A DNA stretch of 64,000 nucleotides from Escherichia coli (GTDB taxonomy: Bacteria; Pseudomonadota; Gammaproteobacteria; Enterobacterales; Enterobacteriaceae): assembly GCF_965641715.1 (NCBI RefSeq), contig NZ_OZ282453.1; one strand, written 5' to 3'. Numbering within the stretch: the stretch's first letter is position 1; each line of letters opens with the position of its first letter. The translations under genes and the position numbers were made by a program. Below the pieces are notes generated by a model. It searched no databases, was not told the origin of the DNA, and saw only the letters and a list, made by a program, of their open reading frames with translations. This document shows, one piece after another, positions 1 through 64,000 of the stretch.

Positions 1-612
1 CCCGTTCATGGGCTGACCAGTAGCGATGAACATCCGCAGGCGTGCTGCGAACTGTGCCGCCAGCCGGTGGCAAAAAAGCCGGACACGCTGACTCACCTGT
101 CGGCGGAAAAAATGGTCGCCAAAAGCGATCCGCGTCTGGGTTTTCGCGCGGTTCTCGACAGCACCATTGCGCTGGCAGTGTGGCTGCAAATTGAACTGGC
201 GGAACCGTGGCAGCCGTGGCTTGCGGATATCCGTTCGCGTCTTGGCAACATTATGCGTGCCGATGCGCTGGGGGAACCGCTGGGCGATCAAGCGATTGTC
301 GGGCTTTCTGACGAAGATCTGCATCGGCTTTCTCATCAGCCGCTGCGCTATCTCGGCCACGATCATCTGGTGCCGGAAGCCAGCCACGGGCGCGATGCTG
401 CGTTGCTCAATCTGCTACGCACCAAAGTGCGGGAAACCGAAACCGTAGCGGCGCAGGTGTTTATCACCCGCAGCTTTGAAGTATTACGCCCGGACATCTT
501 GCAGGCGCTGAACCGCCTTTCGAGCACGGTCTACGTGATGATGATCCTGAGCGTAACGAAGCCGCCGCTAACGGTGAAGCAGATCCAACAACGACTGGGG
601 GAAACGCAATGA
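1..612 (+). CDS. eutT: Ethanolamine utilisation cobalamin adenosyltransferase EutT, 3' portion (5' end upstream of window)
   Basis: Reading frame open from position 1 to stop at 612; overlaps start of eutD by 4 nt; position in eut operon. Confidence 0.75.
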
Positions 613-1625
613 TTATTGAACGTTGTCGTGAACTGGCGTTGCGAGCGCCCGCCAGGGTGGTTTTTCCGGATGCGTTAGATCAACGTGTGCTGAAAGCTGC
701 GCAATATTTACATCAACAAGGTCTGGCAACGCCCATTCTGGTCGCCAATCCGTTTGAACTTCGTCAGTTTGCGCTCAGTCACGGCGTGGCGATGGACGGG
801 CTACAGGTGATTGATCCGCATGGCAACCTCGCAATGCGGGAAGAATTTGCTCATCGCTGGCTGGCCCGCGCGGGCGAAAAAACGCCGCCGGATGCGCTGG
901 AAAAACTTACCGATCCGCTGATGTTCGCCGCCGCAATGGTCAGCGCCGGTAAAGCGGATGTCTGTATCGCGGGCAACCTCTCTTCCACGGCGAATGTGCT
1001 GCGTGCCGGATTACGCATTATCGGCTTGCAGCCAGGCTGTAAAACGCTCTCTTCCATTTTCCTGATGCTGCCACAGTACAGCGGTCCGGCGTTGGGTTTT
1101 GCGGATTGCAGCGTGGTGCCACAGCCGACGGCGGCGCAGCTGGCGGATATCGCACTTGCCAGCGCTGAAACCTGGCGCACCATCACCGGAGAAGAGCCGC
1201 GCGTGGCGATGTTGTCGTTTTCCAGCAACGGTAGCGCCCGTCACCCCTGCGTTGCCAATGTCCAGCAGGCGACAGAAATCGTCCGTGAGCGCGCACCAAA
1301 GCTGGTAGTCGATGGCGAGTTGCAGTTTGACGCCGCCTTCGTGCCGGAAGTGGCGGCGCAAAAAGCGCCTGCCAGCCCGCTACAGGGCAAGGCCAATGTG
1401 ATGGTTTTTCCGTCGCTGGAAGCCGGAAATATTGGCTACAAAATCGCACAACGACTCGGCGGATATCGTGCCGTCGGGCCATTGATACAAGGACTTGCCG
1501 CGCCGATGCACGATCTCTCTCGTGGTTGTAGCGTGCAGGAAATTATCGAGCTGGCGCTGGTGGCAGCTGTGCCGCGTCAGACAGAAATGAACCGCGAAAG
1601 CAGTTTACAAACACTGGTTGAATGA
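609..1625 (+). CDS. eutD: Phosphotransacetylase EutD (338 aa)
   Basis: ORF translation recognised as PTA-family EutD; correct length and operon position. Confidence 0.9.
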
Positions 1626-1663
1626 ACGGTCCCGTTCTGGACCCTGATAAAGAGGAAAGCACA

Positions 1664-1957
1664 ATGGAAGCATTAGGAATGATCGAAACCCGGGGCCTGG
1701 TTGCACTGATTGAGGCTTCTGACGCGATGGTGAAAGCTGCGCGCGTCAAGCTGGTTGGTGTTAAGCAGATTGGCGGCGGCCTGTGTACTGCCATGGTTCG
1801 TGGTGATGTTGCAGCCTGTAAAGCGGCGACCGATGCCGGTGCCGCAGCGGCACAGCGTATCGGCGAGCTGGTATCTGTACACGTTATCCCGCGTCCGCAC
1901 GGCGACCTGGAAGAAGTGTTCCCGATCGGCCTGAAAGGCGATAGCAGCAACCTGTAA
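1664..1957 (+). CDS. eutM: Microcompartment shell protein EutM (97 aa)
   Basis: BMC-domain sequence [28 protein letters not shown]...; start taken at internal ATG 1664. Confidence 0.9.
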
Positions 1958-2063
1958 TCACCCTGTGTGACGTCGATTCGGGCGTCACGCTCTCTCATTT
2001 TTCATTTTACCTTCCGCGGAGGGTAGGGGGAGCTTTTACCTGAAATACGCCACGGAGGCGGGT

Positions 2064-2351
2064 ATGAAACTGGCAGTCGTCACTGGACAAATTGTTTGTA
2101 CCGTACGCCATCACGGACTGGCGCATGACAAATTGCTGATGGTGGAAATGATTGATCCACAAGGTAATCCTGACGGGCAATGTGCCGTCGCCATCGACAA
2201 TATTGGCGCGGGAACCGGGGAGTGGGTGTTGCTGGTGAGTGGCAGTTCCGCCCGCCAGGCGCATAAAAGCGAAACGTCACCGGTCGATCTGTGCGTGATT
2301 GGCATCGTCGATGAGGTGGTGTCTGGCGGTCAGGTAATTTTCCACAAATAA
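2064..2351 (+). CDS. eutN: Microcompartment vertex protein EutN (95 aa)
   Basis: EutN/CcmL-type sequence, operon position. Confidence 0.9.
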   Translation: MKLAVVTGQIVCTVRHHGLAHDKLLMVEMIDPQGNPDGQCAVAIDNIGAGTGEWVLLVSGSSARQAHKSETSPVDLCVIGIVDEVVSGGQVIFHK

Positions 2352-2362
2352 GGCAGAACATC

Positions 2363-3766
2363 ATGAATCAACAGGATATTGAACAGGTGGTGAAAGCGGT
2401 ACTGCTGAAAATGCAAAGCAGTGACACGCCGCCCGCCGCCGTTCATGAGATGGGCGTTTTCGCGTCCCTGGATGACGCTGTTGCGGCAGCCAAAATTGCC
2501 CAGCAAGGGTTAAAGAGCGTGGCAATGCGCCAGTTAGCCATTGCTGCCATTCGTGAAGCAGGCGAAAAACACGCCAGAGATTTAGCGGAACTTGCCGTCA
2601 GTGAAACCGGCATGGGTCGCGTTGAAGATAAATTTGCCAAAAACGTCGCTCAGGCACGCGGCACGCCAGGCGTTGAGTGTCTCTCTCCGCAAGTGCTGAC
2701 GGGCGACAACGGCCTGACTTTAATTGAAAACGCGCCCTGGGGCGTGGTGGCTTCGGTGACGCCGTCCACTAACCCGGCGGCAACCGTAATTAATAACGCC
2801 ATCAGCCTGATTGCCGCGGGCAACAGCGTCATTTTTGCCCCGCATCCGGCGGCGAAAAAAGTCTCCCAGCGGGCGATCACGCTGCTCAACCAGGCGATTG
2901 TTGCCGCAGGCGGGCCGGAAAACTTACTGGTTACTGTGGCAAATCCGGATATCGAAACCGCGCAACGCTTGTTCAAGTTTCCGGGTATCGGCCTGCTGGT
3001 GGTGACCGGCGGCGAAGCGGTAGTAGAAGCGGCGCGTAAACACACCAATAAACGTCTGATTGCCGCAGGCGCTGGCAACCCGCCGGTAGTGGTGGATGAA
3101 ACCGCTGACCTCGCCCGTGCTGCTCAGTCCATCGTCAAAGGCGCGTCTTTCGATAACAACATCATTTGTGCCGACGAAAAGGTACTGATTGTTGTTGATA
3201 GCGTAGCCGATGAACTGATGCGTCTGATGGAAGGCCAGCACGCGGTGAAACTGACCGCAGAACAGGCGCAGCAGCTGCAACCGGTGTTGCTGAAAAATAT
3301 CGACGAGCGCGGAAAAGGCACCGTCAGCCGTGACTGGGTTGGTCGCGACGCAGGCAAAATCGCGGCGGCAATCGGCCTTAAAGTTCCGCAAGAAACGCGC
3401 CTGCTGTTTGTGGAAACCACCGCAGAACATCCGTTTGCCGTGACTGAACTGATGATGCCGGTGTTGCCCGTCGTGCGCGTCGCCAACGTGGCGGATGCCA
3501 TTGCGCTAGCGGTGAAACTGGAAGGCGGTTGCCACCACACGGCGGCAATGCACTCGCGCAACATCGAAAACATGAACCAGATGGCGAATGCTATTGATAC
3601 CAGCATTTTCGTTAAGAACGGACCGTGCATTGCCGGGCTGGGGCTGGGCGGGGAAGGCTGGACCACCATGACCATCACCACGCCAACCGGTGAAGGGGTA
3701 ACCAGCGCGCGTACGTTTGTCCGTCTGCGTCGCTGTGTATTAGTCGATGCGTTTCGCATTGTTTAA
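2363..3766 (+). CDS. eutE: Acetaldehyde dehydrogenase (CoA-acetylating) EutE (467 aa)
   Basis: Aldehyde dehydrogenase family translation, expected length and position. Confidence 0.9.
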   Translation: MNQQDIEQVVKAVLLKMQSSDTPPAAVHEMGVFASLDDAVAAAKIAQQGLKSVAMRQLAIAAIREAGEKHARDLAELAVSETGMGRVEDKFAKNVAQARGTPGVECLSPQVLTGDNGLTLIENAPWGVVASVTPSTNPAATVINNAISLIAAGNSVIFAPHPAAKKVSQRAITLLNQAIVAAGGPENLLVTVANPDIETAQRLFKFPGIGLLVVTGGEAVVEAARKHTNKRLIAAGAGNPPVVVDETADLARAAQSIVKGASFDNNIICADEKVLIVVDSVADELMRLMEGQHAVKLTAEQAQQLQPVLLKNIDERGKGTVSRDWVGRDAGKIAAAIGLKVPQETRLLFVETTAEHPFAVTELMMPVLPVVRVANVADAIALAVKLEGGCHHTAAMHSRNIENMNQMANAIDTSIFVKNGPCIAGLGLGGEGWTTMTITTPTGEGVTSARTFVRLRRCVLVDAFRIV

Positions 3767-3776
3767 GGAGTAACAG

Positions 3777-4613
3777 ATGGCGCACGACGAACAATGGCTC
3801 ACCCCACGTCTGCAAACGGCGGCAACGCTGTGTAACCAGACGCCCGCCGCGACGGAATCTCCGCTGTGGCTGGGGGTGGATCTGGGCACCTGCGATGTGG
3901 TGTCGATGGTTGTCGACCGCGACGGTCAGCCAGTGGCGGTATGCCTCGACTGGGCCGATGTGGTTCGCGACGGCATCGTCTGGGATTTCTTCGGCGCTGT
4001 CACCATTGTTCGTCGCCATCTCGACACGCTCGAGCAGCAATTCGGTCGTCGTTTTAGCCATGCGGCGACTTCATTTCCTCCAGGTACGGACCCGCGTATT
4101 TCCATCAACGTGCTGGAATCTGCCGGACTGGAAGTGAGCCATGTGCTGGATGAGCCAACCGCAGTTGCGGATCTGCTGCAACTGGACAACGCCGGTGTAG
4201 TGGATATCGGCGGCGGCACTACCGGCATTGCCATCGTGAAAAAGGGCAAGGTGACGTACTCGGCGGATGAAGCCACCGGCGGACATCACATCTCTCTGAC
4301 TCTCGCCGGAAATCGCCGTATTTCGCTGGAAGAGGCGGAGCAGTACAAGCGCGGTCACGGTGAAGAGATTTGGCCTGCGGTGAAACCGGTGTACGAAAAA
4401 ATGGCGGACATTGTCGCCCGGCATATTGAAGGGCAGGGCATTACTGATTTATGGCTGGCGGGCGGCTCTTGTATGCAACCGGGCGTGGCGGAACTGTTTC
4501 GCAAACAATTCCCGGCGTTACAGGTGCATTTACCGCAGCACAGTTTGTTTATGACCCCGCTGGCGATCGCCAGTAGTGGGCGAGAGAAAGCGGAGGGGCT
4601 ATATGCAAAATGA
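3777..4613 (+). CDS. eutJ: Ethanolamine utilisation chaperone-like protein EutJ (278 aa)
   Basis: Hsp70/actin-fold EutJ translation; overlaps eutG start by 11 nt. Confidence 0.9.
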   Translation: MAHDEQWLTPRLQTAATLCNQTPAATESPLWLGVDLGTCDVVSMVVDRDGQPVAVCLDWADVVRDGIVWDFFGAVTIVRRHLDTLEQQFGRRFSHAATSFPPGTDPRISINVLESAGLEVSHVLDEPTAVADLLQLDNAGVVDIGGGTTGIAIVKKGKVTYSADEATGGHHISLTLAGNRRISLEEAEQYKRGHGEEIWPAVKPVYEKMADIVARHIEGQGITDLWLAGGSCMQPGVAELFRKQFPALQVHLPQHSLFMTPLAIASSGREKAEGLYAK

Positions 4614-5790
4614 ATTGCAGACCGCGCTCTTTCAGGCGTTCGATACCCTGAATCTGCAACGGGTAAAAACATTTAGCGTTCCACCGGTGACGCTTTGCGG
4701 TCCGGGCTCGGTGAGCAGTTGCGGACAGCAAGCGCAAACGCGTGGGCTGAAACATCTGTTCGTGATGGCAGACAGCTTTTTGCATCAGGCAGGGATGACC
4801 GCCGGGCTGACGCGTAGCCTGACCGTTAAAGGTATCGCCATGACGCTCTGGCCATGTCCGGTGGGCGAACCGTGCATTACCGACGTGTGTGCAGCCGTGG
4901 CGCAGTTGCGTGAGTCAGGCTGTGATGGGGTGATCGCGTTTGGCGGCGGCTCGGTGCTGGATGCGGCGAAAGCCGTGACGTTGCTGGTGACGAACCCGGA
5001 TAGCACGCTGGCAGAGATGTCAGAAACCAGCGTTCTGCAACCGCGCTTGCCGCTGATTGCCATTCCAACTACCGCCGGAACCGGCTCTGAAACCACCAAT
5101 GTAACGGTGATTATCGACGCGGTGAGCGGGCGCAAGCAGGTGTTAGCCCATGCCTCGCTGATGCCGGATGTGGCGATCCTCGACGCCGCATTGACCGAAG
5201 GTGTGCCGTCGCATGTCACGGCGATGACCGGCATTGATGCGTTAACCCATGCCATTGAAGCATACAGCGCCCTGAACGCTACACCGTTTACCGACAGTCT
5301 GGCGATTGGTGCCATTGCGATGATTGGCAAATCGCTGCCGAAAGCGGTGGGCTACGGTCACGACCTTGCCGCGCGCGAGAGCATGTTGCTGGCTTCATGT
5401 ATGGCGGGAATGGCGTTTTCCAGTGCGGGTCTTGGGTTGTGCCACGCGATGGCGCATCAGCCGGGCGCGGCGCTGCATATTCCGCACGGTCTCGCGAACG
5501 CTATGTTGCTGCCAACGGTGATGGAGTTTAACCGGATGGTTTGTCGTGAACGCTTTAGTCAGATTGGTCGGGCACTGCGAACTAAAAAATCCGACGATCG
5601 TGACGCTATTAACGCGGTAAGTGAGCTGATTGCGGAAGTTGGGATTGGTAAACGACTGGGCGATGTTGGCGCGACATCTGCGCATTACGGTGCATGGGCG
5701 CAGGCCGCGCAGGAAGATATTTGTCTGCGCAGCAACCCGCGTACCGCCAGCCTGGAACAGATTGTCGGACTGTACGCAGCGGCGCAATAA
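4603..5790 (+). CDS. eutG: Alcohol dehydrogenase EutG (395 aa)
   Basis: Iron-containing ADH translation; start placed at ATG 4603 (MQNELQTALF...). Confidence 0.88.
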   Translation: MQNELQTALFQAFDTLNLQRVKTFSVPPVTLCGPGSVSSCGQQAQTRGLKHLFVMADSFLHQAGMTAGLTRSLTVKGIAMTLWPCPVGEPCITDVCAAVAQLRESGCDGVIAFGGGSVLDAAKAVTLLVTNPDSTLAEMSETSVLQPRLPLIAIPTTAGTGSETTNVTVIIDAVSGRKQVLAHASLMPDVAILDAALTEGVPSHVTAMTGIDALTHAIEAYSALNATPFTDSLAIGAIAMIGKSLPKAVGYGHDLAARESMLLASCMAGMAFSSAGLGLCHAMAHQPGAALHIPHGLANAMLLPTVMEFNRMVCRERFSQIGRALRTKKSDDRDAINAVSELIAEVGIGKRLGDVGATSAHYGAWAQAAQEDICLRSNPRTASLEQIVGLYAAAQ

Positions 5791-5792
5791 AT

Positions 5793-5873
5793 GCCGGATG
5801 CGACGCTTGCCGCGTCTTATCCGGCCTACGGGATTGCACATGTAGGGCGGATAAGGCTTCACGCAGCATCCGC
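5793..5873. repeat. REP/BIME-type extragenic palindromic element in eutG-eutH spacer
   Basis: gccggatgcg...cttatccggcctac and inverted partner, typical enterobacterial REP signature. Confidence 0.6.
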
Positions 5874-5905
5874 TAATAAATAACAACTAACAGGGAGTAA
5901 AGGCG

Positions 5906-7132
5906 ATGGGAATTAACGAAATCATCATGTACATCATGATGTTCTTTATGCTGATAGCTGCCGTAGACAGGATCCTGTCGCAGTTCGGCGGTTCTGCTCG
6001 TTTCCTCGGTAAGTTCGGTAAAAGTATCGAAGGATCAGGCGGTCAGTTCGAAGAAGGCTTTATGGCAATGGGCGCACTGGGCCTGGCGATGGTCGGTATG
6101 ACCGCGCTGGCACCGGTACTGGCTCACGTTCTCGGGCCGGTAATTATTCCGGTTTACGAAATGCTCGGCGCTAACCCATCGATGTTCGCCGGAACACTGC
6201 TGGCGTGCGATATGGGCGGCTTCTTCCTCGCCAAAGAGCTGGCGGGCGGCGACGTAGCCGCGTGGCTATACTCTGGGTTAATTCTCGGGTCGATGATGGG
6301 GCCAACGATTGTGTTTTCCATTCCGGTGGCGCTCGGCATTATCGAACCTTCTGACCGTCGTTATCTGGCGCTCGGCGTGCTGGCGGGCATTGTGACCATT
6401 CCGATTGGTTGTATCGCTGGTGGTCTGGTTGCTATGTACTCCGGTGTTCAGATCAACGGCCAGCCGGTGGAATTCACTTTCGCCCTGATCCTGATGAACA
6501 TGATCCCGGTGATCATTGTTGCGATTCTGGTGGCGCTGGGGCTGAAATTCATCCCAGAAAAAATGATCAACGGCTTCCAGATCTTCGCCAAATTCCTCGT
6601 TGCATTGATCACCCTCGGTCTTGCCGCTGCGGTAGTGAAATTCCTGCTTGGCTGGGAACTGATCCCCGGTCTGGATCCTATCTTTATGGCCCCTGGCGAT
6701 AAACCCGGTGAGGTGATGCGCGCCATTGAAGTTATCGGTTCTATCTCCTGCGTTCTGTTAGGGGCGTATCCGATGGTGCTGCTGCTGACCCGCTGGTTTG
6801 AAAAACCGCTGATGAGCGTCGGTAAAGTGCTGAATATGAACAACATCGCGGCAGCCGGCATGGTGGCAACGCTTGCCAACAACATCCCGATGTTCGGCAT
6901 GATGAAGCAGATGGATACCCGCGGCAAAGTCATCAACTGCGCCTTCGCCGTTTCCGCTGCTTTCGCCCTGGGCGACCACTTAGGCTTCGCCGCTGCCAAC
7001 ATGAATGCCATGATCTTCCCGATGATTGTCGGCAAGTTGATCGGCGGCGTAACGGCGATTGGCGTGGCGATGATGCTGGTGCCAAAAGACGACGCGACCG
7101 CGGCTAAAACCGAAGCGGAGGCACAATCGTGA
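5906..7132 (+). CDS. eutH: Ethanolamine permease EutH (408 aa)
   Basis: Polytopic membrane protein translation, expected length and position. Confidence 0.9.
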   Translation: MGINEIIMYIMMFFMLIAAVDRILSQFGGSARFLGKFGKSIEGSGGQFEEGFMAMGALGLAMVGMTALAPVLAHVLGPVIIPVYEMLGANPSMFAGTLLACDMGGFFLAKELAGGDVAAWLYSGLILGSMMGPTIVFSIPVALGIIEPSDRRYLALGVLAGIVTIPIGCIAGGLVAMYSGVQINGQPVEFTFALILMNMIPVIIVAILVALGLKFIPEKMINGFQIFAKFLVALITLGLAAAVVKFLLGWELIPGLDPIFMAPGDKPGEVMRAIEVIGSISCVLLGAYPMVLLLTRWFEKPLMSVGKVLNMNNIAAAGMVATLANNIPMFGMMKQMDTRGKVINCAFAVSAAFALGDHLGFAAANMNAMIFPMIVGKLIGGVTAIGVAMMLVPKDDATAAKTEAEAQS

Positions 7133-8532
7133 ACACTCGCCAGCTACTGAGCGTCGGTATCGATATCGGCACCACCACCACCCAGGTGATTTTCTCCCAC
7201 CTGGAACTGGTTAACCGTGCGGCGGTGTCGCAGGTGCCGCGCTACGAATTCATCAAACGCGAAATTAGCTGGCAAAGCCCGGTGTTCTTTACCCCTGTCG
7301 ATAAACAGGGTGGTTTAAAAGAAGCGGAACTGAAATCGCTGATTTTAGAGCAATATCAGGCTGCGGGCATTGCGCCGGAAAGCGTTGATTCTGGTGCCAT
7401 CATCATCACCGGTGAAAGCGCGAAAACCCGCAATGCTCGCCCGGCGGTGATGGCGCTCTCTCAGTCGCTGGGCGATTTTGTCGTCGCCAGCGCCGGGCCG
7501 CACCTCGAATCCGTGATCGCCGGTCACGGTGCCGGGGCGCAAACCCTTTCTGAACAACGGCTGTGTCGGGTACTGAATATCGACATCGGCGGTGGCACCG
7601 CGAACTACGCCCTGTTCGATGCCGGAAAAATCAGCGGCACTGCCTGCCTCAACGTCGGTGGTCGCCTGCTGGAAACCGACAGCCAGGGGCGCGTGGTTTA
7701 CGCTCATAAACCGGGGCAGATGATTGTGGATGAGTGCTTCGGCGCAGGCACCGATGCCCGTTCGCTGACCGGCGCGCAGCTGGTGCAGGTTACCCGGCGG
7801 ATGGCAGAGCTGATTGTCGAAGTGATTGACGGAACGCTTTCGCCGCTCGCGCAGGCATTAATGCAAACCGGTTTGCTGCCCGCAGGTGTTACGCCCGAAA
7901 TCATTACGCTTTCTGGCGGCGTGGGCGAATGTTATCGCCACCAGCCCGCCGACCCGTTCTGTTTTGCCGATATTGGCCCGCTTCTGGCAACGGCGCTGCA
8001 TGACCATCCGCGCCTGCGTGAGATGAACGTGCAGTTTCCGGCGCAAACCGTGCGCGCCACGGTGATTGGTGCGGGTGCACATACCCTTTCGCTCTCTGGC
8101 AGCACAATCTGGCTGGAGGGCGTACAACTGCCGCTGCGCAATTTGCCGGTGGCGATCCCAATTGATGAAACGGATCTGGTGGGTGCCTGGCAACAGGCGC
8201 TGATTCAGCTGGATCTTGATCCCAAAACTGACGCGTACGTGCTGGCGCTTCCCGCCTCGCTGCCTGTGCGTTACGCCGCGGTACTGACGGTCATCAACGC
8301 GTTGGTCGATTTCGTCGCGCGTTTTCCGAATCCGAATCCCCTGCTGGTGGTGGCCGGGCAGGACTTTGGTAAAGCTCTGGGCATGTTGTTGCGCCCACAG
8401 CTACAACAACTCCCGTTGGCAGTCATTGACGAAGTGATTGTCCGCGCGGGGGACTATATCGACATTGGTACGCCTCTTTTTGGCGGATCGGTTGTGCCGG
8501 TGACGGTGAAATCACTCGCATTTCCTTCCTGA
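7129..8532 (+). CDS. eutA: Ethanolamine ammonia-lyase reactivating factor EutA (467 aa)
   Basis: Translation recognised as EutA; 4-nt overlap with eutH stop. Confidence 0.9.
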   Translation: MNTRQLLSVGIDIGTTTTQVIFSHLELVNRAAVSQVPRYEFIKREISWQSPVFFTPVDKQGGLKEAELKSLILEQYQAAGIAPESVDSGAIIITGESAKTRNARPAVMALSQSLGDFVVASAGPHLESVIAGHGAGAQTLSEQRLCRVLNIDIGGGTANYALFDAGKISGTACLNVGGRLLETDSQGRVVYAHKPGQMIVDECFGAGTDARSLTGAQLVQVTRRMAELIVEVIDGTLSPLAQALMQTGLLPAGVTPEIITLSGGVGECYRHQPADPFCFADIGPLLATALHDHPRLREMNVQFPAQTVRATVIGAGAHTLSLSGSTIWLEGVQLPLRNLPVAIPIDETDLVGAWQQALIQLDLDPKTDAYVLALPASLPVRYAAVLTVINALVDFVARFPNPNPLLVVAGQDFGKALGMLLRPQLQQLPLAVIDEVIVRAGDYIDIGTPLFGGSVVPVTVKSLAFPS

Positions 8533-8627
8533 ATACTGTAGTTATCAGGCGTGGCGCTGGGTGGCTGGGTGTTAGTGGGATTATATCCGGCTGTGTATCC
8601 GGTCGGGGTGATTGGTCTGTATAGCAG

Positions 8628-8648
8628 AAAACCCGGCGCGGGGCCGGG
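8628..8648 (-). terminator. Intrinsic terminator-like hairpin (minus strand) downstream of the 217-aa island ORF
   Basis: aaaacccggcgcggggccggg: GC stem with T-run on minus strand; identical 21-mer recurs at 10317-10337. Confidence 0.45.
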
Positions 8649-8655
8649 TGAACTA

Positions 8656-9309
8656 TCACTCAGGGAACAAGTTGATTTGAAGCAAACTGCCAATGTATTT
8701 ACCAGTGCTTTTAATTTTTCGCTTTGATGGCTTACACGAATTCAGGTTGACACCAGCCTGGCTAGATATTGGCTTGTATTGCCGCTCCGCCAGTACGATC
8801 AGGTCTGCCGCGTCTTTTAGCTTTCCATCGTTAGCCAGTTCCAATGCTCGATCCGCCATTTGCCCGCATTGTTGAATCAGCTTAAGTTGCGATACCTCCA
8901 GTCGCAATTGCTGGATTCGTTCTACCACTTTCGCCCTAATGCGCTTAGTTTCACGCATTCCCATTCTTAATGCCTGGTTGCCAGTAAGTGAGTAAACCTC
9001 TTTTTCTTTCCTGAAGTTTGCGGCTTTACCGTCAGCTTGGACGCGCATTTTATGCGCTTCCAAGAATTCGCCCTCCAATTCATCCCTGATCTTCGCGTTG
9101 AATCTGTCGTTCTTGAGTTCATTTAACCCTTCCGCCTTGCGGATCTGGTTGATTAACTCCAACAATTCATCACTGCGGATACGCCACTCGCTATCAACCT
9201 GTACCAAGTCAAACATGTTGTTGCTCCCGTTTTGCTGCCATAGGGCAACGGCTCGCCAGCCTTTATCACCTCCTTTAGTTGTTGCGATTCTTAACTGAAT
9301 GGTTATCAA
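8656..9309 (-). CDS. Hypothetical island protein, charged/coiled-coil-rich (217 aa as ORF; likely start at internal ATG 9216, 186 aa)
   Basis: ORF translation; GGGAG-type RBS upstream of internal ATG at 9216; no domain recognised. Confidence 0.45.
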   Translation of the reverse strand: MITIQLRIATTKGGDKGWRAVALWQQNGSNNMFDLVQVDSEWRIRSDELLELINQIRKAEGLNELKNDRFNAKIRDELEGEFLEAHKMRVQADGKAANFRKEKEVYSLTGNQALRMGMRETKRIRAKVVERIQQLRLEVSQLKLIQQCGQMADRALELANDGKLKDAADLIVLAERQYKPISSQAGVNLNSCKPSKRKIKSTGKYIGSLLQINLFPE

Positions 9310-9380
9310 AACGCTGCGTTAATATCATTGATATGTATCAAATTTGTTTTGTGACGCGACAATGCCTTGTGAATATCAAT

Positions 9381-9404
9381 AAAAAACCCAGCGCTATGGC
9401 TGGG
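9381..9404 (-). terminator. Intrinsic terminator-like hairpin downstream of HTH-protein gene
   Basis: aaaaaa-CCCAGC-gctatg-GCTGGG on plus strand, i.e. hairpin followed by T6 on minus strand. Confidence 0.45.
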
Positions 9405-9437
9405 CTTCGTTTAATGAGATGGGATTGAAAGCGGGTT

Positions 9438-10220
9438 TTATTTATCTCCCAGATTGTATTCCCAGTTGGGAAGTAAAGTTATCAGCTTGTCACCTTTCTT
9501 GCCTTTGCCGATCTGGTTGCCGTTCTCGTCTTTCTTGTGTGTGATTTCCTGGTCAACCTTAATCAATCCTCTCTCTTTGGCTTGCTCAATCAGTCGGTAG
9601 AATGCGCCGTTACTAATCGGCTTCCGGTTACCGTCGTTATCCATCGCAGTGATTTTCTGTTGCAGTCCGGCGTTATTGCCCAGGTATTCGCCACCTAACG
9701 CCGCCAGTACCTGACACAACATGCCGACACTGTATTTTTTCGGATTTGGGTTAATCCATTCTTTAGCTCCCATCTCTTTTTTGTCGTTGGGCGCTTGTTC
9801 TGCTGCTACTGCGTTCACCTTTTCATCTCCCATCTTGTTACCGCTTGCTGTGCGCTTAATTTCTTCCAGTTCTCTCTCAAGCTCACCTATACGTAATTCA
9901 CGCTCGATAATTACCCCGCGCAGCACATCATCATCACCGTGAGGGCTTGCCTGAATCCAGTTACCATTGGCGAGCGGTAGGAGGGCATAAATTCCGAACA
10001 GGTCACAAAGCGCGGCAAGTGTATTAAAATCAGGTTCCCGGCGTCCCTCCATCCAGTGGCTAACAGCGCCTTTTGTGACTGGTTCGCCTTTCTTGCTTTT
10101 AACACCCATGCGATCCAGTGCGGCGGCTATCTCTTCGCATTTAATGCCACGACCGCCAGCATAGCCCGCCGCTTTCGCGGCCCCTTTGAGGATGTCGTGA
10201 ATTTTCATTTCGTAACTCAT
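9438..10220 (-). CDS. Putative HTH (XRE-like) DNA-binding protein with uncharacterised C-terminal domain (260 aa from second ATG)
   Basis: Helix-turn-helix-like segment ...EEIAAALDRMGVKSKKGEPVTKGAVSHWMEG...; GGGAGA RBS 8 nt upstream of ATG at 10220. Confidence 0.55.
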   Translation of the reverse strand: MSYEMKIHDILKGAAKAAGYAGGRGIKCEEIAAALDRMGVKSKKGEPVTKGAVSHWMEGRREPDFNTLAALCDLFGIYALLPLANGNWIQASPHGDDDVLRGVIIERELRIGELERELEEIKRTASGNKMGDEKVNAVAAEQAPNDKKEMGAKEWINPNPKKYSVGMLCQVLAALGGEYLGNNAGLQQKITAMDNDGNRKPISNGAFYRLIEQAKERGLIKVDQEITHKKDENGNQIGKGKKGDKLITLLPNWEYNLGDK

Positions 10221-10226
10221 AATTTT

Positions 10227-10257
10227 ATCTCCCATCTCATGAACTATGGTGGGAGAT
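10227..10257. promoter_or_regulatory. Inverted repeat ATCTCCCA-N15-TGGGAGAT overlapping RBS/start of the HTH gene (candidate operator)
   Basis: Arms at 10227-10234 and 10250-10257 seen directly in sequence; the left arm coincides with the RBS/first-codon sequence, so arm identity may be partly coding-driven; function inferred. Confidence 0.3.
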
Positions 10258-10316
10258 TAACACGGCGGGCCTGTGGCGGGTAAGTGTAACGGGAGAGAAT
10301 GTTGATTCAGGTCACA

Positions 10317-10337
10317 AAAACCCGGCGCGGGGCCGGG
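10317..10337 (-). terminator. Intrinsic terminator-like hairpin downstream of the 158-aa island ORF (copy 2 of 21-mer)
   Basis: Identical to 8628-8648. Confidence 0.45.
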
Positions 10338-10359
10338 CTGTGTTAGTACGTCGTTGCTC

Positions 10360-10836
10360 TTAGTTCATGAGGAGATCTTTAAATTCGACGCCGTATTCAT
10401 GGGCAATGTCGCCTCTATAGTAGATGTTATCTTTCAGGATATATCCGACGTTTCTCAGGACGTGAGAACACTCTCTTACTGCTGCCTCTTTACCCCTTAA
10501 AACATCCTCCCCGCTAACTTCTTCGCCGCTGTACTTCACTGCGATGTTGTCTGCTGCACGCTCTGCTGCTTCCAGGCAATTAATCTTCACTTTTCCCCGA
10601 TTCTCCCAGGCAAAATCGCGGCCATAAATCCCCATTGCATCAACCATCTTTTGCGCAGTAGTGCGCTCATCCACCCATTCAGTGCGTTCGAACTTCTCGC
10701 CAGCAGCTACCCTTGCCGCCAGTTGTTCGTGTTGAGTCTGTACGGCCGCAGCCTCTTCTTCCCATTTGCCTTGCTCGTTGTATACGATGAAGCCAGTGAT
10801 GACTGCAGCGATTAGTAACTTGTCCAGAAAATTCAT
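10360..10836 (-). CDS. Hypothetical membrane-anchored protein (158 aa, N-terminal hydrophobic helix)
   Basis: ORF translation MNFLDKLLIAAVITGFIVY...; strong AGGAGGA RBS upstream of ATG. Confidence 0.5.
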   Translation of the reverse strand: MNFLDKLLIAAVITGFIVYNEQGKWEEEAAAVQTQHEQLAARVAAGEKFERTEWVDERTTAQKMVDAMGIYGRDFAWENRGKVKINCLEAAERAADNIAVKYSGEEVSGEDVLRGKEAAVRECSHVLRNVGYILKDNIYYRGDIAHEYGVEFKDLLMN

Positions 10837-11089
10837 AGCTTCCTCCTATCTGTTCAATTACCCGGCATCTCTTGCCGTTGAACGTATTAAACAAAATGCC
10901 AGTCAGGGATAAAGCGATCTGCGTCATAAAGTCCATCCCCCATCTCATTGATATTGATGGGAGATTGTTTAATTGGTCAGAAATTAAGCGTTTATGTGCG
11001 CTGCCGGGTATCCACCTCCTATCTGAAGATGGAAAGATGGGTGATATAATGTGATGGCAATTGGTGGATTGCGTGGTTTTTACAATGAT

Positions 11090-11120
11090 AAGGGGCTGGC
11101 GTAATGCTGGCCCCTTTGTT
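11090..11120 (+). terminator. Plus-strand-specific hairpin plus T-run (candidate terminator of a short plus-strand transcript)
   Basis: aggggctggc-gtaat-gctggcccc-tttgttt; stem needs G-U wobble pairs so folds only as plus-strand RNA. Confidence 0.3.
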
Positions 11121-11356
11121 TATCCGGTATCCGGTATCCGGTATAAGCGGGCGTGTATCCGGTAGCGGGGATATGGGCGCGTGTACGTGAAATCTGGCAA
11201 ATTAGCAGGGTAATTGTGAGGGAATTTTTGCGTAGGAGCGTTTGTGGCTGGTAGCTCAAAATTGAGCTTTGCTTTTCATTCAATGACTTAGGTTAATTCT
11301 AGCAAAACGCTAGGATTGAATGTCCGCCAGTCTGCTTCCCCTAGCGTGGGATTTGG

Positions 11357-13723
11357 TCAACGTCTGCGCGGCTGCAAAATTCCTCCGGGTCGTTGTGATT
11401 CACGCTGCATCAGTCGCATCGCTGTGTTTTCTATGGTCTGCTGCAGCGCTTTTGAGTCTTCCTCTGTCCAGCCGTTGTTAGCCTGGATGTTGAACGTATT
11501 GTTCATCGTGATTCCGCCACCGCCTACCAGATCGCGGCCCGGTGTAACTCGTCCACCTTCACCCGGGATCATGTACTGTTTCCCGCCAGTGGATGTAAAT
11601 AGCTCCGGTACTCCGTGCTCCCCGACCCTATAAAGATTGCCACCGTTAACAGCCCCGCCGTTGTAACGAGCGCCAGCCAGTCCAAGCGTTTTGGCGGCAG
11701 CTACGCCAGTAGTAAGCCCGGTAAGTCCAGTGGCCCCAGCGCCGCCCATCGTGGCTACGTTAGCCAGGTATGCAGGAGTGGCCCACGCCGATCCTAATGC
11801 TGTAGCCTCTGCTAGTGCTTTAGCTGTTGCGGCTGCGTTTGCGGCTTCACCAATTAGCTGCTGTTTAACCCACTCAGCACCCATCTGGACAATGCCACCG
11901 ACCACAGAAGACAGGATCGTACTGCCAACGTTGGCAAGTGACTCTTGCAGCGATTGAGTACCGTTTATCAGTCCGGTAAATGCGCTGCCAGCGCCAGACG
12001 ATAACCCATCGACCATATTCCCGATGAGGCCATTTATATCGCTTTGTTTCTTCCACTGCTGCCACTGGAGATCCAGAACCCTTTGTTCATGTGCGATCTC
12101 TTCCTGGCGCAACTGCTCTTCGGTAGCCCCAAGATCTAGAAGCATTTGCTTGCGAACAGCCCATTCATTTTGGATCTTCTGTATTGGGTCAATCTGAGCT
12201 TTCTGCTTATCCTGCTCACTGACAAGACTGTCCCATTTCGCTTTCTGCTTGCGGATGGCTTCAGCTTCATCAATTGCTGCGAGTGTACTTGCTCGCTGTT
12301 TCGCGCTGATCAACCGTTTCTGCTCAGCCGCTTCCAGGTCTTCTACTGCTTTTTTCCGTTTATTGAGCGCCGCTAGTTCGGGATCGTATTTTTCCACCAA
12401 TGAAAGGCCGCTTGCTTCCTTACGTTCGCGTTCTCTTTGTGCCTGTTTGGCTGCCTGCTTAGCGGCGTTTTCTGCTTGTTTGGCTGCTCTTTCTTTCGCC
12501 CTGGTGTTCTCTTCTTCCTTGCGCTTATTCTCTTCTAACTCCTTGTTTTGTTCGCGTAATTTAACGATTTCCTCATGATGCGCCTTTGTCAGCTGGCCTT
12601 CTTTCAGTGCCCGATCTATATCAGCGTTTGCGTTGCCTTTTAGCTGTTCCTGTTTAACTTGCAGATGTTTAATCATCATTTCGCCAGTGGCAATCGCTGC
12701 CGCAGACGCTCCAGCATTCAGAGCTTCATTTAACGCTCTCTGACGTTCTTCTGCTGTTAATGCCTCGTTGCTGTATCGAAGTAGCGCATCAACGTATTTC
12801 TCCAGTTCTGCGCGGCCTGCCGCAGTTGCTGGTTCCATTGCTTTTAGGATGCTCAGAAGGCTTTGCGCTTCATAGGAAGACGGGTTTTTGCGGAACTGCG
12901 CCATAGCGTTATAAAGCGCCATAGCTTCACCCTCTGTGATTCTGTACTTAGCTCCCAGCCCTTCAATGACCGCTGATAACTGTTTGCCAAGCGCTGCACC
13001 GAATGCGCCTTCCTTGCTTAATTTGTTGAGCACTTCACTCAGTGAATTTCCTGACACGCCCAGCGCGTCGAGTTCTCTTGCTACCGTTCCCAGGTCGCCG
13101 CCTTTCATCCATCCTGCATTAGAAAATTCAGTGATAGCCCGGCCCGCTTCCCGCGTTTCTTCCTGGAGTGTTTTTAGCGCCCGCACGGCCTGCTCTTTCA
13201 TTACGGCGGCGGCAATGGCGTTGTTCTGTGTGGCTTCGTAATATGAATCACTGAAAGCGTTAACGCCCTGGGTGGATTTGCCGATCACGGCGTCGATTGA
13301 TGCTAATGCCTCCTTCATCCTTTCAGCGCTATCCGTTGCGTCGTCCATGCTGTCCGTTAGGCTGTTGGCAATCGCCCCGCCAATAGCCATCACCGCCCCC
13401 ATGACCGCACCGCCAGTACCGAAGGCAGCGGCAAGTTGTGCACCCTGCACAGCGAACGCCTGGAGCGCATTACCGCCCATCTGCAATTGAGTGGCAAGGT
13501 CTGCGATCTGGTATGATGCGTTACGGATTGCCGGGGAAAGGTTGGTTTTGACTGCGGCAGACGTTTTGGTCATCTGCGTGTTCAGTTTTTTGACGCCACT
13601 GTCAGCGCGTTTTGCGCCGCGTTCTATACTGTCAAAAGCCTGGTCCGCTTCTTGTTGTGCTGCCAGGAGTTTACCAGTACGGGCGTCGACCTCATAGTAT
13701 ATGGTCCCAAGATTCCCACTCAT
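11357..13723 (-). CDS. Phage tail tape-measure-like protein (788 aa)
   Basis: Long Ala/Gly/Gln-rich coiled-coil protein; C-terminal motif ...GGNLYRVGEHGVPELFTSTGGKQYMIPG... resembles the conserved C-terminal block of siphovirus tape-measure proteins. Confidence 0.6.
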   Translation of the reverse strand: MSGNLGTIYYEVDARTGKLLAAQQEADQAFDSIERGAKRADSGVKKLNTQMTKTSAAVKTNLSPAIRNASYQIADLATQLQMGGNALQAFAVQGAQLAAAFGTGGAVMGAVMAIGGAIANSLTDSMDDATDSAERMKEALASIDAVIGKSTQGVNAFSDSYYEATQNNAIAAAVMKEQAVRALKTLQEETREAGRAITEFSNAGWMKGGDLGTVARELDALGVSGNSLSEVLNKLSKEGAFGAALGKQLSAVIEGLGAKYRITEGEAMALYNAMAQFRKNPSSYEAQSLLSILKAMEPATAAGRAELEKYVDALLRYSNEALTAEERQRALNEALNAGASAAAIATGEMMIKHLQVKQEQLKGNANADIDRALKEGQLTKAHHEEIVKLREQNKELEENKRKEEENTRAKERAAKQAENAAKQAAKQAQRERERKEASGLSLVEKYDPELAALNKRKKAVEDLEAAEQKRLISAKQRASTLAAIDEAEAIRKQKAKWDSLVSEQDKQKAQIDPIQKIQNEWAVRKQMLLDLGATEEQLRQEEIAHEQRVLDLQWQQWKKQSDINGLIGNMVDGLSSGAGSAFTGLINGTQSLQESLANVGSTILSSVVGGIVQMGAEWVKQQLIGEAANAAATAKALAEATALGSAWATPAYLANVATMGGAGATGLTGLTTGVAAAKTLGLAGARYNGGAVNGGNLYRVGEHGVPELFTSTGGKQYMIPGEGGRVTPGRDLVGGGGITMNNTFNIQANNGWTEEDSKALQQTIENTAMRLMQRESQRPGGILQPRRR

Positions 13724-14012
13724 AATATCTTTATCCGCGTTGTGCGGACACCTCCGATTATTCTTTACTCTAATAATTTCACAATGAAACAGTTTATTGC
13801 CGCTTCAGTGGCTTCGTGTTCCGGTTTGCTTCGATCAATCACAAAAAATACAGCTTAATAGAATCAATGGCTTATAAAGTTGTATTAGCTATGTTTCTTC
13901 GTCCGTGCCACTGAAAACCCAGTTTTTCCAATGGAATCAATACTGATATGTATCCATACTGTTTTTCACATAATGTACGTTATGCGCACTACGGGAAACG
14001 TACTGAATTTAT

Positions 14013-14243
14013 TTACTGGTCGCCGTTCAGTTCATGCAGAGTCTGTTCTGGCAATGAATCCAGCCAGTTTTCTGCATCCTCCCTGTAACACTCCAGGATG
14101 CAACGGTTTGTGAAGTTGATGAAAGCGGTCAGTGATTCTGCTTCGTCGTTCCTGTGCGTTCTCCTGGCGTGCTTGCGTAGTCGTTTCGCGTCTGCCAGTT
14201 GGTCATTGAGTATCTTCAGTCTGTCGGCAATATCATCGTTCAT
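14013..14243 (-). CDS. Hypothetical small island protein (76 aa)
   Basis: ORF with GAGGGAGAG RBS upstream of ATG. Confidence 0.4.
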   Translation of the reverse strand: MNDDIADRLKILNDQLADAKRLRKHARRTHRNDEAESLTAFINFTNRCILECYREDAENWLDSLPEQTLHELNGDQ

Positions 14244-14378
14244 GTCGTCTCTCCCTCGCGCGCGCGTCGTACTTGTCCGAAAATTACCCCCATAAAAGCG
14301 CCCCTCATATAGTGCAAAATCCCGGCTGACGCGGATCTCAGTGGGTTTTAGCAGTGAAAACTGACATCAAAAACGGCT

Positions 14379-14426
14379 CGCTAAGGTCCGCTAAGTATCC
14401 GCTATCGTTCGCTAACCCCCCGCTAA
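14379..14426. repeat. Five direct CGCTAA/CGCTAT hexamers phased at 10-11 bp (candidate protein-binding array)
   Basis: Copies at 14379, 14389, 14400, 14410, 14421; one helical turn apart; intergenic. Confidence 0.5.
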
Positions 14427-14430
14427 CCTA

Positions 14431-14796
14431 TTAGATATCGCATCCAACGCTATTGAGCTGGCTATGTATATCGGCGCGAATTAACTTCAGGCGTTTACAA
14501 AATTCGCGTTCTTCCGAATTAAGCTCGCGGCCACCTTGTTTCGAGGCAATGAGCTTGTTGATGGTGGAAAGCGAATATTCACTCCATATACGAAGCATTT
14601 GTCGCTTCATTGGTTGCTCGCTCAATGGTGAGTTTTTCAGGTCTGACACGCGCTCTGCGACGGTTCTTGCGATGCCTTGTACCACTCGTAGTGCCAACAT
14701 GATGATTTTCTCCGGACTTGTGCTAATATAGTTCCCGAACATTGTTTCGAGACTGCTTATCCTGTTTGTCTTGTCCGATTTGTTCATTGGTCGCAT
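14431..14796 (-). CDS. Hypothetical island protein (121 aa)
   Basis: ORF only; weak RBS, so lower confidence. Confidence 0.35.
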   Translation of the reverse strand: MRPMNKSDKTNRISSLETMFGNYISTSPEKIIMLALRVVQGIARTVAERVSDLKNSPLSEQPMKRQMLRIWSEYSLSTINKLIASKQGGRELNSEEREFCKRLKLIRADIHSQLNSVGCDI

Positions 14797-14838
14797 TGTT
14801 AAGTCAGCCGGGGTAATTCCCGGCTTTCTTTTATCCGA

Positions 14839-15381
14839 TCAGTACCGAATCCCTATCGCATTGAATACGCGTTTCCGTTGCTCAGCTTCAGGATCGGCGG
14901 CCATTTCTGGTTCTGGCTCCGGCATAGACGGGGCGGCATCAAAATGCTCAATTTCACGACCGAAATACGAGTTCAGGTCAATACCTGCCGAACTATCCAC
15001 TCCATCAAAATAGCGACGCTGTTCCTCGGTGAGACAGCTACCCAGACGTTCCTCAACCTGCGCCATAAACTCAGCATCCGGTGAGAAGTACTCATCCGGA
15101 GTCGGAGCACCGCTCTGTTTGTGCATCTCCATTTTCTCTGCGTTCGTTTTCAGCCCGGCAATGCGTTTCTCCAGTCCGGCGGCTTTAATAGCGTCAGCAA
15201 CGATTTGTGGGATCTGCGGTTTAATTATTTCGATAACTTCATTGCTGATTAATTTAAACTGGGCCATACGGATCGCTTTAATCTGCTTATTTAACAGTGC
15301 GCGTTCCCCTTCGTTGGCGGTTTTATCACGCTGTGCTACCAGTTCATCGCCTTTGTTTGTCAGTACATCAAATGCGTCCAT
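14839..15381 (-). CDS. Hypothetical island protein (180 aa, acidic C-terminus)
   Basis: ORF with strong GGAGGAGG RBS. Confidence 0.5.
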   Translation of the reverse strand: MDAFDVLTNKGDELVAQRDKTANEGERALLNKQIKAIRMAQFKLISNEVIEIIKPQIPQIVADAIKAAGLEKRIAGLKTNAEKMEMHKQSGAPTPDEYFSPDAEFMAQVEERLGSCLTEEQRRYFDGVDSSAGIDLNSYFGREIEHFDAAPSMPEPEPEMAADPEAEQRKRVFNAIGIRY

Positions 15382-15398
15382 TGTCTTTCCTCCTCCGA

Positions 15399-15725
15399 TT
15401 ATTTAAAAGTGCTTATTGACACGCCGAAACGACGACTTAATTCAAAAAGGAGTCGCGCCTTTGCAGTGCCTTCCATGTCTTCCGGCATTTCAGACTGAAG
15501 TTTATCAGCTACTTCATCAACAAGTGGCCGAACCGTTTCCACGAACTTGTCCGCAATATAATCAGCAGAACGCATCACTTTTTCCTGGAATTCCTCACGG
15601 CGTACCTGGGCGGCTGATTTAGGGGCTGTCGTGCGCTGAAAATAACTGTCTAATGAATGCATGGCATCTGCTCCTTTTACTTTGATTGCTGTTATTTCTT
15701 TAATTGTGTTTGCTTTGATTTTCAT
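15399..15725 (-). CDS. Hypothetical island protein (108 aa)
   Basis: ORF with AAGGA RBS; tightly packed after upstream gene. Confidence 0.5.
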   Translation of the reverse strand: MKIKANTIKEITAIKVKGADAMHSLDSYFQRTTAPKSAAQVRREEFQEKVMRSADYIADKFVETVRPLVDEVADKLQSEMPEDMEGTAKARLLFELSRRFGVSISTFK

Positions 15726-15801
15726 GCTGCCTATTCCTTCAGAAATTGCGGTAGTTTGCTTTTTAAATCAATAAGTTATTTGATAATCTCAGTAGCTGTT
15801 T

Positions 15802-15993
15802 TCATTGGTGGCGAGCGCCTTTGTTTTTATAGAATTCCAAAATCTCAGATCGGATAAACTTAATTCTTGAGCCAATCGGACTGACCGGGACGGGCCAGCC
15901 TTTAATCTTGTTCATCCACCGGAATATTGTCCGACGGGTAACGCCGAATAAAGCTGCTACCTCGTTAACCGTCATTAATTCGCTATCATTCAT
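15802..15993 (-). CDS. AlpA/excisionase-family small HTH regulator (63 aa)
   Basis: Translation ...MTVNEVAALFGVTRRTIFRWMNK... matches AlpA-type prophage regulators; typical partner of P4-type integrases. Confidence 0.6.
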   Translation of the reverse strand: MNDSELMTVNEVAALFGVTRRTIFRWMNKIKGWPVPVSPIGSRIKFIRSEILEFYKNKGARHQ

Positions 15994-16280
15994 GTTCTCA
16001 CCTCAAAAAGTAGCGGTGAGGAAAATATGGAGAAAACCCTCACCGCGCCCTGAATGAAATTAAAGACCAACATTACTGTTGATACTTATTATTATATTCC
16101 TCCTGTCCCTGTTTCACATCTTTTACCATATAGTGAAAGGGGATATTCTGTAATGTTTACAAAACTTTTAATTAGCAAAAAATAATTGCGCATCTCACGT
16201 AATGCAGGGATAATATTACTCAAGGGCTGGTTGCCCTTACTCAAAATGTGATCTATAACTACAACGATCTATTTCACTTC

Positions 16281-16307
16281 CCCGCTTTCTCCGGCGGGAT
16301 TTTTTTG
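16281..16307 (+). terminator. Plus-strand intrinsic terminator-like hairpin within 600-bp noncoding stretch
   Basis: cccgc-tttctccg-gcggg followed by a ttttttt. Confidence 0.4.
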
Positions 16308-17122
16308 CCTGCAATCTGGCACCATTGCGCACATTAAAATTAGATGCCATTTAAAAGCGATATAACGCGTTCTGCCGGGCTTAATTTTGGCTATCCACTT
16401 GGAAGGGTAAGCCTGTTTTGATTCGTCTGGCGTGGAATGGTGCGGCGGTAATATCAGATCTCAGCGTTCTGCGTGGTGGGATGAAATAGCCTGGCAGGAT
16501 TTGCGTGTGGTTTGCTCTCCCAAAAAATGGGGTAATGGCGCTGGCTGGATGGCAGGACTCCGCGCTGATTACTGGATGGCTGAAAATTTAATGAAATCGC
16601 ATCAATTTTAATGCGTCTAAATCGCTCTGTGGCGACGTGAAGTTTTCAGGTAAGCAAGTGTAGCTGTGTGGTGTGTTCATCGCGTTACTGGCACCATTCC
16701 GTTCGAATTTGGCGCTATCAGGATGGTTTGCGGTGGTCGGCGGCGGGGATAAACTTGCTTGAGTGGTCACCTCAGCCTGCTGTGCGTCGTGTGATGGTAC
16801 TGTCTGCACCTGGCTATACGCTGCTTTGCTGCTGTTTCCTGTCTGGTCTGTATACGCGATAAAACCCATCGGCTTTACAGTGAGTGAGTTTTTTGCGCTT
16901 TGCTTTCCATTCGGTTTGCTTACTGCTGCTGTGTGTCTGTGCGGTAGCTCAGAAAGCTGTCGATGATAACCATCACTGCCAGACCGTCTTTTGAGCTGGC
17001 GATTGCTCGAAGTCTTCCGAAGGTCCGCTGGGCTTGTTGCTTGTTTGTGTTCTTTTAAAATGCGCGCCTCTTACTTTCTCTTAAAAAGAAAAAAGGAATA
17101 TACAGATCTCATACTATGTGTG

Positions 17123-17273
17123 TCCCAAATGTCACACGTCATGGCCTGACCTGTATCCCAAATGTCACACGTCACCCTCTGACCTGTATCCCAAATGTCA
17201 CACGTACCTGTGTCCCAAATGTCACACGTCTATTGTTAATTAATTGTTGACCTGTGTCTCAAATGTCACACGT
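17123..17273. repeat. Iteron array: five direct copies of TCCCAAATGTCACACGT (fifth TCTCAAATGTCACACGT)
   Basis: Copies start 17123, 17156, 17189, 17213, 17257; AT-rich block tattgttaattaattgttga between copies 4 and 5. Confidence 0.65.
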
Positions 17274-17338
17274 CTGTTGATGGTTTAAGTAATAAAAAGG
17301 GCCACCATTTTAGGTGACCCATTGATGCGTTTTAGTCG

Positions 17339-18103
17339 TTATCTTGCGTTCTCGACCTGAAAAAGCATTCTGTATTTTCTTGCGTGCTGACCAATAACAT
17401 ATTCCCCGTATGGCTCAATGAGTCCTAACTCAACCAGGATTTTCATCTGGCGAATTACGGTGCGGCGATTCATGCCCCATTCATCAGCTATTTTTGCCTG
17501 GCAAACTTCAGATACATAAGATCCATCATTCTGCTTTCTTGCTGCTGATGCAATGCTGGATAATACGCTCCAGGCTGTAGCTTTAGCTTTATTCTCGCAA
17601 CCACTTCTGACAAATGCCTTACGTGCCGCACCCAAACAGACATAACTGCAATAAATTCCTTTTTCTTCCGTTTGGTATTGTGTCTCTTTATCCTGCATGG
17701 CTTCCGGTTCTTCCGGCGCTTCCTGCTGTGGTGCTGTCTGCGAAGTTTTAGCGGCCATACTGCGTAGCTCGTTCACGATATCAGTAGCTGATTTCTTCTC
17801 GCTTTTAGTTTCCTGCGTGACTGATAAATACTCACCTTGTAACGCCAGGAAGTCAGCGCGGGCGTTTGCCTGGCTTTGTTCTGGTGATTCAGGTTCTGCA
17901 TCGGCAGGTGATGAAATCGGTGATACACGCGCCCAGCCTGTTTTGGCGTTGCATTCCCAGCGATAACCATTAAAGCGGATATCATTCAGGCCATCATCAA
18001 TGGCGCTCCGTACTTCTTCCGGGATCGCGTCGATTTTCTGAAGGCTGTGTTTACCGAGTGATTCGCCTTGCCGTGGGGCGTAGGCGGTTGGTAAAATATT
18101 CAT
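17339..18103 (-). CDS. Putative winged-HTH DNA-binding protein, candidate replication initiator or regulator (254 aa)
   Basis: C-terminal HTH-like segment ...GMNRRTVIRQMKILVELGLIE...; perfect AAGGAGA RBS; iterons immediately 3' of gene. Confidence 0.5.
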   Translation of the reverse strand: MNILPTAYAPRQGESLGKHSLQKIDAIPEEVRSAIDDGLNDIRFNGYRWECNAKTGWARVSPISSPADAEPESPEQSQANARADFLALQGEYLSVTQETKSEKKSATDIVNELRSMAAKTSQTAPQQEAPEEPEAMQDKETQYQTEEKGIYCSYVCLGAARKAFVRSGCENKAKATAWSVLSSIASAARKQNDGSYVSEVCQAKIADEWGMNRRTVIRQMKILVELGLIEPYGEYVIGQHARKYRMLFQVENAR

Positions 18104-18349
18104 GTGGGATTTCTCCTTTTTACTTGTTTCCCATATCGCCCGGATTGGTTAGCGGCCTTCCGGGCTTTTTGTTGCGTTGATCCTATTTTCGATCCCCGGA
18201 TTTTTTATTACAAACTTGGCTTAATCATTGATTTTATTGGTATAGCTGTATAAAAGGATAACAGGATAAAAGGGTGATAGATTGTGTAACCTGTTAACCT
18301 TTTATACCAGTAAGGCGAAAGAAAAGCCGGACGAATCCGGCCTTATAGT

Positions 18350-19555
18350 TCACGGCTCCAGCGGATTACCGCCACCAGCCAATATCTGGTCGATGGCGTC
18401 GCTGTAGTCCTGCATCATGGCCCGCCGTTGCTTCAGATAGGCCGCCTGGTTATAAACGCCGCGCACACCTTTCGGAACGTGGGCCAGTTGGATTTCGATC
18501 CAGTCTGGTGAGTATCTGCCGTACTCGTTAAGTGCGGTTGAAAAGGTGGTTCGCCAGCCGTGACCAGTGGCTATCGACTTGTATCCGATACGCTCCAGGG
18601 CTTTAAGGATGGCACTGGCTGAAAGTGGCTTATCCATGAATCGACCAGGGAACACAAAAGCACTGTATCCGCTGCGGGTAAACTGGTCCTGTAATAGCTC
18701 GACCGCCTGCCGGGATAGCGGGACCACATGCGGGCGGCGGGCCTTCATGACTTCAGCGGGTAGGGTGATGGTTGCCGATTCCAGATCTACCCACTCCCAG
18801 CGCATTAAACGCAGTTCTGCGGTCCTTAGGGCGCTTAATATAAGCAAACGTATTGCCGTCTGAATCTGAACGCTCCCGGCTCTCTCAAGGGCTTTGTAGA
18901 AGGCCGGGATTTCGTTAATTTGTATCCATGCGTTATGGCCTGGGCGTCGGGCTTTCAATGCCGTGTCCAGATCTGCAACCGGATTTCGGTTAACCAGTTC
19001 AGTGATAACGGCAAATTTGAAGATTTCCCCTATACGCTGCCGTAATTTTCGGGCCTGTTCCGGCGCGGTGCGCTCTTTCTTCTGAAGCAATGCCAGCACG
19101 TCACGGGCCGTTATATCGACAATCGACCGCTTGCCAAGTACCGGATAAACATCTTTCTCCAGTGCCGATCTAACTTGTTTCGTGTAAGACTCAGACCAAC
19201 CGCTCACTCTGGTAGCAAACCAGTCTTCCGCTACCGTCTTAAAACTTGCCGCCATGTTGAGCGCATCAATGGCTTTCTCCTTGCGCGCTTCTTCCATTGG
19301 GTCAATTCCCTGGGCGATGAGTAAACGGCTCTCTGTGGCGCGTTTACGTGCTTCCTTCAAGGTAATCAGCGGATATACCCCAATAGCCTGTAACCGCTCT
19401 TTCTTGTCTATCCAGTACCGGAATCGCCAGTATTTGCTGCCATTGGGATGTACCAGCAAGAACAGGCCAGGTGTCTGTGAATCGGTGAGTTTGTAGGGCT
19501 TGTCCTTCGGCTGGGCGGCCTCTATGCCCTTTGCTGTCAGTGGTGTCTTGCTCAA
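18350..19555 (-). CDS. Tyrosine-type site-specific integrase, P4-like family (401 aa, TTG start)
   Basis: Translation ...GLFLLVHPNGSKYWRFRYWIDKKERLQAIGVYP... typical N-terminal arm-binding region of P4-type integrases; located at island edge. Confidence 0.85.
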   Translation of the reverse strand: MSKTPLTAKGIEAAQPKDKPYKLTDSQTPGLFLLVHPNGSKYWRFRYWIDKKERLQAIGVYPLITLKEARKRATESRLLIAQGIDPMEEARKEKAIDALNMAASFKTVAEDWFATRVSGWSESYTKQVRSALEKDVYPVLGKRSIVDITARDVLALLQKKERTAPEQARKLRQRIGEIFKFAVITELVNRNPVADLDTALKARRPGHNAWIQINEIPAFYKALERAGSVQIQTAIRLLILSALRTAELRLMRWEWVDLESATITLPAEVMKARRPHVVPLSRQAVELLQDQFTRSGYSAFVFPGRFMDKPLSASAILKALERIGYKSIATGHGWRTTFSTALNEYGRYSPDWIEIQLAHVPKGVRGVYNQAAYLKQRRAMMQDYSDAIDQILAGGGNPLEP

Positions 19556-19743
19556 AACCGGATACCTCGATCTAACGACTCGATAACCCCGCTCATGTAT
19601 CCGTCGCGTTCGGTTGCGTTCGGCAGGATAAGTAACGGGCGTATTAAGTGGAACACCTTACAGGACAAGGGATAACGATGAAATAGAATTGTTCGAATGC
19701 TGTGAAAAATGTTACTCATCACTTCTTCCTGAGGGAACGACTT

Positions 19744-21105
19744 ATGAAACTAAAGACCACATTGTTCGGCAATGTATATCAGTTTAAGGATGTAAAAGAG
19801 GTGCTGGCTAAAGCCAACGAACTGCGTTCGGGGGATGTGCTGGCGGGCGTCGCAGCGGCAAGCTCACAGGAGCGCGTGGCGGCAAAGCAGGTGTTGTCGG
19901 AAATGACCGTAGCGGACATCCGCAATAATCCGGTGATTGCCTATGAAGATGACTGCGTGACGCGGCTGATTCAGGACGATGTTAACGAAACGGCCTACAA
20001 CCAGATTAAAAACTGGAGCATCAGCGAACTGCGTGAGTATGTGCTGAGCGATGAAACCAGCGTGGACGACATTGCCTTTACCCGCAAAGGGCTGACCTCG
20101 GAAGTGGTCGCGGCGGTAGCGAAGATTTGCTCCAACGCGGACCTGATCTACGGCGCGAAGAAAATGCCGGTAATCAAAAAGGCCAATACCACCATCGGTA
20201 TTCCGGGCACCTTTAGCGCCCGTTTGCAGCCAAATGACACCCGTGACGACGTGCAAAGTATCGCCGCGCAAATCTACGAAGGGCTTTCCTTCGGGGTGGG
20301 CGATGCGGTGATCGGCGTCAACCCGGTAACTGACGATGTGGAAAACTTAAGCCGCGTGCTGGATACCATTTATGGCGTGATCGACAAATTCAACATCCCA
20401 ACTCAGGGCTGCGTACTGGCGCACGTCACCACCCAGATCGAAGCGATTCGTCGCGGCGCGCCTGGCGGACTGATTTTCCAGAGTATCTGTGGCAGCGAAA
20501 AAGGGCTGAAAGAGTTTGGCGTGGAACTGGCGATGCTCGACGAAGCGCGCGCAGTGGGCGCAGAGTTCAACCGTATCGCCGGGGAAAACTGCCTCTACTT
20601 CGAAACCGGACAAGGCTCTGCGCTATCCGCTGGCGCTAACTTCGGCGCTGACCAGGTGACGATGGAAGCACGTAACTATGGGCTGGCGCGTCATTACGAT
20701 CCGTTTATCGTCAACACCGTGGTCGGTTTTATTGGGCCGGAGTATCTCTACAACGACCGCCAGATTATCCGTGCTGGCTTAGAAGATCACTTTATGGGCA
20801 AGCTGAGCGGCATCTCTATGGGCTGTGACTGCTGTTACACCAACCACGCTGACGCTGACCAGAACCTCAACGAAAACCTGATGATCCTGCTCGCCACCGC
20901 AGGCTGCAACTACATCATGGGGATGCCGTTGGGCGATGACATCATGCTCAACTACCAGACCACCGCCTTCCACGACACTGCCACTGTGCGTCAGTTACTC
21001 AACCTGCGCCCGTCACCGGAGTTTGAACGCTGGCTGGAAAGCATGGGCATTATGGCAAACGGTCGCCTGACCAAACGGGCGGGCGATCCGTCACTGTTCT
21101 TCTGA
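19744..21105 (+). CDS. eutB: Ethanolamine ammonia-lyase large subunit EutB (453 aa)
   Basis: Translation recognised; start at ATG 19744 (MKLKTTLFG...). Confidence 0.9.
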   Translation: MKLKTTLFGNVYQFKDVKEVLAKANELRSGDVLAGVAAASSQERVAAKQVLSEMTVADIRNNPVIAYEDDCVTRLIQDDVNETAYNQIKNWSISELREYVLSDETSVDDIAFTRKGLTSEVVAAVAKICSNADLIYGAKKMPVIKKANTTIGIPGTFSARLQPNDTRDDVQSIAAQIYEGLSFGVGDAVIGVNPVTDDVENLSRVLDTIYGVIDKFNIPTQGCVLAHVTTQIEAIRRGAPGGLIFQSICGSEKGLKEFGVELAMLDEARAVGAEFNRIAGENCLYFETGQGSALSAGANFGADQVTMEARNYGLARHYDPFIVNTVVGFIGPEYLYNDRQIIRAGLEDHFMGKLSGISMGCDCCYTNHADADQNLNENLMILLATAGCNYIMGMPLGDDIMLNYQTTAFHDTATVRQLLNLRPSPEFERWLESMGIMANGRLTKRAGDPSLFF

Positions 21106-21125
21106 TGACGCGGAGATAACACATC

Positions 21126-22013
21126 ATGGATCAAAAACAGATTGAAGAAATTGTACGCAGCGTGATGGCGTCAATGGGACAAGTGGCCCCCGCGCCGTCA
21201 GAAGCAAAGTGCGCCACCACCAACTGTGCGGCACCGGTGACCTCGGAAAGCTGCGCGCTGGATTTAGGTTCTGCGGAAGCAAAAGCGTGGATTGGTGTTG
21301 AAAACCCACATCGTGCGGATGTGTTAACAGAACTGCGTCGCAGCACCGTGGCCCGCGTTTGTACCGGTCGTGCCGGTCCGCGTCCGCGTACCCAGGCGCT
21401 GCTGCGTTTCCTGGCCGATCACTCTCGTTCGAAAGATACCGTACTTAAAGAAGTGCCGGAAGAGTGGGTGAAAGCGCAGGGCTTGCTGGAAGTACGCTCT
21501 GAAATTAGCGACAAAAATCTCTACCTGACTCGCCCGGATATGGGCCGCCGCCTGTGTGCAGAAGCTGTTGAAGCGCTGAAAGCGCAGTGTGTTGCCAATC
21601 CGGACGTGCAGGTCGTTATTTCTGATGGCCTGTCAACTGATGCCATCACTGTGAACTACGAAGAGATCCTGCCACCGCTGATGGCGGGCCTGAAACAGGC
21701 CGGGCTGAAAGTCGGTACACCATTCTTTGTTCGTTATGGTCGCGTGAAGATTGAAGATCAGATCGGTGAGATCCTCGGCGCGAAAGTGGTGATCCTGCTG
21801 GTGGGGGAACGTCCGGGGTTAGGGCAGTCAGAAAGCCTCTCCTGCTACGCCGTTTACTCGCCGCGTATGGCGACCACCGTTGAGGCCGATCGCACCTGCA
21901 TCTCTAACATTCACCAGGGCGGCACGCCGCCGGTTGAAGCCGCAGCCGTCATTGTGGATTTGGCGAAACGTATGCTGGAGCAGAAAGCATCCGGCATCAA
22001 CATGACCCGATAA
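21126..22013 (+). CDS. eutC: Ethanolamine ammonia-lyase small subunit EutC (295 aa)
   Basis: Translation and position. Confidence 0.9.
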
Positions 22014-22022
22014 GGAGGCATC

Positions 22023-22682
22023 ATGCCAGCTTTAGATTTGATTCGACCGTCGGTAACCGCCATGCGGGTGATTGCCTCCGTTAACGCCGAATTTGCGCGT
22101 GAACTGAAATTGCCGCCGCATATTCGTAGCCTCGGGCTGATTTCTGCTGATTCCGATGACGTCACCTACATTGCCGCTGATGAAGCGACCAAGCAGGCGA
22201 TGGTGGAAGTTGTGTATGGCCGCTCGCTGTATGCGGGCGCTGCACACGGCCCGTCACCGACTGCCGGTGAAGTGCTGATTATGCTTGGTGGGCCAAACCC
22301 GGCGGAAGTGCGTGCAGGTCTGGATGCAATGGTTGCGCATATTGAAAATGGCGCTGCTTTCCAGTGGGCTAATGATGCGCAAGATACGGCATTCCTGGCA
22401 CATGTAGTTTCGCGTACCGGTTCTTATCTCTCATCAACCGCCGGGATCACGCTTGGCGATCCGATGGCGTATCTGGTGGCACCGCCGCTGGAAGCGACCT
22501 ACGGCATTGATGCAGCGTTGAAATCTGCCGACGTACAGCTGGTGACCTATGTCCCGCCACCGTCTGAAACTAACTACTCGGCAGCATTTTTAACCGGTAG
22601 CCAGGCAGCGTGTAAAGCGGCCTGTAACGCCTTTACCGATGCAGTGCTGGAAATCGCGCGTAATCCAATCCAGCGTGCGTAA
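22023..22682 (+). CDS. eutL: Microcompartment shell protein EutL (219 aa)
   Basis: Tandem-BMC shell protein translation. Confidence 0.9.
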
Positions 22683-22694
22683 TGGAGGTTGCCG

Positions 22695-23195
22695 ATGATC
22701 AATGCACTGGGATTGCTGGAAGTGGACGGCATGGTCGCTGCGATAGATGCAGCGGATGCCATGCTCAAAGCAGCTAACGTTCGTCTGCTCAGTCACGAAG
22801 TGCTTGACCCTGGTCGCTTAACGCTGGTGGTGGAAGGCGATCTGGCGGCGTGTCGTGCTGCGCTGGACGCAGGTTGTGCTGCCGCGATGCGTACCGGGCG
22901 TGTCATCAGCCGTAAGGAGATCGGTCGGCCAGACGATGACACCCAGTGGCTGGTTACTGGCTTTAACCGCCAGCCGAAGCAACCCGTAAAGGAACCCGAC
23001 GCGCCAGTTATCGTCGTGGAATCTGCTGACGAGTTGTTGGCGCTGTTAACATCAGTACGTCAGGGAATGACGGCAGGAGAAGTGGCTGCCCACTTTGGCT
23101 GGCCGCTGGAAAAAGCCAGAAATGCGCTCGAACAGCTCTTTTCTGCCGGGACGTTACGTAAACGCAGTAGTCGTTACCGTCTCAAGCCCCATTAA
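22695..23195 (+). CDS. eutK: Microcompartment shell protein EutK (166 aa)
   Basis: BMC domain plus C-terminal extension; GGAGG RBS before ATG 22695. Confidence 0.88.
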   Translation: MINALGLLEVDGMVAAIDAADAMLKAANVRLLSHEVLDPGRLTLVVEGDLAACRAALDAGCAAAMRTGRVISRKEIGRPDDDTQWLVTGFNRQPKQPVKEPDAPVIVVESADELLALLTSVRQGMTAGEVAAHFGWPLEKARNALEQLFSAGTLRKRSSRYRLKPH

Positions 23196-23240
23196 CCTGT
23201 CGGAGGTGCCGGGTGTCCTACAACACCCGGCATTAACATC

Positions 23241-24293
23241 ATGAAAAAGACCCGTACAGCCAATTTGCACCATCTTTATCATGAACCCTTACCCGAAAAC
23301 CTGAAGCTCACGCCGAAGGTCGAAGTGGATAATGTTCATCAACGACAGACAACGGATGTCTATGAACATGCTTTGACAATTACCGCCTGGCAGCAGATTT
23401 ACGATCAGCTGCATCCGGGCAAGTTTCATGGTGAATTTACGGAAATTCTACTCGATGATATTCAGGTTTTTCGTGAATACACCGGTCTGGCGCTGCGTCA
23501 GTCGTGCCTGGTCTGGCCGAACTCGTTCTGGTTTGGCATTCCGGCGACGCGCGGTGAGCAGGGATTTATCGGTTCGCAATGTCTGGGAAGCGCAGAAATT
23601 GCGACGCGCCCGGGTGGAACCGAGTTTGAATTAAGTACGCCGGACGATTACACGATCCTGGGCGTAGTGCTTTCTGAAGATGTCATCACTCGTCAGGCTA
23701 ACTTTTTGCATAATCCGGATCGGGTATTACATATGCTGCGTAGCCAGTCGGCGCTGGAAGTGAAAGAGCAGCATAAAGCCGCTCTGTGGGGCTTTGTCCA
23801 ACAGGCGCTGGCGACATTTTGCGAGAACCCGGAAAATCTTCATCAGCCTGCTGTGCGTAAAGTGCTGGGGGATAATTTGCTCATGGCGATGGGGGCGATG
23901 CTGGAAGAAGCGCAGCCAATGGTGACGGCGGAAAGCATCAGTCATCAGAGTTACCGTCGATTGCTTTCCCGCGCCCGTGAATATGTGCTGGAAAACATGT
24001 CCGAACCAGTGACGGTGCTGGAGTTGTGCAATCAATTGCACGTCAGCCGCCGCACGCTACAAAACGCATTTCACGCCATTTTGGGCATTGGTCCGAACGC
24101 GTGGCTGAAACGTATTCGCCTGAACGCCGTGCGCCGCGAATTGATAAGTCCGTGGTCACAAAGCACAACGGTAAAAGACGCCGCCATGCAGTGGGGATTC
24201 TGGCATCTTGGGCAATTTGCCACGGATTATCAGCAACTGTTTGCCGAGAAGCCGTCACTGACGCTGCATCAGCGGATGCGGGAGTGGGGGTGA
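23241..24293 (+). CDS. eutR: AraC-family transcriptional activator EutR (350 aa)
   Basis: AraC-type C-terminal HTH; position at end of eut operon. Confidence 0.9.
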
Positions 24294-24298
24294 GGGAG

Positions 24299-25201
<903 letters not shown>

Positions 25202-26071
25202 TTACCGCTTTCTCGAGTGTGCTTTCTGGTTGTCAAACCAGTGGAAATAACTGATCACGCCTTCGGCAATCGCTGTGGCGATTTTCTGGCGAAACGCCGC
25301 CGTGCCTAACAGCCGCTCTTCTTCCGGGTTGGTGATAAACGAGGTTTCCACCAGCACCGACGGAACCGACGGCGATTTCAACACCACAAACGCGGCTTGT
25401 TCGGTGTTGCGGCTGTGCAGTTTATGCACCGGCTTAATCTTTTTCAGAATATGCGAGCCGAGCGTCAGGCTGTTTTTAATAGTATCGGTTTGCACCAGAT
25501 CAAACAGCACTTGCTGCAATAGGTGATCCTTGTCAGTCGCCTTTTTACCGGCAACTTCATCGGCGCGGTTTTCGCGTTCAGACAGGTATTTCGCCATTGC
25601 GCTACTTGCCCCACGGTTAGAGAGGGCAAATACCGAAGCACCGGCAGCTTTCGGGTTGGTAAAGCCATCGGCATGAATTGACATAAACAGATCTGCGCCA
25701 TGTTTATGGGCGATTTCAACGCGATCGTAAAGTGGGATAAACGTATCGCCAGAACGCGTTAAACGCGCATCAATCCCATGATTACGCAAAATGGAACGGA
25801 CGTTTTTAGCAATCGCCAGCACCACATGTTTTTCTTTCGAACCGTTGCGTCCGATCGCTCCGGTATCAATTCCGCCGTGGCCTGGATCGAGAACAACGAC
25901 ACGTTTGCCGCCAGATTTTTTGGCTTTCGGCTTGCTGTGTCCGTTGCTGGTTTTTAAAGGTTCGTCTTTGGCGATGGCTTGCGACATTCCTGACAACGTC
26001 AGGGCAGCCAAACCGGCTTTCAGCACCTGGCGGCGCGAAGTGAGTGTTTTTAGTGGTTTAAAAGTGCTCAT
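25202..26071 (-). CDS. amiA: N-acetylmuramoyl-L-alanine amidase AmiA (289 aa, Tat-type signal)
   Basis: Translation with RR-containing signal peptide and amidase_3 features. Confidence 0.9.
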   Translation of the reverse strand: MSTFKPLKTLTSRRQVLKAGLAALTLSGMSQAIAKDEPLKTSNGHSKPKAKKSGGKRVVVLDPGHGGIDTGAIGRNGSKEKHVVLAIAKNVRSILRNHGIDARLTRSGDTFIPLYDRVEIAHKHGADLFMSIHADGFTNPKAAGASVFALSNRGASSAMAKYLSERENRADEVAGKKATDKDHLLQQVLFDLVQTDTIKNSLTLGSHILKKIKPVHKLHSRNTEQAAFVVLKSPSVPSVLVETSFITNPEEERLLGTAAFRQKIATAIAEGVISYFHWFDNQKAHSRKR

Positions 26072-26284
26072 ACGGCCTGAGTTGTAATAATAAAGTTCCA
26101 GATGTTATATCGTATCGCGTAATCCGTTACGACGGTTTGATGTTGAGAATTGTTTTACTTTTCATTTCAATAGTTGACAACTCCCCATTATGCCACTTTT
26201 TCAACCGATTTTCGTCAGATATTGGCTAATTCGACCGTTCACGCCATAATCAGCCTTTTAACCCGCAAAAAGGTAACGAATACC

Positions 26285-26710
26285 ATGGAGATACGCGTAT
26301 TTCGCCAGGAAGATTTCGAAGAGGTCATCACCCTTTGGGAGCGTTGCGACTTGCTGCGTCCGTGGAACGATCCGGAAATGGACATCGAGCGTAAGATGAA
26401 CCATGACGTCAGTTTGTTTTTGGTCGCTGAGGTAAACGGTGAAGTGGTCGGAACGGTGATGGGCGGTTATGACGGGCATCGCGGGTCTGCTTATTATCTT
26501 GGCGTGCATCCAGAGTTTCGTGGGCGTGGGATTGCCAATGCGTTGCTTAATCGGCTGGAGAAAAAGCTGATTGCTCGTGGCTGCCCGAAAATTCAGATCA
26601 ATGTGCCGGAAGATAACGACATGGTGCTCGGAATGTATGAACGCCTGGGATATGAACACGCCGACGTGCTGAGTCTGGGTAAGCGTTTGATTGAAGATGA
26701 AGAGTACTGA
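26285..26710 (+). CDS. ypeA: GNAT-family acetyltransferase YpeA (141 aa)
   Basis: Translation from internal ATG 26285 ([11 protein letters not shown]...). Confidence 0.85.
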
Positions 26711-27146
26711 GTTCCATCCTGTCCATTATGATGCGCACGGACGCCTGCGTTTACCCTTGCTCTTCTGGCTTGTGCTATTGCTTCAGGCGCGAACCTGGGT
26801 GCTGTTTGTCATTGCCGGTGCGTCGCGCGAGCAGGGTACTGCGCTGCTAAATCTGTTTTATCCCGATCACGATAATTTCTGGCTGGGGCTGATTCCAGGC
26901 ATTCCGGCGGTGCTGGCGTTTTTGTTGAGCGGTCGGCGGGCTACATTTCCTCGCACTTGGCATGTGCTCTATTTTCTGTTGCTGTTGGCGCAGGTGGTTT
27001 TACTTTGCTGGCAACCGTGGCTGTGGCTGAACGGTGAATCCGTTAGCGGTATCGGTCTGGCGCTGGTAGTGGCGGATATTGTGGCGTTAATCTGGCTGCT
27101 GACCAATCGACGTTTACGCGCTTGTTTTAATGAAGAAAAAGAATAA
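26697..27146 (+). CDS. yfeZ: Inner membrane protein YfeZ (149 aa)
   Basis: Hydrophobic translation; synteny. Confidence 0.8.
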
Positions 27147-27167
27147 CGCAGAGGTGCGCTTTGTTTA

Positions 27168-27266
27168 TGCCGGATGCGGCGTGAACGCCTTATCCGGCCT
27201 ACAAAACATCGAAAATTCAATATATTGCAGGAGAAAGTAGGCCTGATAAGCGTAGCGCATCAGGCA
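27168..27266. repeat. REP/BIME elements in yfeZ-yfeY spacer
   Basis: gccggatgcggcgtgaacgccttatccggcctac and taggcctgataagcgtagcgcatcaggc motifs. Confidence 0.65.
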
Positions 27267-27352
27267 ATTTTGTGTTTGTCATCAACCTTTAACGGCACTT
27301 TTTGGTGAATTTGCACTCCAAGCAACGTTATTGAATAACCAAAGGAAGTGAC

Positions 27353-27928
27353 ATGAAATCGCTGCGTTTAATGTTATGCGCTATGCCGTTGATGCTGACC
27401 GGCTGTTCCACGATGTCGTCAGTTAACTGGTCGGCCGCTAACCCGTGGAACTGGTTTGGGTCGTCCACCAAAGTGAGCGAGCAGGGCGTGGGTGAATTAA
27501 CGGCGTCCACACCACTGCAAGAACAAGCCATTGCTGATGCGCTTGATGGCGATTATCGCCTGCGCAGCGGAATGAAAACCGCGAACGGCAACGTGGTGCG
27601 CTTTTTTGAAGTGATGAAAGGCGACAACGTGGCGATGGTGATTAACGGTGATCAGGGCACGATCAGCCGCATTGATGTGCTGGATAGCGATATTCCAGCT
27701 GACACCGGTGTTAAAATCGGTACACCGTTTAGCGGCCTTTACAGCAAAGCATTTGGCAATTGCCAAAAAGCCGACGGTGATGATAATCGTGCTGTCGAAT
27801 GTAAAGCCGAAGGCAGTCAACATATTAGCTACCAGTTCAGCGGGGAATGGAGTGGCCCTGAAGGGTTAATGCCTTCGGACGATACCCTGAAAAACTGGAA
27901 AGTCAGTAAAATTATCTGGCGGCGTTAA
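27353..27928 (+). CDS. yfeY: Lipoprotein YfeY (191 aa)
   Basis: Signal peptide with lipobox LTGC; synteny. Confidence 0.85.
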   Translation: MKSLRLMLCAMPLMLTGCSTMSSVNWSAANPWNWFGSSTKVSEQGVGELTASTPLQEQAIADALDGDYRLRSGMKTANGNVVRFFEVMKGDNVAMVINGDQGTISRIDVLDSDIPADTGVKIGTPFSGLYSKAFGNCQKADGDDNRAVECKAEGSQHISYQFSGEWSGPEGLMPSDDTLKNWKVSKIIWRR

Positions 27929-27939
27929 TTTGCGTCTGA

Positions 27940-28923
<984 letters not shown>

Positions 28924-28980
28924 GCGTTTCTGATTCATTGATTAAAGGCCAGCCAGTAACACAACTGACTGGCCTTTTTA

Positions 28981-30282
28981 TTACTGCTTTAACGCCGCAT
29001 ACACTTGATCAACTACCCAACCATAAGTTGCAATCGGCAACTGACCGCTTTCGAACATATTGGGATTTTTGTGTGGATCGGCAACTGGCGAATGTGGCTT
29101 GTTGCTTAACATCACAATCGCCATATGATTCACCGGATCGATAACGGTCACCGTCCCGGTCCAGCCAGTGTGACCGTAGGTTTGCGGGCTTGCCAGCGTG
29201 CCAAACGTCGGCGTCATGGTGGCATTACCATTCACGCGCCAGCCAAGGCCAAAAGTGGCATCTTCCTTAGAGCTGGTGGTGAACATCTTCACCGTTTCCG
29301 CACTGAACAGCTGCACATCACCATAGCCACCGCCGTTCAGCATCGTTTGCATTAACACCGCAATATCGCCGGTATTGGAAAACAAACCTGCGTGCCCGGA
29401 AACACCGCCCATCGAATAAAAGGCTTTTTCATCGTGCACCTGACCCCAGAGAGTGGAGGTGCGGATATTCGGGAAATGGATCACGCCATCGCGGGTATTG
29501 CCGTTCAGTTCCGTGGCGGCAATTTGCTGTGGTTTAAAGCCTTTCAGCAGCGGATTAAATACCGTGTGCGTCAGGCCGAGCGGGCGATAAATCGACTCTT
29601 CAACATAGCGGTCAAGTGGCTGACCGGTAACCGACTCGACGATAAATCCAAGCAGCATATAATCGACATCGCTGTAGATATGCTTGCTGCCGGGCTGATA
29701 CTCCAGCGGCGTGCGCTTGATCATCTCCAGCGTCTGGCCTTTATCCTGGGAATATAACGCGCCCGCGACCGCTTTATTCGGATATTGTGGGTCCGCCGGG
29801 AAACCGCCGCTGTGATGCAGCAGATCAGAAATCCGCAACGTGTTTTTGCCTTTAATGGTGTCATTTGGGTTATCGGCAAATCCCGGAATATATTTCGCAA
29901 TCCGATCGTCAGGATGCAGCTTGCCTTCGCTCATTAGCTTTTGCAGAGCAAAGTTAGTGGCGTACATTTTGGTGTTTGAGGCCAGATCATACAGCGTCCC
30001 GGTGGTGGCTTTTACAGGCTGCGCCATTAACGTGCTGCCATCGTACTTTTTCGCCGCGCCCCAGGCTTTGCGATAAACAATCTGATTATCTTTTATAATC
30101 AGCAGGTTTACGCCGGGATAACCGGCGTCCACTTGCTGGCTTATCCAGCGATCCATCTGATTAAGCCGTTCGACGTTAAACCCTGCTTTCTCTGGCGAAC
30201 TTTCTGTCAGAACAGGGTATTTTGCGGCGCTGACGCTACAGCTGACAGCCAGCAGAGAAAGATAGAGCATTGTCCGTTTCAT
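28981..30282 (-). CDS. yfeW: Penicillin-binding protein 4B / beta-lactamase-fold DD-peptidase YfeW
   Basis: Signal peptide plus serine beta-lactamase-like translation; start chosen at MKRTMLY. Confidence 0.8.
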   Translation of the reverse strand: MKRTMLYLSLLAVSCSVSAAKYPVLTESSPEKAGFNVERLNQMDRWISQQVDAGYPGVNLLIIKDNQIVYRKAWGAAKKYDGSTLMAQPVKATTGTLYDLASNTKMYATNFALQKLMSEGKLHPDDRIAKYIPGFADNPNDTIKGKNTLRISDLLHHSGGFPADPQYPNKAVAGALYSQDKGQTLEMIKRTPLEYQPGSKHIYSDVDYMLLGFIVESVTGQPLDRYVEESIYRPLGLTHTVFNPLLKGFKPQQIAATELNGNTRDGVIHFPNIRTSTLWGQVHDEKAFYSMGGVSGHAGLFSNTGDIAVLMQTMLNGGGYGDVQLFSAETVKMFTTSSKEDATFGLGWRVNGNATMTPTFGTLASPQTYGHTGWTGTVTVIDPVNHMAIVMLSNKPHSPVADPHKNPNMFESGQLPIATYGWVVDQVYAALKQ

Positions 30283-30286
30283 ATTA

Positions 30287-31711
<1,425 letters not shown>

Positions 31712-31714
31712 GGG

Positions 31715-32611
31715 TTATTCCTTGTCTAAAACCTGACGAATAAAGCCGCCGTGTTGATCCAGGCGTTTTTTAGCTTCTGCGGCATCGAGATTTTTCAGCA
31801 CCATCACAATGGCCGTTTTACAGTTGCGCTCGCAGGCAATTAACGCTGTTTCCGCTTGTTCGGCATTACATCCGGTGGCGTTTTTAACGATATTGACCTG
31901 GCGCACATGCAGTTTTTCGTTGGTGGCGACCACATCGACCATCAGGTTGCCGAACACTTTGCCGGATTTAATCATCAGCCCGGTGGAGAGCATATTGAGC
32001 ACCAGTTTCTGCGCTGTGCCTGCTTTCATTCGCGAAGAACCGGTAACCACTTCGGCACCTACAATCGGTGTAATGGCAAACTCAGCGGTGGATGAAACGG
32101 CGCTCCCCGGATTACAGGAAATTCCCACTGTGCGGCAGCCGAGCTGGTGTGCGTATTCCAGTCCGGCAATTACATACGGCGTGCGACCACTGGCCGCAAT
32201 GCCAACCACCACATCCTGCGCGGTTAAGCCGATGTTTTTCAGATCGTTAACACCGCCTTCCCGGCTATCTTCAGCGCCTTCCACCGCGTGCTGAATGGCA
32301 TATTCGCCGCCAGCAATTAATCCAACCACCAAACCCGGTTTCACGCCGTAGGTGGGCGGACATTCGCTGGCATCCAGAATCCCCAGACGACCGGATGTTC
32401 CCGCACCGAGATAAATCAGACGACCGCCGCCGCTTACCTGGGCGTGGATAACATCGATCGCCGCGGCGATATCCGGCAGTACGCGCTCAACGGCAAGCGG
32501 TACGGTTTTATCTTCATCGTTGATAATCCGGCACATTTCCAGCGTTGATACGCGGTCAATTTCAGCCGAGGCGGCGTTCGAGCCTTCGGTAATCATCTTT
32601 TCAAGTTGCAT
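31715..32611 (-). CDS. murQ: N-acetylmuramic acid 6-phosphate etherase MurQ (298 aa)
   Basis: SIS-domain translation. Confidence 0.9.
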
Positions 32612-32774
32612 CGGTGGTGACCTTACTATTTACGATCAAATAATTGCAGATGTATGGAATCATATATCCCGAATTGACAGACTTAAAGGAATCATTGAGT
32701 CTACACTCGCAGAGTGTGAAGAGCGTCATAAGAACTTAAGCGGAATTTTTGCTGCCAGCCCAGGAGAGTGGAAG

Positions 32775-33632
32775 ATGTTGTACCTGACGAAAATACGCAA
32801 TGCGGAAAGTGAATTTACCGAGAACGAGCAAAAAATTGCTGACTTTCTGCGGGCCAACGTGAGTGAGCTGAAATCCGTCTCTTCGCGCAAGATGGCGAAA
32901 CAGCTCGGCATCAGCCAGTCGAGTATTGTGAAGTTTGCCCAGAAGCTCGGCGCACAAGGATTTACTGAATTGCGTATGGCGTTAATAGGCGAATACAGTG
33001 CCAGCCGGGAGAAAACGAATGCCACGGCGCTGCACCTGCACAGTTCGATTACCAGTGATGATTCGCTGGAAGTGATTGCCCGCAAACTGAATCGCGAAAA
33101 AGAGCTGGCGCTGGAGCAAACCTGCGCGTTGTTCGACTACGCGCGGCTGCAAAAAATCATTGATGTCATCAGTAAAGCGCAATTTATTCAGATAACGGGC
33201 CTGGGCGGATCGGCGCTGGTGGGGCGCGATCTGTCGTTCAAACTGATGAAAATTGGCTATCGCGTGGCCTGCGAAGCCGACACGCACGTACAAGCCACCG
33301 TTTCCCAGGCGTTGAAAAAAGGCGATGTACAAATCGCTATCTCTTACAGCGGCAGTAAAAAAGAGATTGTCTTGTGCGCAGAAGCGGCACGAAAGCAGGG
33401 GGCAACGGTGATTGCCATTACTTCTCTGGCTGACTCTCCGCTGCGGCGGCTGGCGCATTTCACACTCGATACCGTTTCCGGTGAAACCGAATGGCGTAGC
33501 TCGTCGATGTCTACCCGCACGGCGCAAAATTCTGTTACCGATTTACTGTTTGTTGGTCTTGTGCAACTCAATGATGTGGAGTCATTGAAAATGATTCAGC
33601 GCAGCAGTGAGCTAACACAACGCCTGAAATGA
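32775..33632 (+). CDS. murR: RpiR-family transcriptional regulator MurR (285 aa)
   Basis: HTH plus SIS domain; divergent from murQP; start at ATG 32775. Confidence 0.88.
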
Positions 33633-33760
33633 TGCATAAAGCAGCGACTGGATTGAGATTTTCCTGAATTAGTGAGCTGATCCGCAGCAATATTTTGTTT
33701 ATCCTGTATTTTCAGAGGGAATGGAGTGTAACGCTCTGTATTAACAAGGAGAGCATTAAA

Positions 33761-34552
33761 ATGGGTAAACTCACGGGCAAGACAGCACTGATTACGGGCG
33801 CATTGCAGGGAATTGGCGAAGGAATTGCCAGAACTTTTGCACGTCATGGCGCAAACCTAATCTTGCTGGATATCTCCCCTGAGATCGAAAAGCTGGCGGA
33901 CGAACTGTGTGGTCGTGGTCATCGCTGTACGGCGGTTGTCGCCGATGTGCGTGACCCGGCGTCGGTAGCCGCAGCTATCAAACGCGCGAAGGAAAAAGAA
34001 GGGCGCATTGATATCCTGGTGAATAACGCAGGCGTTTGTCGTCTGGGCAGTTTCCTCGATATGAGCGATGACGATCGCGATTTCCATATTGATATCAATA
34101 TTAAAGGCGTATGGAACGTCACGAAGGCGGTGCTGCCGGAGATGATTGCGCGCAAAGATGGTCGCATTGTGATGATGTCTTCGGTCACTGGCGATATGGT
34201 GGCCGATCCGGGTGAAACGGCGTACGCTTTAACGAAAGCGGCGATTGTTGGCCTGACTAAATCGCTGGCGGTGGAGTACGCGCAGTCGGGGATTCGCGTT
34301 AACGCCATCTGCCCGGGATACGTCCGCACGCCAATGGCGGAAAGCATTGCCCGCCAGTCGAACCCGGAAGATCCAGAGTCGGTGCTGACTGATATGGCAA
34401 AAGCAATCCCGCTGCGTCGCCTCGCCGATCCGCTGGAAGTCGGCGAACTGGCGGCCTTCCTCGCATCGGATGAATCCAGCTATTTAACCGGTACACAGAA
34501 TGTGATTGATGGCGGCAGCACACTGCCGGAGACGGTCAGCGTCGGTATCTGA
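33761..34552 (+). CDS. ucpA: Short-chain dehydrogenase/reductase UcpA (263 aa)
   Basis: TGxxxGxG Rossmann motif, SDR translation; start at ATG 33761. Confidence 0.85.
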   Translation: MGKLTGKTALITGALQGIGEGIARTFARHGANLILLDISPEIEKLADELCGRGHRCTAVVADVRDPASVAAAIKRAKEKEGRIDILVNNAGVCRLGSFLDMSDDDRDFHIDINIKGVWNVTKAVLPEMIARKDGRIVMMSSVTGDMVADPGETAYALTKAAIVGLTKSLAVEYAQSGIRVNAICPGYVRTPMAESIARQSNPEDPESVLTDMAKAIPLRRLADPLEVGELAAFLASDESSYLTGTQNVIDGGSTLPETVSVGI

Positions 34553-34709
34553 TTCACCTCTGTTTCCTCCCTGCATGTGTGGGGAGGATTTCGTCTTATT
34601 CCCTTTTCAACTTCCAAATCACCAAACGGTATATAAAACCGTTACTCCTTTCACGTCCGTTATAAATATGATGGCTATTAGAAAGTCATTAAATTTATAA
34701 GGGTGCGCA

Positions 34710-35726
34710 ATGGCCGTTAACTTACTGAAAAAGAACTCACTCGCGCTGGTCGCTTCTCTGCTGCTGGCGGGCCATGTACAGGCAACGGAACTGCTGAACA
34801 GTTCTTATGACGTCTCCCGCGAGCTGTTTGCCGCCCTGAACCCGCCGTTTGAGCAACAATGGGCCAAAGATAACGGCGGCGACAAACTGACGATAAAACA
34901 ATCTCATGCCGGGTCATCAAAACAGGCGCTGGCAATTTTGCAGGGCTTAAAAGCCGACGTTGTCACTTATAACCAGGTGACCGACGTACAAATTCTGCAT
35001 GATAAAGGCAAGCTTATCCCGGCGGACTGGCAGTCGCGCCTGCCGAATAATAGCTCGCCGTTCTACTCCACCATGGGCTTCCTGGTGCGTAAGGGCAACC
35101 CGAAGAATATCCACGACTGGAACGACCTGGTGCGCTCCGACGTGAAACTGATTTTCCCGAACCCGAAAACGTCGGGTAACGCGCGTTATACCTATCTGGC
35201 GGCATGGGGCGCAGCGGATAAAGCTGACGGTGGCGACAAAGCCAAAACCGAACAGTTTATGACCCAGTTCCTGAAAAACGTTGAAGTGTTCGATACTGGC
35301 GGTCGTGGCGCGACCACCACTTTTGCCGAGCGCGGGCTGGGCGATGTGCTGATTAGCTTTGAATCGGAAGTGAACAACATCCGTAAACAGTATGAAGCGC
35401 AGGGCTTTGAAGTGGTGATTCCGAAAACCAACATTCTGGCGGAATTCCCGGTGGCGTGGGTTGATAAAAACGTGCAGGCCAACGGTACGGAAAAAGCAGC
35501 AAAAGCCTACCTGAACTGGCTCTACAGCCCGCAGGCGCAGACCATCATCACCGACTATTACTACCGCGTAAATAACCCGGAAGTCATGGACAAACTGAAA
35601 GATAAATTCCCGCAGACCGAACTGTTCCGCGTGGAAGACAAATTTGGCTCCTGGCCGGAAGTGATGAAAACCCACTTCACCAGCGGCGGCGAGTTAGACA
35701 AGCTGTTAGCGGCGGGGCGTAACTGA
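34710..35726 (+). CDS. cysP: Thiosulfate-binding periplasmic protein CysP (338 aa)
   Basis: Translation with signal peptide; heads cysPUWA. Confidence 0.9.
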
Positions 35727-36559
35727 TGTTTGCAGTTTCATCAAGACGCGTGCTGCCGGGCTTTACCTTAAGCCTCGGCACCAGTCTGCTGTTTGTTTGC
35801 CTGATTTTGCTGCTGCCACTCTCCGCGCTGGTGATGCAGCTGGCCCAGATGAGCTGGGCGCAGTACTGGGAGGTGATCACCAACCCGCAGGTGGTCGCAG
35901 CCTACAAAGTGACGCTGCTGTCGGCGTTTGTGGCATCGATTTTTAACGGCGTTTTCGGTCTGCTGATGGCGTGGATCTTAACTCGTTATCGCTTCCCTGG
36001 CCGCACGCTGCTTGATGCGCTGATGGATTTACCCTTTGCGCTGCCAACGGCAGTCGCCGGTTTAACGCTGGCCTCGCTCTTTTCTGTAAACGGTTTTTAC
36101 GGTGAATGGCTGGCGAAGTTTGATATCAAAGTCACCTATACCTGGCTGGGGATTGCGGTGGCGATGGCCTTTACCAGCATTCCGTTTGTGGTACGTACCG
36201 TGCAGCCGGTGCTGGAAGAGTTAGGCCCGGAATATGAAGAAGCGGCGGAAACGCTTGGTGCAACGCGCTGGCAGAGTTTCTGTAAAGTGGTGCTGCCGGA
36301 GCTTTCTCCGGCGCTGGTGGCGGGCGTGGCGCTGTCGTTTACCCGTAGTCTTGGTGAGTTTGGCGCGGTGATATTTATCGCCGGGAACATCGCCTGGAAG
36401 ACGGAAGTGACGTCGCTGATGATTTTTGTGCGCTTGCAGGAGTTTGATTACCCGGCGGCGAGCGCGATTGCTTCGGTGATCCTCGCGGCATCTCTGCTGC
36501 TGCTGTTCTCAATTAACACTCTGCAAAGTCGCTTTGGTCGGCGTGTGGTAGGTCATTAA
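35726..36559 (+). CDS. cysU: Sulfate/thiosulfate ABC transporter permease CysU (CysT)
   Basis: Translation; start overlaps cysP stop. Confidence 0.9.
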   Translation: MFAVSSRRVLPGFTLSLGTSLLFVCLILLLPLSALVMQLAQMSWAQYWEVITNPQVVAAYKVTLLSAFVASIFNGVFGLLMAWILTRYRFPGRTLLDALMDLPFALPTAVAGLTLASLFSVNGFYGEWLAKFDIKVTYTWLGIAVAMAFTSIPFVVRTVQPVLEELGPEYEEAAETLGATRWQSFCKVVLPELSPALVAGVALSFTRSLGEFGAVIFIAGNIAWKTEVTSLMIFVRLQEFDYPAASAIASVILAASLLLLFSINTLQSRFGRRVVGH

Positions 36560-37434
36560 TGGCGGAAGTTACCCAATTGAAGCGTTATGACGCGCGCCCG
36601 ATTAACTGGGGCAAATGGTTTCTGATTGGCATCGGGATGCTGGTTTCGGCGTTCATCCTGCTGGTGCCGATGATTTACATCTTCGTGCAGGCATTCAGCA
36701 AGGGGCTGATGCCGGTTTTACAGAATCTGGCCGATCCGGACATGTTGCACGCGATTTGGCTGACGGTGATGATTGCGCTGATTGCCGTACCGGTGAACCT
36801 GGTGTTCGGCATTCTGCTGGCCTGGCTGGTGACGCGCTTTAACTTCCCCGGACGCCAGTTACTGCTGACGCTACTGGACATTCCGTTTGCCGTATCGCCG
36901 GTGGTTGCCGGTCTGGTGTATCTGCTGTTCTACGGCTCTAACGGCCCGCTGGGCGGCTGGCTGGATGAACATAATCTGCAAATCATGTTCTCCTGGCCGG
37001 GAATGGTGCTGGTCACCATCTTTGTGACGTGTCCGTTTGTGGTGCGCGAGCTGGTGCCGGTGATGTTAAGCCAGGGCAGCCAGGAAGACGAAGCGGCGAT
37101 TTTGCTTGGCGCGTCTGGCTGGCAGATGTTCCGTCGCGTTACATTACCGAATATTCGCTGGGCGCTGCTTTACGGCGTGGTGCTGACCAACGCCCGCGCG
37201 ATTGGCGAGTTTGGCGCGGTGTCGGTGGTTTCCGGCTCGATTCGTGGCGAAACACTTTCGCTGCCGTTACAGATTGAATTGCTGGAGCAGGACTACAACA
37301 CCGTCGGCTCCTTTACCGCCGCCGCGCTGTTGACGCTGATGGCGATTATCACCCTGTTTTTAAAGAGTATGTTGCAGTGGCGTCTGGAGAATCAGGAAAA
37401 ACGCGCGCAGCAGGAGGAGCATCATGAGCATTGA
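36559..37434 (+). CDS. cysW: Sulfate/thiosulfate ABC transporter permease CysW
   Basis: Translation; start overlaps cysU stop. Confidence 0.9.
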
Positions 37435-38521
37435 GATTGCCAATATTAAGAAGTCTTTTGGTCGCACCCAGGTGCTGAACGATATCTCACTGGATATTCC
37501 TTCTGGTCAGATGGTCGCGTTGCTGGGGCCCTCCGGCTCCGGGAAAACCACGCTGCTGCGGATTATCGCCGGGCTGGAGCATCAAACCAGCGGGCATATC
37601 CGTTTCCACGGTACCGACGTCAGCCGCCTGCATGCGCGCGACCGTAAAGTCGGTTTCGTGTTCCAGCATTACGCGCTGTTCCGCCATATGACGGTATTCG
37701 ACAATATCGCTTTTGGCCTGACGGTGCTGCCGCGTCGCGAGCGCCCGAATGCCGCGGCGATCAAAGCGAAAGTGACAAAATTGCTGGAAATGGTCCAGCT
37801 TGCCCATCTGGCGGATCGTTATCCGGCGCAGCTTTCCGGCGGCCAGAAACAGCGTGTAGCGCTGGCGCGTGCGCTTGCTGTAGAACCGCAAATTCTGCTG
37901 CTTGATGAACCGTTTGGCGCGTTGGATGCGCAGGTGCGTAAAGAGCTGCGTCGCTGGCTGCGTCAACTCCATGAAGAACTAAAATTCACCAGCGTTTTTG
38001 TGACCCACGATCAGGAAGAAGCGACCGAAGTAGCTGATCGTGTAGTTGTGATGAGCCAGGGCAATATTGAACAGGCTGACGCGCCGGATCAGGTATGGCG
38101 CGAACCGGCGACCCGTTTTGTGCTCGAATTTATGGGCGAAGTGAACCGCCTGCAGGGAACCATTCGCGGCGGGCAGTTCCATGTTGGCGCACATCGCTGG
38201 CCGCTGGGCTACACACCTGCGTATCAGGGGCCGGTGGATCTCTTCCTGCGCCCGTGGGAAGTGGATATCAGCCGCCGTACCAGCCTCGATTCGCCGCTGC
38301 CGGTACAGGTACTGGAAGCCAGCCCGAAAGGTCACTACACCCAATTAGTGGTGCAGCCGCTGGGGTGGTACAACGAACCGCTGACGGTCGTGATGCATGG
38401 CGACGATGCCCCGCAGCGTGGCGAGCGTTTATTCGTTGGTCTGCAACATGCGCGGCTGTATAACGGCGACGAGCGTATCGAAACCCGAGATGAGGAACTT
38501 GCTCTCGCACAAAGCGCCTGA
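37424..38521 (+). CDS. cysA: Sulfate/thiosulfate ABC transporter ATP-binding protein CysA
   Basis: Walker [13 protein letters not shown] signature LSGGQKQR. Confidence 0.9.
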
Positions 38522-38543
38522 TAGGTTGAGTGAATGTTAAACG

Positions 38544-38575
38544 CCCGGAGGCGCTTCCCGCGATCCGGGTTTTTT
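38544..38575 (+). terminator. Intrinsic terminator-like hairpin after cysA
   Basis: cccgga...tccggg stem followed by tttttt. Confidence 0.4.
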
Positions 38576-38595
38576 AATGGCAAGGTTTGTAACCT

Positions 38596-38631
38596 GTAGG
38601 CCTGATAAGACGCGCAAGCGTCGCATCAGGC
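38596..38631. repeat. REP element in cysA-cysM spacer
   Basis: gtaggcctgataagacgcgcaagcgtcgcatcaggc. Confidence 0.6.
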
Positions 38632-38654
38632 GACACCACGTATGGACAGAGATC

Positions 38655-39566
38655 GTGAGTACATTAGAACAAACAATAGGCAATACGCCTCTGGTGAAGT
38701 TGCAGCGAATGGGGCCGAATAACGGCAGTGAAGTGTGGTTAAAGCTGGAAGGCAATAACCCGGCCGGTTCGGTGAAAGATCGTGCCGCGCTATCGATGAT
38801 TGTTGAGGCGGAAAAGCGCGGGGAAATTAAACCGGGTGATGTGTTAATCGAAGCCACCAGTGGTAACACCGGCATTGCGCTGGCAATGATTGCCGCGCTT
38901 AAAGGCTATCGCATGAAATTGCTGATGCCCGACAACATGAGCCAGGAACGCCGTGCGGCGATGCGTGCTTATGGTGCGGAACTGATTCTTGTCACCAAAG
39001 AGCAGGGCATGGAAGGTGCGCGCGATCTGGCGCTGGAGATGGCGAATCGTGGTGAAGGAAAGCTGCTCGATCAGTTCAATAATCCCGATAACCCTTACGC
39101 CCATTACACCACTACCGGGCCGGAAATCTGGCAGCAAACTGGCGGGCGCATTACCCATTTTGTCTCCAGCATGGGAACAACCGGCACTATCACCGGTGTG
39201 TCACGCTTTATGCGCGAACAATCCAAACCGGTGACCATTGTCGGCCTGCAACCGGAAGAGGGCAGCAGCATTCCCGGCATTCGCCGCTGGCCTACGGAAT
39301 ATCTGCCGGGGATTTTCAACGCTTCGCTGGTGGATGAGGTGCTGGATATTCATCAGCGCGATGCAGAAAACACCATGCGCGAACTGGCAGTGCGGGAAGG
39401 GATTTTCTGTGGCGTCAGTTCCGGCGGCGCGGTTGCTGGAGCACTGCGGGTGGCAAAAGCTAACCCTGGTGCGGTGGTGGTAGCGATCATCTGCGATCGT
39501 GGCGATCGCTACCTTTCCACCGGGGTGTTTGGGGAAGAGCATTTTAGCCAGGGGGCGGGGATTTAA
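38655..39566 (+). CDS. cysM: Cysteine synthase B CysM (303 aa, GTG start)
   Basis: PLP-dependent cysteine synthase translation; GTG at 38655 gives VSTLEQTIGNTPLVKL. Confidence 0.88.
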   Translation: MSTLEQTIGNTPLVKLQRMGPNNGSEVWLKLEGNNPAGSVKDRAALSMIVEAEKRGEIKPGDVLIEATSGNTGIALAMIAALKGYRMKLLMPDNMSQERRAAMRAYGAELILVTKEQGMEGARDLALEMANRGEGKLLDQFNNPDNPYAHYTTTGPEIWQQTGGRITHFVSSMGTTGTITGVSRFMREQSKPVTIVGLQPEEGSSIPGIRRWPTEYLPGIFNASLVDEVLDIHQRDAENTMRELAVREGIFCGVSSGGAVAGALRVAKANPGAVVVAIICDRGDRYLSTGVFGEEHFSQGAGI

Positions 39567-39568
39567 GA

Positions 39569-40028
<460 letters not shown>

Positions 40029-40041
40029 GAGAAAAAATTAA

Positions 40042-40893
40042 ATGAGTAGTTTGTTGTTGTTTAACGATAAGAGCAGGGCACTGCAGGCGGATATCGTCGC
40101 CGTGCAGTCGCAGGTAGTGTACGGCAGCGTAGGCAACAGCATTGCCGTGCCTGCTATCAAACAGAACGGCCTGAATGTCTTTGCCGTGCCGACGGTATTG
40201 CTGAGCAATACGCCGCATTATGACACTTTCTACGGTGGTGCGATTCCGGACGAATGGTTTAGCGGCTATTTGCGTGCGCTTCAGGAGCGTGATGCGCTGC
40301 GCCAACTTCGTGCTGTAACCACGGGCTATATGGGAACGGCATCGCAAATCAAAATCCTTGCCGAGTGGCTGACTGCGCTACGCAAAGACCATCCTGACCT
40401 ATTGATCATGGTCGATCCGGTGATTGGCGATATTGACAGCGGAATTTATGTCAAACCTGACCTTCCCGAAGCGTATCGACAATATTTACTGCCGCTGGCG
40501 CAGGGAATTACCCCCAATATCTTTGAGTTGGAAATCCTGACCGGTAAAAATTGCCGCGATCTCGACAGTGCCATTGCTGCCGCAAAAAGTCTGCTTTCAG
40601 ACACATTAAAATGGGTGGTGATTACCAGCGCCTCCGGTAATGAAGAAAATCAGGAGATGCAGGTTGTGGTGGTCACTGCCGACAGCGTGAATGTCATTTC
40701 CCATTCACGGGTAAAAACCGACCTGAAAGGGACTGGCGACCTGTTTTGTGCTCAGCTCATCAGTGGCTTGCTGAAAGGGAAGGCGTTAACCGATGCAGTG
40801 CACCGAGCGGGGTTGCGCGTACTGGAAGTGATGCGCTACACCCAGCAGCATGAGAGCGATGAATTGATTTTGCCGCCGCTGGCGGAAGCATAA
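40042..40893 (+). CDS. pdxK: Pyridoxal/pyridoxine/pyridoxamine kinase PdxK (283 aa)
   Basis: Ribokinase-fold PL kinase translation; location next to crr. Confidence 0.85.
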
Positions 40894-40935
40894 AAAAATG
40901 GCGCCGATGGGCGCCATTTTTCACTGCGGCAAGAA

Positions 40936-41445
40936 TTACTTCTTGATGCGGATAACCGGGGTTTCACCCACGGTTACGCTACCGGACAGTTTGATCAGTT
41001 CTTTGATTTCGTCCATGTTGGAGATAACAACCGGAGTCAGGGTAGACTTGGCTTTCTCTTCCAGCAGCGGCAGATCAAATTCAATGACAGTATCGCCAAC
41101 TTTCACGCGCTGACCTTCTTCAGCAATACGCTTGAAGCCTTCGCCTTTCAGTTCAACGGTGTCGATACCGAAGTGGACGAACAGTTCAACGCCGCTATCA
41201 GATTCGATAGAGAATGCGTGGTTGGTTTCAAAGATTTTACCAATGGTGCCGTCTACAGGCGCGACCATTTTGTTACCCGTTGGTTTGATAGCAATACCAT
41301 CACCAACGATTTTTTCCGCAAAAACGACATCCGGCACGTCTTCGATATTGACGATCTCGCCAGAGAGCGGAGCAATGATCTCAATAGTTCCGGTATCCTT
41401 CTTGTCGTCGGAAACCAGAGATTTCAGTTTATCGAACAAACCCAT
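40936..41445 (-). CDS. crr: PTS glucose-specific EIIA component Crr (169 aa)
   Basis: Translation recognised. Confidence 0.92.
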
Positions 41446-41485
41446 GATCTTCTCCTAAGCAGTAAATTGGGCCGCATCTCGTGGA

Positions 41486-43213
41486 TTAGCAGATTGTTTT
41501 TTCTTCAATGAACTTGTTAACCAGCGTCATTAACTCGTCCGTTGTCGGTTGAGCAAGAGCCTGCTCTGCTAACACCTTCGCATCTTCGAAGTTCGTGTTA
41601 CGGATAATCTTCTTAATGCGCGGGATAGAAATGGCGCTCATAGAGAATTCGTCCAGACCCATCCCCAGCAACAGAAGTGTAGCACGTTCATCGCCAGCAA
41701 GCTCACCACACATGCCAGTCCATTTGCCTTCAGCATGAGAAGCATCAATAACTTGCTTGATCAAGTTCAGCACGGACGGTGACATTGGCTGGTAAAGGTG
41801 TGAAATCATATCATTACCACGGTCAACTGCCAGAGTGTACTGCGTTAAATCATTGGTGCCGATACTAAAGAAATCAACTTCTTTGGCTAAATGACGTGCA
41901 ATTGTTGCGGCAGCCGGTGTTTCCACCATTACGCCGATTTCAATTGACTCGTCAAACGCTTTACCTTCGTCGCGCAGTTCCTGTTTGTAGATTTCGATCT
42001 CTTTGCGCAGTGCACGCACTTCTTCAACAGAGATGATCATCGGGAACATAATGCGCAATTTACCGAAAGCCGAGGCACGCAGGATAGCGCGGAGCTGATC
42101 GCGCAGGATCTCTTTACGATCCATCGCGATACGGATAGCGCGCCAGCCGAGGAACGGGTTCTCTTCTTTCGGGAAGTTCATGTATGGCAGCTCTTTGTCG
42201 CCGCCGATGTCCATGGTACGAACGATAACCGCCTGCGAGCCACACGCTTCAGCCACTGCTTTGTAAGCAGCAAACTGTTCTTCTTCAGTGGGCAGCGCGT
42301 CGCGGTCCATGAACAGGAACTCAGTACGATACAGACCAACGCCTTCAGCGCCGTTACGCTCTGCACCTTCAACGTCACGAACCGTACCAATGTTAGCGCA
42401 TACTTCTACCTGGTGACCGTCCAGCGTAATAGCTGGCAGATCTTTCAGTTTAGCAAGCTCTGCTTTTTCAGAAGCCACTTGCTCCTGAACAGCGCGCATT
42501 TTATCAATAACTTCGTTGGTTGGATTGACGTAAACCTGATTATTTACGGCATCCAGAATCAGATAGTCGTCATTTTTCACCTGAGAGGTGACGCTACCGG
42601 TACCCACGATAGCAGGCAGTTCCAGAGAACGCGCCATGATAGAGGTGTGGGAAGTACGGCCACCCGCGTCGGTGATGAAACCCAGCACCTTCTTCAGGTT
42701 CAGCTGTGCGGTTTCGGACGGCGTCAGGTCAGCGGCAACCAGAATGACTTCATCCTGAATGGCGCTCAGGTCGATAATCTTCAGGCCCAGGATGTTGCGC
42801 AGCAGGCGCTTACCGATATCACGTACGTCAGCCGCACGTTCTTTCAGGTATTCATCATCCAGCTCTTCCAGGGCAGAAGCCTGACCTTCGATAACTTCAT
42901 GAGCAGCTGCGTCAGCTGTCATGTGTTTATCTTTAATCAGGGCTATGATTTCCTGCTCCAGCTCCTCATCTTCGAGCAGCATAATATGCCCTTCAAAGAT
43001 GGCTTCTTTTTCTTCACCGAACGTTTCACCAGCTTTCGTTTTGATCGTTTCCAGCTGGGCTGATGCCTTGGCACGACCGCTCAGAAAACGTTCAACTTCC
43101 TGATCAACCTGGTCGGCAGAAATTTTTTTCCGGTCAATGACAATTTCGTCTTCTTTCAGAAGCAGAGCTTTACCGAAAGCGATACCCGGGGATGCTAAAA
43201 TGCCTGAAATCAT
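41486..43213 (-). CDS. ptsI: PTS Enzyme I (575 aa)
   Basis: Translation recognised. Confidence 0.92.
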
Positions 43214-43257
43214 AACCCTACCTTACTTGTGACTGATTTTTAAAAGAACCCGGGAAA

Positions 43258-43515
43258 TTACTCGAGTTCCGCCATCAGTTTAACCAGATGTTCAACCGCT
43301 TTCTGCTCGTCTTCGCCTTCTGCGGAGATAGTCACAACGGTACCTTGAGTCAGGCCCAGAGTCTGCAGTTTAAACAGGCTTTTCGCGCTGGCGCTTTTGC
43401 CGTTGGAAGTCACAGTAATTTCAGAAGTGAAGCCCTTAGCTTCTTTTACAAACTGGGCAGCAGGGCGGGTGTGCAGACCGTTCGGAGCGGTAATGGTAAC
43501 TTCTTGCTGGAACAT
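43258..43515 (-). CDS. ptsH: PTS phosphocarrier protein HPr (85 aa)
   Basis: Translation [23 protein letters not shown]... Confidence 0.92.
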
Positions 43516-43847
43516 TGTATTTCCCCAACTTATAGGTTTAGTGTTGTGGAACTAAAGTCTAGCCTGGCGGTTCGACTTTAGCCTGTATTGTTAGCGCCAG
43601 TTTTTAACAGACGCGACGCACGAAGAGCGCAATACAGTCCATTGCTGGCGGGTGTTGACCGCTGACGTTTCGTACGTCATTAAACATTATGCCGCTAAAG
43701 GAAGAATTGAACCAAATCATAAAATCGATTCAGCTTTGGCTTTTCCTGTAACGATTAATTTCGCGCATCAAAATAATTAGTCTGGTTAAATACCAGTTCC
43801 GACAGGCTGAATCAATGCCAGGAGGGGCGAAAGTTTGAAGCAGGCCA

Positions 43848-43876
43848 CAAAAAAGCACCTAAAAAGGTGCTTTTTT
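43848..43876 (-). terminator. Bidirectional intrinsic terminator-like hairpin downstream of cysK
   Basis: aaaaagcacc-taaa-aaggtgc-tttttt. Confidence 0.5.
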
Positions 43877-43898
43877 ACGCATTTTTAACAAGCTGGCA

Positions 43899-44870
43899 TT
43901 ACTGTTGCAATTCTTTCTCAGTGAAGAGATCGGCAAACAATGCGGTGCTTAAATAACGCTCACCCGATGACGGTAGAATAACCACAATATTCTTGTTGGT
44001 AAAGCTTTCATCTTCTTGTAGTTTCAACGCCGCAGCAACAGCTGCTCCAGAAGAGATACCTGCAAGAATACCTTCTTCTTCCATCAGACGACGCGCGGTA
44101 GAAATCGCTTCTTCATTGGTTATGCCAATGACTTTATCGACCAGCTTGAGATCGAGGTTAGCCGGGATAAAACCAGCGCCAATACCCTGAATTTTATGCG
44201 GGCCAGGTTTAATCTCTTCACCTGCCAGCGCCTGGGCGATAACTGGAGAATCGGTTGGCTCAACGGCGACAGAGATAAGATCGGTCTTGCCTTTGGTGCC
44301 TTTAATGTAGCGGCTGACGCCAGTCAGCGTACCGCCAGTCCCAACGCCAGCAATAAATACATCAACCTGACCGTCGGTATCTTCCCAGATCTCCGGACCG
44401 GTGGTTTTTTCGTGAATTTCAGGGTTTGCCGGATTGCTGAATTGTTGCAGCAGCAGGTATTTCTCTGGATTGCTGGCGACAATTTCTTCTGCTTTTTGGA
44501 TTGCGCCTTTCATGCCTTTAGCACCTTCGGTCAGCACCAGGTTTGCACCTAACGCTTTCAGCAGCTTGCGGCGTTCAATACTCATGGTTTCTGGCATGGT
44601 CAGGGTGAGTTTGTAACCGCGAGCGGCAGCTACATAGGCCAGTGCAATCCCGGTATTACCGCTGGTCGGTTCAACCAGTTCAACGCCTGGTTTCAGCACG
44701 CCGCGCTTTTCGGCATCCCAAATCATGTTGGCACCGATACGGCACTTAACGCTGAAGCTGGGGTTACGAGATTCCACCTTCGCCAGAATGCGTCCGTTAC
44801 CGATGCGATTCAGGCGAACCAGCGGCGTGTGACCGATAGTCAGCGAGTTATCTTCAAAAATCTTACTCAT
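43899..44870 (-). CDS. cysK: Cysteine synthase A CysK (323 aa)
   Basis: Translation recognised. Confidence 0.92.
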
Positions 44871-45054
44871 GGCCTGTCCTTAACTGTATGAAATTGGGAT
44901 ACAACAGGTAGCATACCCGCTCAGAGAATATGCGGAAGTAAGGATTTAGCATATCTATATACAGAAGGGAAATAATGACATGCAAGATGGAATAAGGGGC
45001 GGCATAAGCCACCCCTGTTTCACACAAACGGTTTACAAAATAACCGGTAGATTG

Positions 45055-45816
45055 TTACCGCCACATCGCGTGTTTATCGCGATAGCAATCGACCCACATC
45101 GCCGTCGCGCCACAAACGGCAACGGGCATGATGAACAGATTAAGCAGCGGGATCATCGTAAACAGGCTGGTTAAAGCACCAAACTGCATATTGGTGATTT
45201 TGCGTGTGCGCAGGGCGGTGCGCATCTCTTTAAACGGCACTTTGTGGTTATCGAAGGGGTAATCGCAATACTGGATGGCTAACATCCAGGCGCTAAACAG
45301 GAACCACAGTACCGGCGCGACGGTTTGCCCAATACCAGGGATGAAGTAAAGAATTAGTAATACAATTGCGCGTGGCAGATACCAGGCAAATTTTTGCCAT
45401 TCGCGTTTCATGATTCGCGGCACATCTTTCATGATACCGAAAATCCCGGTATCTGGCGGTGTAGCGCCAGTCAATCGTGCTTCCAGTTGTTCAGCCAATA
45501 AACCGTTGAACGGAGCGGCAATCCAGTTAGCAATCGTTGAGAAGAAATAGCCAAACACTAACAGCACAGAGATGACAGCCAGAGGCCACAACAGATAGCT
45601 CAGCCATTGTAACCAGTCCGGAACATAACTCATGAGAGTCGGGATCCAGACATCGAGTTGCGTAAAGAGCCACCAGAATGCGCCCCCCATCAACAAAATA
45701 TTGACCAGCAGCGGTAAAATAACGAAACGCCGAATCCCAGGTTGCGAGACGAGCTTCCAGCCTTGCGCAAAATAGTAAAAACCGCTGCGTGGGGCAGATG
45801 TGAATGATGAAACCAT
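45055..45816 (-). CDS. cysZ: Sulfate transporter CysZ (253 aa)
   Basis: Polytopic membrane translation and synteny. Confidence 0.88.
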
Positions 45817-46045
45817 AATCAGGATGAGCTCCTTTTGACCAATCCCAGGAAAATTGTGCGTATTTTACCGGGTAATTGCGCAATGGACAGTTAGGATATG
45901 TTCGAAAAAACAGCAAAAAGCACGATTTCATCTATCTTTGTGCTGTGAAAGTTAATAGTGCACTTGCACTTGAGGTAATCGGCAAATACTCTTAGTGAGT
46001 AAATGTTTGCCGTGGTGGCAAGGTGTTAGAACAACAGAGAATATA

Positions 46046-47044
46046 ATGATGCAGGATTTGCGTCTGATATTAATCATTGTTGGCGCGATCGCCATAATCG
46101 CTTTACTGGTACATGGTTTCTGGACCAGCCGTAAAGAACGATCTTCTATGTTCCGCGATCGGCCATTAAAACGAATGAAGTCAAAACGTGACGACGATTC
46201 TTATGACGAGGATGTCGAAGATGATGAGGGCGTTGGTGAGGTTCGTGTTCACCGCGTGAATCATGCCCCGGCTAACGCCCAGGAGCATGAGGCTGCTCGT
46301 CCGTCGCCGCAACACCAGTACCAACCGCCTTATGCGTCTGCGCAGCCGCGTCAACCGGTCCAGCAGCCGCCTGAAGCGCAGGTACCGCCGCAACATGCTC
46401 CGCGTCCAGCGCAGCCGGTGCAGCAACCCGTGCAGCAGCCTGCCTATCAGCCGCAGCCTGAACAGCCGTTGCAGCAGCCAGTTTCGCCACAGGTCGCGCC
46501 AGCGCCGCAGCCAGTGCATTCAGCACCGCAACCGGCACAACAGGCTTTCCAGCCTGCAGAACCCGTAGCGGCACCACAGCCTGAGCCTGTAGCGGAACCG
46601 GCTCCAGTCATGGATAAACCGAAGCGCAAAGAAGCGGTGATTATCATGAACGTCGCGGCGCATCACGGTAGCGAGCTAAACGGTGAACTGCTTCTTAACA
46701 GCATTCAACAAGCGGGCTTCATTTTTGGCGATATGAATATTTACCATCGTCATCTTAGCCCGGATGGCAGCGGCCCGGCGTTATTCAGCCTGGCGAATAT
46801 GGTGAAACCGGGAACCTTTGATCCTGAAATGAAGGATTTCACTACTCCGGGTGTCACTATCTTTATGCAGGTACCGTCTTACGGTGACGAGCTGCAGAAC
46901 TTCAAGCTGATGCTGCAATCTGCGCAGCATATTGCCGATGAAGTGGGCGGTGTCGTGCTTGACGATCAGCGCCGTATGATGACTCCGCAGAAATTGCGCG
47001 AGTATCAGGACATCATCCGCGAAGTTAAAGACGCCAACGCCTGA
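46046..47044 (+). CDS. zipA: Cell division protein ZipA (332 aa here)
   Basis: N-terminal TM anchor, long P/Q-rich linker, C-terminal FtsZ-binding domain; start at ATG 46046. Confidence 0.88.
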
Positions 47045-47073
47045 TACACTTAAGGCAAATTAACTCCTCTTCG

Positions 47074-47097
47074 AACCCCCGCTTGTCGGGGGTTTTT
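47074..47097 (+). terminator. Intrinsic terminator-like hairpin after zipA
   Basis: cccccg-cttgt-cggggg-ttttt. Confidence 0.45.
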
Positions 47098-47105
47098 AGC
47101 ATTGA

Positions 47106-49130
<2,025 letters not shown>

Positions 49131-49131
49131 G

Positions 49132-49350
49132 ATGGAAAAAGAGCAGCTGATTGAAATAGCCAATACGATAATGCCGTTTGGCAAATACAAAGGGCGTCGC
49201 TTAATCGACCTGCCGGAGGAGTATCTGCTGTGGTTTGCCCGCAAAGATGAGTTCCCGGCAGGGAAGCTCGGTGAGCTAATGCAAATCACGCTGCTGATTA
49301 AAACCGAGGGGCTGACGCAACTGGTCCAGCCCCTGAAGCGTCCGCTTTAA
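49132..49350 (+). CDS. ypeB: Small conserved protein YpeB (72 aa)
   Basis: ORF immediately after ligA stop; translation MEKEQLIEIANTIMPFGKYKGRRLIDLP... Confidence 0.7.
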   Translation: MEKEQLIEIANTIMPFGKYKGRRLIDLPEEYLLWFARKDEFPAGKLGELMQITLLIKTEGLTQLVQPLKRPL

Positions 49351-50345
49351 GCTTTATCGGTGCTGCTTTCCTGCTGCGCCTGTAACTGTTCGGTCTGGCG
49401 TTTGTATCGACGCGCCAGCACCGCACAGACCATCAATTGGATCTGATGGAAAATCATCAGGGGCAGCACCATCATACCGATCACCGATGTGGGGAACAGA
49501 ATGTTTGCCATCGGGATGCCATTTGCCAGACTCTTTTTCGAACCACAAAAGACGATAGTAATTTCATCTGCCTTATTGAAGCCCAGTCGGCGTGCCATAA
49601 AGACGTTAACTACAATCACGATAGCCAGAAGAACGCAGCTGACCACCACGATAAACAGCAATGATCCCCAGCCAACTTTATGCCAGATACCATTAACGAC
49701 GGCTTCGCTGAACGCTGTATAAACCACCAACAGAATGGACGTCTGGTCAGTTTTCGCAATCCATTTTTTATTGCGCGACACCCAGTCACCAATCCACGGC
49801 CGGGAAAGATGCCCCAACACAAACGGCAGCAGCAGTTGCAGCATAATTTTACCGACCTGCTCAAGGCTGCCCCCTGCACCGTGAACATTCATCACCAGAC
49901 CAACCAGCAATGGTGAAAGGAAAATCCCCAGCAGGCTGGATGCTGACGCAGAACAAACCGCCGCCGCGACGTTACCGCCCGCCATTGACGTGAAGGCGAT
50001 TGCAGACTGCACGGTAGCCGGGAGAATGCACAAGTAGAGAAAACCGGAGTAGAGCATCGGGTCGACATTTACCGGTTTCCACCAGGCAAACAGTACACCC
50101 AGAATCGGAAACAGCACGAAGGTGCTGCACATTACCCACAAATGCAGTCGCCAGTGACCACCGCCAGCAATAATCGCCTCACGCGACAACTTCGCGCCGT
50201 GCATAAAGAACAGCAGGGCAATAGCTGCGGTGGTCAGATTTTCAAAGAAGGGGACGAAATCGCCTCTGGCCGGAAAGAAAGAGGCCAGCAACACCACCGT
50301 GATCAGGGTTAAGGTGAAAGGATCGAGGATACGAAAAAGTTTCAT
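49347..50345 (-). CDS. yfeH: Bile acid:sodium symporter-family membrane protein YfeH (332 aa)
   Basis: Polytopic membrane translation, synteny. Confidence 0.85.
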   Translation of the reverse strand: MKLFRILDPFTLTLITVVLLASFFPARGDFVPFFENLTTAAIALLFFMHGAKLSREAIIAGGGHWRLHLWVMCSTFVLFPILGVLFAWWKPVNVDPMLYSGFLYLCILPATVQSAIAFTSMAGGNVAAAVCSASASSLLGIFLSPLLVGLVMNVHGAGGSLEQVGKIMLQLLLPFVLGHLSRPWIGDWVSRNKKWIAKTDQTSILLVVYTAFSEAVVNGIWHKVGWGSLLFIVVVSCVLLAIVIVVNVFMARRLGFNKADEITIVFCGSKKSLANGIPMANILFPTSVIGMMVLPLMIFHQIQLMVCAVLARRYKRQTEQLQAQQESSTDKA

Positions 50346-50434
50346 AAAGACTCCAGATGATCGATGGTTCTATTGTGCTTCTTCCAGTTTGAGAAATAAA
50401 ATTGATTTATTGCATCCATTCATGAAGAAAACAG

Positions 50435-51361
50435 ATGAATTATTCTTTAAAACAATTAAAGGTTTTCGTCACAGTAGCGCAGGAGAAAAGTTTTAGTCGT
50501 GCAGGAGAGCGTATCGGCCTGAGCCAGTCGGCAGTAAGTCACAGTGTGAAGGAGCTGGAAAATCATACTGGTGTTCGCCTGCTGGACAGAACCACGCGTG
50601 AAGTGGTGCTTACAGATGCAGGGCAGCAGTTGGCTTTGCGTCTTGAGCGACTGCTGGATGAACTTAACAGCACGTTGCGCGATACCGGGCGTATGGGGCA
50701 ACAACTGAGCGGAAAAGTTCGGGTCGCTGCCAGCCAGACCATTTCCGCGCATCTTATTCCGCAATGCATTGCTGAAAGCCATCGCCGCTATCCAGATATT
50801 CAGTTTGTCCTGCACGATCGTCCGCAGCAGTGGGTGATGGAAAGTATTCGCCAGGGAGATGTCGACTTTGGCATCGTCATCGATCCAGGCCCAGTGGGCG
50901 ATCTGCAATGTGAAGCGATTCTTTCCGAGCCTTTCTTTCTGCTTTGCCATCGCGATAGCGCTTTGGCCGTGGAAGATTATGTACCCTGGCAGGCATTACA
51001 GGGAGCGAAATTGGTGTTGCAGGATTACGCGTCAGGCAGCCGACCGCTGATTGACGCAGCGCTGGCGCGCAATGGTATTCAGGCGAATATTGTGCAGGAG
51101 ATTGGACATCCGGCGACGCTGTTCCCGATGGTAGCCGCAGGCATCGGCATCAGTATTCTTCCCGCACTGGCGCTACCATTGCCTGAAGGTAGCCCACTGG
51201 TGGTAAAGCGCATTACGCCGGTTGTTGAACGCCAGTTGATGCTGGTGCGCAGGAAGAACCGTTCACTTTCCACCGCCGCTGAAGCGTTATGGGACGTGGT
51301 ACGAGACCAGGGCAATGCGCTAATGGCTGGTCGGGAAGGGGATCCGTTGTATCAGATATAG
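50435..51361 (+). CDS. yfeR: LysR-family transcriptional regulator YfeR (308 aa)
   Basis: N-terminal LysR HTH; divergent from yfeH. Confidence 0.85.
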
Positions 51362-51693
51362 ATATCGATATGAGTCGTATTTTCAACAGGATTTAGAAGG
51401 GATACATTCAGAGACAAACGCTGCTCTTTCTCCTGCGCCTTTTCTGCCTGCTGTCTCTGCAACTGCGCCAGTTGTGTTTCCAGTAGGGTGATTTGCTGTT
51501 GAATCAATTCGGCCTGTTTTTGCTTGTCTTCAGCACTGCCGCTAGTGTCTACAATCTCTTTAATTTGTTGAGTGAGTTTGATGATTTGCTGACTTATCCG
51601 CGCGATTTGTGAAGCAACATCGCTACCTTGTGATGCCCTGTTACTACTCTGTGTTTGTATGGAAGGAATTGAAGTTGAAGAGATAGTGGCCAT
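51352..51693 (-). CDS. FlxA-like Gln-rich coiled-coil protein (113 aa)
   Basis: Translation ...[48 protein letters not shown]... resembles FlxA-like family; overlaps yfeR 3' end by 10 nt. Confidence 0.4.
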
Positions 51694-51781
51694 TGTTCAG
51701 TCCTCGTCACTGTACGAGGTAATATCGGTAGAAGAACAAGGAACTTGAGAAGAAAAATCAATCTTACAAATCGCAGATAGC

Positions 51782-51808
51782 AAAAAAGCGCCTTTAGGGC
51801 GCTTTTTT
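51782..51808 (-). terminator. Intrinsic terminator of tRNA operon (after lysV)
   Basis: aaaaaagcgcc-tttagg-gcgc-tttttt palindrome directly 3' of tRNA-Lys. Confidence 0.6.
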
Positions 51809-51812
51809 ACAT

Positions 51813-51888
51813 TGGTGGGTCGTGCAGGATTCGAACCTGCGACCAATTGATTAAAAGTCAACTGCTCTACCAACTGAGCTAACGACCC
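51813..51888 (-). tRNA. lysV: tRNA-Lys (anticodon UUU)
   Basis: 76-nt cloverleaf; reverse complement reads GGGTCGTTAGCTCAGTTGGTAGAGCAGTTGACTTTTAATCAATTGGTCGCAGGTTCGAATCCTGCACGACCCACCA. Confidence 0.95.
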
Positions 51889-51892
51889 GAAG

Positions 51893-51968
51893 TGGTGGGT
51901 GATGACGGGATCGAACCGCCGACCCCCTCCTTGTAAGGGAGGTGCTCTCCCAGCTGAGCTAATCACCC
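51893..51968 (-). tRNA. valY: tRNA-Val (anticodon UAC)
   Basis: 76-nt tRNA, anticodon loop CTTACAA on coding strand; identical to the other two copies. Confidence 0.95.
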
Positions 51969-52014
51969 ACTTCGGTACTTCACATTGTTACAAGAAATTT
52001 AGCTGGCGAGAAAG

Positions 52015-52090
52015 TGGTGGGTGATGACGGGATCGAACCGCCGACCCCCTCCTTGTAAGGGAGGTGCTCTCCCAGCTGAGCTAATCACCC
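52015..52090 (-). tRNA. valX: tRNA-Val (anticodon UAC)
   Basis: Identical copy. Confidence 0.95.
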
Positions 52091-52134
52091 ACTTCTCAAT
52101 TTCTTGCTACACGGCGGAGACTACATAAAGTAGT

Positions 52135-52210
52135 TGGTGGGTGATGACGGGATCGAACCGCCGACCCCCTCCTTGTAAGGGAGGTGCTCTCCCAGCTGAG
52201 CTAATCACCC
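52135..52210 (-). tRNA. valU: tRNA-Val (anticodon UAC)
   Basis: Identical copy, first gene of operon. Confidence 0.95.
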
Positions 52211-52227
52211 CCGCTGTGTGGAGTCGC

Positions 52228-52255
52228 ATTATAGGGAGAGTTCAAAATGAGTCAA
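52228..52255 (-). promoter_or_regulatory. Near-consensus sigma70 promoter of the valU tRNA operon
   Basis: On minus strand: TTGACT - 16 bp - TATAAT, about 18 bp upstream of valU. Confidence 0.6.
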
Positions 52256-52468
52256 CGCATTTTCTAAAGAAATTGTTCGTTCGTCGTAAATTTAAGCAAG
52301 ATGATCGCAAAACAGACCGTGTTGCGCAATTTGTCAACGAAAACAATAATGCGTAAGGTAGAAGCCCGAACTACATTGAGGAATCAGGCGGGAGTGATAG
52401 AATATCGCCCACTCAATTTTTCCAGGATTTGCCGGTTGTCGGCATCTTTCTAAACGTAAGGCCATTTC

Positions 52469-53884
52469 ATGAAAATCAAAACTCGCTTCGCGCCAAGCCC
52501 AACAGGCTATCTGCACGTTGGCGGCGCGCGTACTGCTCTTTACTCCTGGCTTTTTGCACGTAACCACGGCGGTGAGTTCGTGCTGCGTATTGAAGACACC
52601 GATCTTGAGCGTTCCACGCCGGAAGCTATCGAAGCCATTATGGATGGCATGAACTGGCTGAGCCTGGAGTGGGATGAAGGTCCGTACTACCAGACCAAAC
52701 GTTTTGATCGCTACAACGCAGTGATCGATCAGATGCTGGAGGAGGGCACTGCTTATAAATGCTATTGCTCTAAAGAGCGCCTGGAAGCGCTGCGCGAAGA
52801 ACAAATGGCGAAAGGTGAGAAGCCGCGTTATGACGGTCGCTGCCGCCACAGTCATGAGCATCACGCTGATGATGAGCCGTGTGTCGTACGTTTTGCTAAC
52901 CCGCAGGAAGGTTCTGTTGTTTTTGACGATCAGATCCGTGGTCCGATCGAGTTCAGCAACCAGGAGCTGGATGATCTGATTATCCGCCGTACCGATGGTT
53001 CCCCAACCTATAACTTCTGTGTGGTTGTCGATGACTGGGATATGGAAATCACCCACGTTATCCGTGGCGAAGACCATATCAACAACACGCCACGCCAGAT
53101 CAACATTCTTAAAGCCCTGAAAGCGCCGGTACCGGTTTACGCGCACGTTTCTATGATCAACGGCGATGACGGCAAAAAACTGTCCAAACGTCACGGGGCA
53201 GTCAGCGTAATGCAGTATCGTGATGACGGTTATTTGCCAGAAGCACTGCTGAACTATCTGGTGCGTCTGGGCTGGTCCCACGGCGATCAGGAAATCTTCA
53301 CTCGTGAAGAGATGATCAAATACTTCACTTTGAATGCCGTCAGCAAATCTGCCAGTGCGTTCAACACCGACAAGCTGCTGTGGCTGAACCATCACTACAT
53401 TAATGCGCTGCCGCCGGAGTATGTTGCTACTCACTTACAGTGGCACATTGAGCAGGAAAATATCGATACCCGTAACGGCCCGCAGCTGGCTGATCTGGTG
53501 AAACTGCTGGGCGAACGCTGCAAGACGCTGAAAGAGATGGCACAGAGCTGCCGTTATTTCTACGAAGATTTTGCTGAGTTCGATGCCGACGCCGCGAAAA
53601 AACATCTGCGTCCGGTAGCGCGTCAGCCGCTGGAAGTGGTTCGTGACAAACTGGCCGCGATTACTGACTGGACCGCTGAAAACGTTCATCACGCTATTCA
53701 GGCGACGGCGGATGAGCTGGAAGTGGGTATGGGTAAAGTTGGTATGCCGCTGCGTGTCGCCGTAACCGGTGCGGGGCAGTCTCCGGCACTGGATGTTACC
53801 GTTCACGCAATCGGTAAGACACGTAGCATTGAGCGTATCAACAAAGCGCTGGCCTTTATTGCTGAACGCGAAAACCAGCAGTAA
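52469..53884 (+). CDS. gltX: Glutamyl-tRNA synthetase GltX (471 aa)
   Basis: Class I aa[12 protein letters not shown] (HIGH) motif and KLSKR (KMSKS) motif. Confidence 0.93.
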
Positions 53885-53901
53885 TTAGCGTGTAAAAAGA
53901 T

Positions 53902-53936
53902 AAACGGCAGGAGATAATATCCTGCCGTTTTTTATT
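53902..53936. terminator. Bidirectional intrinsic terminator between gltX and yfeD
   Basis: aaacggcagga-gataatat-cctgccg-tttttt. Confidence 0.6.
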
Positions 53937-54328
53937 TATGCTGATTCGTCAATATCGAGACGGGCGAGGAAATTGCGAATTCCTTCACGTGACAAAAATT
54001 GCGCGACTTTTTCCTGCTCAATGTCTGTCATATTATCTATCGCGTTGATGATTTGTCGATACGCCGGGGCGCGTGCTCCAGGAGCGTATTCAGCAATTCT
54101 CTCTTCAGCTTCCATCAACATTGGTGTGTTATGGAAGGCTGGCGTGTTCTGAATAAACTCGCAAACTTGCGTATCGACCAGAATAAGTCTGGCACGACCG
54201 CCTTTCACGCCGGGAAATTTTTCCGTTTTCCAGCCTTTTTCTCTGATCCAACGGTTAACAGTTTGTTTAGCCACACCGAGGCATTCAGCCAGTTCTTCGG
54301 TGGTCATTTTATTGCGTAATCTTTTCAT
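53936..54328 (-). CDS. yfeD: Small putative DNA-binding protein YfeD (130 aa)
   Basis: N-terminal HTH-like ...TEELAECLGVAKQTVNRWIREKGW...; synteny. Confidence 0.7.
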   Translation of the reverse strand: MKRLRNKMTTEELAECLGVAKQTVNRWIREKGWKTEKFPGVKGGRARLILVDTQVCEFIQNTPAFHNTPMLMEAEERIAEYAPGARAPAYRQIINAIDNMTDIEQEKVAQFLSREGIRNFLARLDIDESA

Positions 54329-54329
54329 A

Positions 54330-54689
54330 TTATTTGCTATCGCGAATCCCTAAGCGTTGTAACAATCCGATAATCCCTTCCCGCAGAAGCAAGGATGTAA
54401 ACTGTTTTTGTTCAACTGGCGTCATCTCTTTCGCCAGTGTCACCAGCAATACTTCAAGCGGCGCATCACCAGAAAGGGCAGGCGCTTCTCCCTGACCTTC
54501 TGGACGTTCAGCATTACGAATATATTCACGAACCTGTTCATTGACGTGAACCAGTCGGGCTTTGCCACCCTGGACGCCTGGTTTTGGTGACGTCGTCCAG
54601 CCTTCCTTGCGTACCCATTTATTAATGGTCTGGCGGCTATAGCCGGTCAGTCTGGCAAGTTCATCTGGCGTCATCCTCTCCTTGAACAT
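54330..54689 (-). CDS. yfeC: Small putative DNA-binding protein YfeC, paralog of YfeD (start may be internal ATG 54674)
   Basis: ...PDELARLTGYSRQTINKWVRKEGW... parallels YfeD; synteny. Confidence 0.7.
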   Translation of the reverse strand: MFKERMTPDELARLTGYSRQTINKWVRKEGWTTSPKPGVQGGKARLVHVNEQVREYIRNAERPEGQGEAPALSGDAPLEVLLVTLAKEMTPVEQKQFTSLLLREGIIGLLQRLGIRDSK

Positions 54690-54848
54690 AACAATTCCCT
54701 GAATGTATGTGGGTCTATTAGTAGTTCATTTTATAGCACCACTTTACAGGAAACCGTGACATGAATAACTACTGAATGCGAGCGGTTTTCCAAAATTGTT
54801 CATTTGCCTGATTTTTCAGCGATTGAAACTACACGCTGCAATTTGCCG

Positions 54849-54877
54849 TTGACACATTCGGGCGGAATTCATATGAT
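54849..54877 (+). promoter_or_regulatory. Sigma70 promoter of tRNA-Ala operon
   Basis: TTGACA - 17 bp - TATGAT about 33 bp upstream of first tRNA-Ala. Confidence 0.55.
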
Positions 54878-54909
54878 GCCGCCCGTCAACTCGACAAGCT
54901 TTACGTGAC

Positions 54910-54985
<76 letters not shown>

Positions 54986-55024
54986 AATTTTGCACCCAGC
55001 AAATTTGGTACGTAAACGCATCGT

Positions 55025-55100
<76 letters not shown>

Positions 55101-55107
55101 AATTTCC

Positions 55108-55136
55108 AACCCTCGCTGCAAAGCGGGGGTTTTTTG
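55108..55136 (+). terminator. Intrinsic terminator after tRNA-Ala pair
   Basis: ccctcgct-gcaa-agcggggg-tttttt. Confidence 0.55.
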
Positions 55137-55307
55137 TCTCTGCTTTTTGCCGCTTTTGTAATACAGTCTACGTCCGGGTTAGCGCCGCCTGGTGAAAGCA
55201 TCATTGGATGAAAAATCGGCAACAGGCTGGCCCCTGTTTGCTTCGCGATGCGAATAAACTTATTATTTGTGTGCCTGAAAACCCCGATCAGTGAGAGTAG
55301 TGTACTC

Positions 55308-57497
55308 ATGTTTGTGGAGCATAACCTGATAAAAAATATCAAGATATTCACACTAGCGTTTACGCTCACCGTGGTACTTATTCAGCTATCCCGTTTTATT
55401 TCGCCACTTGCCATTATCCATTCCAGTTATATCTTTCTGGCGTGGATGCCACTGTGCGTAATGCTGTCAATCTTGTTTATCTTTGGCTGGCGCGGTGTCG
55501 TTCCCGTTTTATGCGGGATGTTTTGCACCAATCTGTGGAACTTTCATCTCTCTTTTTTACAGACTGCGGTCATGCTCGGCAGCCAGACATTTGTCGTGTT
55601 GTGTGCCTGCGCAATATTACGCTGGCAGCTGGGGACGCGTTGGCGTTATGGATTGACCAGCCGATATGTCTGGCAACGTCTGTTCTGGCTTGGTTTGGTG
55701 ACGCCGATCGGCATCAAATGCAGCATGTATCTTGTGGGGAGCTTCTTTGATTTCCCGCTAAAGATATCCACCTTTTTCGGCGATGCGGATGCCATTTTCA
55801 CGGTCGTGGATTTACTAAGCCTTTTCACCGCTGTTCTGATTTACAACATGCTTTTCTACTATCTCACTCGCATGATTGTAAGTCCCCACTTTGCGCAGAT
55901 ATTGTGGCGCAGGGATATCGCTCCGTCATTGGGCAAAGAGAAACGCGCATTTACCTTAAGCTGGCTGGCAGCGTTAAGCGTGCTGCTACTTCTGCTGTGC
56001 ACACCTTATGAAAACGACTTTATTGCCGGTTACCTGGTACCCGTTTTCTTCATCATCTTTACCCTCGGGGTCGGTAAGCTTCGCTATCCGTTTTTAAATC
56101 TCACCTGGGCTGTTTCAACGCTTTGCCTGCTGAATTACAACCAGAACTTTTTGCAAGGGGTGGAAACCGAATATTCGCTGGCATTTATTCTCGCGGTGCT
56201 GATTTCCTTTAGCGTTTGCCTGCTCTATATGGTGCGCATTTATCATCGCAGTGAATGGCTTAATCGCCGCTGGCATTTGCAGGCGCTGACCGATCCGTTA
56301 ACGCTCCTGCCCAACTTTCGTGCGTTGGAACAAGCGCCGGAGCAAGAGGCGGGCAAGAGTTTTTGCTGCCTGCGCATTGATAATCTTGAGTTTATGAGTC
56401 GTCATTACGGGTTGATGATGCGCGTTCACTGTATCCGATCAATTTACCGTACGCTGCTGCCATTGATGCAGGAAAACGAAAAGTTGTATCAATTGCCGGG
56501 TAGTGAACTGCTGTTAGTGCTGAGCGGGCCGGAAACGGAAGGGCGACTCCAGCATATGGTTAACATCCTGAATAGTCGGCAAATTCACTGGAACAATACC
56601 GGGCTGGATATGGGCTATGGTGCTGCCTGGGGGCGTTTTGATGGAAATCAGGAAACCTTGCAACCCTTGTTGGGGCAGTTAAGCTGGCTGGCGGAGCAAT
56701 CCTGCGCACATCATCATGTGCTGGCGCTGGATAGCAGAGAGGAGATGGTTTCCGGGCAGACCACTAAACAGGTGCTATTGCTGAATACCATTCGCACGGC
56801 GTTAGATCAGGGTGATTTGCTGCTCTACGCCCAGCCAATTCGCAACAAAGAGGGTGAAGGTTATGATGAGATCCTCGCGCGACTGAAATATGACGGCGGC
56901 ATTATGACCCCGGATAAGTTTCTGCCCCTTATTGCTCAGTTTAACCTTAGCGCGCGTTTTGATTTGCAAGTGCTGGAATCCTTGTTGAAGTGGCTGGCAA
57001 CACACCCTTGCGACAAAAAAGGCCCGCGCTTTTCAGTTAATTTAATGCCGCTCACGCTGCTGCAAAAGAATATTGCCGGGCGGATTATTCGTCTATTTAA
57101 GCGTTATCACATCTCCCCGCAGGCGGTCATTCTTGAGATCACCGAGGAGCAGGCGTTTTCTAACGCAGAAAGCAGCATGTACAACATCGAGCAGCTGCAT
57201 AAGTTTGGTTTCCGGATTGCGATTGATGACTTTGGCACCGGATATGCCAACTACGAACGGTTAAAGCGTTTGCAGGCTGATATCATCAAAATTGATGGCG
57301 TCTTTGTGAAAGATATCGTCACGAATACGCTGGATGCGATGATTGTGAGATCAATTACCGATCTGGCGAAAGCGAAGTCATTGAGTGTGGTTGCGGAGTT
57401 TGTTGAGACGCAACAGCAGCAGGCGCTATTGCATAAGCTCGGAGTGCAATATCTGCAAGGGTATTTGATTGGACGCCCGCAGCCATTAGTTGATTAA
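55308..57497 (+). CDS. yfeA: Membrane-anchored c-di-GMP phosphodiesterase YfeA (MASE1-GGDEF-like-EAL, 729 aa)
   Basis: N-terminal polytopic region, C-terminal EAL-type domain; start at ATG 55308. Confidence 0.85.
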   Translation: MFVEHNLIKNIKIFTLAFTLTVVLIQLSRFISPLAIIHSSYIFLAWMPLCVMLSILFIFGWRGVVPVLCGMFCTNLWNFHLSFLQTAVMLGSQTFVVLCACAILRWQLGTRWRYGLTSRYVWQRLFWLGLVTPIGIKCSMYLVGSFFDFPLKISTFFGDADAIFTVVDLLSLFTAVLIYNMLFYYLTRMIVSPHFAQILWRRDIAPSLGKEKRAFTLSWLAALSVLLLLLCTPYENDFIAGYLVPVFFIIFTLGVGKLRYPFLNLTWAVSTLCLLNYNQNFLQGVETEYSLAFILAVLISFSVCLLYMVRIYHRSEWLNRRWHLQALTDPLTLLPNFRALEQAPEQEAGKSFCCLRIDNLEFMSRHYGLMMRVHCIRSIYRTLLPLMQENEKLYQLPGSELLLVLSGPETEGRLQHMVNILNSRQIHWNNTGLDMGYGAAWGRFDGNQETLQPLLGQLSWLAEQSCAHHHVLALDSREEMVSGQTTKQVLLLNTIRTALDQGDLLLYAQPIRNKEGEGYDEILARLKYDGGIMTPDKFLPLIAQFNLSARFDLQVLESLLKWLATHPCDKKGPRFSVNLMPLTLLQKNIAGRIIRLFKRYHISPQAVILEITEEQAFSNAESSMYNIEQLHKFGFRIAIDDFGTGYANYERLKRLQADIIKIDGVFVKDIVTNTLDAMIVRSITDLAKAKSLSVVAEFVETQQQQALLHKLGVQYLQGYLIGRPQPLVD

Positions 57498-57525
57498 CAG
57501 GCGTAAAAAAGCCGGGGAATTATCC

Positions 57526-58864
57526 CATAAGCGCTAACTTAAGGGTTGTGGTATTACGCCTGATATGATTTAACGTGCCGATGAATTACTCTCACGATAA
57601 CTGGTCAGCAATTCTGGCCCATATTGGTAAGCCCGAAGAACTGGATACTTCGGCACGTAATGCCGGGGCTCTAACCCGCCGCCGCGAAATTCGTGATGCT
57701 GCAACTCTGCTACGTCTGGGGCTGGCTTACGGCCCCGGGGGGATGTCATTACGTGAAGTCACTGCATGGGCTCAGCTCCATGACGTTGCAACATTATCTG
57801 ACGTGGCTCTCCTGAAGCGGCTGCGGAATGCCGCCGACTGGTTTGGCATACTTGCCGCACAAACACTTGCTGTACGCGCCGCAGTTACGGGTTGTACAAG
57901 CGGAAAGAGATTGCGTCTTGTCGATGGAACAGCAATCAGTGCGCCCGGGGGCGGCAGCGCTGAATGGCGACTACATATGGGATATGATCCTCATACCTGT
58001 CAGTTCACTGATTTTGAGCTAACCGACAGCAGAGACGCTGAACGGCTGGACCGATTTGCGCAAACGGCAGACGAGATACGCATTGCTGACCGGGGATTCG
58101 GTTCGCGTCCCGAATGTATCCGCTCACTTGCTTTTGGAGAAGCTGATTATATCGTCCGGGTTCACTGGCGAGGATTGCGCTGGTTAACTGCAGAAGGAAT
58201 GCGCTTTGACATGATGGGTTTTCTGCGCGGGCTGGATTGCGGTAAGAACGGTGAAACCACTGTAATGATAGGCAATTCAGGTAATAAAAAAGCCGGAGCT
58301 CCCTTTCCGGCACGTCTCATTGCCGTATCACTTCCTCCCGAAAAAGCATTAATCAGTAAAACCCGACTGCTCAGCGAGAATCGTCGAAAAGGACGAGTAG
58401 TTCAGGCGGAAACGCTGGAAGCAGCGGGCCATGTGCTATTGCTAACATCATTACCGGAAGATGAATATTCAGCAGAGCAAGTGGCTGATTGTTACCGTCT
58501 GCGATGGCAAATTGAACTGGCTTTTAAGCGGCTCAAAAGTTTGCTGCACCTGGATGCTTTGCGTGCAAAGGAACCTGAACTCGCGAAAGCGTGGATATTT
58601 GCTAATCTACTCGCCGCATTTTTAATTGACGACATAATCCAGCCATCGCTGGATTTCCCCCCCAGAAGTGCCGGATCCGAAAAGAAGAACTAACTCGTTG
58701 TGGAGAATAACAAAAATGGTCATCTGGAGCTTACAGGTGGCCATTCGTGGGACAGTATCCCTGACAGCCTACAAAACGCAATTGAAGAACGCGAGGCATC
58801 GTCTTAACGAGGCACCGAGGCGTCGCATTCTTCAGATGGTTCAACCCTTAAGTTAGCGCTTATG
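57526..58864 (+). mobile_element. IS186 (IS4 family) insertion sequence, ~1339 bp
   Basis: Terminal inverted repeats CATAAGCGCTAACTTAAGGG... / ...CCCTTAAGTTAGCGCTTATG; 10-bp target duplication GGAATTATCC at 57516-57525 and 58865-58874. Confidence 0.88.
57581..58693 (+). CDS. insL: IS186 transposase InsL (370 aa)
   Basis: Translation MNYSHDNWSAILAHIGKPEELD... recognised as IS186 transposase. Confidence 0.9.
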   Translation: MNYSHDNWSAILAHIGKPEELDTSARNAGALTRRREIRDAATLLRLGLAYGPGGMSLREVTAWAQLHDVATLSDVALLKRLRNAADWFGILAAQTLAVRAAVTGCTSGKRLRLVDGTAISAPGGGSAEWRLHMGYDPHTCQFTDFELTDSRDAERLDRFAQTADEIRIADRGFGSRPECIRSLAFGEADYIVRVHWRGLRWLTAEGMRFDMMGFLRGLDCGKNGETTVMIGNSGNKKAGAPFPARLIAVSLPPEKALISKTRLLSENRRKGRVVQAETLEAAGHVLLLTSLPEDEYSAEQVADCYRLRWQIELAFKRLKSLLHLDALRAKEPELAKAWIFANLLAAFLIDDIIQPSLDFPPRSAGSEKKN

Positions 58865-58896
58865 GGAATTATCCCCGGCTTTTTTATGTATGGTGC

Positions 58897-60099
58897 TTAC
58901 AGCACCAGTGCTGCGATTGACGCAGACAGCACACTCACCAGGGTAGAGCCGTAAACCAGTTTCAGACCGAAGCGAGAAACCACGTTACCTTGCTCTTCAT
59001 TCAGGCCCTTAACTGCACCTGCGATAATCCCGATTGAAGAGAAGTTAGCGAAGGAAACCAGGAACACAGAGATGATGCCTTCAGCACGCGGAGAGAGCGT
59101 GGAAGCAATTTTCTGCAGATCCATCATCGCAACGAACTCGTTAGAAACCAGTTTGGTCGCCATGATACTGCCCACTTGCAGTGCTTCACTGGAAGGAACA
59201 CCCATCACCCATGCAATCGGATAGAAGATGTAGCCCAGGATGCCCTGGAAGGAGATGCTGTAGCCAAACCAGCCAGTCACGGTAGCAAACAGTGCGTTCA
59301 GCGCGGCGATCAGGGCGATAAAGCCGATCAGCATCGCGGCAACGATAATGGCAACTTTGAAACCTGCCAGAATGTATTCACCCAGCATTTCGAAGAAGCT
59401 CTGACCTTCGTGCAGGTTGGACATCTGAATGTTTTCTTCACTGGCATCAACACGGTAAGGGTTGATCAGCGACAGCACGATAAAGGTGCTGAACATATTC
59501 AGTACCAGTGCTGCAACGACATATTTCGGCTCCAGCATGGTCATGTATGCACCAACGATGGACATCGACACGGTGGACATCGCCGTTGCTGCCATGGTGT
59601 ACATACGGTTACGGGAGATTTTGCCAAGGATATCTTTATAGGCAATAAAGTTTTCAGACTGACCCAGAATCAGGGAGCTGACGGCGTTAAAGGATTCCAG
59701 TTTGCCCATACCGTTGACTTTGGAGAGCAGGAAACCAATTGCGCGGATAATCACCGGCAACACGCGAATGTGCTGGAGAATACCGATCAGTGCAGAGATA
59801 AAGACGATTGGGCACAGTACTTTCAGGAAGAAGAATGCCAGGCCTTGATCATTCATGCTACCAAAGACGAAGTTAGTCCCTTCGTTGGCAAATCCGAGCA
59901 GTTTTTCGAACATTTCGGAGAAGCCTTTCACGAAGCCTAAACCAACGTCGGAGTTCAGGAAGAACCACGCCAGTAACACTTCGATAACAAGCAGTTGAAT
60001 AACATAACGGATACGAATTTTTTTGCGGTCGCTGCTTACCAGCAGTGCGAGAATCGCAACAACGGCAAGTGCCAGTACAAAATGAAGGACGCGGTCCAT
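58897..60099 (-). CDS. nupC: Nucleoside:H+ symporter NupC (400 aa)
   Basis: CNT-family permease translation; start at [11 protein letters not shown]. Confidence 0.9.
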
Positions 60100-60365
60100 A
60101 TTTGCTCCAAATATGAGGCAGGTTAAATTTCCGTGCACATTCTATGTAACATGGTTAAGGAAAACGAGATCTGACACACACTATAATGACGTCCTGTGAC
60201 AAGCTTCAAAAATAGTGAGCTGTCATACATTTCTGCTATGTTGTGTATGGAAGCTGAAAGTTATGTAAATGTGCTAACATTAAACATAACCATAACATTC
60301 AAGTCATCAATCTTTTCGTAGTCATAATCCTGGTCTATCAGAGAAATCACCACAATCCATTTAAA

Positions 60366-60422
60366 TGAATTTGATAATCATTCTCGTTTGACATAGCATG
60401 AAACATAGCAAAGGCTATGTTT
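60366..60422 (+). promoter_or_regulatory. mntH control region: Fur-box-like AATGAATTTGATAATCATTCTC and MntR palindrome AAACATAGCAAAGGCTATGTTT
   Basis: Perfect 9-3-9 inverted repeat at 60401-60422; Fur-box-like 60366-60387. Confidence 0.6.
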
Positions 60423-60425
60423 TAG

Positions 60426-61673
<1,248 letters not shown>

Positions 61674-61700
61674 TTGAATGAGCGTCGCATCTGGCACTAT

Positions 61701-61790
<90 letters not shown>

Positions 61791-61813
61791 TTGTGCTCCA
61801 TTGGCGAATGTGT

Positions 61814-62140
61814 TTAATGGCGGTGTCCATGTCCGCGGCCTTTTCCGCGATGATCGTCACGATCGCGCCAGCCTTCACGATAGCCACGCTCATATGCTTT
61901 ACGCTTATCCCAGCCACGATGGTAGCCATTATCATGACGCCACCAGCGGTTTTTACGCCATTCATAATTGCGATGCCAGTAGTCACGGTCGCGCCAGTGA
62001 CCACCGTCCCAGTAATTACCGTAATGATCGCGATCGCCAATTTGTAATTTGATTGATGGCAGTAGGGTGATTTCGCCTGCGTTTGCCGCAAGCGGGGTAA
62101 ATGCCATCAGGGCGGCCGCCAGAAACAGTGACCTGAACAT
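61814..62140 (-). CDS. ypeC: Periplasmic His/Arg/Trp-rich small protein YpeC (108 aa)
   Basis: Signal peptide then [20 protein letters not shown]-type repeats. Confidence 0.8.
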
Positions 62141-62254
62141 TGTTATTCTCCTTCACGATCGAAGCCGTCAGCGGCCTGTTAACGCAATATTACGGGGAGG
62201 TAAAGCCCCGTATCATCGCCATAACTCTTAAATCATAAAGGAGAGCATTTTTTG

Positions 62255-63511
62255 CTAAACGTTATCGTGGGGTGGCTGTTGCTTCGGACGATTGACCATC
62301 ATCATCGGCTTACCTGCTAATAACAGCCATGCCGGAAGCATGACGATACAGAGCAGCGGTAGCAATGTGGTATTGGGTACAACGACTGCCGCCATAAAAA
62401 GACTTAACCAGCCATCGCGTGTTACCACCAGCACGATGCCGAGAATAGCGCAGGAAACGGTTATTGCCGCTGGTACGGCGGGAACGTGCTCATGCAGCAT
62501 CAACCCTAATGCCACGCCGACAAACACTGCCGGGAAGATTCGCCCACCGCGAAAGCCACTGGCGGCAGCAACGACCAGGGCGGCAAGTTTAATTACCGCC
62601 AGCAAAAAGTAATCGCTGGTGCTGAAAGCCTGATTTGCCACCATCTGCTGCATCTCATCCAGCCCTTTAAACAGCGAAACTGGTCCACCAATAACCCCCA
62701 GAATACCGAGAATAAATCCGCCAATACCCAGCACGAGCACCGGATTTTTCATTTGATGCATCATCGCGTGCAACCGTGGTAAGCACCATACGGCGACCAT
62801 CCCTGCTGCGATGGCAATCGCCGCGACAATTGCACCGCTGAGAATATCGGTCATTTCCATCTGTCCGTAATGCGCAATGGGCAGTGAAAAATGGGGATGG
62901 AAAAATAATCCGGTAGTAAGTGCACCAGCTGCTGCCGCCATTAACGGCGCAAAAAGACGATCCCATAGCGGAACTTCACTACTGCCATTTAAGGTTTGCG
63001 AAAATATCAACGCCGCCGCAACAGGTGTACCAAACAGCGCGCCGATGGTTCCGGCAGAGGCTAAAATAGTCCACTCCATTCGGTTGACGCGCGGTAACAG
63101 ACGAGCGCCAATGGCAACCGCAAGGGCGATATTGACGGTCATGATCGGATGTTCCGGCCCCAGGCTGACGCCGCCAGCAAGACCGAGAATTAATGCTACG
63201 ATAAGTCCTGGTAGCGCAGAGGGCGGAACCGGTGCGCCGATCAGCGGTTCACAGGCGGGGTCTGGTCCGGCATGACCCTGGCTGAAACGGATAACCAACC
63301 CCACCGCAATACCCGTTAGCGTTAATACACCGATGATCCAGAGGGGTGAATCCTGGGCTATCCCCAGAGTTCCCGGCAGTCGTTGCCAGAGCAAATTCTG
63401 TAATACCGAGGCGATTTTCATCACCACAATCAGAATAAGACTGGACGCAATCCCAATTGCCACGGCGGGGAGCGATAATAACAACATGGTTCTGGCTCGC
63501 GGATGGAGCAT
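62255..63511 (-). CDS. yfeO: ClC/voltage-gated chloride channel-family membrane protein YfeO (418 aa)
   Basis: Polytopic membrane translation, synteny with glk. Confidence 0.85.
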
Positions 63512-63714
63512 GTTCTATTCCTTATGCGGGGTCAGATACTTAGTTTGCCCAGCTTGCAAAAAGGCATCGCTGCAATTGGTGCTGAAACGATAAAGTAATT
63601 GTGTGACCCAGATCGATATTTACAGGGAGCCTGCCTTTCCGGCGTTGTTGTTATGCCCCCAGGTATTTACAGTGTGAGAAAGAATTATTTTGACTTTAGC
63701 GGAGCAGTTGAAGA

Positions 63715-64000
63715 ATGACAAAGTATGCATTAGTCGGTGATGTGGGCGGCACCAACGCACGTCTTGCTCTGTGTGATATTGCCAGTGGTGAAATCTCGCA
63801 GGCTAAGACCTATTCAGGGCTTGATTACCCCAGCCTCGAAGCGGTCATTCGCGTTTATCTTGAAGAACATAAGGTCGAGGTGAAAGACGGCTGTATTGCC
63901 ATCGCTTGCCCAATTACCGGTGACTGGGTGGCAATGACCAACCATACCTGGGCGTTCTCAATTGCCGAAATGAAAAAGAATCTCGGTTTTAGCCATCTGG
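63715..64000 (+). CDS. glk: Glucokinase Glk, 5' portion (continues beyond window)
   Basis: ATG 63715 opens [21 protein letters not shown]..., ROK/glucokinase N-terminus; no stop before window end. Confidence 0.85.

Follow-up and report, generated by a model that had tools for sequence, protein, structure and literature searches.

The window analysed here is a 64,000-nucleotide stretch of Escherichia coli DNA. Positions 53936 to 54689 contain exactly two open reading frames, both on the minus strand: yfeD (53936..54328, stop codon included), which encodes 130 aa, and yfeC (54330..54689, stop codon included), which encodes 119 aa. Both products match the Pfam family PF07037 over profile positions 1-122 of 122, YfeD with 213.5 bits (E=1e-63) and YfeC with 173 bits (E=3.6e-51), where the gathering score is 22.9 bits. 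Both the nearest E. coli genome and K-12 carry the names yfeD and yfeC in RefSeq, and each protein is 100% identical to its counterpart in K-12 MG1655. A first-pass annotation made from the letters alone had placed two adjacent open reading frames at exactly these coordinates and had named them YfeD and YfeC, correctly in both respects. They are thus known, named and annotated E. coli genes, which arose when the gene of a small DNA-binding regulator was duplicated in tandem long ago. What is added here is the classification as Mu repressor-like, a single old duplication with asymmetric divergence, and small notes on the annotation. Unusual allelic diversity within E. coli was considered and rejected: over 2.9 kb the window and K-12 share 98.8% identity, and the proteins are identical. 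At one locus of the comparative set (L002), YfeC is 91% identical and the whole segment 94% identical, which indicates simply a divergent lineage.

The pair lies between genes of the translation apparatus. On the yfeD side, gltX (52469..53884, plus strand; open reading frame and RefSeq annotation), encoding glutamate--tRNA ligase, is convergent with yfeD, and the two share a bidirectional intrinsic terminator (53902..53930) with an 11-bp stem and T-runs on both strands. On the yfeC side are two identical tRNA-Ala(GGC) genes on the plus strand, alaW (54910..54985) and alaX (55025..55100), both found by ARAGORN and present in the K-12 annotation, followed by a terminator (55108-55131, plus strand) detected by the terminator scan. 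They are preceded by a divergent promoter (54849..54877, plus strand), TTGACA-17-TATGAT and then a GC-rich discriminator, which matches the consensus at 11 of 12 positions and is invariant across the aligned genera. Further out, valU-valX-valY-lysV lie before gltX and pdeA lies after alaW-alaX. The spacer between yfeC and alaW is 220 bp in the window, and 216-221 bp in 79 of the 81 loci measured.

The start of yfeC is annotated in two ways. PGAP, as in the window, gives 119 aa, and the K-12 annotation gives 114 aa, with a start at 54674. The longer form has a Shine-Dalgarno sequence, AGGGA (54696..54700, minus strand), 6 nt upstream of its start codon, and CAGGRA in this region is kept in 15 of 17 aligned genera. 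In the longer form M1 and K3 do not vary, and the conservation of E4 and R5 exceeds 90%. The Shine-Dalgarno sequence and the conserved M1, K3, E4 and R5 make the 119-aa start better than the 114-aa start. At the other end of yfeC, its stop codon is separated by one nucleotide from the start codon of yfeD (TAA-T-ATG, 54326..54332, minus strand). Of 84 loci, 49 have a spacer of 1 nt and 83 have one in the range -20 to +9. As judged from this spacer and its conservation across loci, yfeC and yfeD are a two-gene operon and are probably translationally coupled at TAA-T-ATG; the terminator scan found no terminator between them. Upstream of yfeC, an extended -10 element, TGcTATAAA (54730..54738, minus strand), is nearly invariant in 17 genera. 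We propose this element, from its consensus, as a candidate yfeC promoter. It lacks a good -35 and was for that reason missed by a simple promoter scan. A conserved block, TGTCACnnTTTCC (54749..54761, minus strand; equivalent to TGTCACnnTTTC), occupies the place of the -35, and in it columns T154-C157 and T160-C163 of the 17-genus alignment are invariant. It is possible that TGTCACnnTTTC is an operator, and we refer to it as a putative one.

The family is narrow. All 116 homologues tested match PF07037, and among 1.84 billion cluster representatives a search with the profile gave only 231 matches, of which only 16 had E<=1e-30. Named members come from genera of Enterobacteriaceae and from Chimaeribacter (Yersiniaceae). 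Within E. coli, the yfeCD segment was found in 5425 of 5426 complete genomes. Scanning one genome per species gave 80 loci from about 30 genera. These loci have the same order, in which one to three tRNA-Ala(GGC) genes run divergently from yfeC and yfeD, and gltX converges on yfeD; the exceptions are a Kosakonia-type layout, in which gltX has moved away and the pair is kept, and contigs that end early. Proteins of about 115-135 aa in an alaWX/gltX neighbourhood were found at all 80 genome loci and on additional contigs. Eight further contig look-ups gave ten added loci (L082-L091), most with the same pair, some with a very divergent second gene. The tRNA-Ala pair was upstream in 80 of 80 genomes, which bears out the earlier suggestion that the position between the tRNA-Ala genes and gltX is conserved. 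A mobile-element origin for the present locus was considered and rejected. A tblastn search with YfeD against 50,697 phage genomes gave no match, and no phage genes lie beside yfeC and yfeD in any of 91 loci. Matches of YfeC in plasmid records are to large, chromosome-sized or otherwise non-mobilizable molecules, which look mislabelled.

YfeC and YfeD are clearly related to each other. They share 48 identities over 127 positions (38%) and 55% positives with E=3e-27 in BLASTP, a similarity far beyond chance in the pairwise alignment that had been suggested as a check. Two stretches that had been picked out by eye, the motif LA..G...QT.N.W.R..GW...PGV.GG.ARL..V and the C-terminal tail REGI...L.RL.I..S, are found literally in this alignment. 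Two family open reading frames are present in 86 of the 91 loci. The other five are a locus with an in-frame internal deletion of yfeC (L005), a locus at a contig end (L041), and three single-copy loci from two sources, namely two Chimaeribacter records and one metagenome contig (L086), whose GltX stands alone in its cluster. In Chimaeribacter the single-copy gene adjoins gltX. In a neighbour-joining tree rooted on Chimaeribacter and drawn without bootstrap values, first-position and second-position genes formed two clades, which indicates one old duplication. The local duplication proposed by the first-pass annotation is therefore right as to tandem paralogy, but the event is ancient and not recent, as the two clades extend across Enterobacteriaceae. 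An ancestral single gene would have stood beside gltX, as it still does in Chimaeribacter, and one tandem duplication at the base of Enterobacteriaceae would have produced two copies that have both been kept since.

The two copies have diverged unequally. The mean distance is 0.27 within YfeC, 0.46 within YfeD and 0.64 between them, and the rate of evolution of YfeD is about 1.7 times that of YfeC. By distance, the single-copy proteins lie closer to YfeC than to YfeD. Identity in the recognition helix (residues 17-29 in YfeC) is 97% in the YfeC clade, 71% in the YfeD clade and 49% between the paralogues, and the linker is essentially unconserved in both. Wolf and Koonin (2012) listed yfeD as a syntenic gene that is not a best reciprocal match between E. 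coli and Cronobacter, which fits the fast clock of YfeD.

The pair has also been called a type II toxin-antitoxin system, by RASTA-Bacteria in 2007 and again in a TraDIS paper on E. coli K1 (PMC5847654). It is easy to see why, as the genes are small, adjacent and coupled, one has an antitoxin-like HTH, and RASTA ranked the pair with high confidence; some members also match Pfam 'YdaS_toxin' weakly (best E=8.5e-5). The YdaS_toxin matches are at the level of the HTH, and that family is misnamed. The relationship described above argues against the toxin-antitoxin proposal, because YfeC and YfeD are paralogous and have the same DNA-binding fold, and no toxin domain was found in Pfam, NCBIfam or PHROGs other than these weak matches. 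Further, the locus is neither mobile nor patchy but a fixed core locus, present in nearly every E. coli genome and in all sampled genera of Enterobacteriaceae. Viable yfeC deletion mutants have been obtained in three backgrounds (K-12, a K1 strain and EHEC), and growth of the K1 mutant matched that of the parent strain. We give a toxin-antitoxin function almost no credence, and return to YfeC and YfeD as two DNA-binding regulators.

Structure prediction gives both proteins the same DNA-binding fold. The AlphaFold monomer of YfeC (pLDDT 81; 116-sequence alignment) has an N-terminal winged HTH (residues 1-60; 54510-54689, minus strand), a disordered linker (residues 62-75) and a C-terminal helical hairpin (residues 78-112; 54354-54458, minus strand). 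The winged helix is made of helices 8-15, 19-29 and 51-60 and of wing strands 33-35 and 45-48. The wing strands flank PGVQGGKA, which aligns residue for residue with MuA and with Mu repressor c, and the model thus has the beta-hairpin wing with a G-V-K-G-G-K/R-A motif that is characteristic of Mu-type domains. In the fusion model described below, YfeD has the same layout, with a winged HTH at about residues 1-62 (54143-54328, minus strand), a C-terminal helical hairpin at about residues 88-123 (53960-54067, minus strand) and a variable linker between them. The helix-turn-helix nature that had been assigned to both proteins is upheld. The predicted wing carries GW...PGV.GGxA and the predicted hairpin ..MT..EQ..L..LL.REGI.GLL.RLGI, and we infer that the C-terminal hairpin is a self-association surface. 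Fold searches were less specific than the model itself. With the YfeC monomer, matches were moderate (Z no higher than 6.6) and generic for winged helices. The fusion model gave no match at E<=0.001, and the viral structure library BFVD gave generic excisionase- or MerR-like matches, none at E<=0.001.

The function of the pair was described as uncharacterised in the first-pass annotation, which is out of date, because Gao et al. (2021; PMC8464067) performed ChIP-exo on both proteins (data set GSE159777) and RNA-seq on a yfeC deletion; the regulon mapping by ChIP that had been recommended was thus already available, as far as the published site lists for YfeC and YfeD go. In the current K-12 RefSeq annotation YfeC is a dual regulator. 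In that study, tagged YfeC and YfeD were examined in glucose M9 medium only. YfeC bound 50 sites with an inverted-repeat motif, about 40% of them intragenic; 205 genes changed in the yfeC deletion, and 16 of 20 direct targets were repressed by YfeC (PMC8464067). For YfeD, at least 36 sites are given, and among the YfeD sites listed only ispB/sfsB/rplU is shared with YfeC (PMC8464067). Gao et al. also tie YfeC to an earlier report that a yfeC mutant has increased extracellular DNA, and the YfeC homodimer in the literature comes from SWISS-MODEL (PMC8464067). In other strains, an E. coli K1 yfeC mutant colonised the neonatal rat small intestine more poorly (PMC5847654), and deletion of yfeC in EHEC left LEE1 expression unchanged.

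From these published data and the analyses above, we consider that YfeC and YfeD are paralogues encoded in one operon, both of them small transcription factors that bind specific DNA sequences, belong to the narrow family PF07037 and have a Mu-type history; we put the probability of this at roughly three in four. YfeC is the conservative copy, acting mainly as a repressor at its approximately 50 published sites. YfeD is the fast-evolving copy, with a different recognition helix and a largely different set of sites, as far as its sites are listed. YfeC would probably also repress its own operon, on published and indirect evidence taken together, and YfeD would then be made only when repression by YfeC is relieved.

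Autorepression was looked at from several sides. In the yfeC deletion, yfeD mRNA rose about 20-fold (log2FC 4.3, padj 5e-133; PMC8464067). Such a rise is in keeping with autorepression, but polarity caused by the deletion construct may also account for it. By eye, the yfeC promoter contains no convincing match to the published 'TTC-rich inverted repeat with 6-nt spacer'. One YfeC ChIP-exo peak is assigned to 'yfeC' (NC_000913.2 2516052-2516085). With the offset between versions 2 and 3 of NC_000913 at this peak, which we take to be about 1976-1978 bp, and the K-12 v3 coordinates, it corresponds to approximately 55078..55113 in the window. With an uncertainty of about 2 bp in its position, the peak falls on the 3' end of alaX and its terminator, not on the yfeC promoter. 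Because the peak lies on alaX and because the rise of yfeD may be polar, the case for autorepression of the operon by YfeC is a weak one.

The same peak is relevant to a different proposal, that the pair locally regulates its neighbours alaWX, gltX or both, so that its conserved position would reflect function and not inertia. Such a role would account for the near-universal synteny with the tRNA-Ala pair and gltX, for the almost constant length of the intergenic region, for the location of the single-copy Chimaeribacter relative, also beside gltX, and for the one YfeC ChIP-exo peak on the 3' end of alaX. However, highly transcribed tRNA genes are common false-positive regions in ChIP. Moreover, gltX and alaX are absent from all supplementary tables of PMC8464067, including that of genes differentially expressed in the yfeC deletion. 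The majority of binding sites lie at other genomic positions, and Kosakonia keeps the pair though gltX has moved away. We therefore regard a local role as distinctly improbable, and favour two regulators with targets throughout the genome.

It is also conceivable that YfeC and YfeD act as an obligate heteromer, pairing through their C-terminal hairpins and reading composite operators. This would explain why both genes are kept in all 86 complete loci and why the coupled stop and start are conserved. The same hairpin, REGI.G.L.RLGI, is present in both paralogues and aligns with the region of Mu repressor that follows the DNA-binding domain, and one strong ChIP-exo site, ispB/sfsB/rplU, is among the listed sites of both proteins (PMC8464067). 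In an AlphaFold model of the fusion YfeC-(GGGGS)6-YfeD, built with a paired 34-genus alignment, the pTM was 0.34. Each domain was predicted with confidence, but the way in which they pack against each other was not, although a linker fusion is a weak test. Furthermore, apart from that one site the lists are distinct among the sites given (50 for YfeC and at least 36 for YfeD), and both the ChIP with tagged YfeC and the phenotypes of the yfeC deletion can be interpreted without YfeD (PMC8464067). An obligate heteromer thus seems unlikely to us, and we return to two separate regulators in discussing where the family came from.

Several comparisons linked PF07037 with phage Mu. In a search of the PDB, the family profile matched 1tns, which is MuA domain I-alpha, with E=6.4e-5, and 1g4d, which is Mu repressor c, with E=0.012; YfeC alone matched 1tns with E=0.01. 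In hhalign, the family profile scored 93.9% against Mu repressor c and 94.5% against MuA residues 1-101. Against a 10-member family alignment of Mu repressor c the score was 97.0% with E=1.2e-10 over 117 columns, and YfeC residues 3-110 were paired with Mu repressor c residues 14-133, the C-terminal hairpin included. The canonical MerR protein CueR, used as a control, scored 3%. The Mu domain model PF02316 was matched at E<=0.1 by 68 of 116 family members, with a best E-value of 2.8e-6. As a single sequence, YfeC scored 14.6 bits with PF02316, where the threshold is 23.3, and it is the family-profile methods that give the Mu signal. Thus, the link to Mu rests on profile methods, because single E. 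coli sequences are below the PF02316 threshold. In addition, PHROG 4151 'DNA binding protein' was matched at E=7e-9, the single-copy proteins retain the 'W.(T/S)P.EL' start of Mu domains, and the Chimaeribacter homologue carries the UniProt name 'HTH Mu-type domain-containing protein'. We conclude from these sequence comparisons that PF07037 is probably a winged-HTH family of Mu type, whose homology to Mu repressor c covers two thirds of that protein, starting from its N-terminus.

Two other family labels were considered and rejected. YfeD is labelled as MerR family in RefSeq. MerR_1 was matched by YfeC at E=0.15 and not by YfeD, and it did not rank within the top 25 families when all 116 members were scanned; the CueR control is given above. 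A LysR assignment is listed in Table 1 of PMC4797297, and a Pfam scan found neither PF00126 nor the substrate-binding domain. A description as 'Mu-type winged-HTH, Mu repressor-like' is better than the MerR, LysR and toxin-antitoxin labels found in databases and papers.

If the family is of Mu type, the locus may be a functional remnant of Mu-like prophage immunity that has kept its recognition of Mu-type operators and its influence on Mu-like phages or on transposable prophages. Homology to Mu repressor c that runs from the DNA-binding domain through the linker into the helices beyond would be expected in that case, as would the homology to the enhancer-binding domain of MuA and the PHROG match. 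Nevertheless, the phage genomes and the 91 loci searched, as described above, gave neither a match nor a flanking phage gene, the locus is inherited vertically across the whole bacterial family, the C-terminal regulatory third of Mu repressor is missing, and the published targets are ordinary chromosomal genes. We consider a surviving immunity function very improbable.

Descent is a separate matter from present function. We infer that the ancestor was a phage gene and that the direction of descent was from phage to host. In the fullest form of this history, YfeC and YfeD would be a domesticated, C-terminally truncated c repressor of Mu type, captured beside gltX before the diversification of Enterobacteriaceae, surviving as a single copy in Chimaeribacter and duplicated once, after which the recognition helix of YfeC would have been frozen and that of YfeD would have drifted, with YfeD under the control of YfeC. 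On this complete sequence of events our judgement is evenly divided. If it is true, the pair shows, across a whole bacterial family, how an immunity repressor of a phage has become part of the transcription network of its host. The likely ancestry in a phage repressor offers a concrete hypothesis for the origin of an Enterobacteriaceae-specific regulator family.

Among known systems, PF07037 'YfeC-like' (formerly DUF1323) is the family itself, and K-12 YfeC (b2398) and YfeD (b2399) are the same genes at the same genomic position. LysR-type proteins are about 300 aa long, whereas YfeC and YfeD have only 119 and 130 aa. The small winged helices of the MerR superfamily and excisionase type (BldC, RacA, pSK1 Par and Pukovnik Xis) differ in that YfeC and YfeD have no significant match to a MerR Pfam family, and lack both the long coiled-coil dimer helix and an effector-binding domain; instead, a short two-helix hairpin follows a disordered linker. 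The N-terminal domain I-alpha of MuA (PDB 1tns/1tnt; PF02316 HTH_Tnp_Mu_1) has a winged HTH of the same type, but only the DNA-binding core of about 45 residues is common, and YfeC and YfeD are without the catalytic region of the transposase. With Mu repressor c (Repc; DNA-binding domain PDB 1qpm/1g4d), the shared parts are the DNA-binding domain, the linker and, after it, the helical region for oligomerisation, although only about 24% of residues are identical. Both proteins stop at a point that corresponds to residue ~133-140 and thus lack the last ~60 residues, which are the regulatory tail of Mu repressor c. The repressor gene lies at the left end of the prophage, divergent from ner, A and B; in contrast, yfeC and yfeD are chromosomal core genes in a tandem pair, with no ner, A or B nearby, and, unlike Mu repressor c, their published targets are host genes.

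On sequence grounds, the 119-aa form of YfeC annotated by PGAP is a better start than the 114-aa K-12 form, because the ATG at window 54689, upstream of the K-12 start, is preceded by a proper Shine-Dalgarno sequence and because YfeC residues 1-5 (M-x-K-E-R) are kept across genera. In K-12 RefSeq, yfeC starts at M6, and window 54674-54689 is the region between the two starts. Further upstream, a conserved block, TGTCACnnTTTC (window 54749-54761, minus strand), is invariant in 17 genera and occupies the -35 position of a putative yfeC promoter. This block showed no obvious fit to the published description of the YfeC motif.

In Escherichia sp. MOD1-EC7003, yfeC (L005:3883-3996, corresponding to window 54330-54689) has lost an internal segment in frame; the deletion is bounded by two short direct repeats, ATGACGCC, coding for MTP (residues 6-8 and 89-91). 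The remnant is a 36-aa ORF that contains only the last helix, and yfeD of this locus is still intact and coupled. The locus of Cedecea neteri (L082:3597-4357) showed the highest within-locus identity between the paralogues, 53% versus a median of 38%, and an unusually long yfeC-yfeD spacer of 41 nt. Partial gene conversion between the yfeC and yfeD copies is possible in this genome.

The equivalent of alaW (window 54910-54985) is altered in Escherichia sp. E1V33 (L004:3344-3419), and likewise in Citrobacter sp. NCU1 (L011:3341-3416). Of the two tRNAs in the alaW-alaX pair, the one nearer the promoter has in both loci a whole anticodon stem-loop of the tRNA-Ala(UGC) type, with CCTGCTTTGCACGCAGG replacing CTTGCATGGCATGCAAG, and the distal tRNA is unaltered. 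This looks like gene conversion from a tRNA-Ala gene of an rRNA operon, in two independent events. The tRNA arrays flanking yfeCD also differ in copy number between loci: five tRNA-Val(UAC) genes precede tRNA-Lys in Intestinirhabdus alba (L014:6279-6908), and three copies of the tRNA-Ala(GGC) gene are present in Enterobacter vonholyi (L060:3110-3419).

Adjoining lysV in the window is an intact FlxA-like ORF of 113 aa (51352-51693, minus strand). In L001, the top megablast match to the yfeCD segment (99.8% identity), the annotation lists this gene as a pseudogene interrupted by an internal stop. The mechanical ORF of pdeA has 749 aa, 20 codons more at its 5' end than the annotated product of 729 aa (window 55248-55307); the extra codons are probably an over-extension of the ORF.

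Outside the window, the product of sfsB is Ner-like, a homologue of the other early regulator of phage Mu besides repressor c. Among the ChIP-exo sites listed, 50 for YfeC and at least 36 for YfeD, the sole site common to YfeC and YfeD lies between ispB and sfsB(nlp)/rplU (K-12 NC_000913.2, 3332954-3332983; Gao et al. 2021, PMC8464067). That the two Mu repressor-like proteins share a site adjoining this Ner-like gene may be a coincidence.

Follow-up and report, generated by a model that had tools for sequence, protein, structure and literature searches.

A copy of IS186 splits the predicted shared terminator hairpin of pdeA and nupC in an Escherichia coli strain and most likely represents an insertion separate from that of K-12

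A 64-kb stretch of Escherichia coli DNA (the whole of which is referred to here as the window) carries a copy of IS186 between the genes pdeA (yfeA) and nupC, the same interval in which E. coli K-12 carries a copy of this element. The locus raises the question of whether the two copies go back to one insertion event, and of what the insertion did to the 3' ends of the two genes that it separates. The evidence set out below leads us to a reading that we consider very probable: an intact IS186 transposed into a hairpin that is the predicted shared terminator of pdeA and nupC and split it, in an event separate from the one in K-12.

The flanking genes were assigned by profile searches. An earlier reading made from the letters of the DNA only (the sequence-only reading) had placed the element between convergent yfeA and nupC, and this arrangement was recovered: pdeA (55308–57497, + strand), a gene for a MASE1-GGDEF-EAL c-di-GMP phosphodiesterase, matched the Pfam families MASE1 and EAL, and nupC (58897–60099, - strand), a gene for a nucleoside:H+ symporter, matched TIGR00804 with 487 bits and is followed by mntH, as in K-12. 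With 2190 nt, pdeA is collinear with the pdeA genes of K-12 and E. coli C and shows two amino acid differences; its nucleotide differences from K-12 number 2, 2 and 23 at the first, second and third codon positions. The NupC protein is identical to that of K-12, and the 21 differences between the genes are synonymous (0, 0 and 21 by codon position). In the vicinity, the Rfam search returned only two upstream tRNA-Ala genes.

The element itself (57526–58864, + strand) is 1339 bp long, lies in a duplication-flanked stretch that extends from 57516 to 58874, and has its transposase gene insL co-directional with pdeA. Its earlier naming as IS186 was borne out by the DNA, all 1339 bases of which agree with K-12 IS186C and, again at 100%, with the copy that E. 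coli C carries at this site, by the family profiles that the transposase matched, and by the length and ends, both of which are common to this copy and all three copies of K-12. Perfect terminal inverted repeats of 23 bp, both of which were also returned by an independent repeat finder, bound the element on the left (57526–57548, + strand, CATAAGCGCTAACTTAAGGGTTG) and on the right (58842–58864, - strand), where the IS reads CAACCCTTAAGTTAGCGCTTATG. The insL gene (57581–58693, + strand) encodes an IS4-family DDE transposase of 370 amino acids that scored 133.3 bits against NCBIfam NF033592 (cutoff 115), matched Pfam PF01609 (DDE_Tnp_1) and is identical to K-12 InsL3 at all 370 residues. The intact open reading frame and ends, the identity to the active K-12 copies and the lineage-specific insertion (see below) together suggest that this intact IS186 copy is probably active. 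A promoter-like match (TTAACA-18 nt-AATTAT, 9/12) at 57494–57523 points into the IS toward insL, and its -10 element coincides with the hairpin loop and the core of the duplication; the match is also present in genomes with an empty site and thus carries little weight.

Two copies of GGAATTATCC flank the IS, at 57516–57525 and at 58865–58874, and in the left copy the inner stem bases GG, the loop region AATTAT and the inner stem bases CC can be distinguished. The independent repeat finder returned the duplication as the 12-nt repeat GGGAATTATCCC (57515–57526 and 58864–58875); because the first base of the IS is C and its last base is G, the length of the duplication can formally be put anywhere from 10 to 12 bp, and under the same counting convention the three IS186 copies of K-12 have 10-bp duplications. 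Read from the pdeA stop codon (TAA, 57495–57497), the full order is CAGGCGT, AAAAAA, GCCGG, GGAATTATCC, the IS, GGAATTATCC, CCGGC, TTTTTT, ATGTATGGTGC and the nupC stop codon (58897–58899, - strand). The A6 tract and the outer 5' arm form a left terminator remnant (57505–57515, AAAAAAGCCGG), the outer 3' arm and the T6 tract a right one (58875–58885, CCGGCTTTTTT), and the two are contiguous in empty-site genomes.

When the IS and one copy of the repeat were deleted in silico, the site read AAAAAAGCCGGGGAATTATCCCCGGCTTTTTT or, with wider flanks, CAGGCGTAAAAAAGCCGGGGAATTATCCCCGGCTTTTTTATGTATGGTG. That this deletion restores a hairpin had been proposed in the sequence-only reading, and the exact restored sequence exists in real genomes. 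The comparison with strains lacking this IS copy, which had likewise been suggested, was carried out at the sequence level with an 810-nt query consisting of the window flanks with a single repeat copy, for which an end-to-end match was required. An uninterrupted site was thereby identified in 4461 of the 5426 complete E. coli genomes, and some strains with an empty site have the window's own pdeA DNA. In strain 33F4, for example, the empty site reads TTGATTAACAGGCGTAAAAAAGCCGGGGAATTATCCCCGGCTTTTTTATGTATGGT and the gap between pdeA and nupC measures only 49 bp. Four loci retrieved by an exact match to the PdeA protein of the window (L004–L007) have pdeA DNA identical to that of the window (0/2190 differences) and an empty site. 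In three of them (L005–L007) the site matches the reconstruction letter for letter, down to the GGTGCTTACAG variant that is specific to the window, and L004 differs from the reconstruction by two 1-bp indels, one in the hairpin and one in the T-run. A check on the structure, which was run on the loci of the window haplotype, found the single-copy GGAATTATCC site in L005–L009, and the nearest RefSeq relative, as judged from the nupC side (99.8%), has an empty site as well. The presence of real empty sites in strains with identical pdeA indicates that GGAATTATCC is a true target-site duplication and that the insertion is recent in the lineage of the window.

The arrival of the element at this position is ordinary IS186 targeting. 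A target consensus for IS186 was reportedly described by SaiSree et al. in 2001. IS186 inserts almost only at 5'-GGGG(N6/N7)CCCC-3', of which the K-12 genome has 19 N6 and 35 N7 sites, and in mutation-accumulation lines some of these sites were hit repeatedly and in either orientation, the latter because the target motif is palindromic (Lee et al. 2016, PMC5009759); IS186 was seen to behave likewise at its hot spot in the promoter of lon (Lyons et al. 2011, PMC3045373). The empty target GGGGAATTATCCCC reads GGGG-AATTAT-CCCC and is an exact N6 site, in line with the published motif (PMC5009759) and with the preference for GC-rich palindromes that had been attributed to IS186. No other N6 or N7 motif was found in the 64-kb window, where about 0.7–0.8 are expected by chance. 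In K-12, the reconstructed targets of all three copies are CGGGGA-N4-TCCCCG hairpins, and each duplication is 10 bp long. A 2024 preprint that links a large terminator family to IS186 was set aside; it concerns 135 E. coli homologues, as against three IS186 copies in K-12.

Among the complete genomes, three states of the site were found. It is empty in 4461 genomes (about 82%), is occupied by the IS in the orientation of the window in 465 (8.6%; E. coli C, ATCC 8739 (Crooks), ML35 and others), and is occupied in the K-12 orientation in 473 (8.7%), a figure that is inflated by laboratory strains of K-12, which make up most of this group, clinical isolates such as 14EC001 also being part of it. 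IS186 is therefore present at the site in about 17% of the sequenced strains. The genomes that share both site and orientation with the window (E. coli C, ATCC 8739, ML35 and about 460 others) have K-12-type flanks; over the IS and flanks they are 99.3–99.4% identical to the window, and the IS DNA of E. coli C is identical to that of the window. The K-12-type flanks, exemplified by K-12 (L001) and E. coli C (L002), whose pdeA and nupC DNA are identical to each other, have A as the first base of the stem, where the window has G (AAAAAAACCGGGG). This A shortens the ancestral stem by one pair and is also present in empty-site genomes of the K-12-type haplotype. Judged from these flanks, the insertion in the window is most likely separate from that of the E. 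coli C type. A further locus (L011; GCA_910664855.1, OU349842.1, positions 5219–5667) has IS186 at the same site and in the orientation of the window, the assembly giving way to Ns after 449 bp of the IS; its pdeA shows 20 synonymous differences from that of the window and represents a further haplotype, and L011 is possibly a fourth independent insertion. By flank haplotype and orientation, at least three and probably four independent insertions appear to have occurred at this site.

The opposite orientations in K-12 and E. coli C could also have arisen from a single ancestral copy that flipped in place by recombination between its terminal inverted repeats and the palindromic sequence beside them. 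In favour of a flip, the two strains have in common their pdeA and nupC DNA, the G-to-A stem variant, the duplication and the IS sequence, and the inverted repeat, counted together with the palindromic flank, reaches 45 nt at 91%. The perfect part of the repeat, however, measures only about 25 bp and is thus of marginal length for RecA recombination. Moreover, empty-site genomes with the exact K-12/C flank haplotype exist (100.0% over 810 bp), showing that an unoccupied target is available in that background, and experiments have documented that separate insertions can enter a single site either way round (PMC3045373, PMC5009759). We consider a flip in place unlikely, and separate insertions in K-12 and in E. 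coli C remain our preferred reading.

The hairpin into which IS186 inserted has the textbook layout of a shared two-way intrinsic terminator, a role that we assign to it for pdeA and nupC by prediction. It consists of an 8-bp stem and a tetraloop (core GCCGGGGA-ATTA-TCCCCGGC) and has, both in the reconstruction and in the empty-site genomes, an A6 tract upstream and a T6 tract downstream of the stem, so that on each strand the hairpin is followed by U6. For the core RNA (GCCGGGGA-AUUA-UCCCCGGC), energies of -16.1 kcal/mol (+ strand) and -17.0 kcal/mol (- strand) were calculated, and for the reconstructed 50-nt intergenic RNA -30.8 and -25.0 kcal/mol, respectively; the latter values correspond to z-scores of -7.9 (+) and -7.7 (-), and none of 200 shuffled sequences was as stable. 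The terminator element takes up 32 of the 49 intergenic bases. Relative to the pdeA stop, the A/T tract lies 7 nt and the hairpin stem 13 nt downstream; on the other side, the corresponding distances from the nupC stop are 5 nt and 11 nt, and in the window the nupC stop is 11 nt from the A/T tract. A scan that left the loop free recovered the A5-GCCGGGG-N6-CCCCGGC-T5 design in at least 120 unrelated bacterial genomes among the matches listed, a recurrence that fits a generic terminator form. The hairpin that the sequence-only reading had described as a bidirectional terminator between the convergent genes is stable on both strands, and its role as a terminator is a prediction.

Alternatively, the palindrome might be a mere GC-rich target of IS186 and not a working terminator, in which case its splitting would be without transcriptional effect. 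The literature searched for 3' ends comprised the 3'-end paper of Adams 2021, a re-analysis of Term-seq data and a paper on operons by long-read sequencing, and the portions of the supplements that were available (PMC6131387, PMC12207403 and PMC7815308) yielded only transcription start entries for the locus and no 3' ends of pdeA or nupC transcripts, as this alternative would have it; such K-12 datasets represent the occupied state of the site. In addition, the consensus terminator scan of an empty-site genome gave only an off-register call on the - strand and left the intact hairpin uncalled on the + strand, probably because pairing between the A6 and T6 tracts uses up the T-run in the algorithm of the scan, and the other K-12 copies went into comparable hairpins, at hokC and hokE, that have no T-runs. 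These points are outweighed, in our view, by the combination of an 8-bp GC stem, a tetraloop and T6 on both strands at 11–13 nt after two convergent stop codons, and by the recurrence of the same A5/T5 design in unrelated bacteria. We regard the absence of a terminator function as quite improbable and retain the reading of the hairpin as a two-way terminator.

As stated in the sequence-only reading, K-12 does carry IS186C between nupC and pdeA (MG1655 insL3, b2394, 2514273–2515617). This copy shares with that of the window the element, the target site, the 10-bp duplication and the neighbouring genes, but insL runs with pdeA in the window and with nupC in K-12 (insL3), and at the left junction the window has ...GGGTTGTGGTATTACGCC where K-12 has ...GGGTTGAACCATCTGAAG. 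The flanks are about 1.1–1.7% divergent from those of K-12, almost all differences being located at third codon positions. In addition, the first stem base is G in the window and A in the K-12 type, and the window has one extra G before the nupC stop; these variants lie close to the IS ends, within 11 bp on the left (G vs A) and within 21 bp on the right (extra G). Given the opposite orientation and the divergent flanks, the IS186 of the window is most likely an insertion independent of, and inverted relative to, K-12 IS186C. That the window instead holds the ancestral insertion of IS186C, inherited vertically or moved by homologous recombination, would fit the common site, the common 10-bp duplication and the 100% identical IS DNA, but is extremely unlikely in view of the orientation opposite to that in K-12, the flank variants so close to both IS ends, the empty site in strains with window-identical pdeA DNA, and the finding that in mutation-accumulation lines IS186 hits the same sites again, either way round (PMC5009759).

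The window is not K-12 DNA, a possibility that was ruled out by flanks that agree with MG1655 at 98.4–98.9%, by the gene content and by a different island at the CPZ-55 site. Among complete RefSeq E. coli genomes, the best match to the IS and flanks of the window was 99.4%, and the exact left junction had no match in the species-representative genomes. The genes xapR-xapB-xapA-yfeN (about 4.5 kb in K-12) are absent from the window. At their position (51352–51770), an open reading frame for a glutamine-rich, coiled-coil-looking protein of 113 amino acids was observed (51352–51693, - strand). Also absent is yfeS, about 960 bp of MG1655 (2537704–2538666) being missing at approximately 39571–39575 of the window. 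The interval from eutA to eutB, in which K-12 has the cryptic prophage CPZ-55, is occupied in the window by an integrase-bearing island (8650–19555) of largely unrelated sequence, which includes the integrase gene (18353–19555, - strand), an open reading frame of 788 amino acids with a weak tape-measure-like match (11360–13723, - strand) and several small helix-turn-helix open reading frames.

On either side of the IS, four of the eight stem pairs are retained (GGGA/UCCC) and the U-tract is gone, so the statement that each gene is left with half a stem holds. The remnant hairpin, which is composed of the 5' arm, the loop and UCC plus a C supplied by the IS, has an energy of about -6 kcal/mol, and the RNAs of the occupied junctions, with z-scores of -1.2 and -0.6, were no better than shuffled sequences. 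Nothing terminator-like was found at either junction by the consensus terminator scan. At the right end of the IS, the remnant hairpin is parted from T6 by CGGC, and a convincing terminator was not found on the + strand before this end. With each gene left with a 4-bp remnant stem and no U-tract, read-through from both genes is predicted.

Antisense to insL, the consensus scan identified a terminator-like hairpin inside the IS (58292–58311, - strand; GCCGGAAAGGGAGCTCCGGC followed by TTTTTTATTA), which, read from nupC, is GCCGGAAAGGGAGCUCCGGC-UUUUUUAUUA (58311–58292) and lies about 570 nt into the IS from the nupC side. Its z-score of -2.0 is marginal relative to shuffled sequences, and it may represent the first candidate stop for read-through from nupC. 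The region of this hairpin (58284–58311) starts with ATAAAAAAGCCGG, which is identical to the A-tract and 5' arm of the host (57504–57515) and perfectly complementary to 58875–58887; by a rough estimate, about 0.04 such matches are expected, and the match is probably due to chance. In a table of K-12 transcription starts (PMC7815308), an internal start on the + strand of insL-3 is given at 2515049. This start corresponds to IS position 774, inside the internal hairpin. On the other side, the pdeA 3' flank TAACAGGCGTAA (57495–57506) is 92% complementary to TTACGCCTGATA (57554–57565), just inside the left end of the IS, and in the predicted fold of the read-through RNA the two form a long-range stem around the remnant hairpin. 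This pairing is specific to the flank and orientation of the window and is probably also a matter of chance.

In the mechanism that we propose, IS186 transposed into the sole canonical target of the 64-kb window, the core of the 8-bp-stem hairpin, and cuts staggered by 10 bp led to the duplication of GGAATTATCC. The A-tract and the T-tract, and with them the outer arms of the stem, are now separated by 1.35 kb, and neither gene would be left with a stable hairpin and U-tract at its 3' end. Transcripts of pdeA would then continue into the IS, sense to insL, and transcripts of nupC would enter it antisense, probably as far as the internal hairpin and T6 at 58311–58292, and both mRNAs would lack the 3' stem-loop that would shield them from exonucleases. 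In K-12, the roles of pdeA and nupC would be swapped. The phenotypic effect is probably small, as suggested by Rho-dependent termination, low expression of pdeA and the frequency of both insertion states among natural and laboratory strains; either of the first two factors could render the missing hairpin functionally silent.

IS186, the rule by which it selects targets, the K-12 copy at this locus and recurrent hits in two orientations at canonical sites are already known. The additions made here are modest: an independent, inverted copy, and natural isolates in which the site is empty or filled either way. For annotation, this means that the feature should be labelled as an IS186 in the pdeA/nupC terminator and not as K-12 IS186C. 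The locus also provides a clean natural example of the published target specificity of IS186, together with a population figure for one site, and the natural states of the site offer a ready test of the role that a shared two-way terminator plays for convergent genes, with an effect that is likely to be modest. A wider interpretation, which we put forward tentatively and consider rather doubtful, is that the pdeA/nupC terminator is a natural, repeatedly used landing pad of IS186, that the GGGG(N6)CCCC specificity amounts to homing to terminator hairpins, and that the orientation sets which gene feeds sense transcription of insL. If this were true, the IS would land where no gene is broken, sense insL would be fed by read-through from pdeA in the window and from nupC in K-12, and expression of the transposase would be coupled to the regulation of c-di-GMP or of nucleoside uptake.

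Among the known IS186 hot spots, those in the lon promoter, fimA and menC are likewise motif-driven and were hit repeatedly and in either orientation (PMC5009759, PMC3045373). Insertions at these hot spots disrupt a promoter or coding sequence and cause a phenotype, whereas here an intergenic hairpin was hit and neither promoter nor coding sequence was lost. The K-12 copies IS186A and IS186B, located just downstream of hokC and hokE, likewise have 10-bp GG-N6-CC duplications, and their targets, as here, are hairpins, in their case with 8-bp stems and tetraloops (GCGGGGA-N4-TCCCCGC) in mRNA 3' regions; those hairpins, however, are without flanking A/T tracts and do not lie between convergent genes, while the pdeA/nupC site has both features. 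Insertion sequences that target REP palindromes (IS1397, ISKpn1 and members of the IS110 family such as ISPpu9) are likewise reported to home to extragenic palindromic hairpins between genes. In these elements, intergenic homing limits damage to the host; they belong to other transposase families and use another mode of recognition, IS186 reading a short GGGG/CCCC motif and not a repeat family.

Follow-up and report, generated by a model that had tools for sequence, protein, structure and literature searches.

Fur-box and MntR-type motifs and a probable OxyR site at the mntH promoter of an Escherichia coli strain

The mntH locus and its two operator motifs

In the window (the whole 64-kb stretch of DNA that was analysed, from an E. 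coli strain that is not K-12), a manganese importer gene is preceded by two motifs that resemble the binding sites of metal-responsive repressors. The question is whether these motifs are the operators of the gene, or whether an RNA structure, a small peptide or chance might explain them as well. The gene at 60435-61673 (+) encodes a protein of 412 aa, which was identified as the NRAMP Mn2+/H+ symporter MntH by its profile match to NCBIfam NF001923 (score 622.6 bits; cutoff 430), and which shares 100% identity with the MntH of K-12. The gene is separated from nupC (58897-60102, minus strand) by an intergenic region of 332 bp (60103-60434). Of 5426 complete E. coli genomes, 5424 carry this stretch, with identities of 90-100%, and the window differs from MG1655 by three SNPs within it. 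The Shine-Dalgarno sequence of mntH, GAGG, is located at 60425-60428 (+), 6 nt before the ATG.

An IS186/IS421-type transposase ORF (57575-58693, +) is located between pdeA and nupC, as in K-12; whereas the orientation of this IS186 copy relative to nupC is opposite to that of K-12. Strain Combat11I9, which has the best-matching intergenic sequence, carries no IS at the pdeA-nupC position. Together, the opposite orientation and the empty position in Combat11I9 suggest separate insertions into one hot spot.

The candidate MntR operator, assigned from its sequence and its conservation, is the perfect palindrome AAACATAGC-AAAG-GCTATGTTT at 60401-60422. The arms AAACATAGC (60401-60409) and GCTATGTTT (60414-60422) are separated by the spacer AAAG. 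The first-pass annotation had described a 9-3-9 palindrome; the perfect inverted repeat stands, but the spacer is 4 nt rather than 3 nt, so that the arrangement is 9-4-9. The literal 21-mer of that description is absent from the 64-kb window, and the sole match to the 9-3-9 pattern with up to three mismatches is an unrelated site at 25685. The palindrome had correctly been placed 12 bp before the mntH start, with the 12 nt TAGAGGCACAAG between its end and the ATG at 60435. It begins 1 nt past the predicted -10 element and ends 2 nt before the Shine-Dalgarno sequence. Patzer and Hantke in 2001 and Kehres in 2002 reportedly described this inverted repeat of 22 bp, with the same location between the -10 and the ribosome-binding site.

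Across 100 shuffled versions of the window, the 9-4-9 pattern was not matched even with three mismatches allowed. As a general class, perfect inverted repeats whose arms reach 9 bp or more are commoner (7 in the window versus 2.15 +/- 1.8 in the shuffles), and the remaining six of these seven resemble terminators. The significance rests on the specific sequence of the palindrome, not on palindromy as such. The 7-mer ACATAGC occurs 10 times in the 64 kb, and four of these copies are inside the 332-bp intergenic region. Moreover, 5384 of 5426 E. coli genomes (99.2%) carry all 22 bp of the palindrome unchanged. The site at 60401-60422 shows the features that were looked for in an MntR operator: an inverted repeat of the AACATAGC-N4-GCTATGTT type, a position at the predicted promoter of a Mn-homeostasis gene, the presence of the motif at other members of the MntR regulon, and cross-species conservation amid diverging flanks.

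The sequence was also inspected for a further MntR palindrome adjoining this one, an arrangement of some SitA-like promoters described below; lone half-sites were the only candidates seen here. One of them, ACATAGCA at 60391-60398, is 12 bp upstream of the left arm and overlaps the -10; it exists only with the A allele at 60391. Another, TGCTATGTT at 60234-60242, is about 160 bp upstream of the palindrome. The literature search found no MntR ChIP data, and the full-text search with the operator strings returned no relevant paper.

The other motif is a Fur box, which does not overlap the palindrome and is 15 nt apart from it. The 19-mer GAATTTGATAATCATTCTC at 60367-60385 (+) agrees with the consensus GATAATGATAATCATTATC at 15 of 19 positions, and the 7-1-7 core TGATAATCATTCTCG at 60372-60386 (+) agrees with TGATAATnATTATCA at 12 of 14. 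The Fur-box-like string reported earlier, AATGAATTTGATAATCATTCTC, does exist at 60364-60385, but the start assigned to it (60366) is 2 nt inside the string. Its reported distance of 35 bp further upstream is approximately correct, the actual start being 37 nt before the palindrome. Such matches exceed the number expected by chance: the 64 kb contain two 19-mers at 15/19, versus 0.15 expected, and three 7-1-7 cores at 12/14 (up to two mismatches), versus 0.18 expected. The other 15/19 match, at 47163, was dismissed as intragenic; it is within a 671-aa ORF which we take, from its N-terminus, to be DNA ligase LigA. Further 7-1-7 matches were seen at 16080-16094, in a stretch without an ORF of at least 90 aa, and at 55327-55341, near the 5' end of the pdeA ORF.

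Fur occupancy in vivo has been measured in K-12, whose Fur box is identical to that of the window. A study that applied Fur ChIP-exo to nine E. coli strains reported an intergenic MG1655 peak, P75 (2510767-2510798), with mntH as its target. After conversion, P75 corresponds to 60365-60396 of the window, an interval into which the Fur box and the two promoter hexamers fall at least partly. The P75 coordinates were taken as old K-12 coordinates (mntH 2509490-2510728, ATG at 2510728), because in current coordinates the interval would sit inside yfeO. The same study placed mntH in the Fur core regulon, with derepression in the fur deletions of all nine strains; mntH promoter fusions also respond to Fur. 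In an information-theory model, Fur was predicted to bind at -56 of mntH (coordinate 2510784), in a cluster of two sites over 25 bp that scored 19.9 bits. This position is about 60379 in the window, at the centre of the ChIP-exo peak, and the cluster extends to about 60391. A second MG1655 peak of the ChIP-exo study, P76 (2511044-2511073), corresponds to 60090-60119, over the nupC start codon; it has no assigned target, and the sequence there is not Fur-like by eye.

The earlier statement that mntH is repressed by MntR and Fur is supported by reviews and RegulonDB curation, in which the two repressors act independently, by the position of P75 over the Fur box, by the predicted Fur cluster near 60379, and by the recurrence of the palindrome at manganese genes.

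Conservation across genera and an upstream island

The palindrome core AACATAGC-N4-GCTATGTT was scanned in one genome per species (100,044 species, 298 Gb), where 16 fixed bases would be matched about 70 times by chance. At least 120 loci were found. Among the matches listed, 32 are enterobacterial, and all 32 of these sites are immediately upstream of a Mn importer gene: 27 precede mntH orthologues, and five precede the gene for a SitA-like Mn/Fe ABC binding protein. The non-enterobacterial matches among those listed are scattered over unrelated phyla, and were taken to be chance or repeats. For example, the core is present on nine contigs of Bacterium isolate P11BWT0bin.6 (L053-L061) and on three contigs of Saprospiraceae MAG-109 (L078-L080), where it probably belongs to a dispersed repeat that has no relation to MntR.

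The five SitA-like promoters carry the core at 1729-1748 (L025), 567-586 (L043), 6409-6428 (L052), 6442-6461 (L072) and 1348-1367 (L087) of their loci; the hosts are Citrobacter, Dryocola, Enterobacter, Cedecea and E. coli. A Fur box was found beside the palindrome at each of the five. In MG1655, a search with up to three mismatches revealed one site at mntS/rybA and two sites upstream of mntP, with 0.02 expected per locus.

An alignment was made of 26 mntH promoters from seven genera (Escherichia, Salmonella, Citrobacter, Kluyvera, Pseudocitrobacter, Intestinirhabdus and one further Enterobacteriaceae genome). The aligned loci were chosen by the 16 core bases of the palindrome, and these 16 are conserved by construction; independent evidence of conservation comes from the upstream island, the Fur box and the remaining six positions of the palindrome. 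All 22 palindrome positions are identical in the 26 promoters, including the six unfixed ones (the spacer and the outer A/T pairs). In the Fur box, TTGATAA, ATT, T and C are invariant. The G-GG of the Shine-Dalgarno sequence is also invariant, and the predicted -10 has invariant TA at its first two positions, the rest being mostly conserved (TAGCAT, TAACAT, TAATAT, TAGCTT). The alignment is one of discrete conserved islands (CTATCAGAGnAATCA, the Fur box core, the -10, the palindrome and the Shine-Dalgarno sequence) amid divergent sequence. For example, the 8 nt that separate the -10 from the Fur box are freely variable, with a 1-nt indel.

The most upstream of these islands has the core CTATCAGAGnAATCA at 60335-60349 of the window. 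The core is conserved in the seven genera, and the sequence upstream of it is not. The island at 60324-60360 is probably an OxyR activator site. This assignment is based on conservation, position and literature, because the match to the OxyR consensus ATAGnTnnnAnCTAT-N7-ATAGnTnnnAnCTAT at 60324-60360 (13/20) is no better than chance, with 16 such matches in the window versus 11 expected. The aligned sequence of Citrobacter werkmanii scores 15/20 by hand count. The island ends 10 nt before the predicted -35 element, and the mntH promoter is described in the literature as carrying OxyR, Fur and MntR sites, with OxyR as an activator. The dual metal-responsive architecture first proposed for this region is supported in its Fur and MntR inputs, and the described architecture has OxyR as a third input.

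Core promoter, proposed control and alternative readings

The promoter scan predicted a -35 element TTGATA at 60371-60376 (+), inside the Fur box, and a -10 element TAGCAT at 60394-60399 (+), with a spacing of 17 nt. This combination has 9 of 12 matches, and is the sole plus-strand match of the promoter scan in 60050-60500. From these hexamers we infer a transcription start at about 60405-60407, within the left arm of the palindrome. In the K-12 start-site table (Kim 2012 supplement), the weak starts on the mntH strand correspond to 60249 and 60288 of the window, and no start is listed at the predicted mntH +1. We suspect that the cells were perhaps grown under conditions that repress the promoter. 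The Cappable-seq supplement also lists no start site for the mntH promoter region. The Kim 2012 table further includes a minus-strand start at 60447, in codon 5 of mntH, which is assigned to nupC with a 348-nt leader and reads back across both operators.

Based on the above, the region is very probably a sigma-70 promoter/operator of mntH that integrates iron, manganese and probably peroxide signals. This reading is supported by the motif statistics, the conservation in discrete islands, the Fur-palindrome pair at a second, unrelated Mn importer, and the agreement of ChIP-exo with the Fur box. For the steps of control, we infer an occlusion mechanism, with physical binding of MntR and OxyR at these bases. 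Fe2+-Fur on the Fur box, which contains the -35, would exclude RNA polymerase from the promoter under iron sufficiency. Mn2+-MntR, a dimer of the DtxR family, would occupy 60401-60422, from the predicted start site to the ribosome-binding site, and would, at sufficient manganese, stop either initiation or the escape of RNA polymerase from the promoter. Each metal would act on its own, since the two repressor sites do not overlap. Oxidised OxyR probably binds at 60324-60360, abutting the -35, and would activate transcription.

The palindrome might also function as RNA. When fully transcribed, it could fold into a hairpin with 11 bp (-12.4 kcal/mol, z = -5.4), closely followed by the Shine-Dalgarno sequence, and transcripts from the weak upstream starts at 60249 and 60288 would include the whole hairpin. 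The operator stretch might therefore have a second role, in which these long transcripts carry both the small ORF ypeD and the hairpin, and the translation of ypeD through the hairpin sets the translation of mntH. Such an additional role seems unlikely. If it were true, the stop allele of ypeD at 60391, which this strain shares with about 5% of E. coli, would change the output of mntH.

It is very unlikely that the palindrome is mainly a hairpin of the mntH leader, acting on translation or mRNA stability, and not a DNA operator. From the predicted start at about 60406, the transcript would retain a 4-bp stem of -2.7 kcal/mol, no better than shuffles, and the Rfam covariance models gave no match in 60050-60520 at E-values up to 1. 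The palindrome is invariant in the alignment, and offers no compensatory changes that could speak for RNA pairing. Moreover, the same arms are found far upstream of mntP and beside the Fur boxes of the SitA-like promoters, with five different spacers, which fits a protein-binding site.

The small ORF itself has to be considered as the cause of the conservation. In the K-12 annotation, ypeD (b4819) encodes 29 aa; it corresponds to 60365-60454 (+) of the window. Within it are the Fur box, the promoter and the palindrome, and it reaches 20 nt into mntH. It was found by ribosome profiling, and has been reported as conserved in Salmonella and Citrobacter koseri. In the window, ypeD has a TGA at codon 9 that results from the SNP G to A at 60391; the translation is MNLIIILVWHSM... 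in K-12 versus MNLIIILV-stop-HSM... here, and an 18-aa remnant (60398-60454) is a hypothetical protein in RefSeq. The exact 40-mer with the stop allele is present in 289 of 5426 E. coli genomes, and the K-12 40-mer in 3711.

Selection on YpeD, rather than on the operators, is a highly improbable explanation, even though ypeD has a K-12 annotation, ribosome-profiling evidence and reported homologues. Translation of the Fur box and of the palindrome yields exactly the conserved residues, MNLIIIL and KHSKGYV; there is essentially no variation in these stretches, even at third codon positions, whereas the YpeD segment between the operators is variable and has an indel. The reported conservation of YpeD coincides with the operators, and is therefore not evidence of peptide function. 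The reading frame is also poorly kept, in many of the very genomes whose operators are intact. The stop at codon 9 is found in the window, in two genomes of other Escherichia species and in one divergent genome labelled as E. coli, and the 289 E. coli genomes noted above carry the stop allele. ypeD is shortened to 11 aa in Kluyvera and Pseudocitrobacter, and has no start codon in two Citrobacter.

The possibility that the two motifs arose by chance in AT-rich intergenic DNA can practically be set aside: each shuffled window does hold about two generic perfect 9-bp inverted repeats, and a gene contains one other Fur-like match at 15/19, but no shuffled window holds the palindrome within three mismatches, four of the ten ACATAGC copies of the 64 kb fall within the 332-bp region, the motifs show conservation between genera and are found again at another Mn importer, and a Fur ChIP-exo peak coincides with the Fur box.

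The reading of the region as a promoter/operator of mntH agrees with what has been in textbooks since 2001-2002. The control of mntH by Fur, MntR and OxyR is already known, and nothing new is added here. The value of the analysis is one of calibration, because a real, experimentally supported regulatory site was recognised from raw sequence. In that reading, the spacer was mis-copied by one base and the third input was missed.

Comparison with known systems

The Fur box, the -35, the -10, the palindrome, the ribosome-binding site and MntH of the K-12 mntH locus are identical to those of the window. Of the three intergenic SNPs, one is the G to A change at 60391, between the Fur box and the -10, which converts TTGGCA to TTGACA. 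The A creates a third ACATAGCA half-site in addition to the ypeD stop codon, and this half-site might alter the occupancy of MntR. A new promoter created by the SNP, with TTGACA (60388-60393) as its -35, was considered and rejected; there is no usable -10 at 16-18 nt, and it did not appear in the promoter scan.

The mntH promoters of Salmonella enterica subsp. arizonae and diarizonae have the same order and spacing of the three islands, with an identical 22-bp palindrome. Their Fur box is a perfect 7-1-7 TGATAATCATTATCA; whereas that of the window has 12 of 14 matches. The mntH promoter of Salmonella enterica is also said to carry OxyR, Fur and MntR motifs, as described by Kehres et al. in 2002.

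The promoters of sitABCD (yfeABCD-type), an operon repressed by both Fur and MntR, have a Fur box and the AACATAGC-N4-GCTATGTT palindrome side by side, as at mntH. The transporter encoded at the SitA-like loci is unrelated to MntH, and the spacers of the palindrome are AAAG, TGTA, TACG, CGCA and AGTT. Unlike mntH, three of these five loci have a second palindrome, TATAGCAATTGCTATA, that abuts the first.

The sites at mntS (rybA) and mntP have the same 8-4-8 design with an ATAGC...GCTAT core, but with two to three mismatches. The site at mntS and the annotated 5' end of rybA overlap, much as the mntH site and its predicted +1 do. At mntP, for which the mntP paper gives no site coordinates, the two sites are 40 bp apart and about 360-420 bp before the ATG, a position that fits activation rather than repression. 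The yybP-ykoY manganese riboswitch also couples manganese to a Mn transporter gene of E. coli (mntP), but it is an RNA element.
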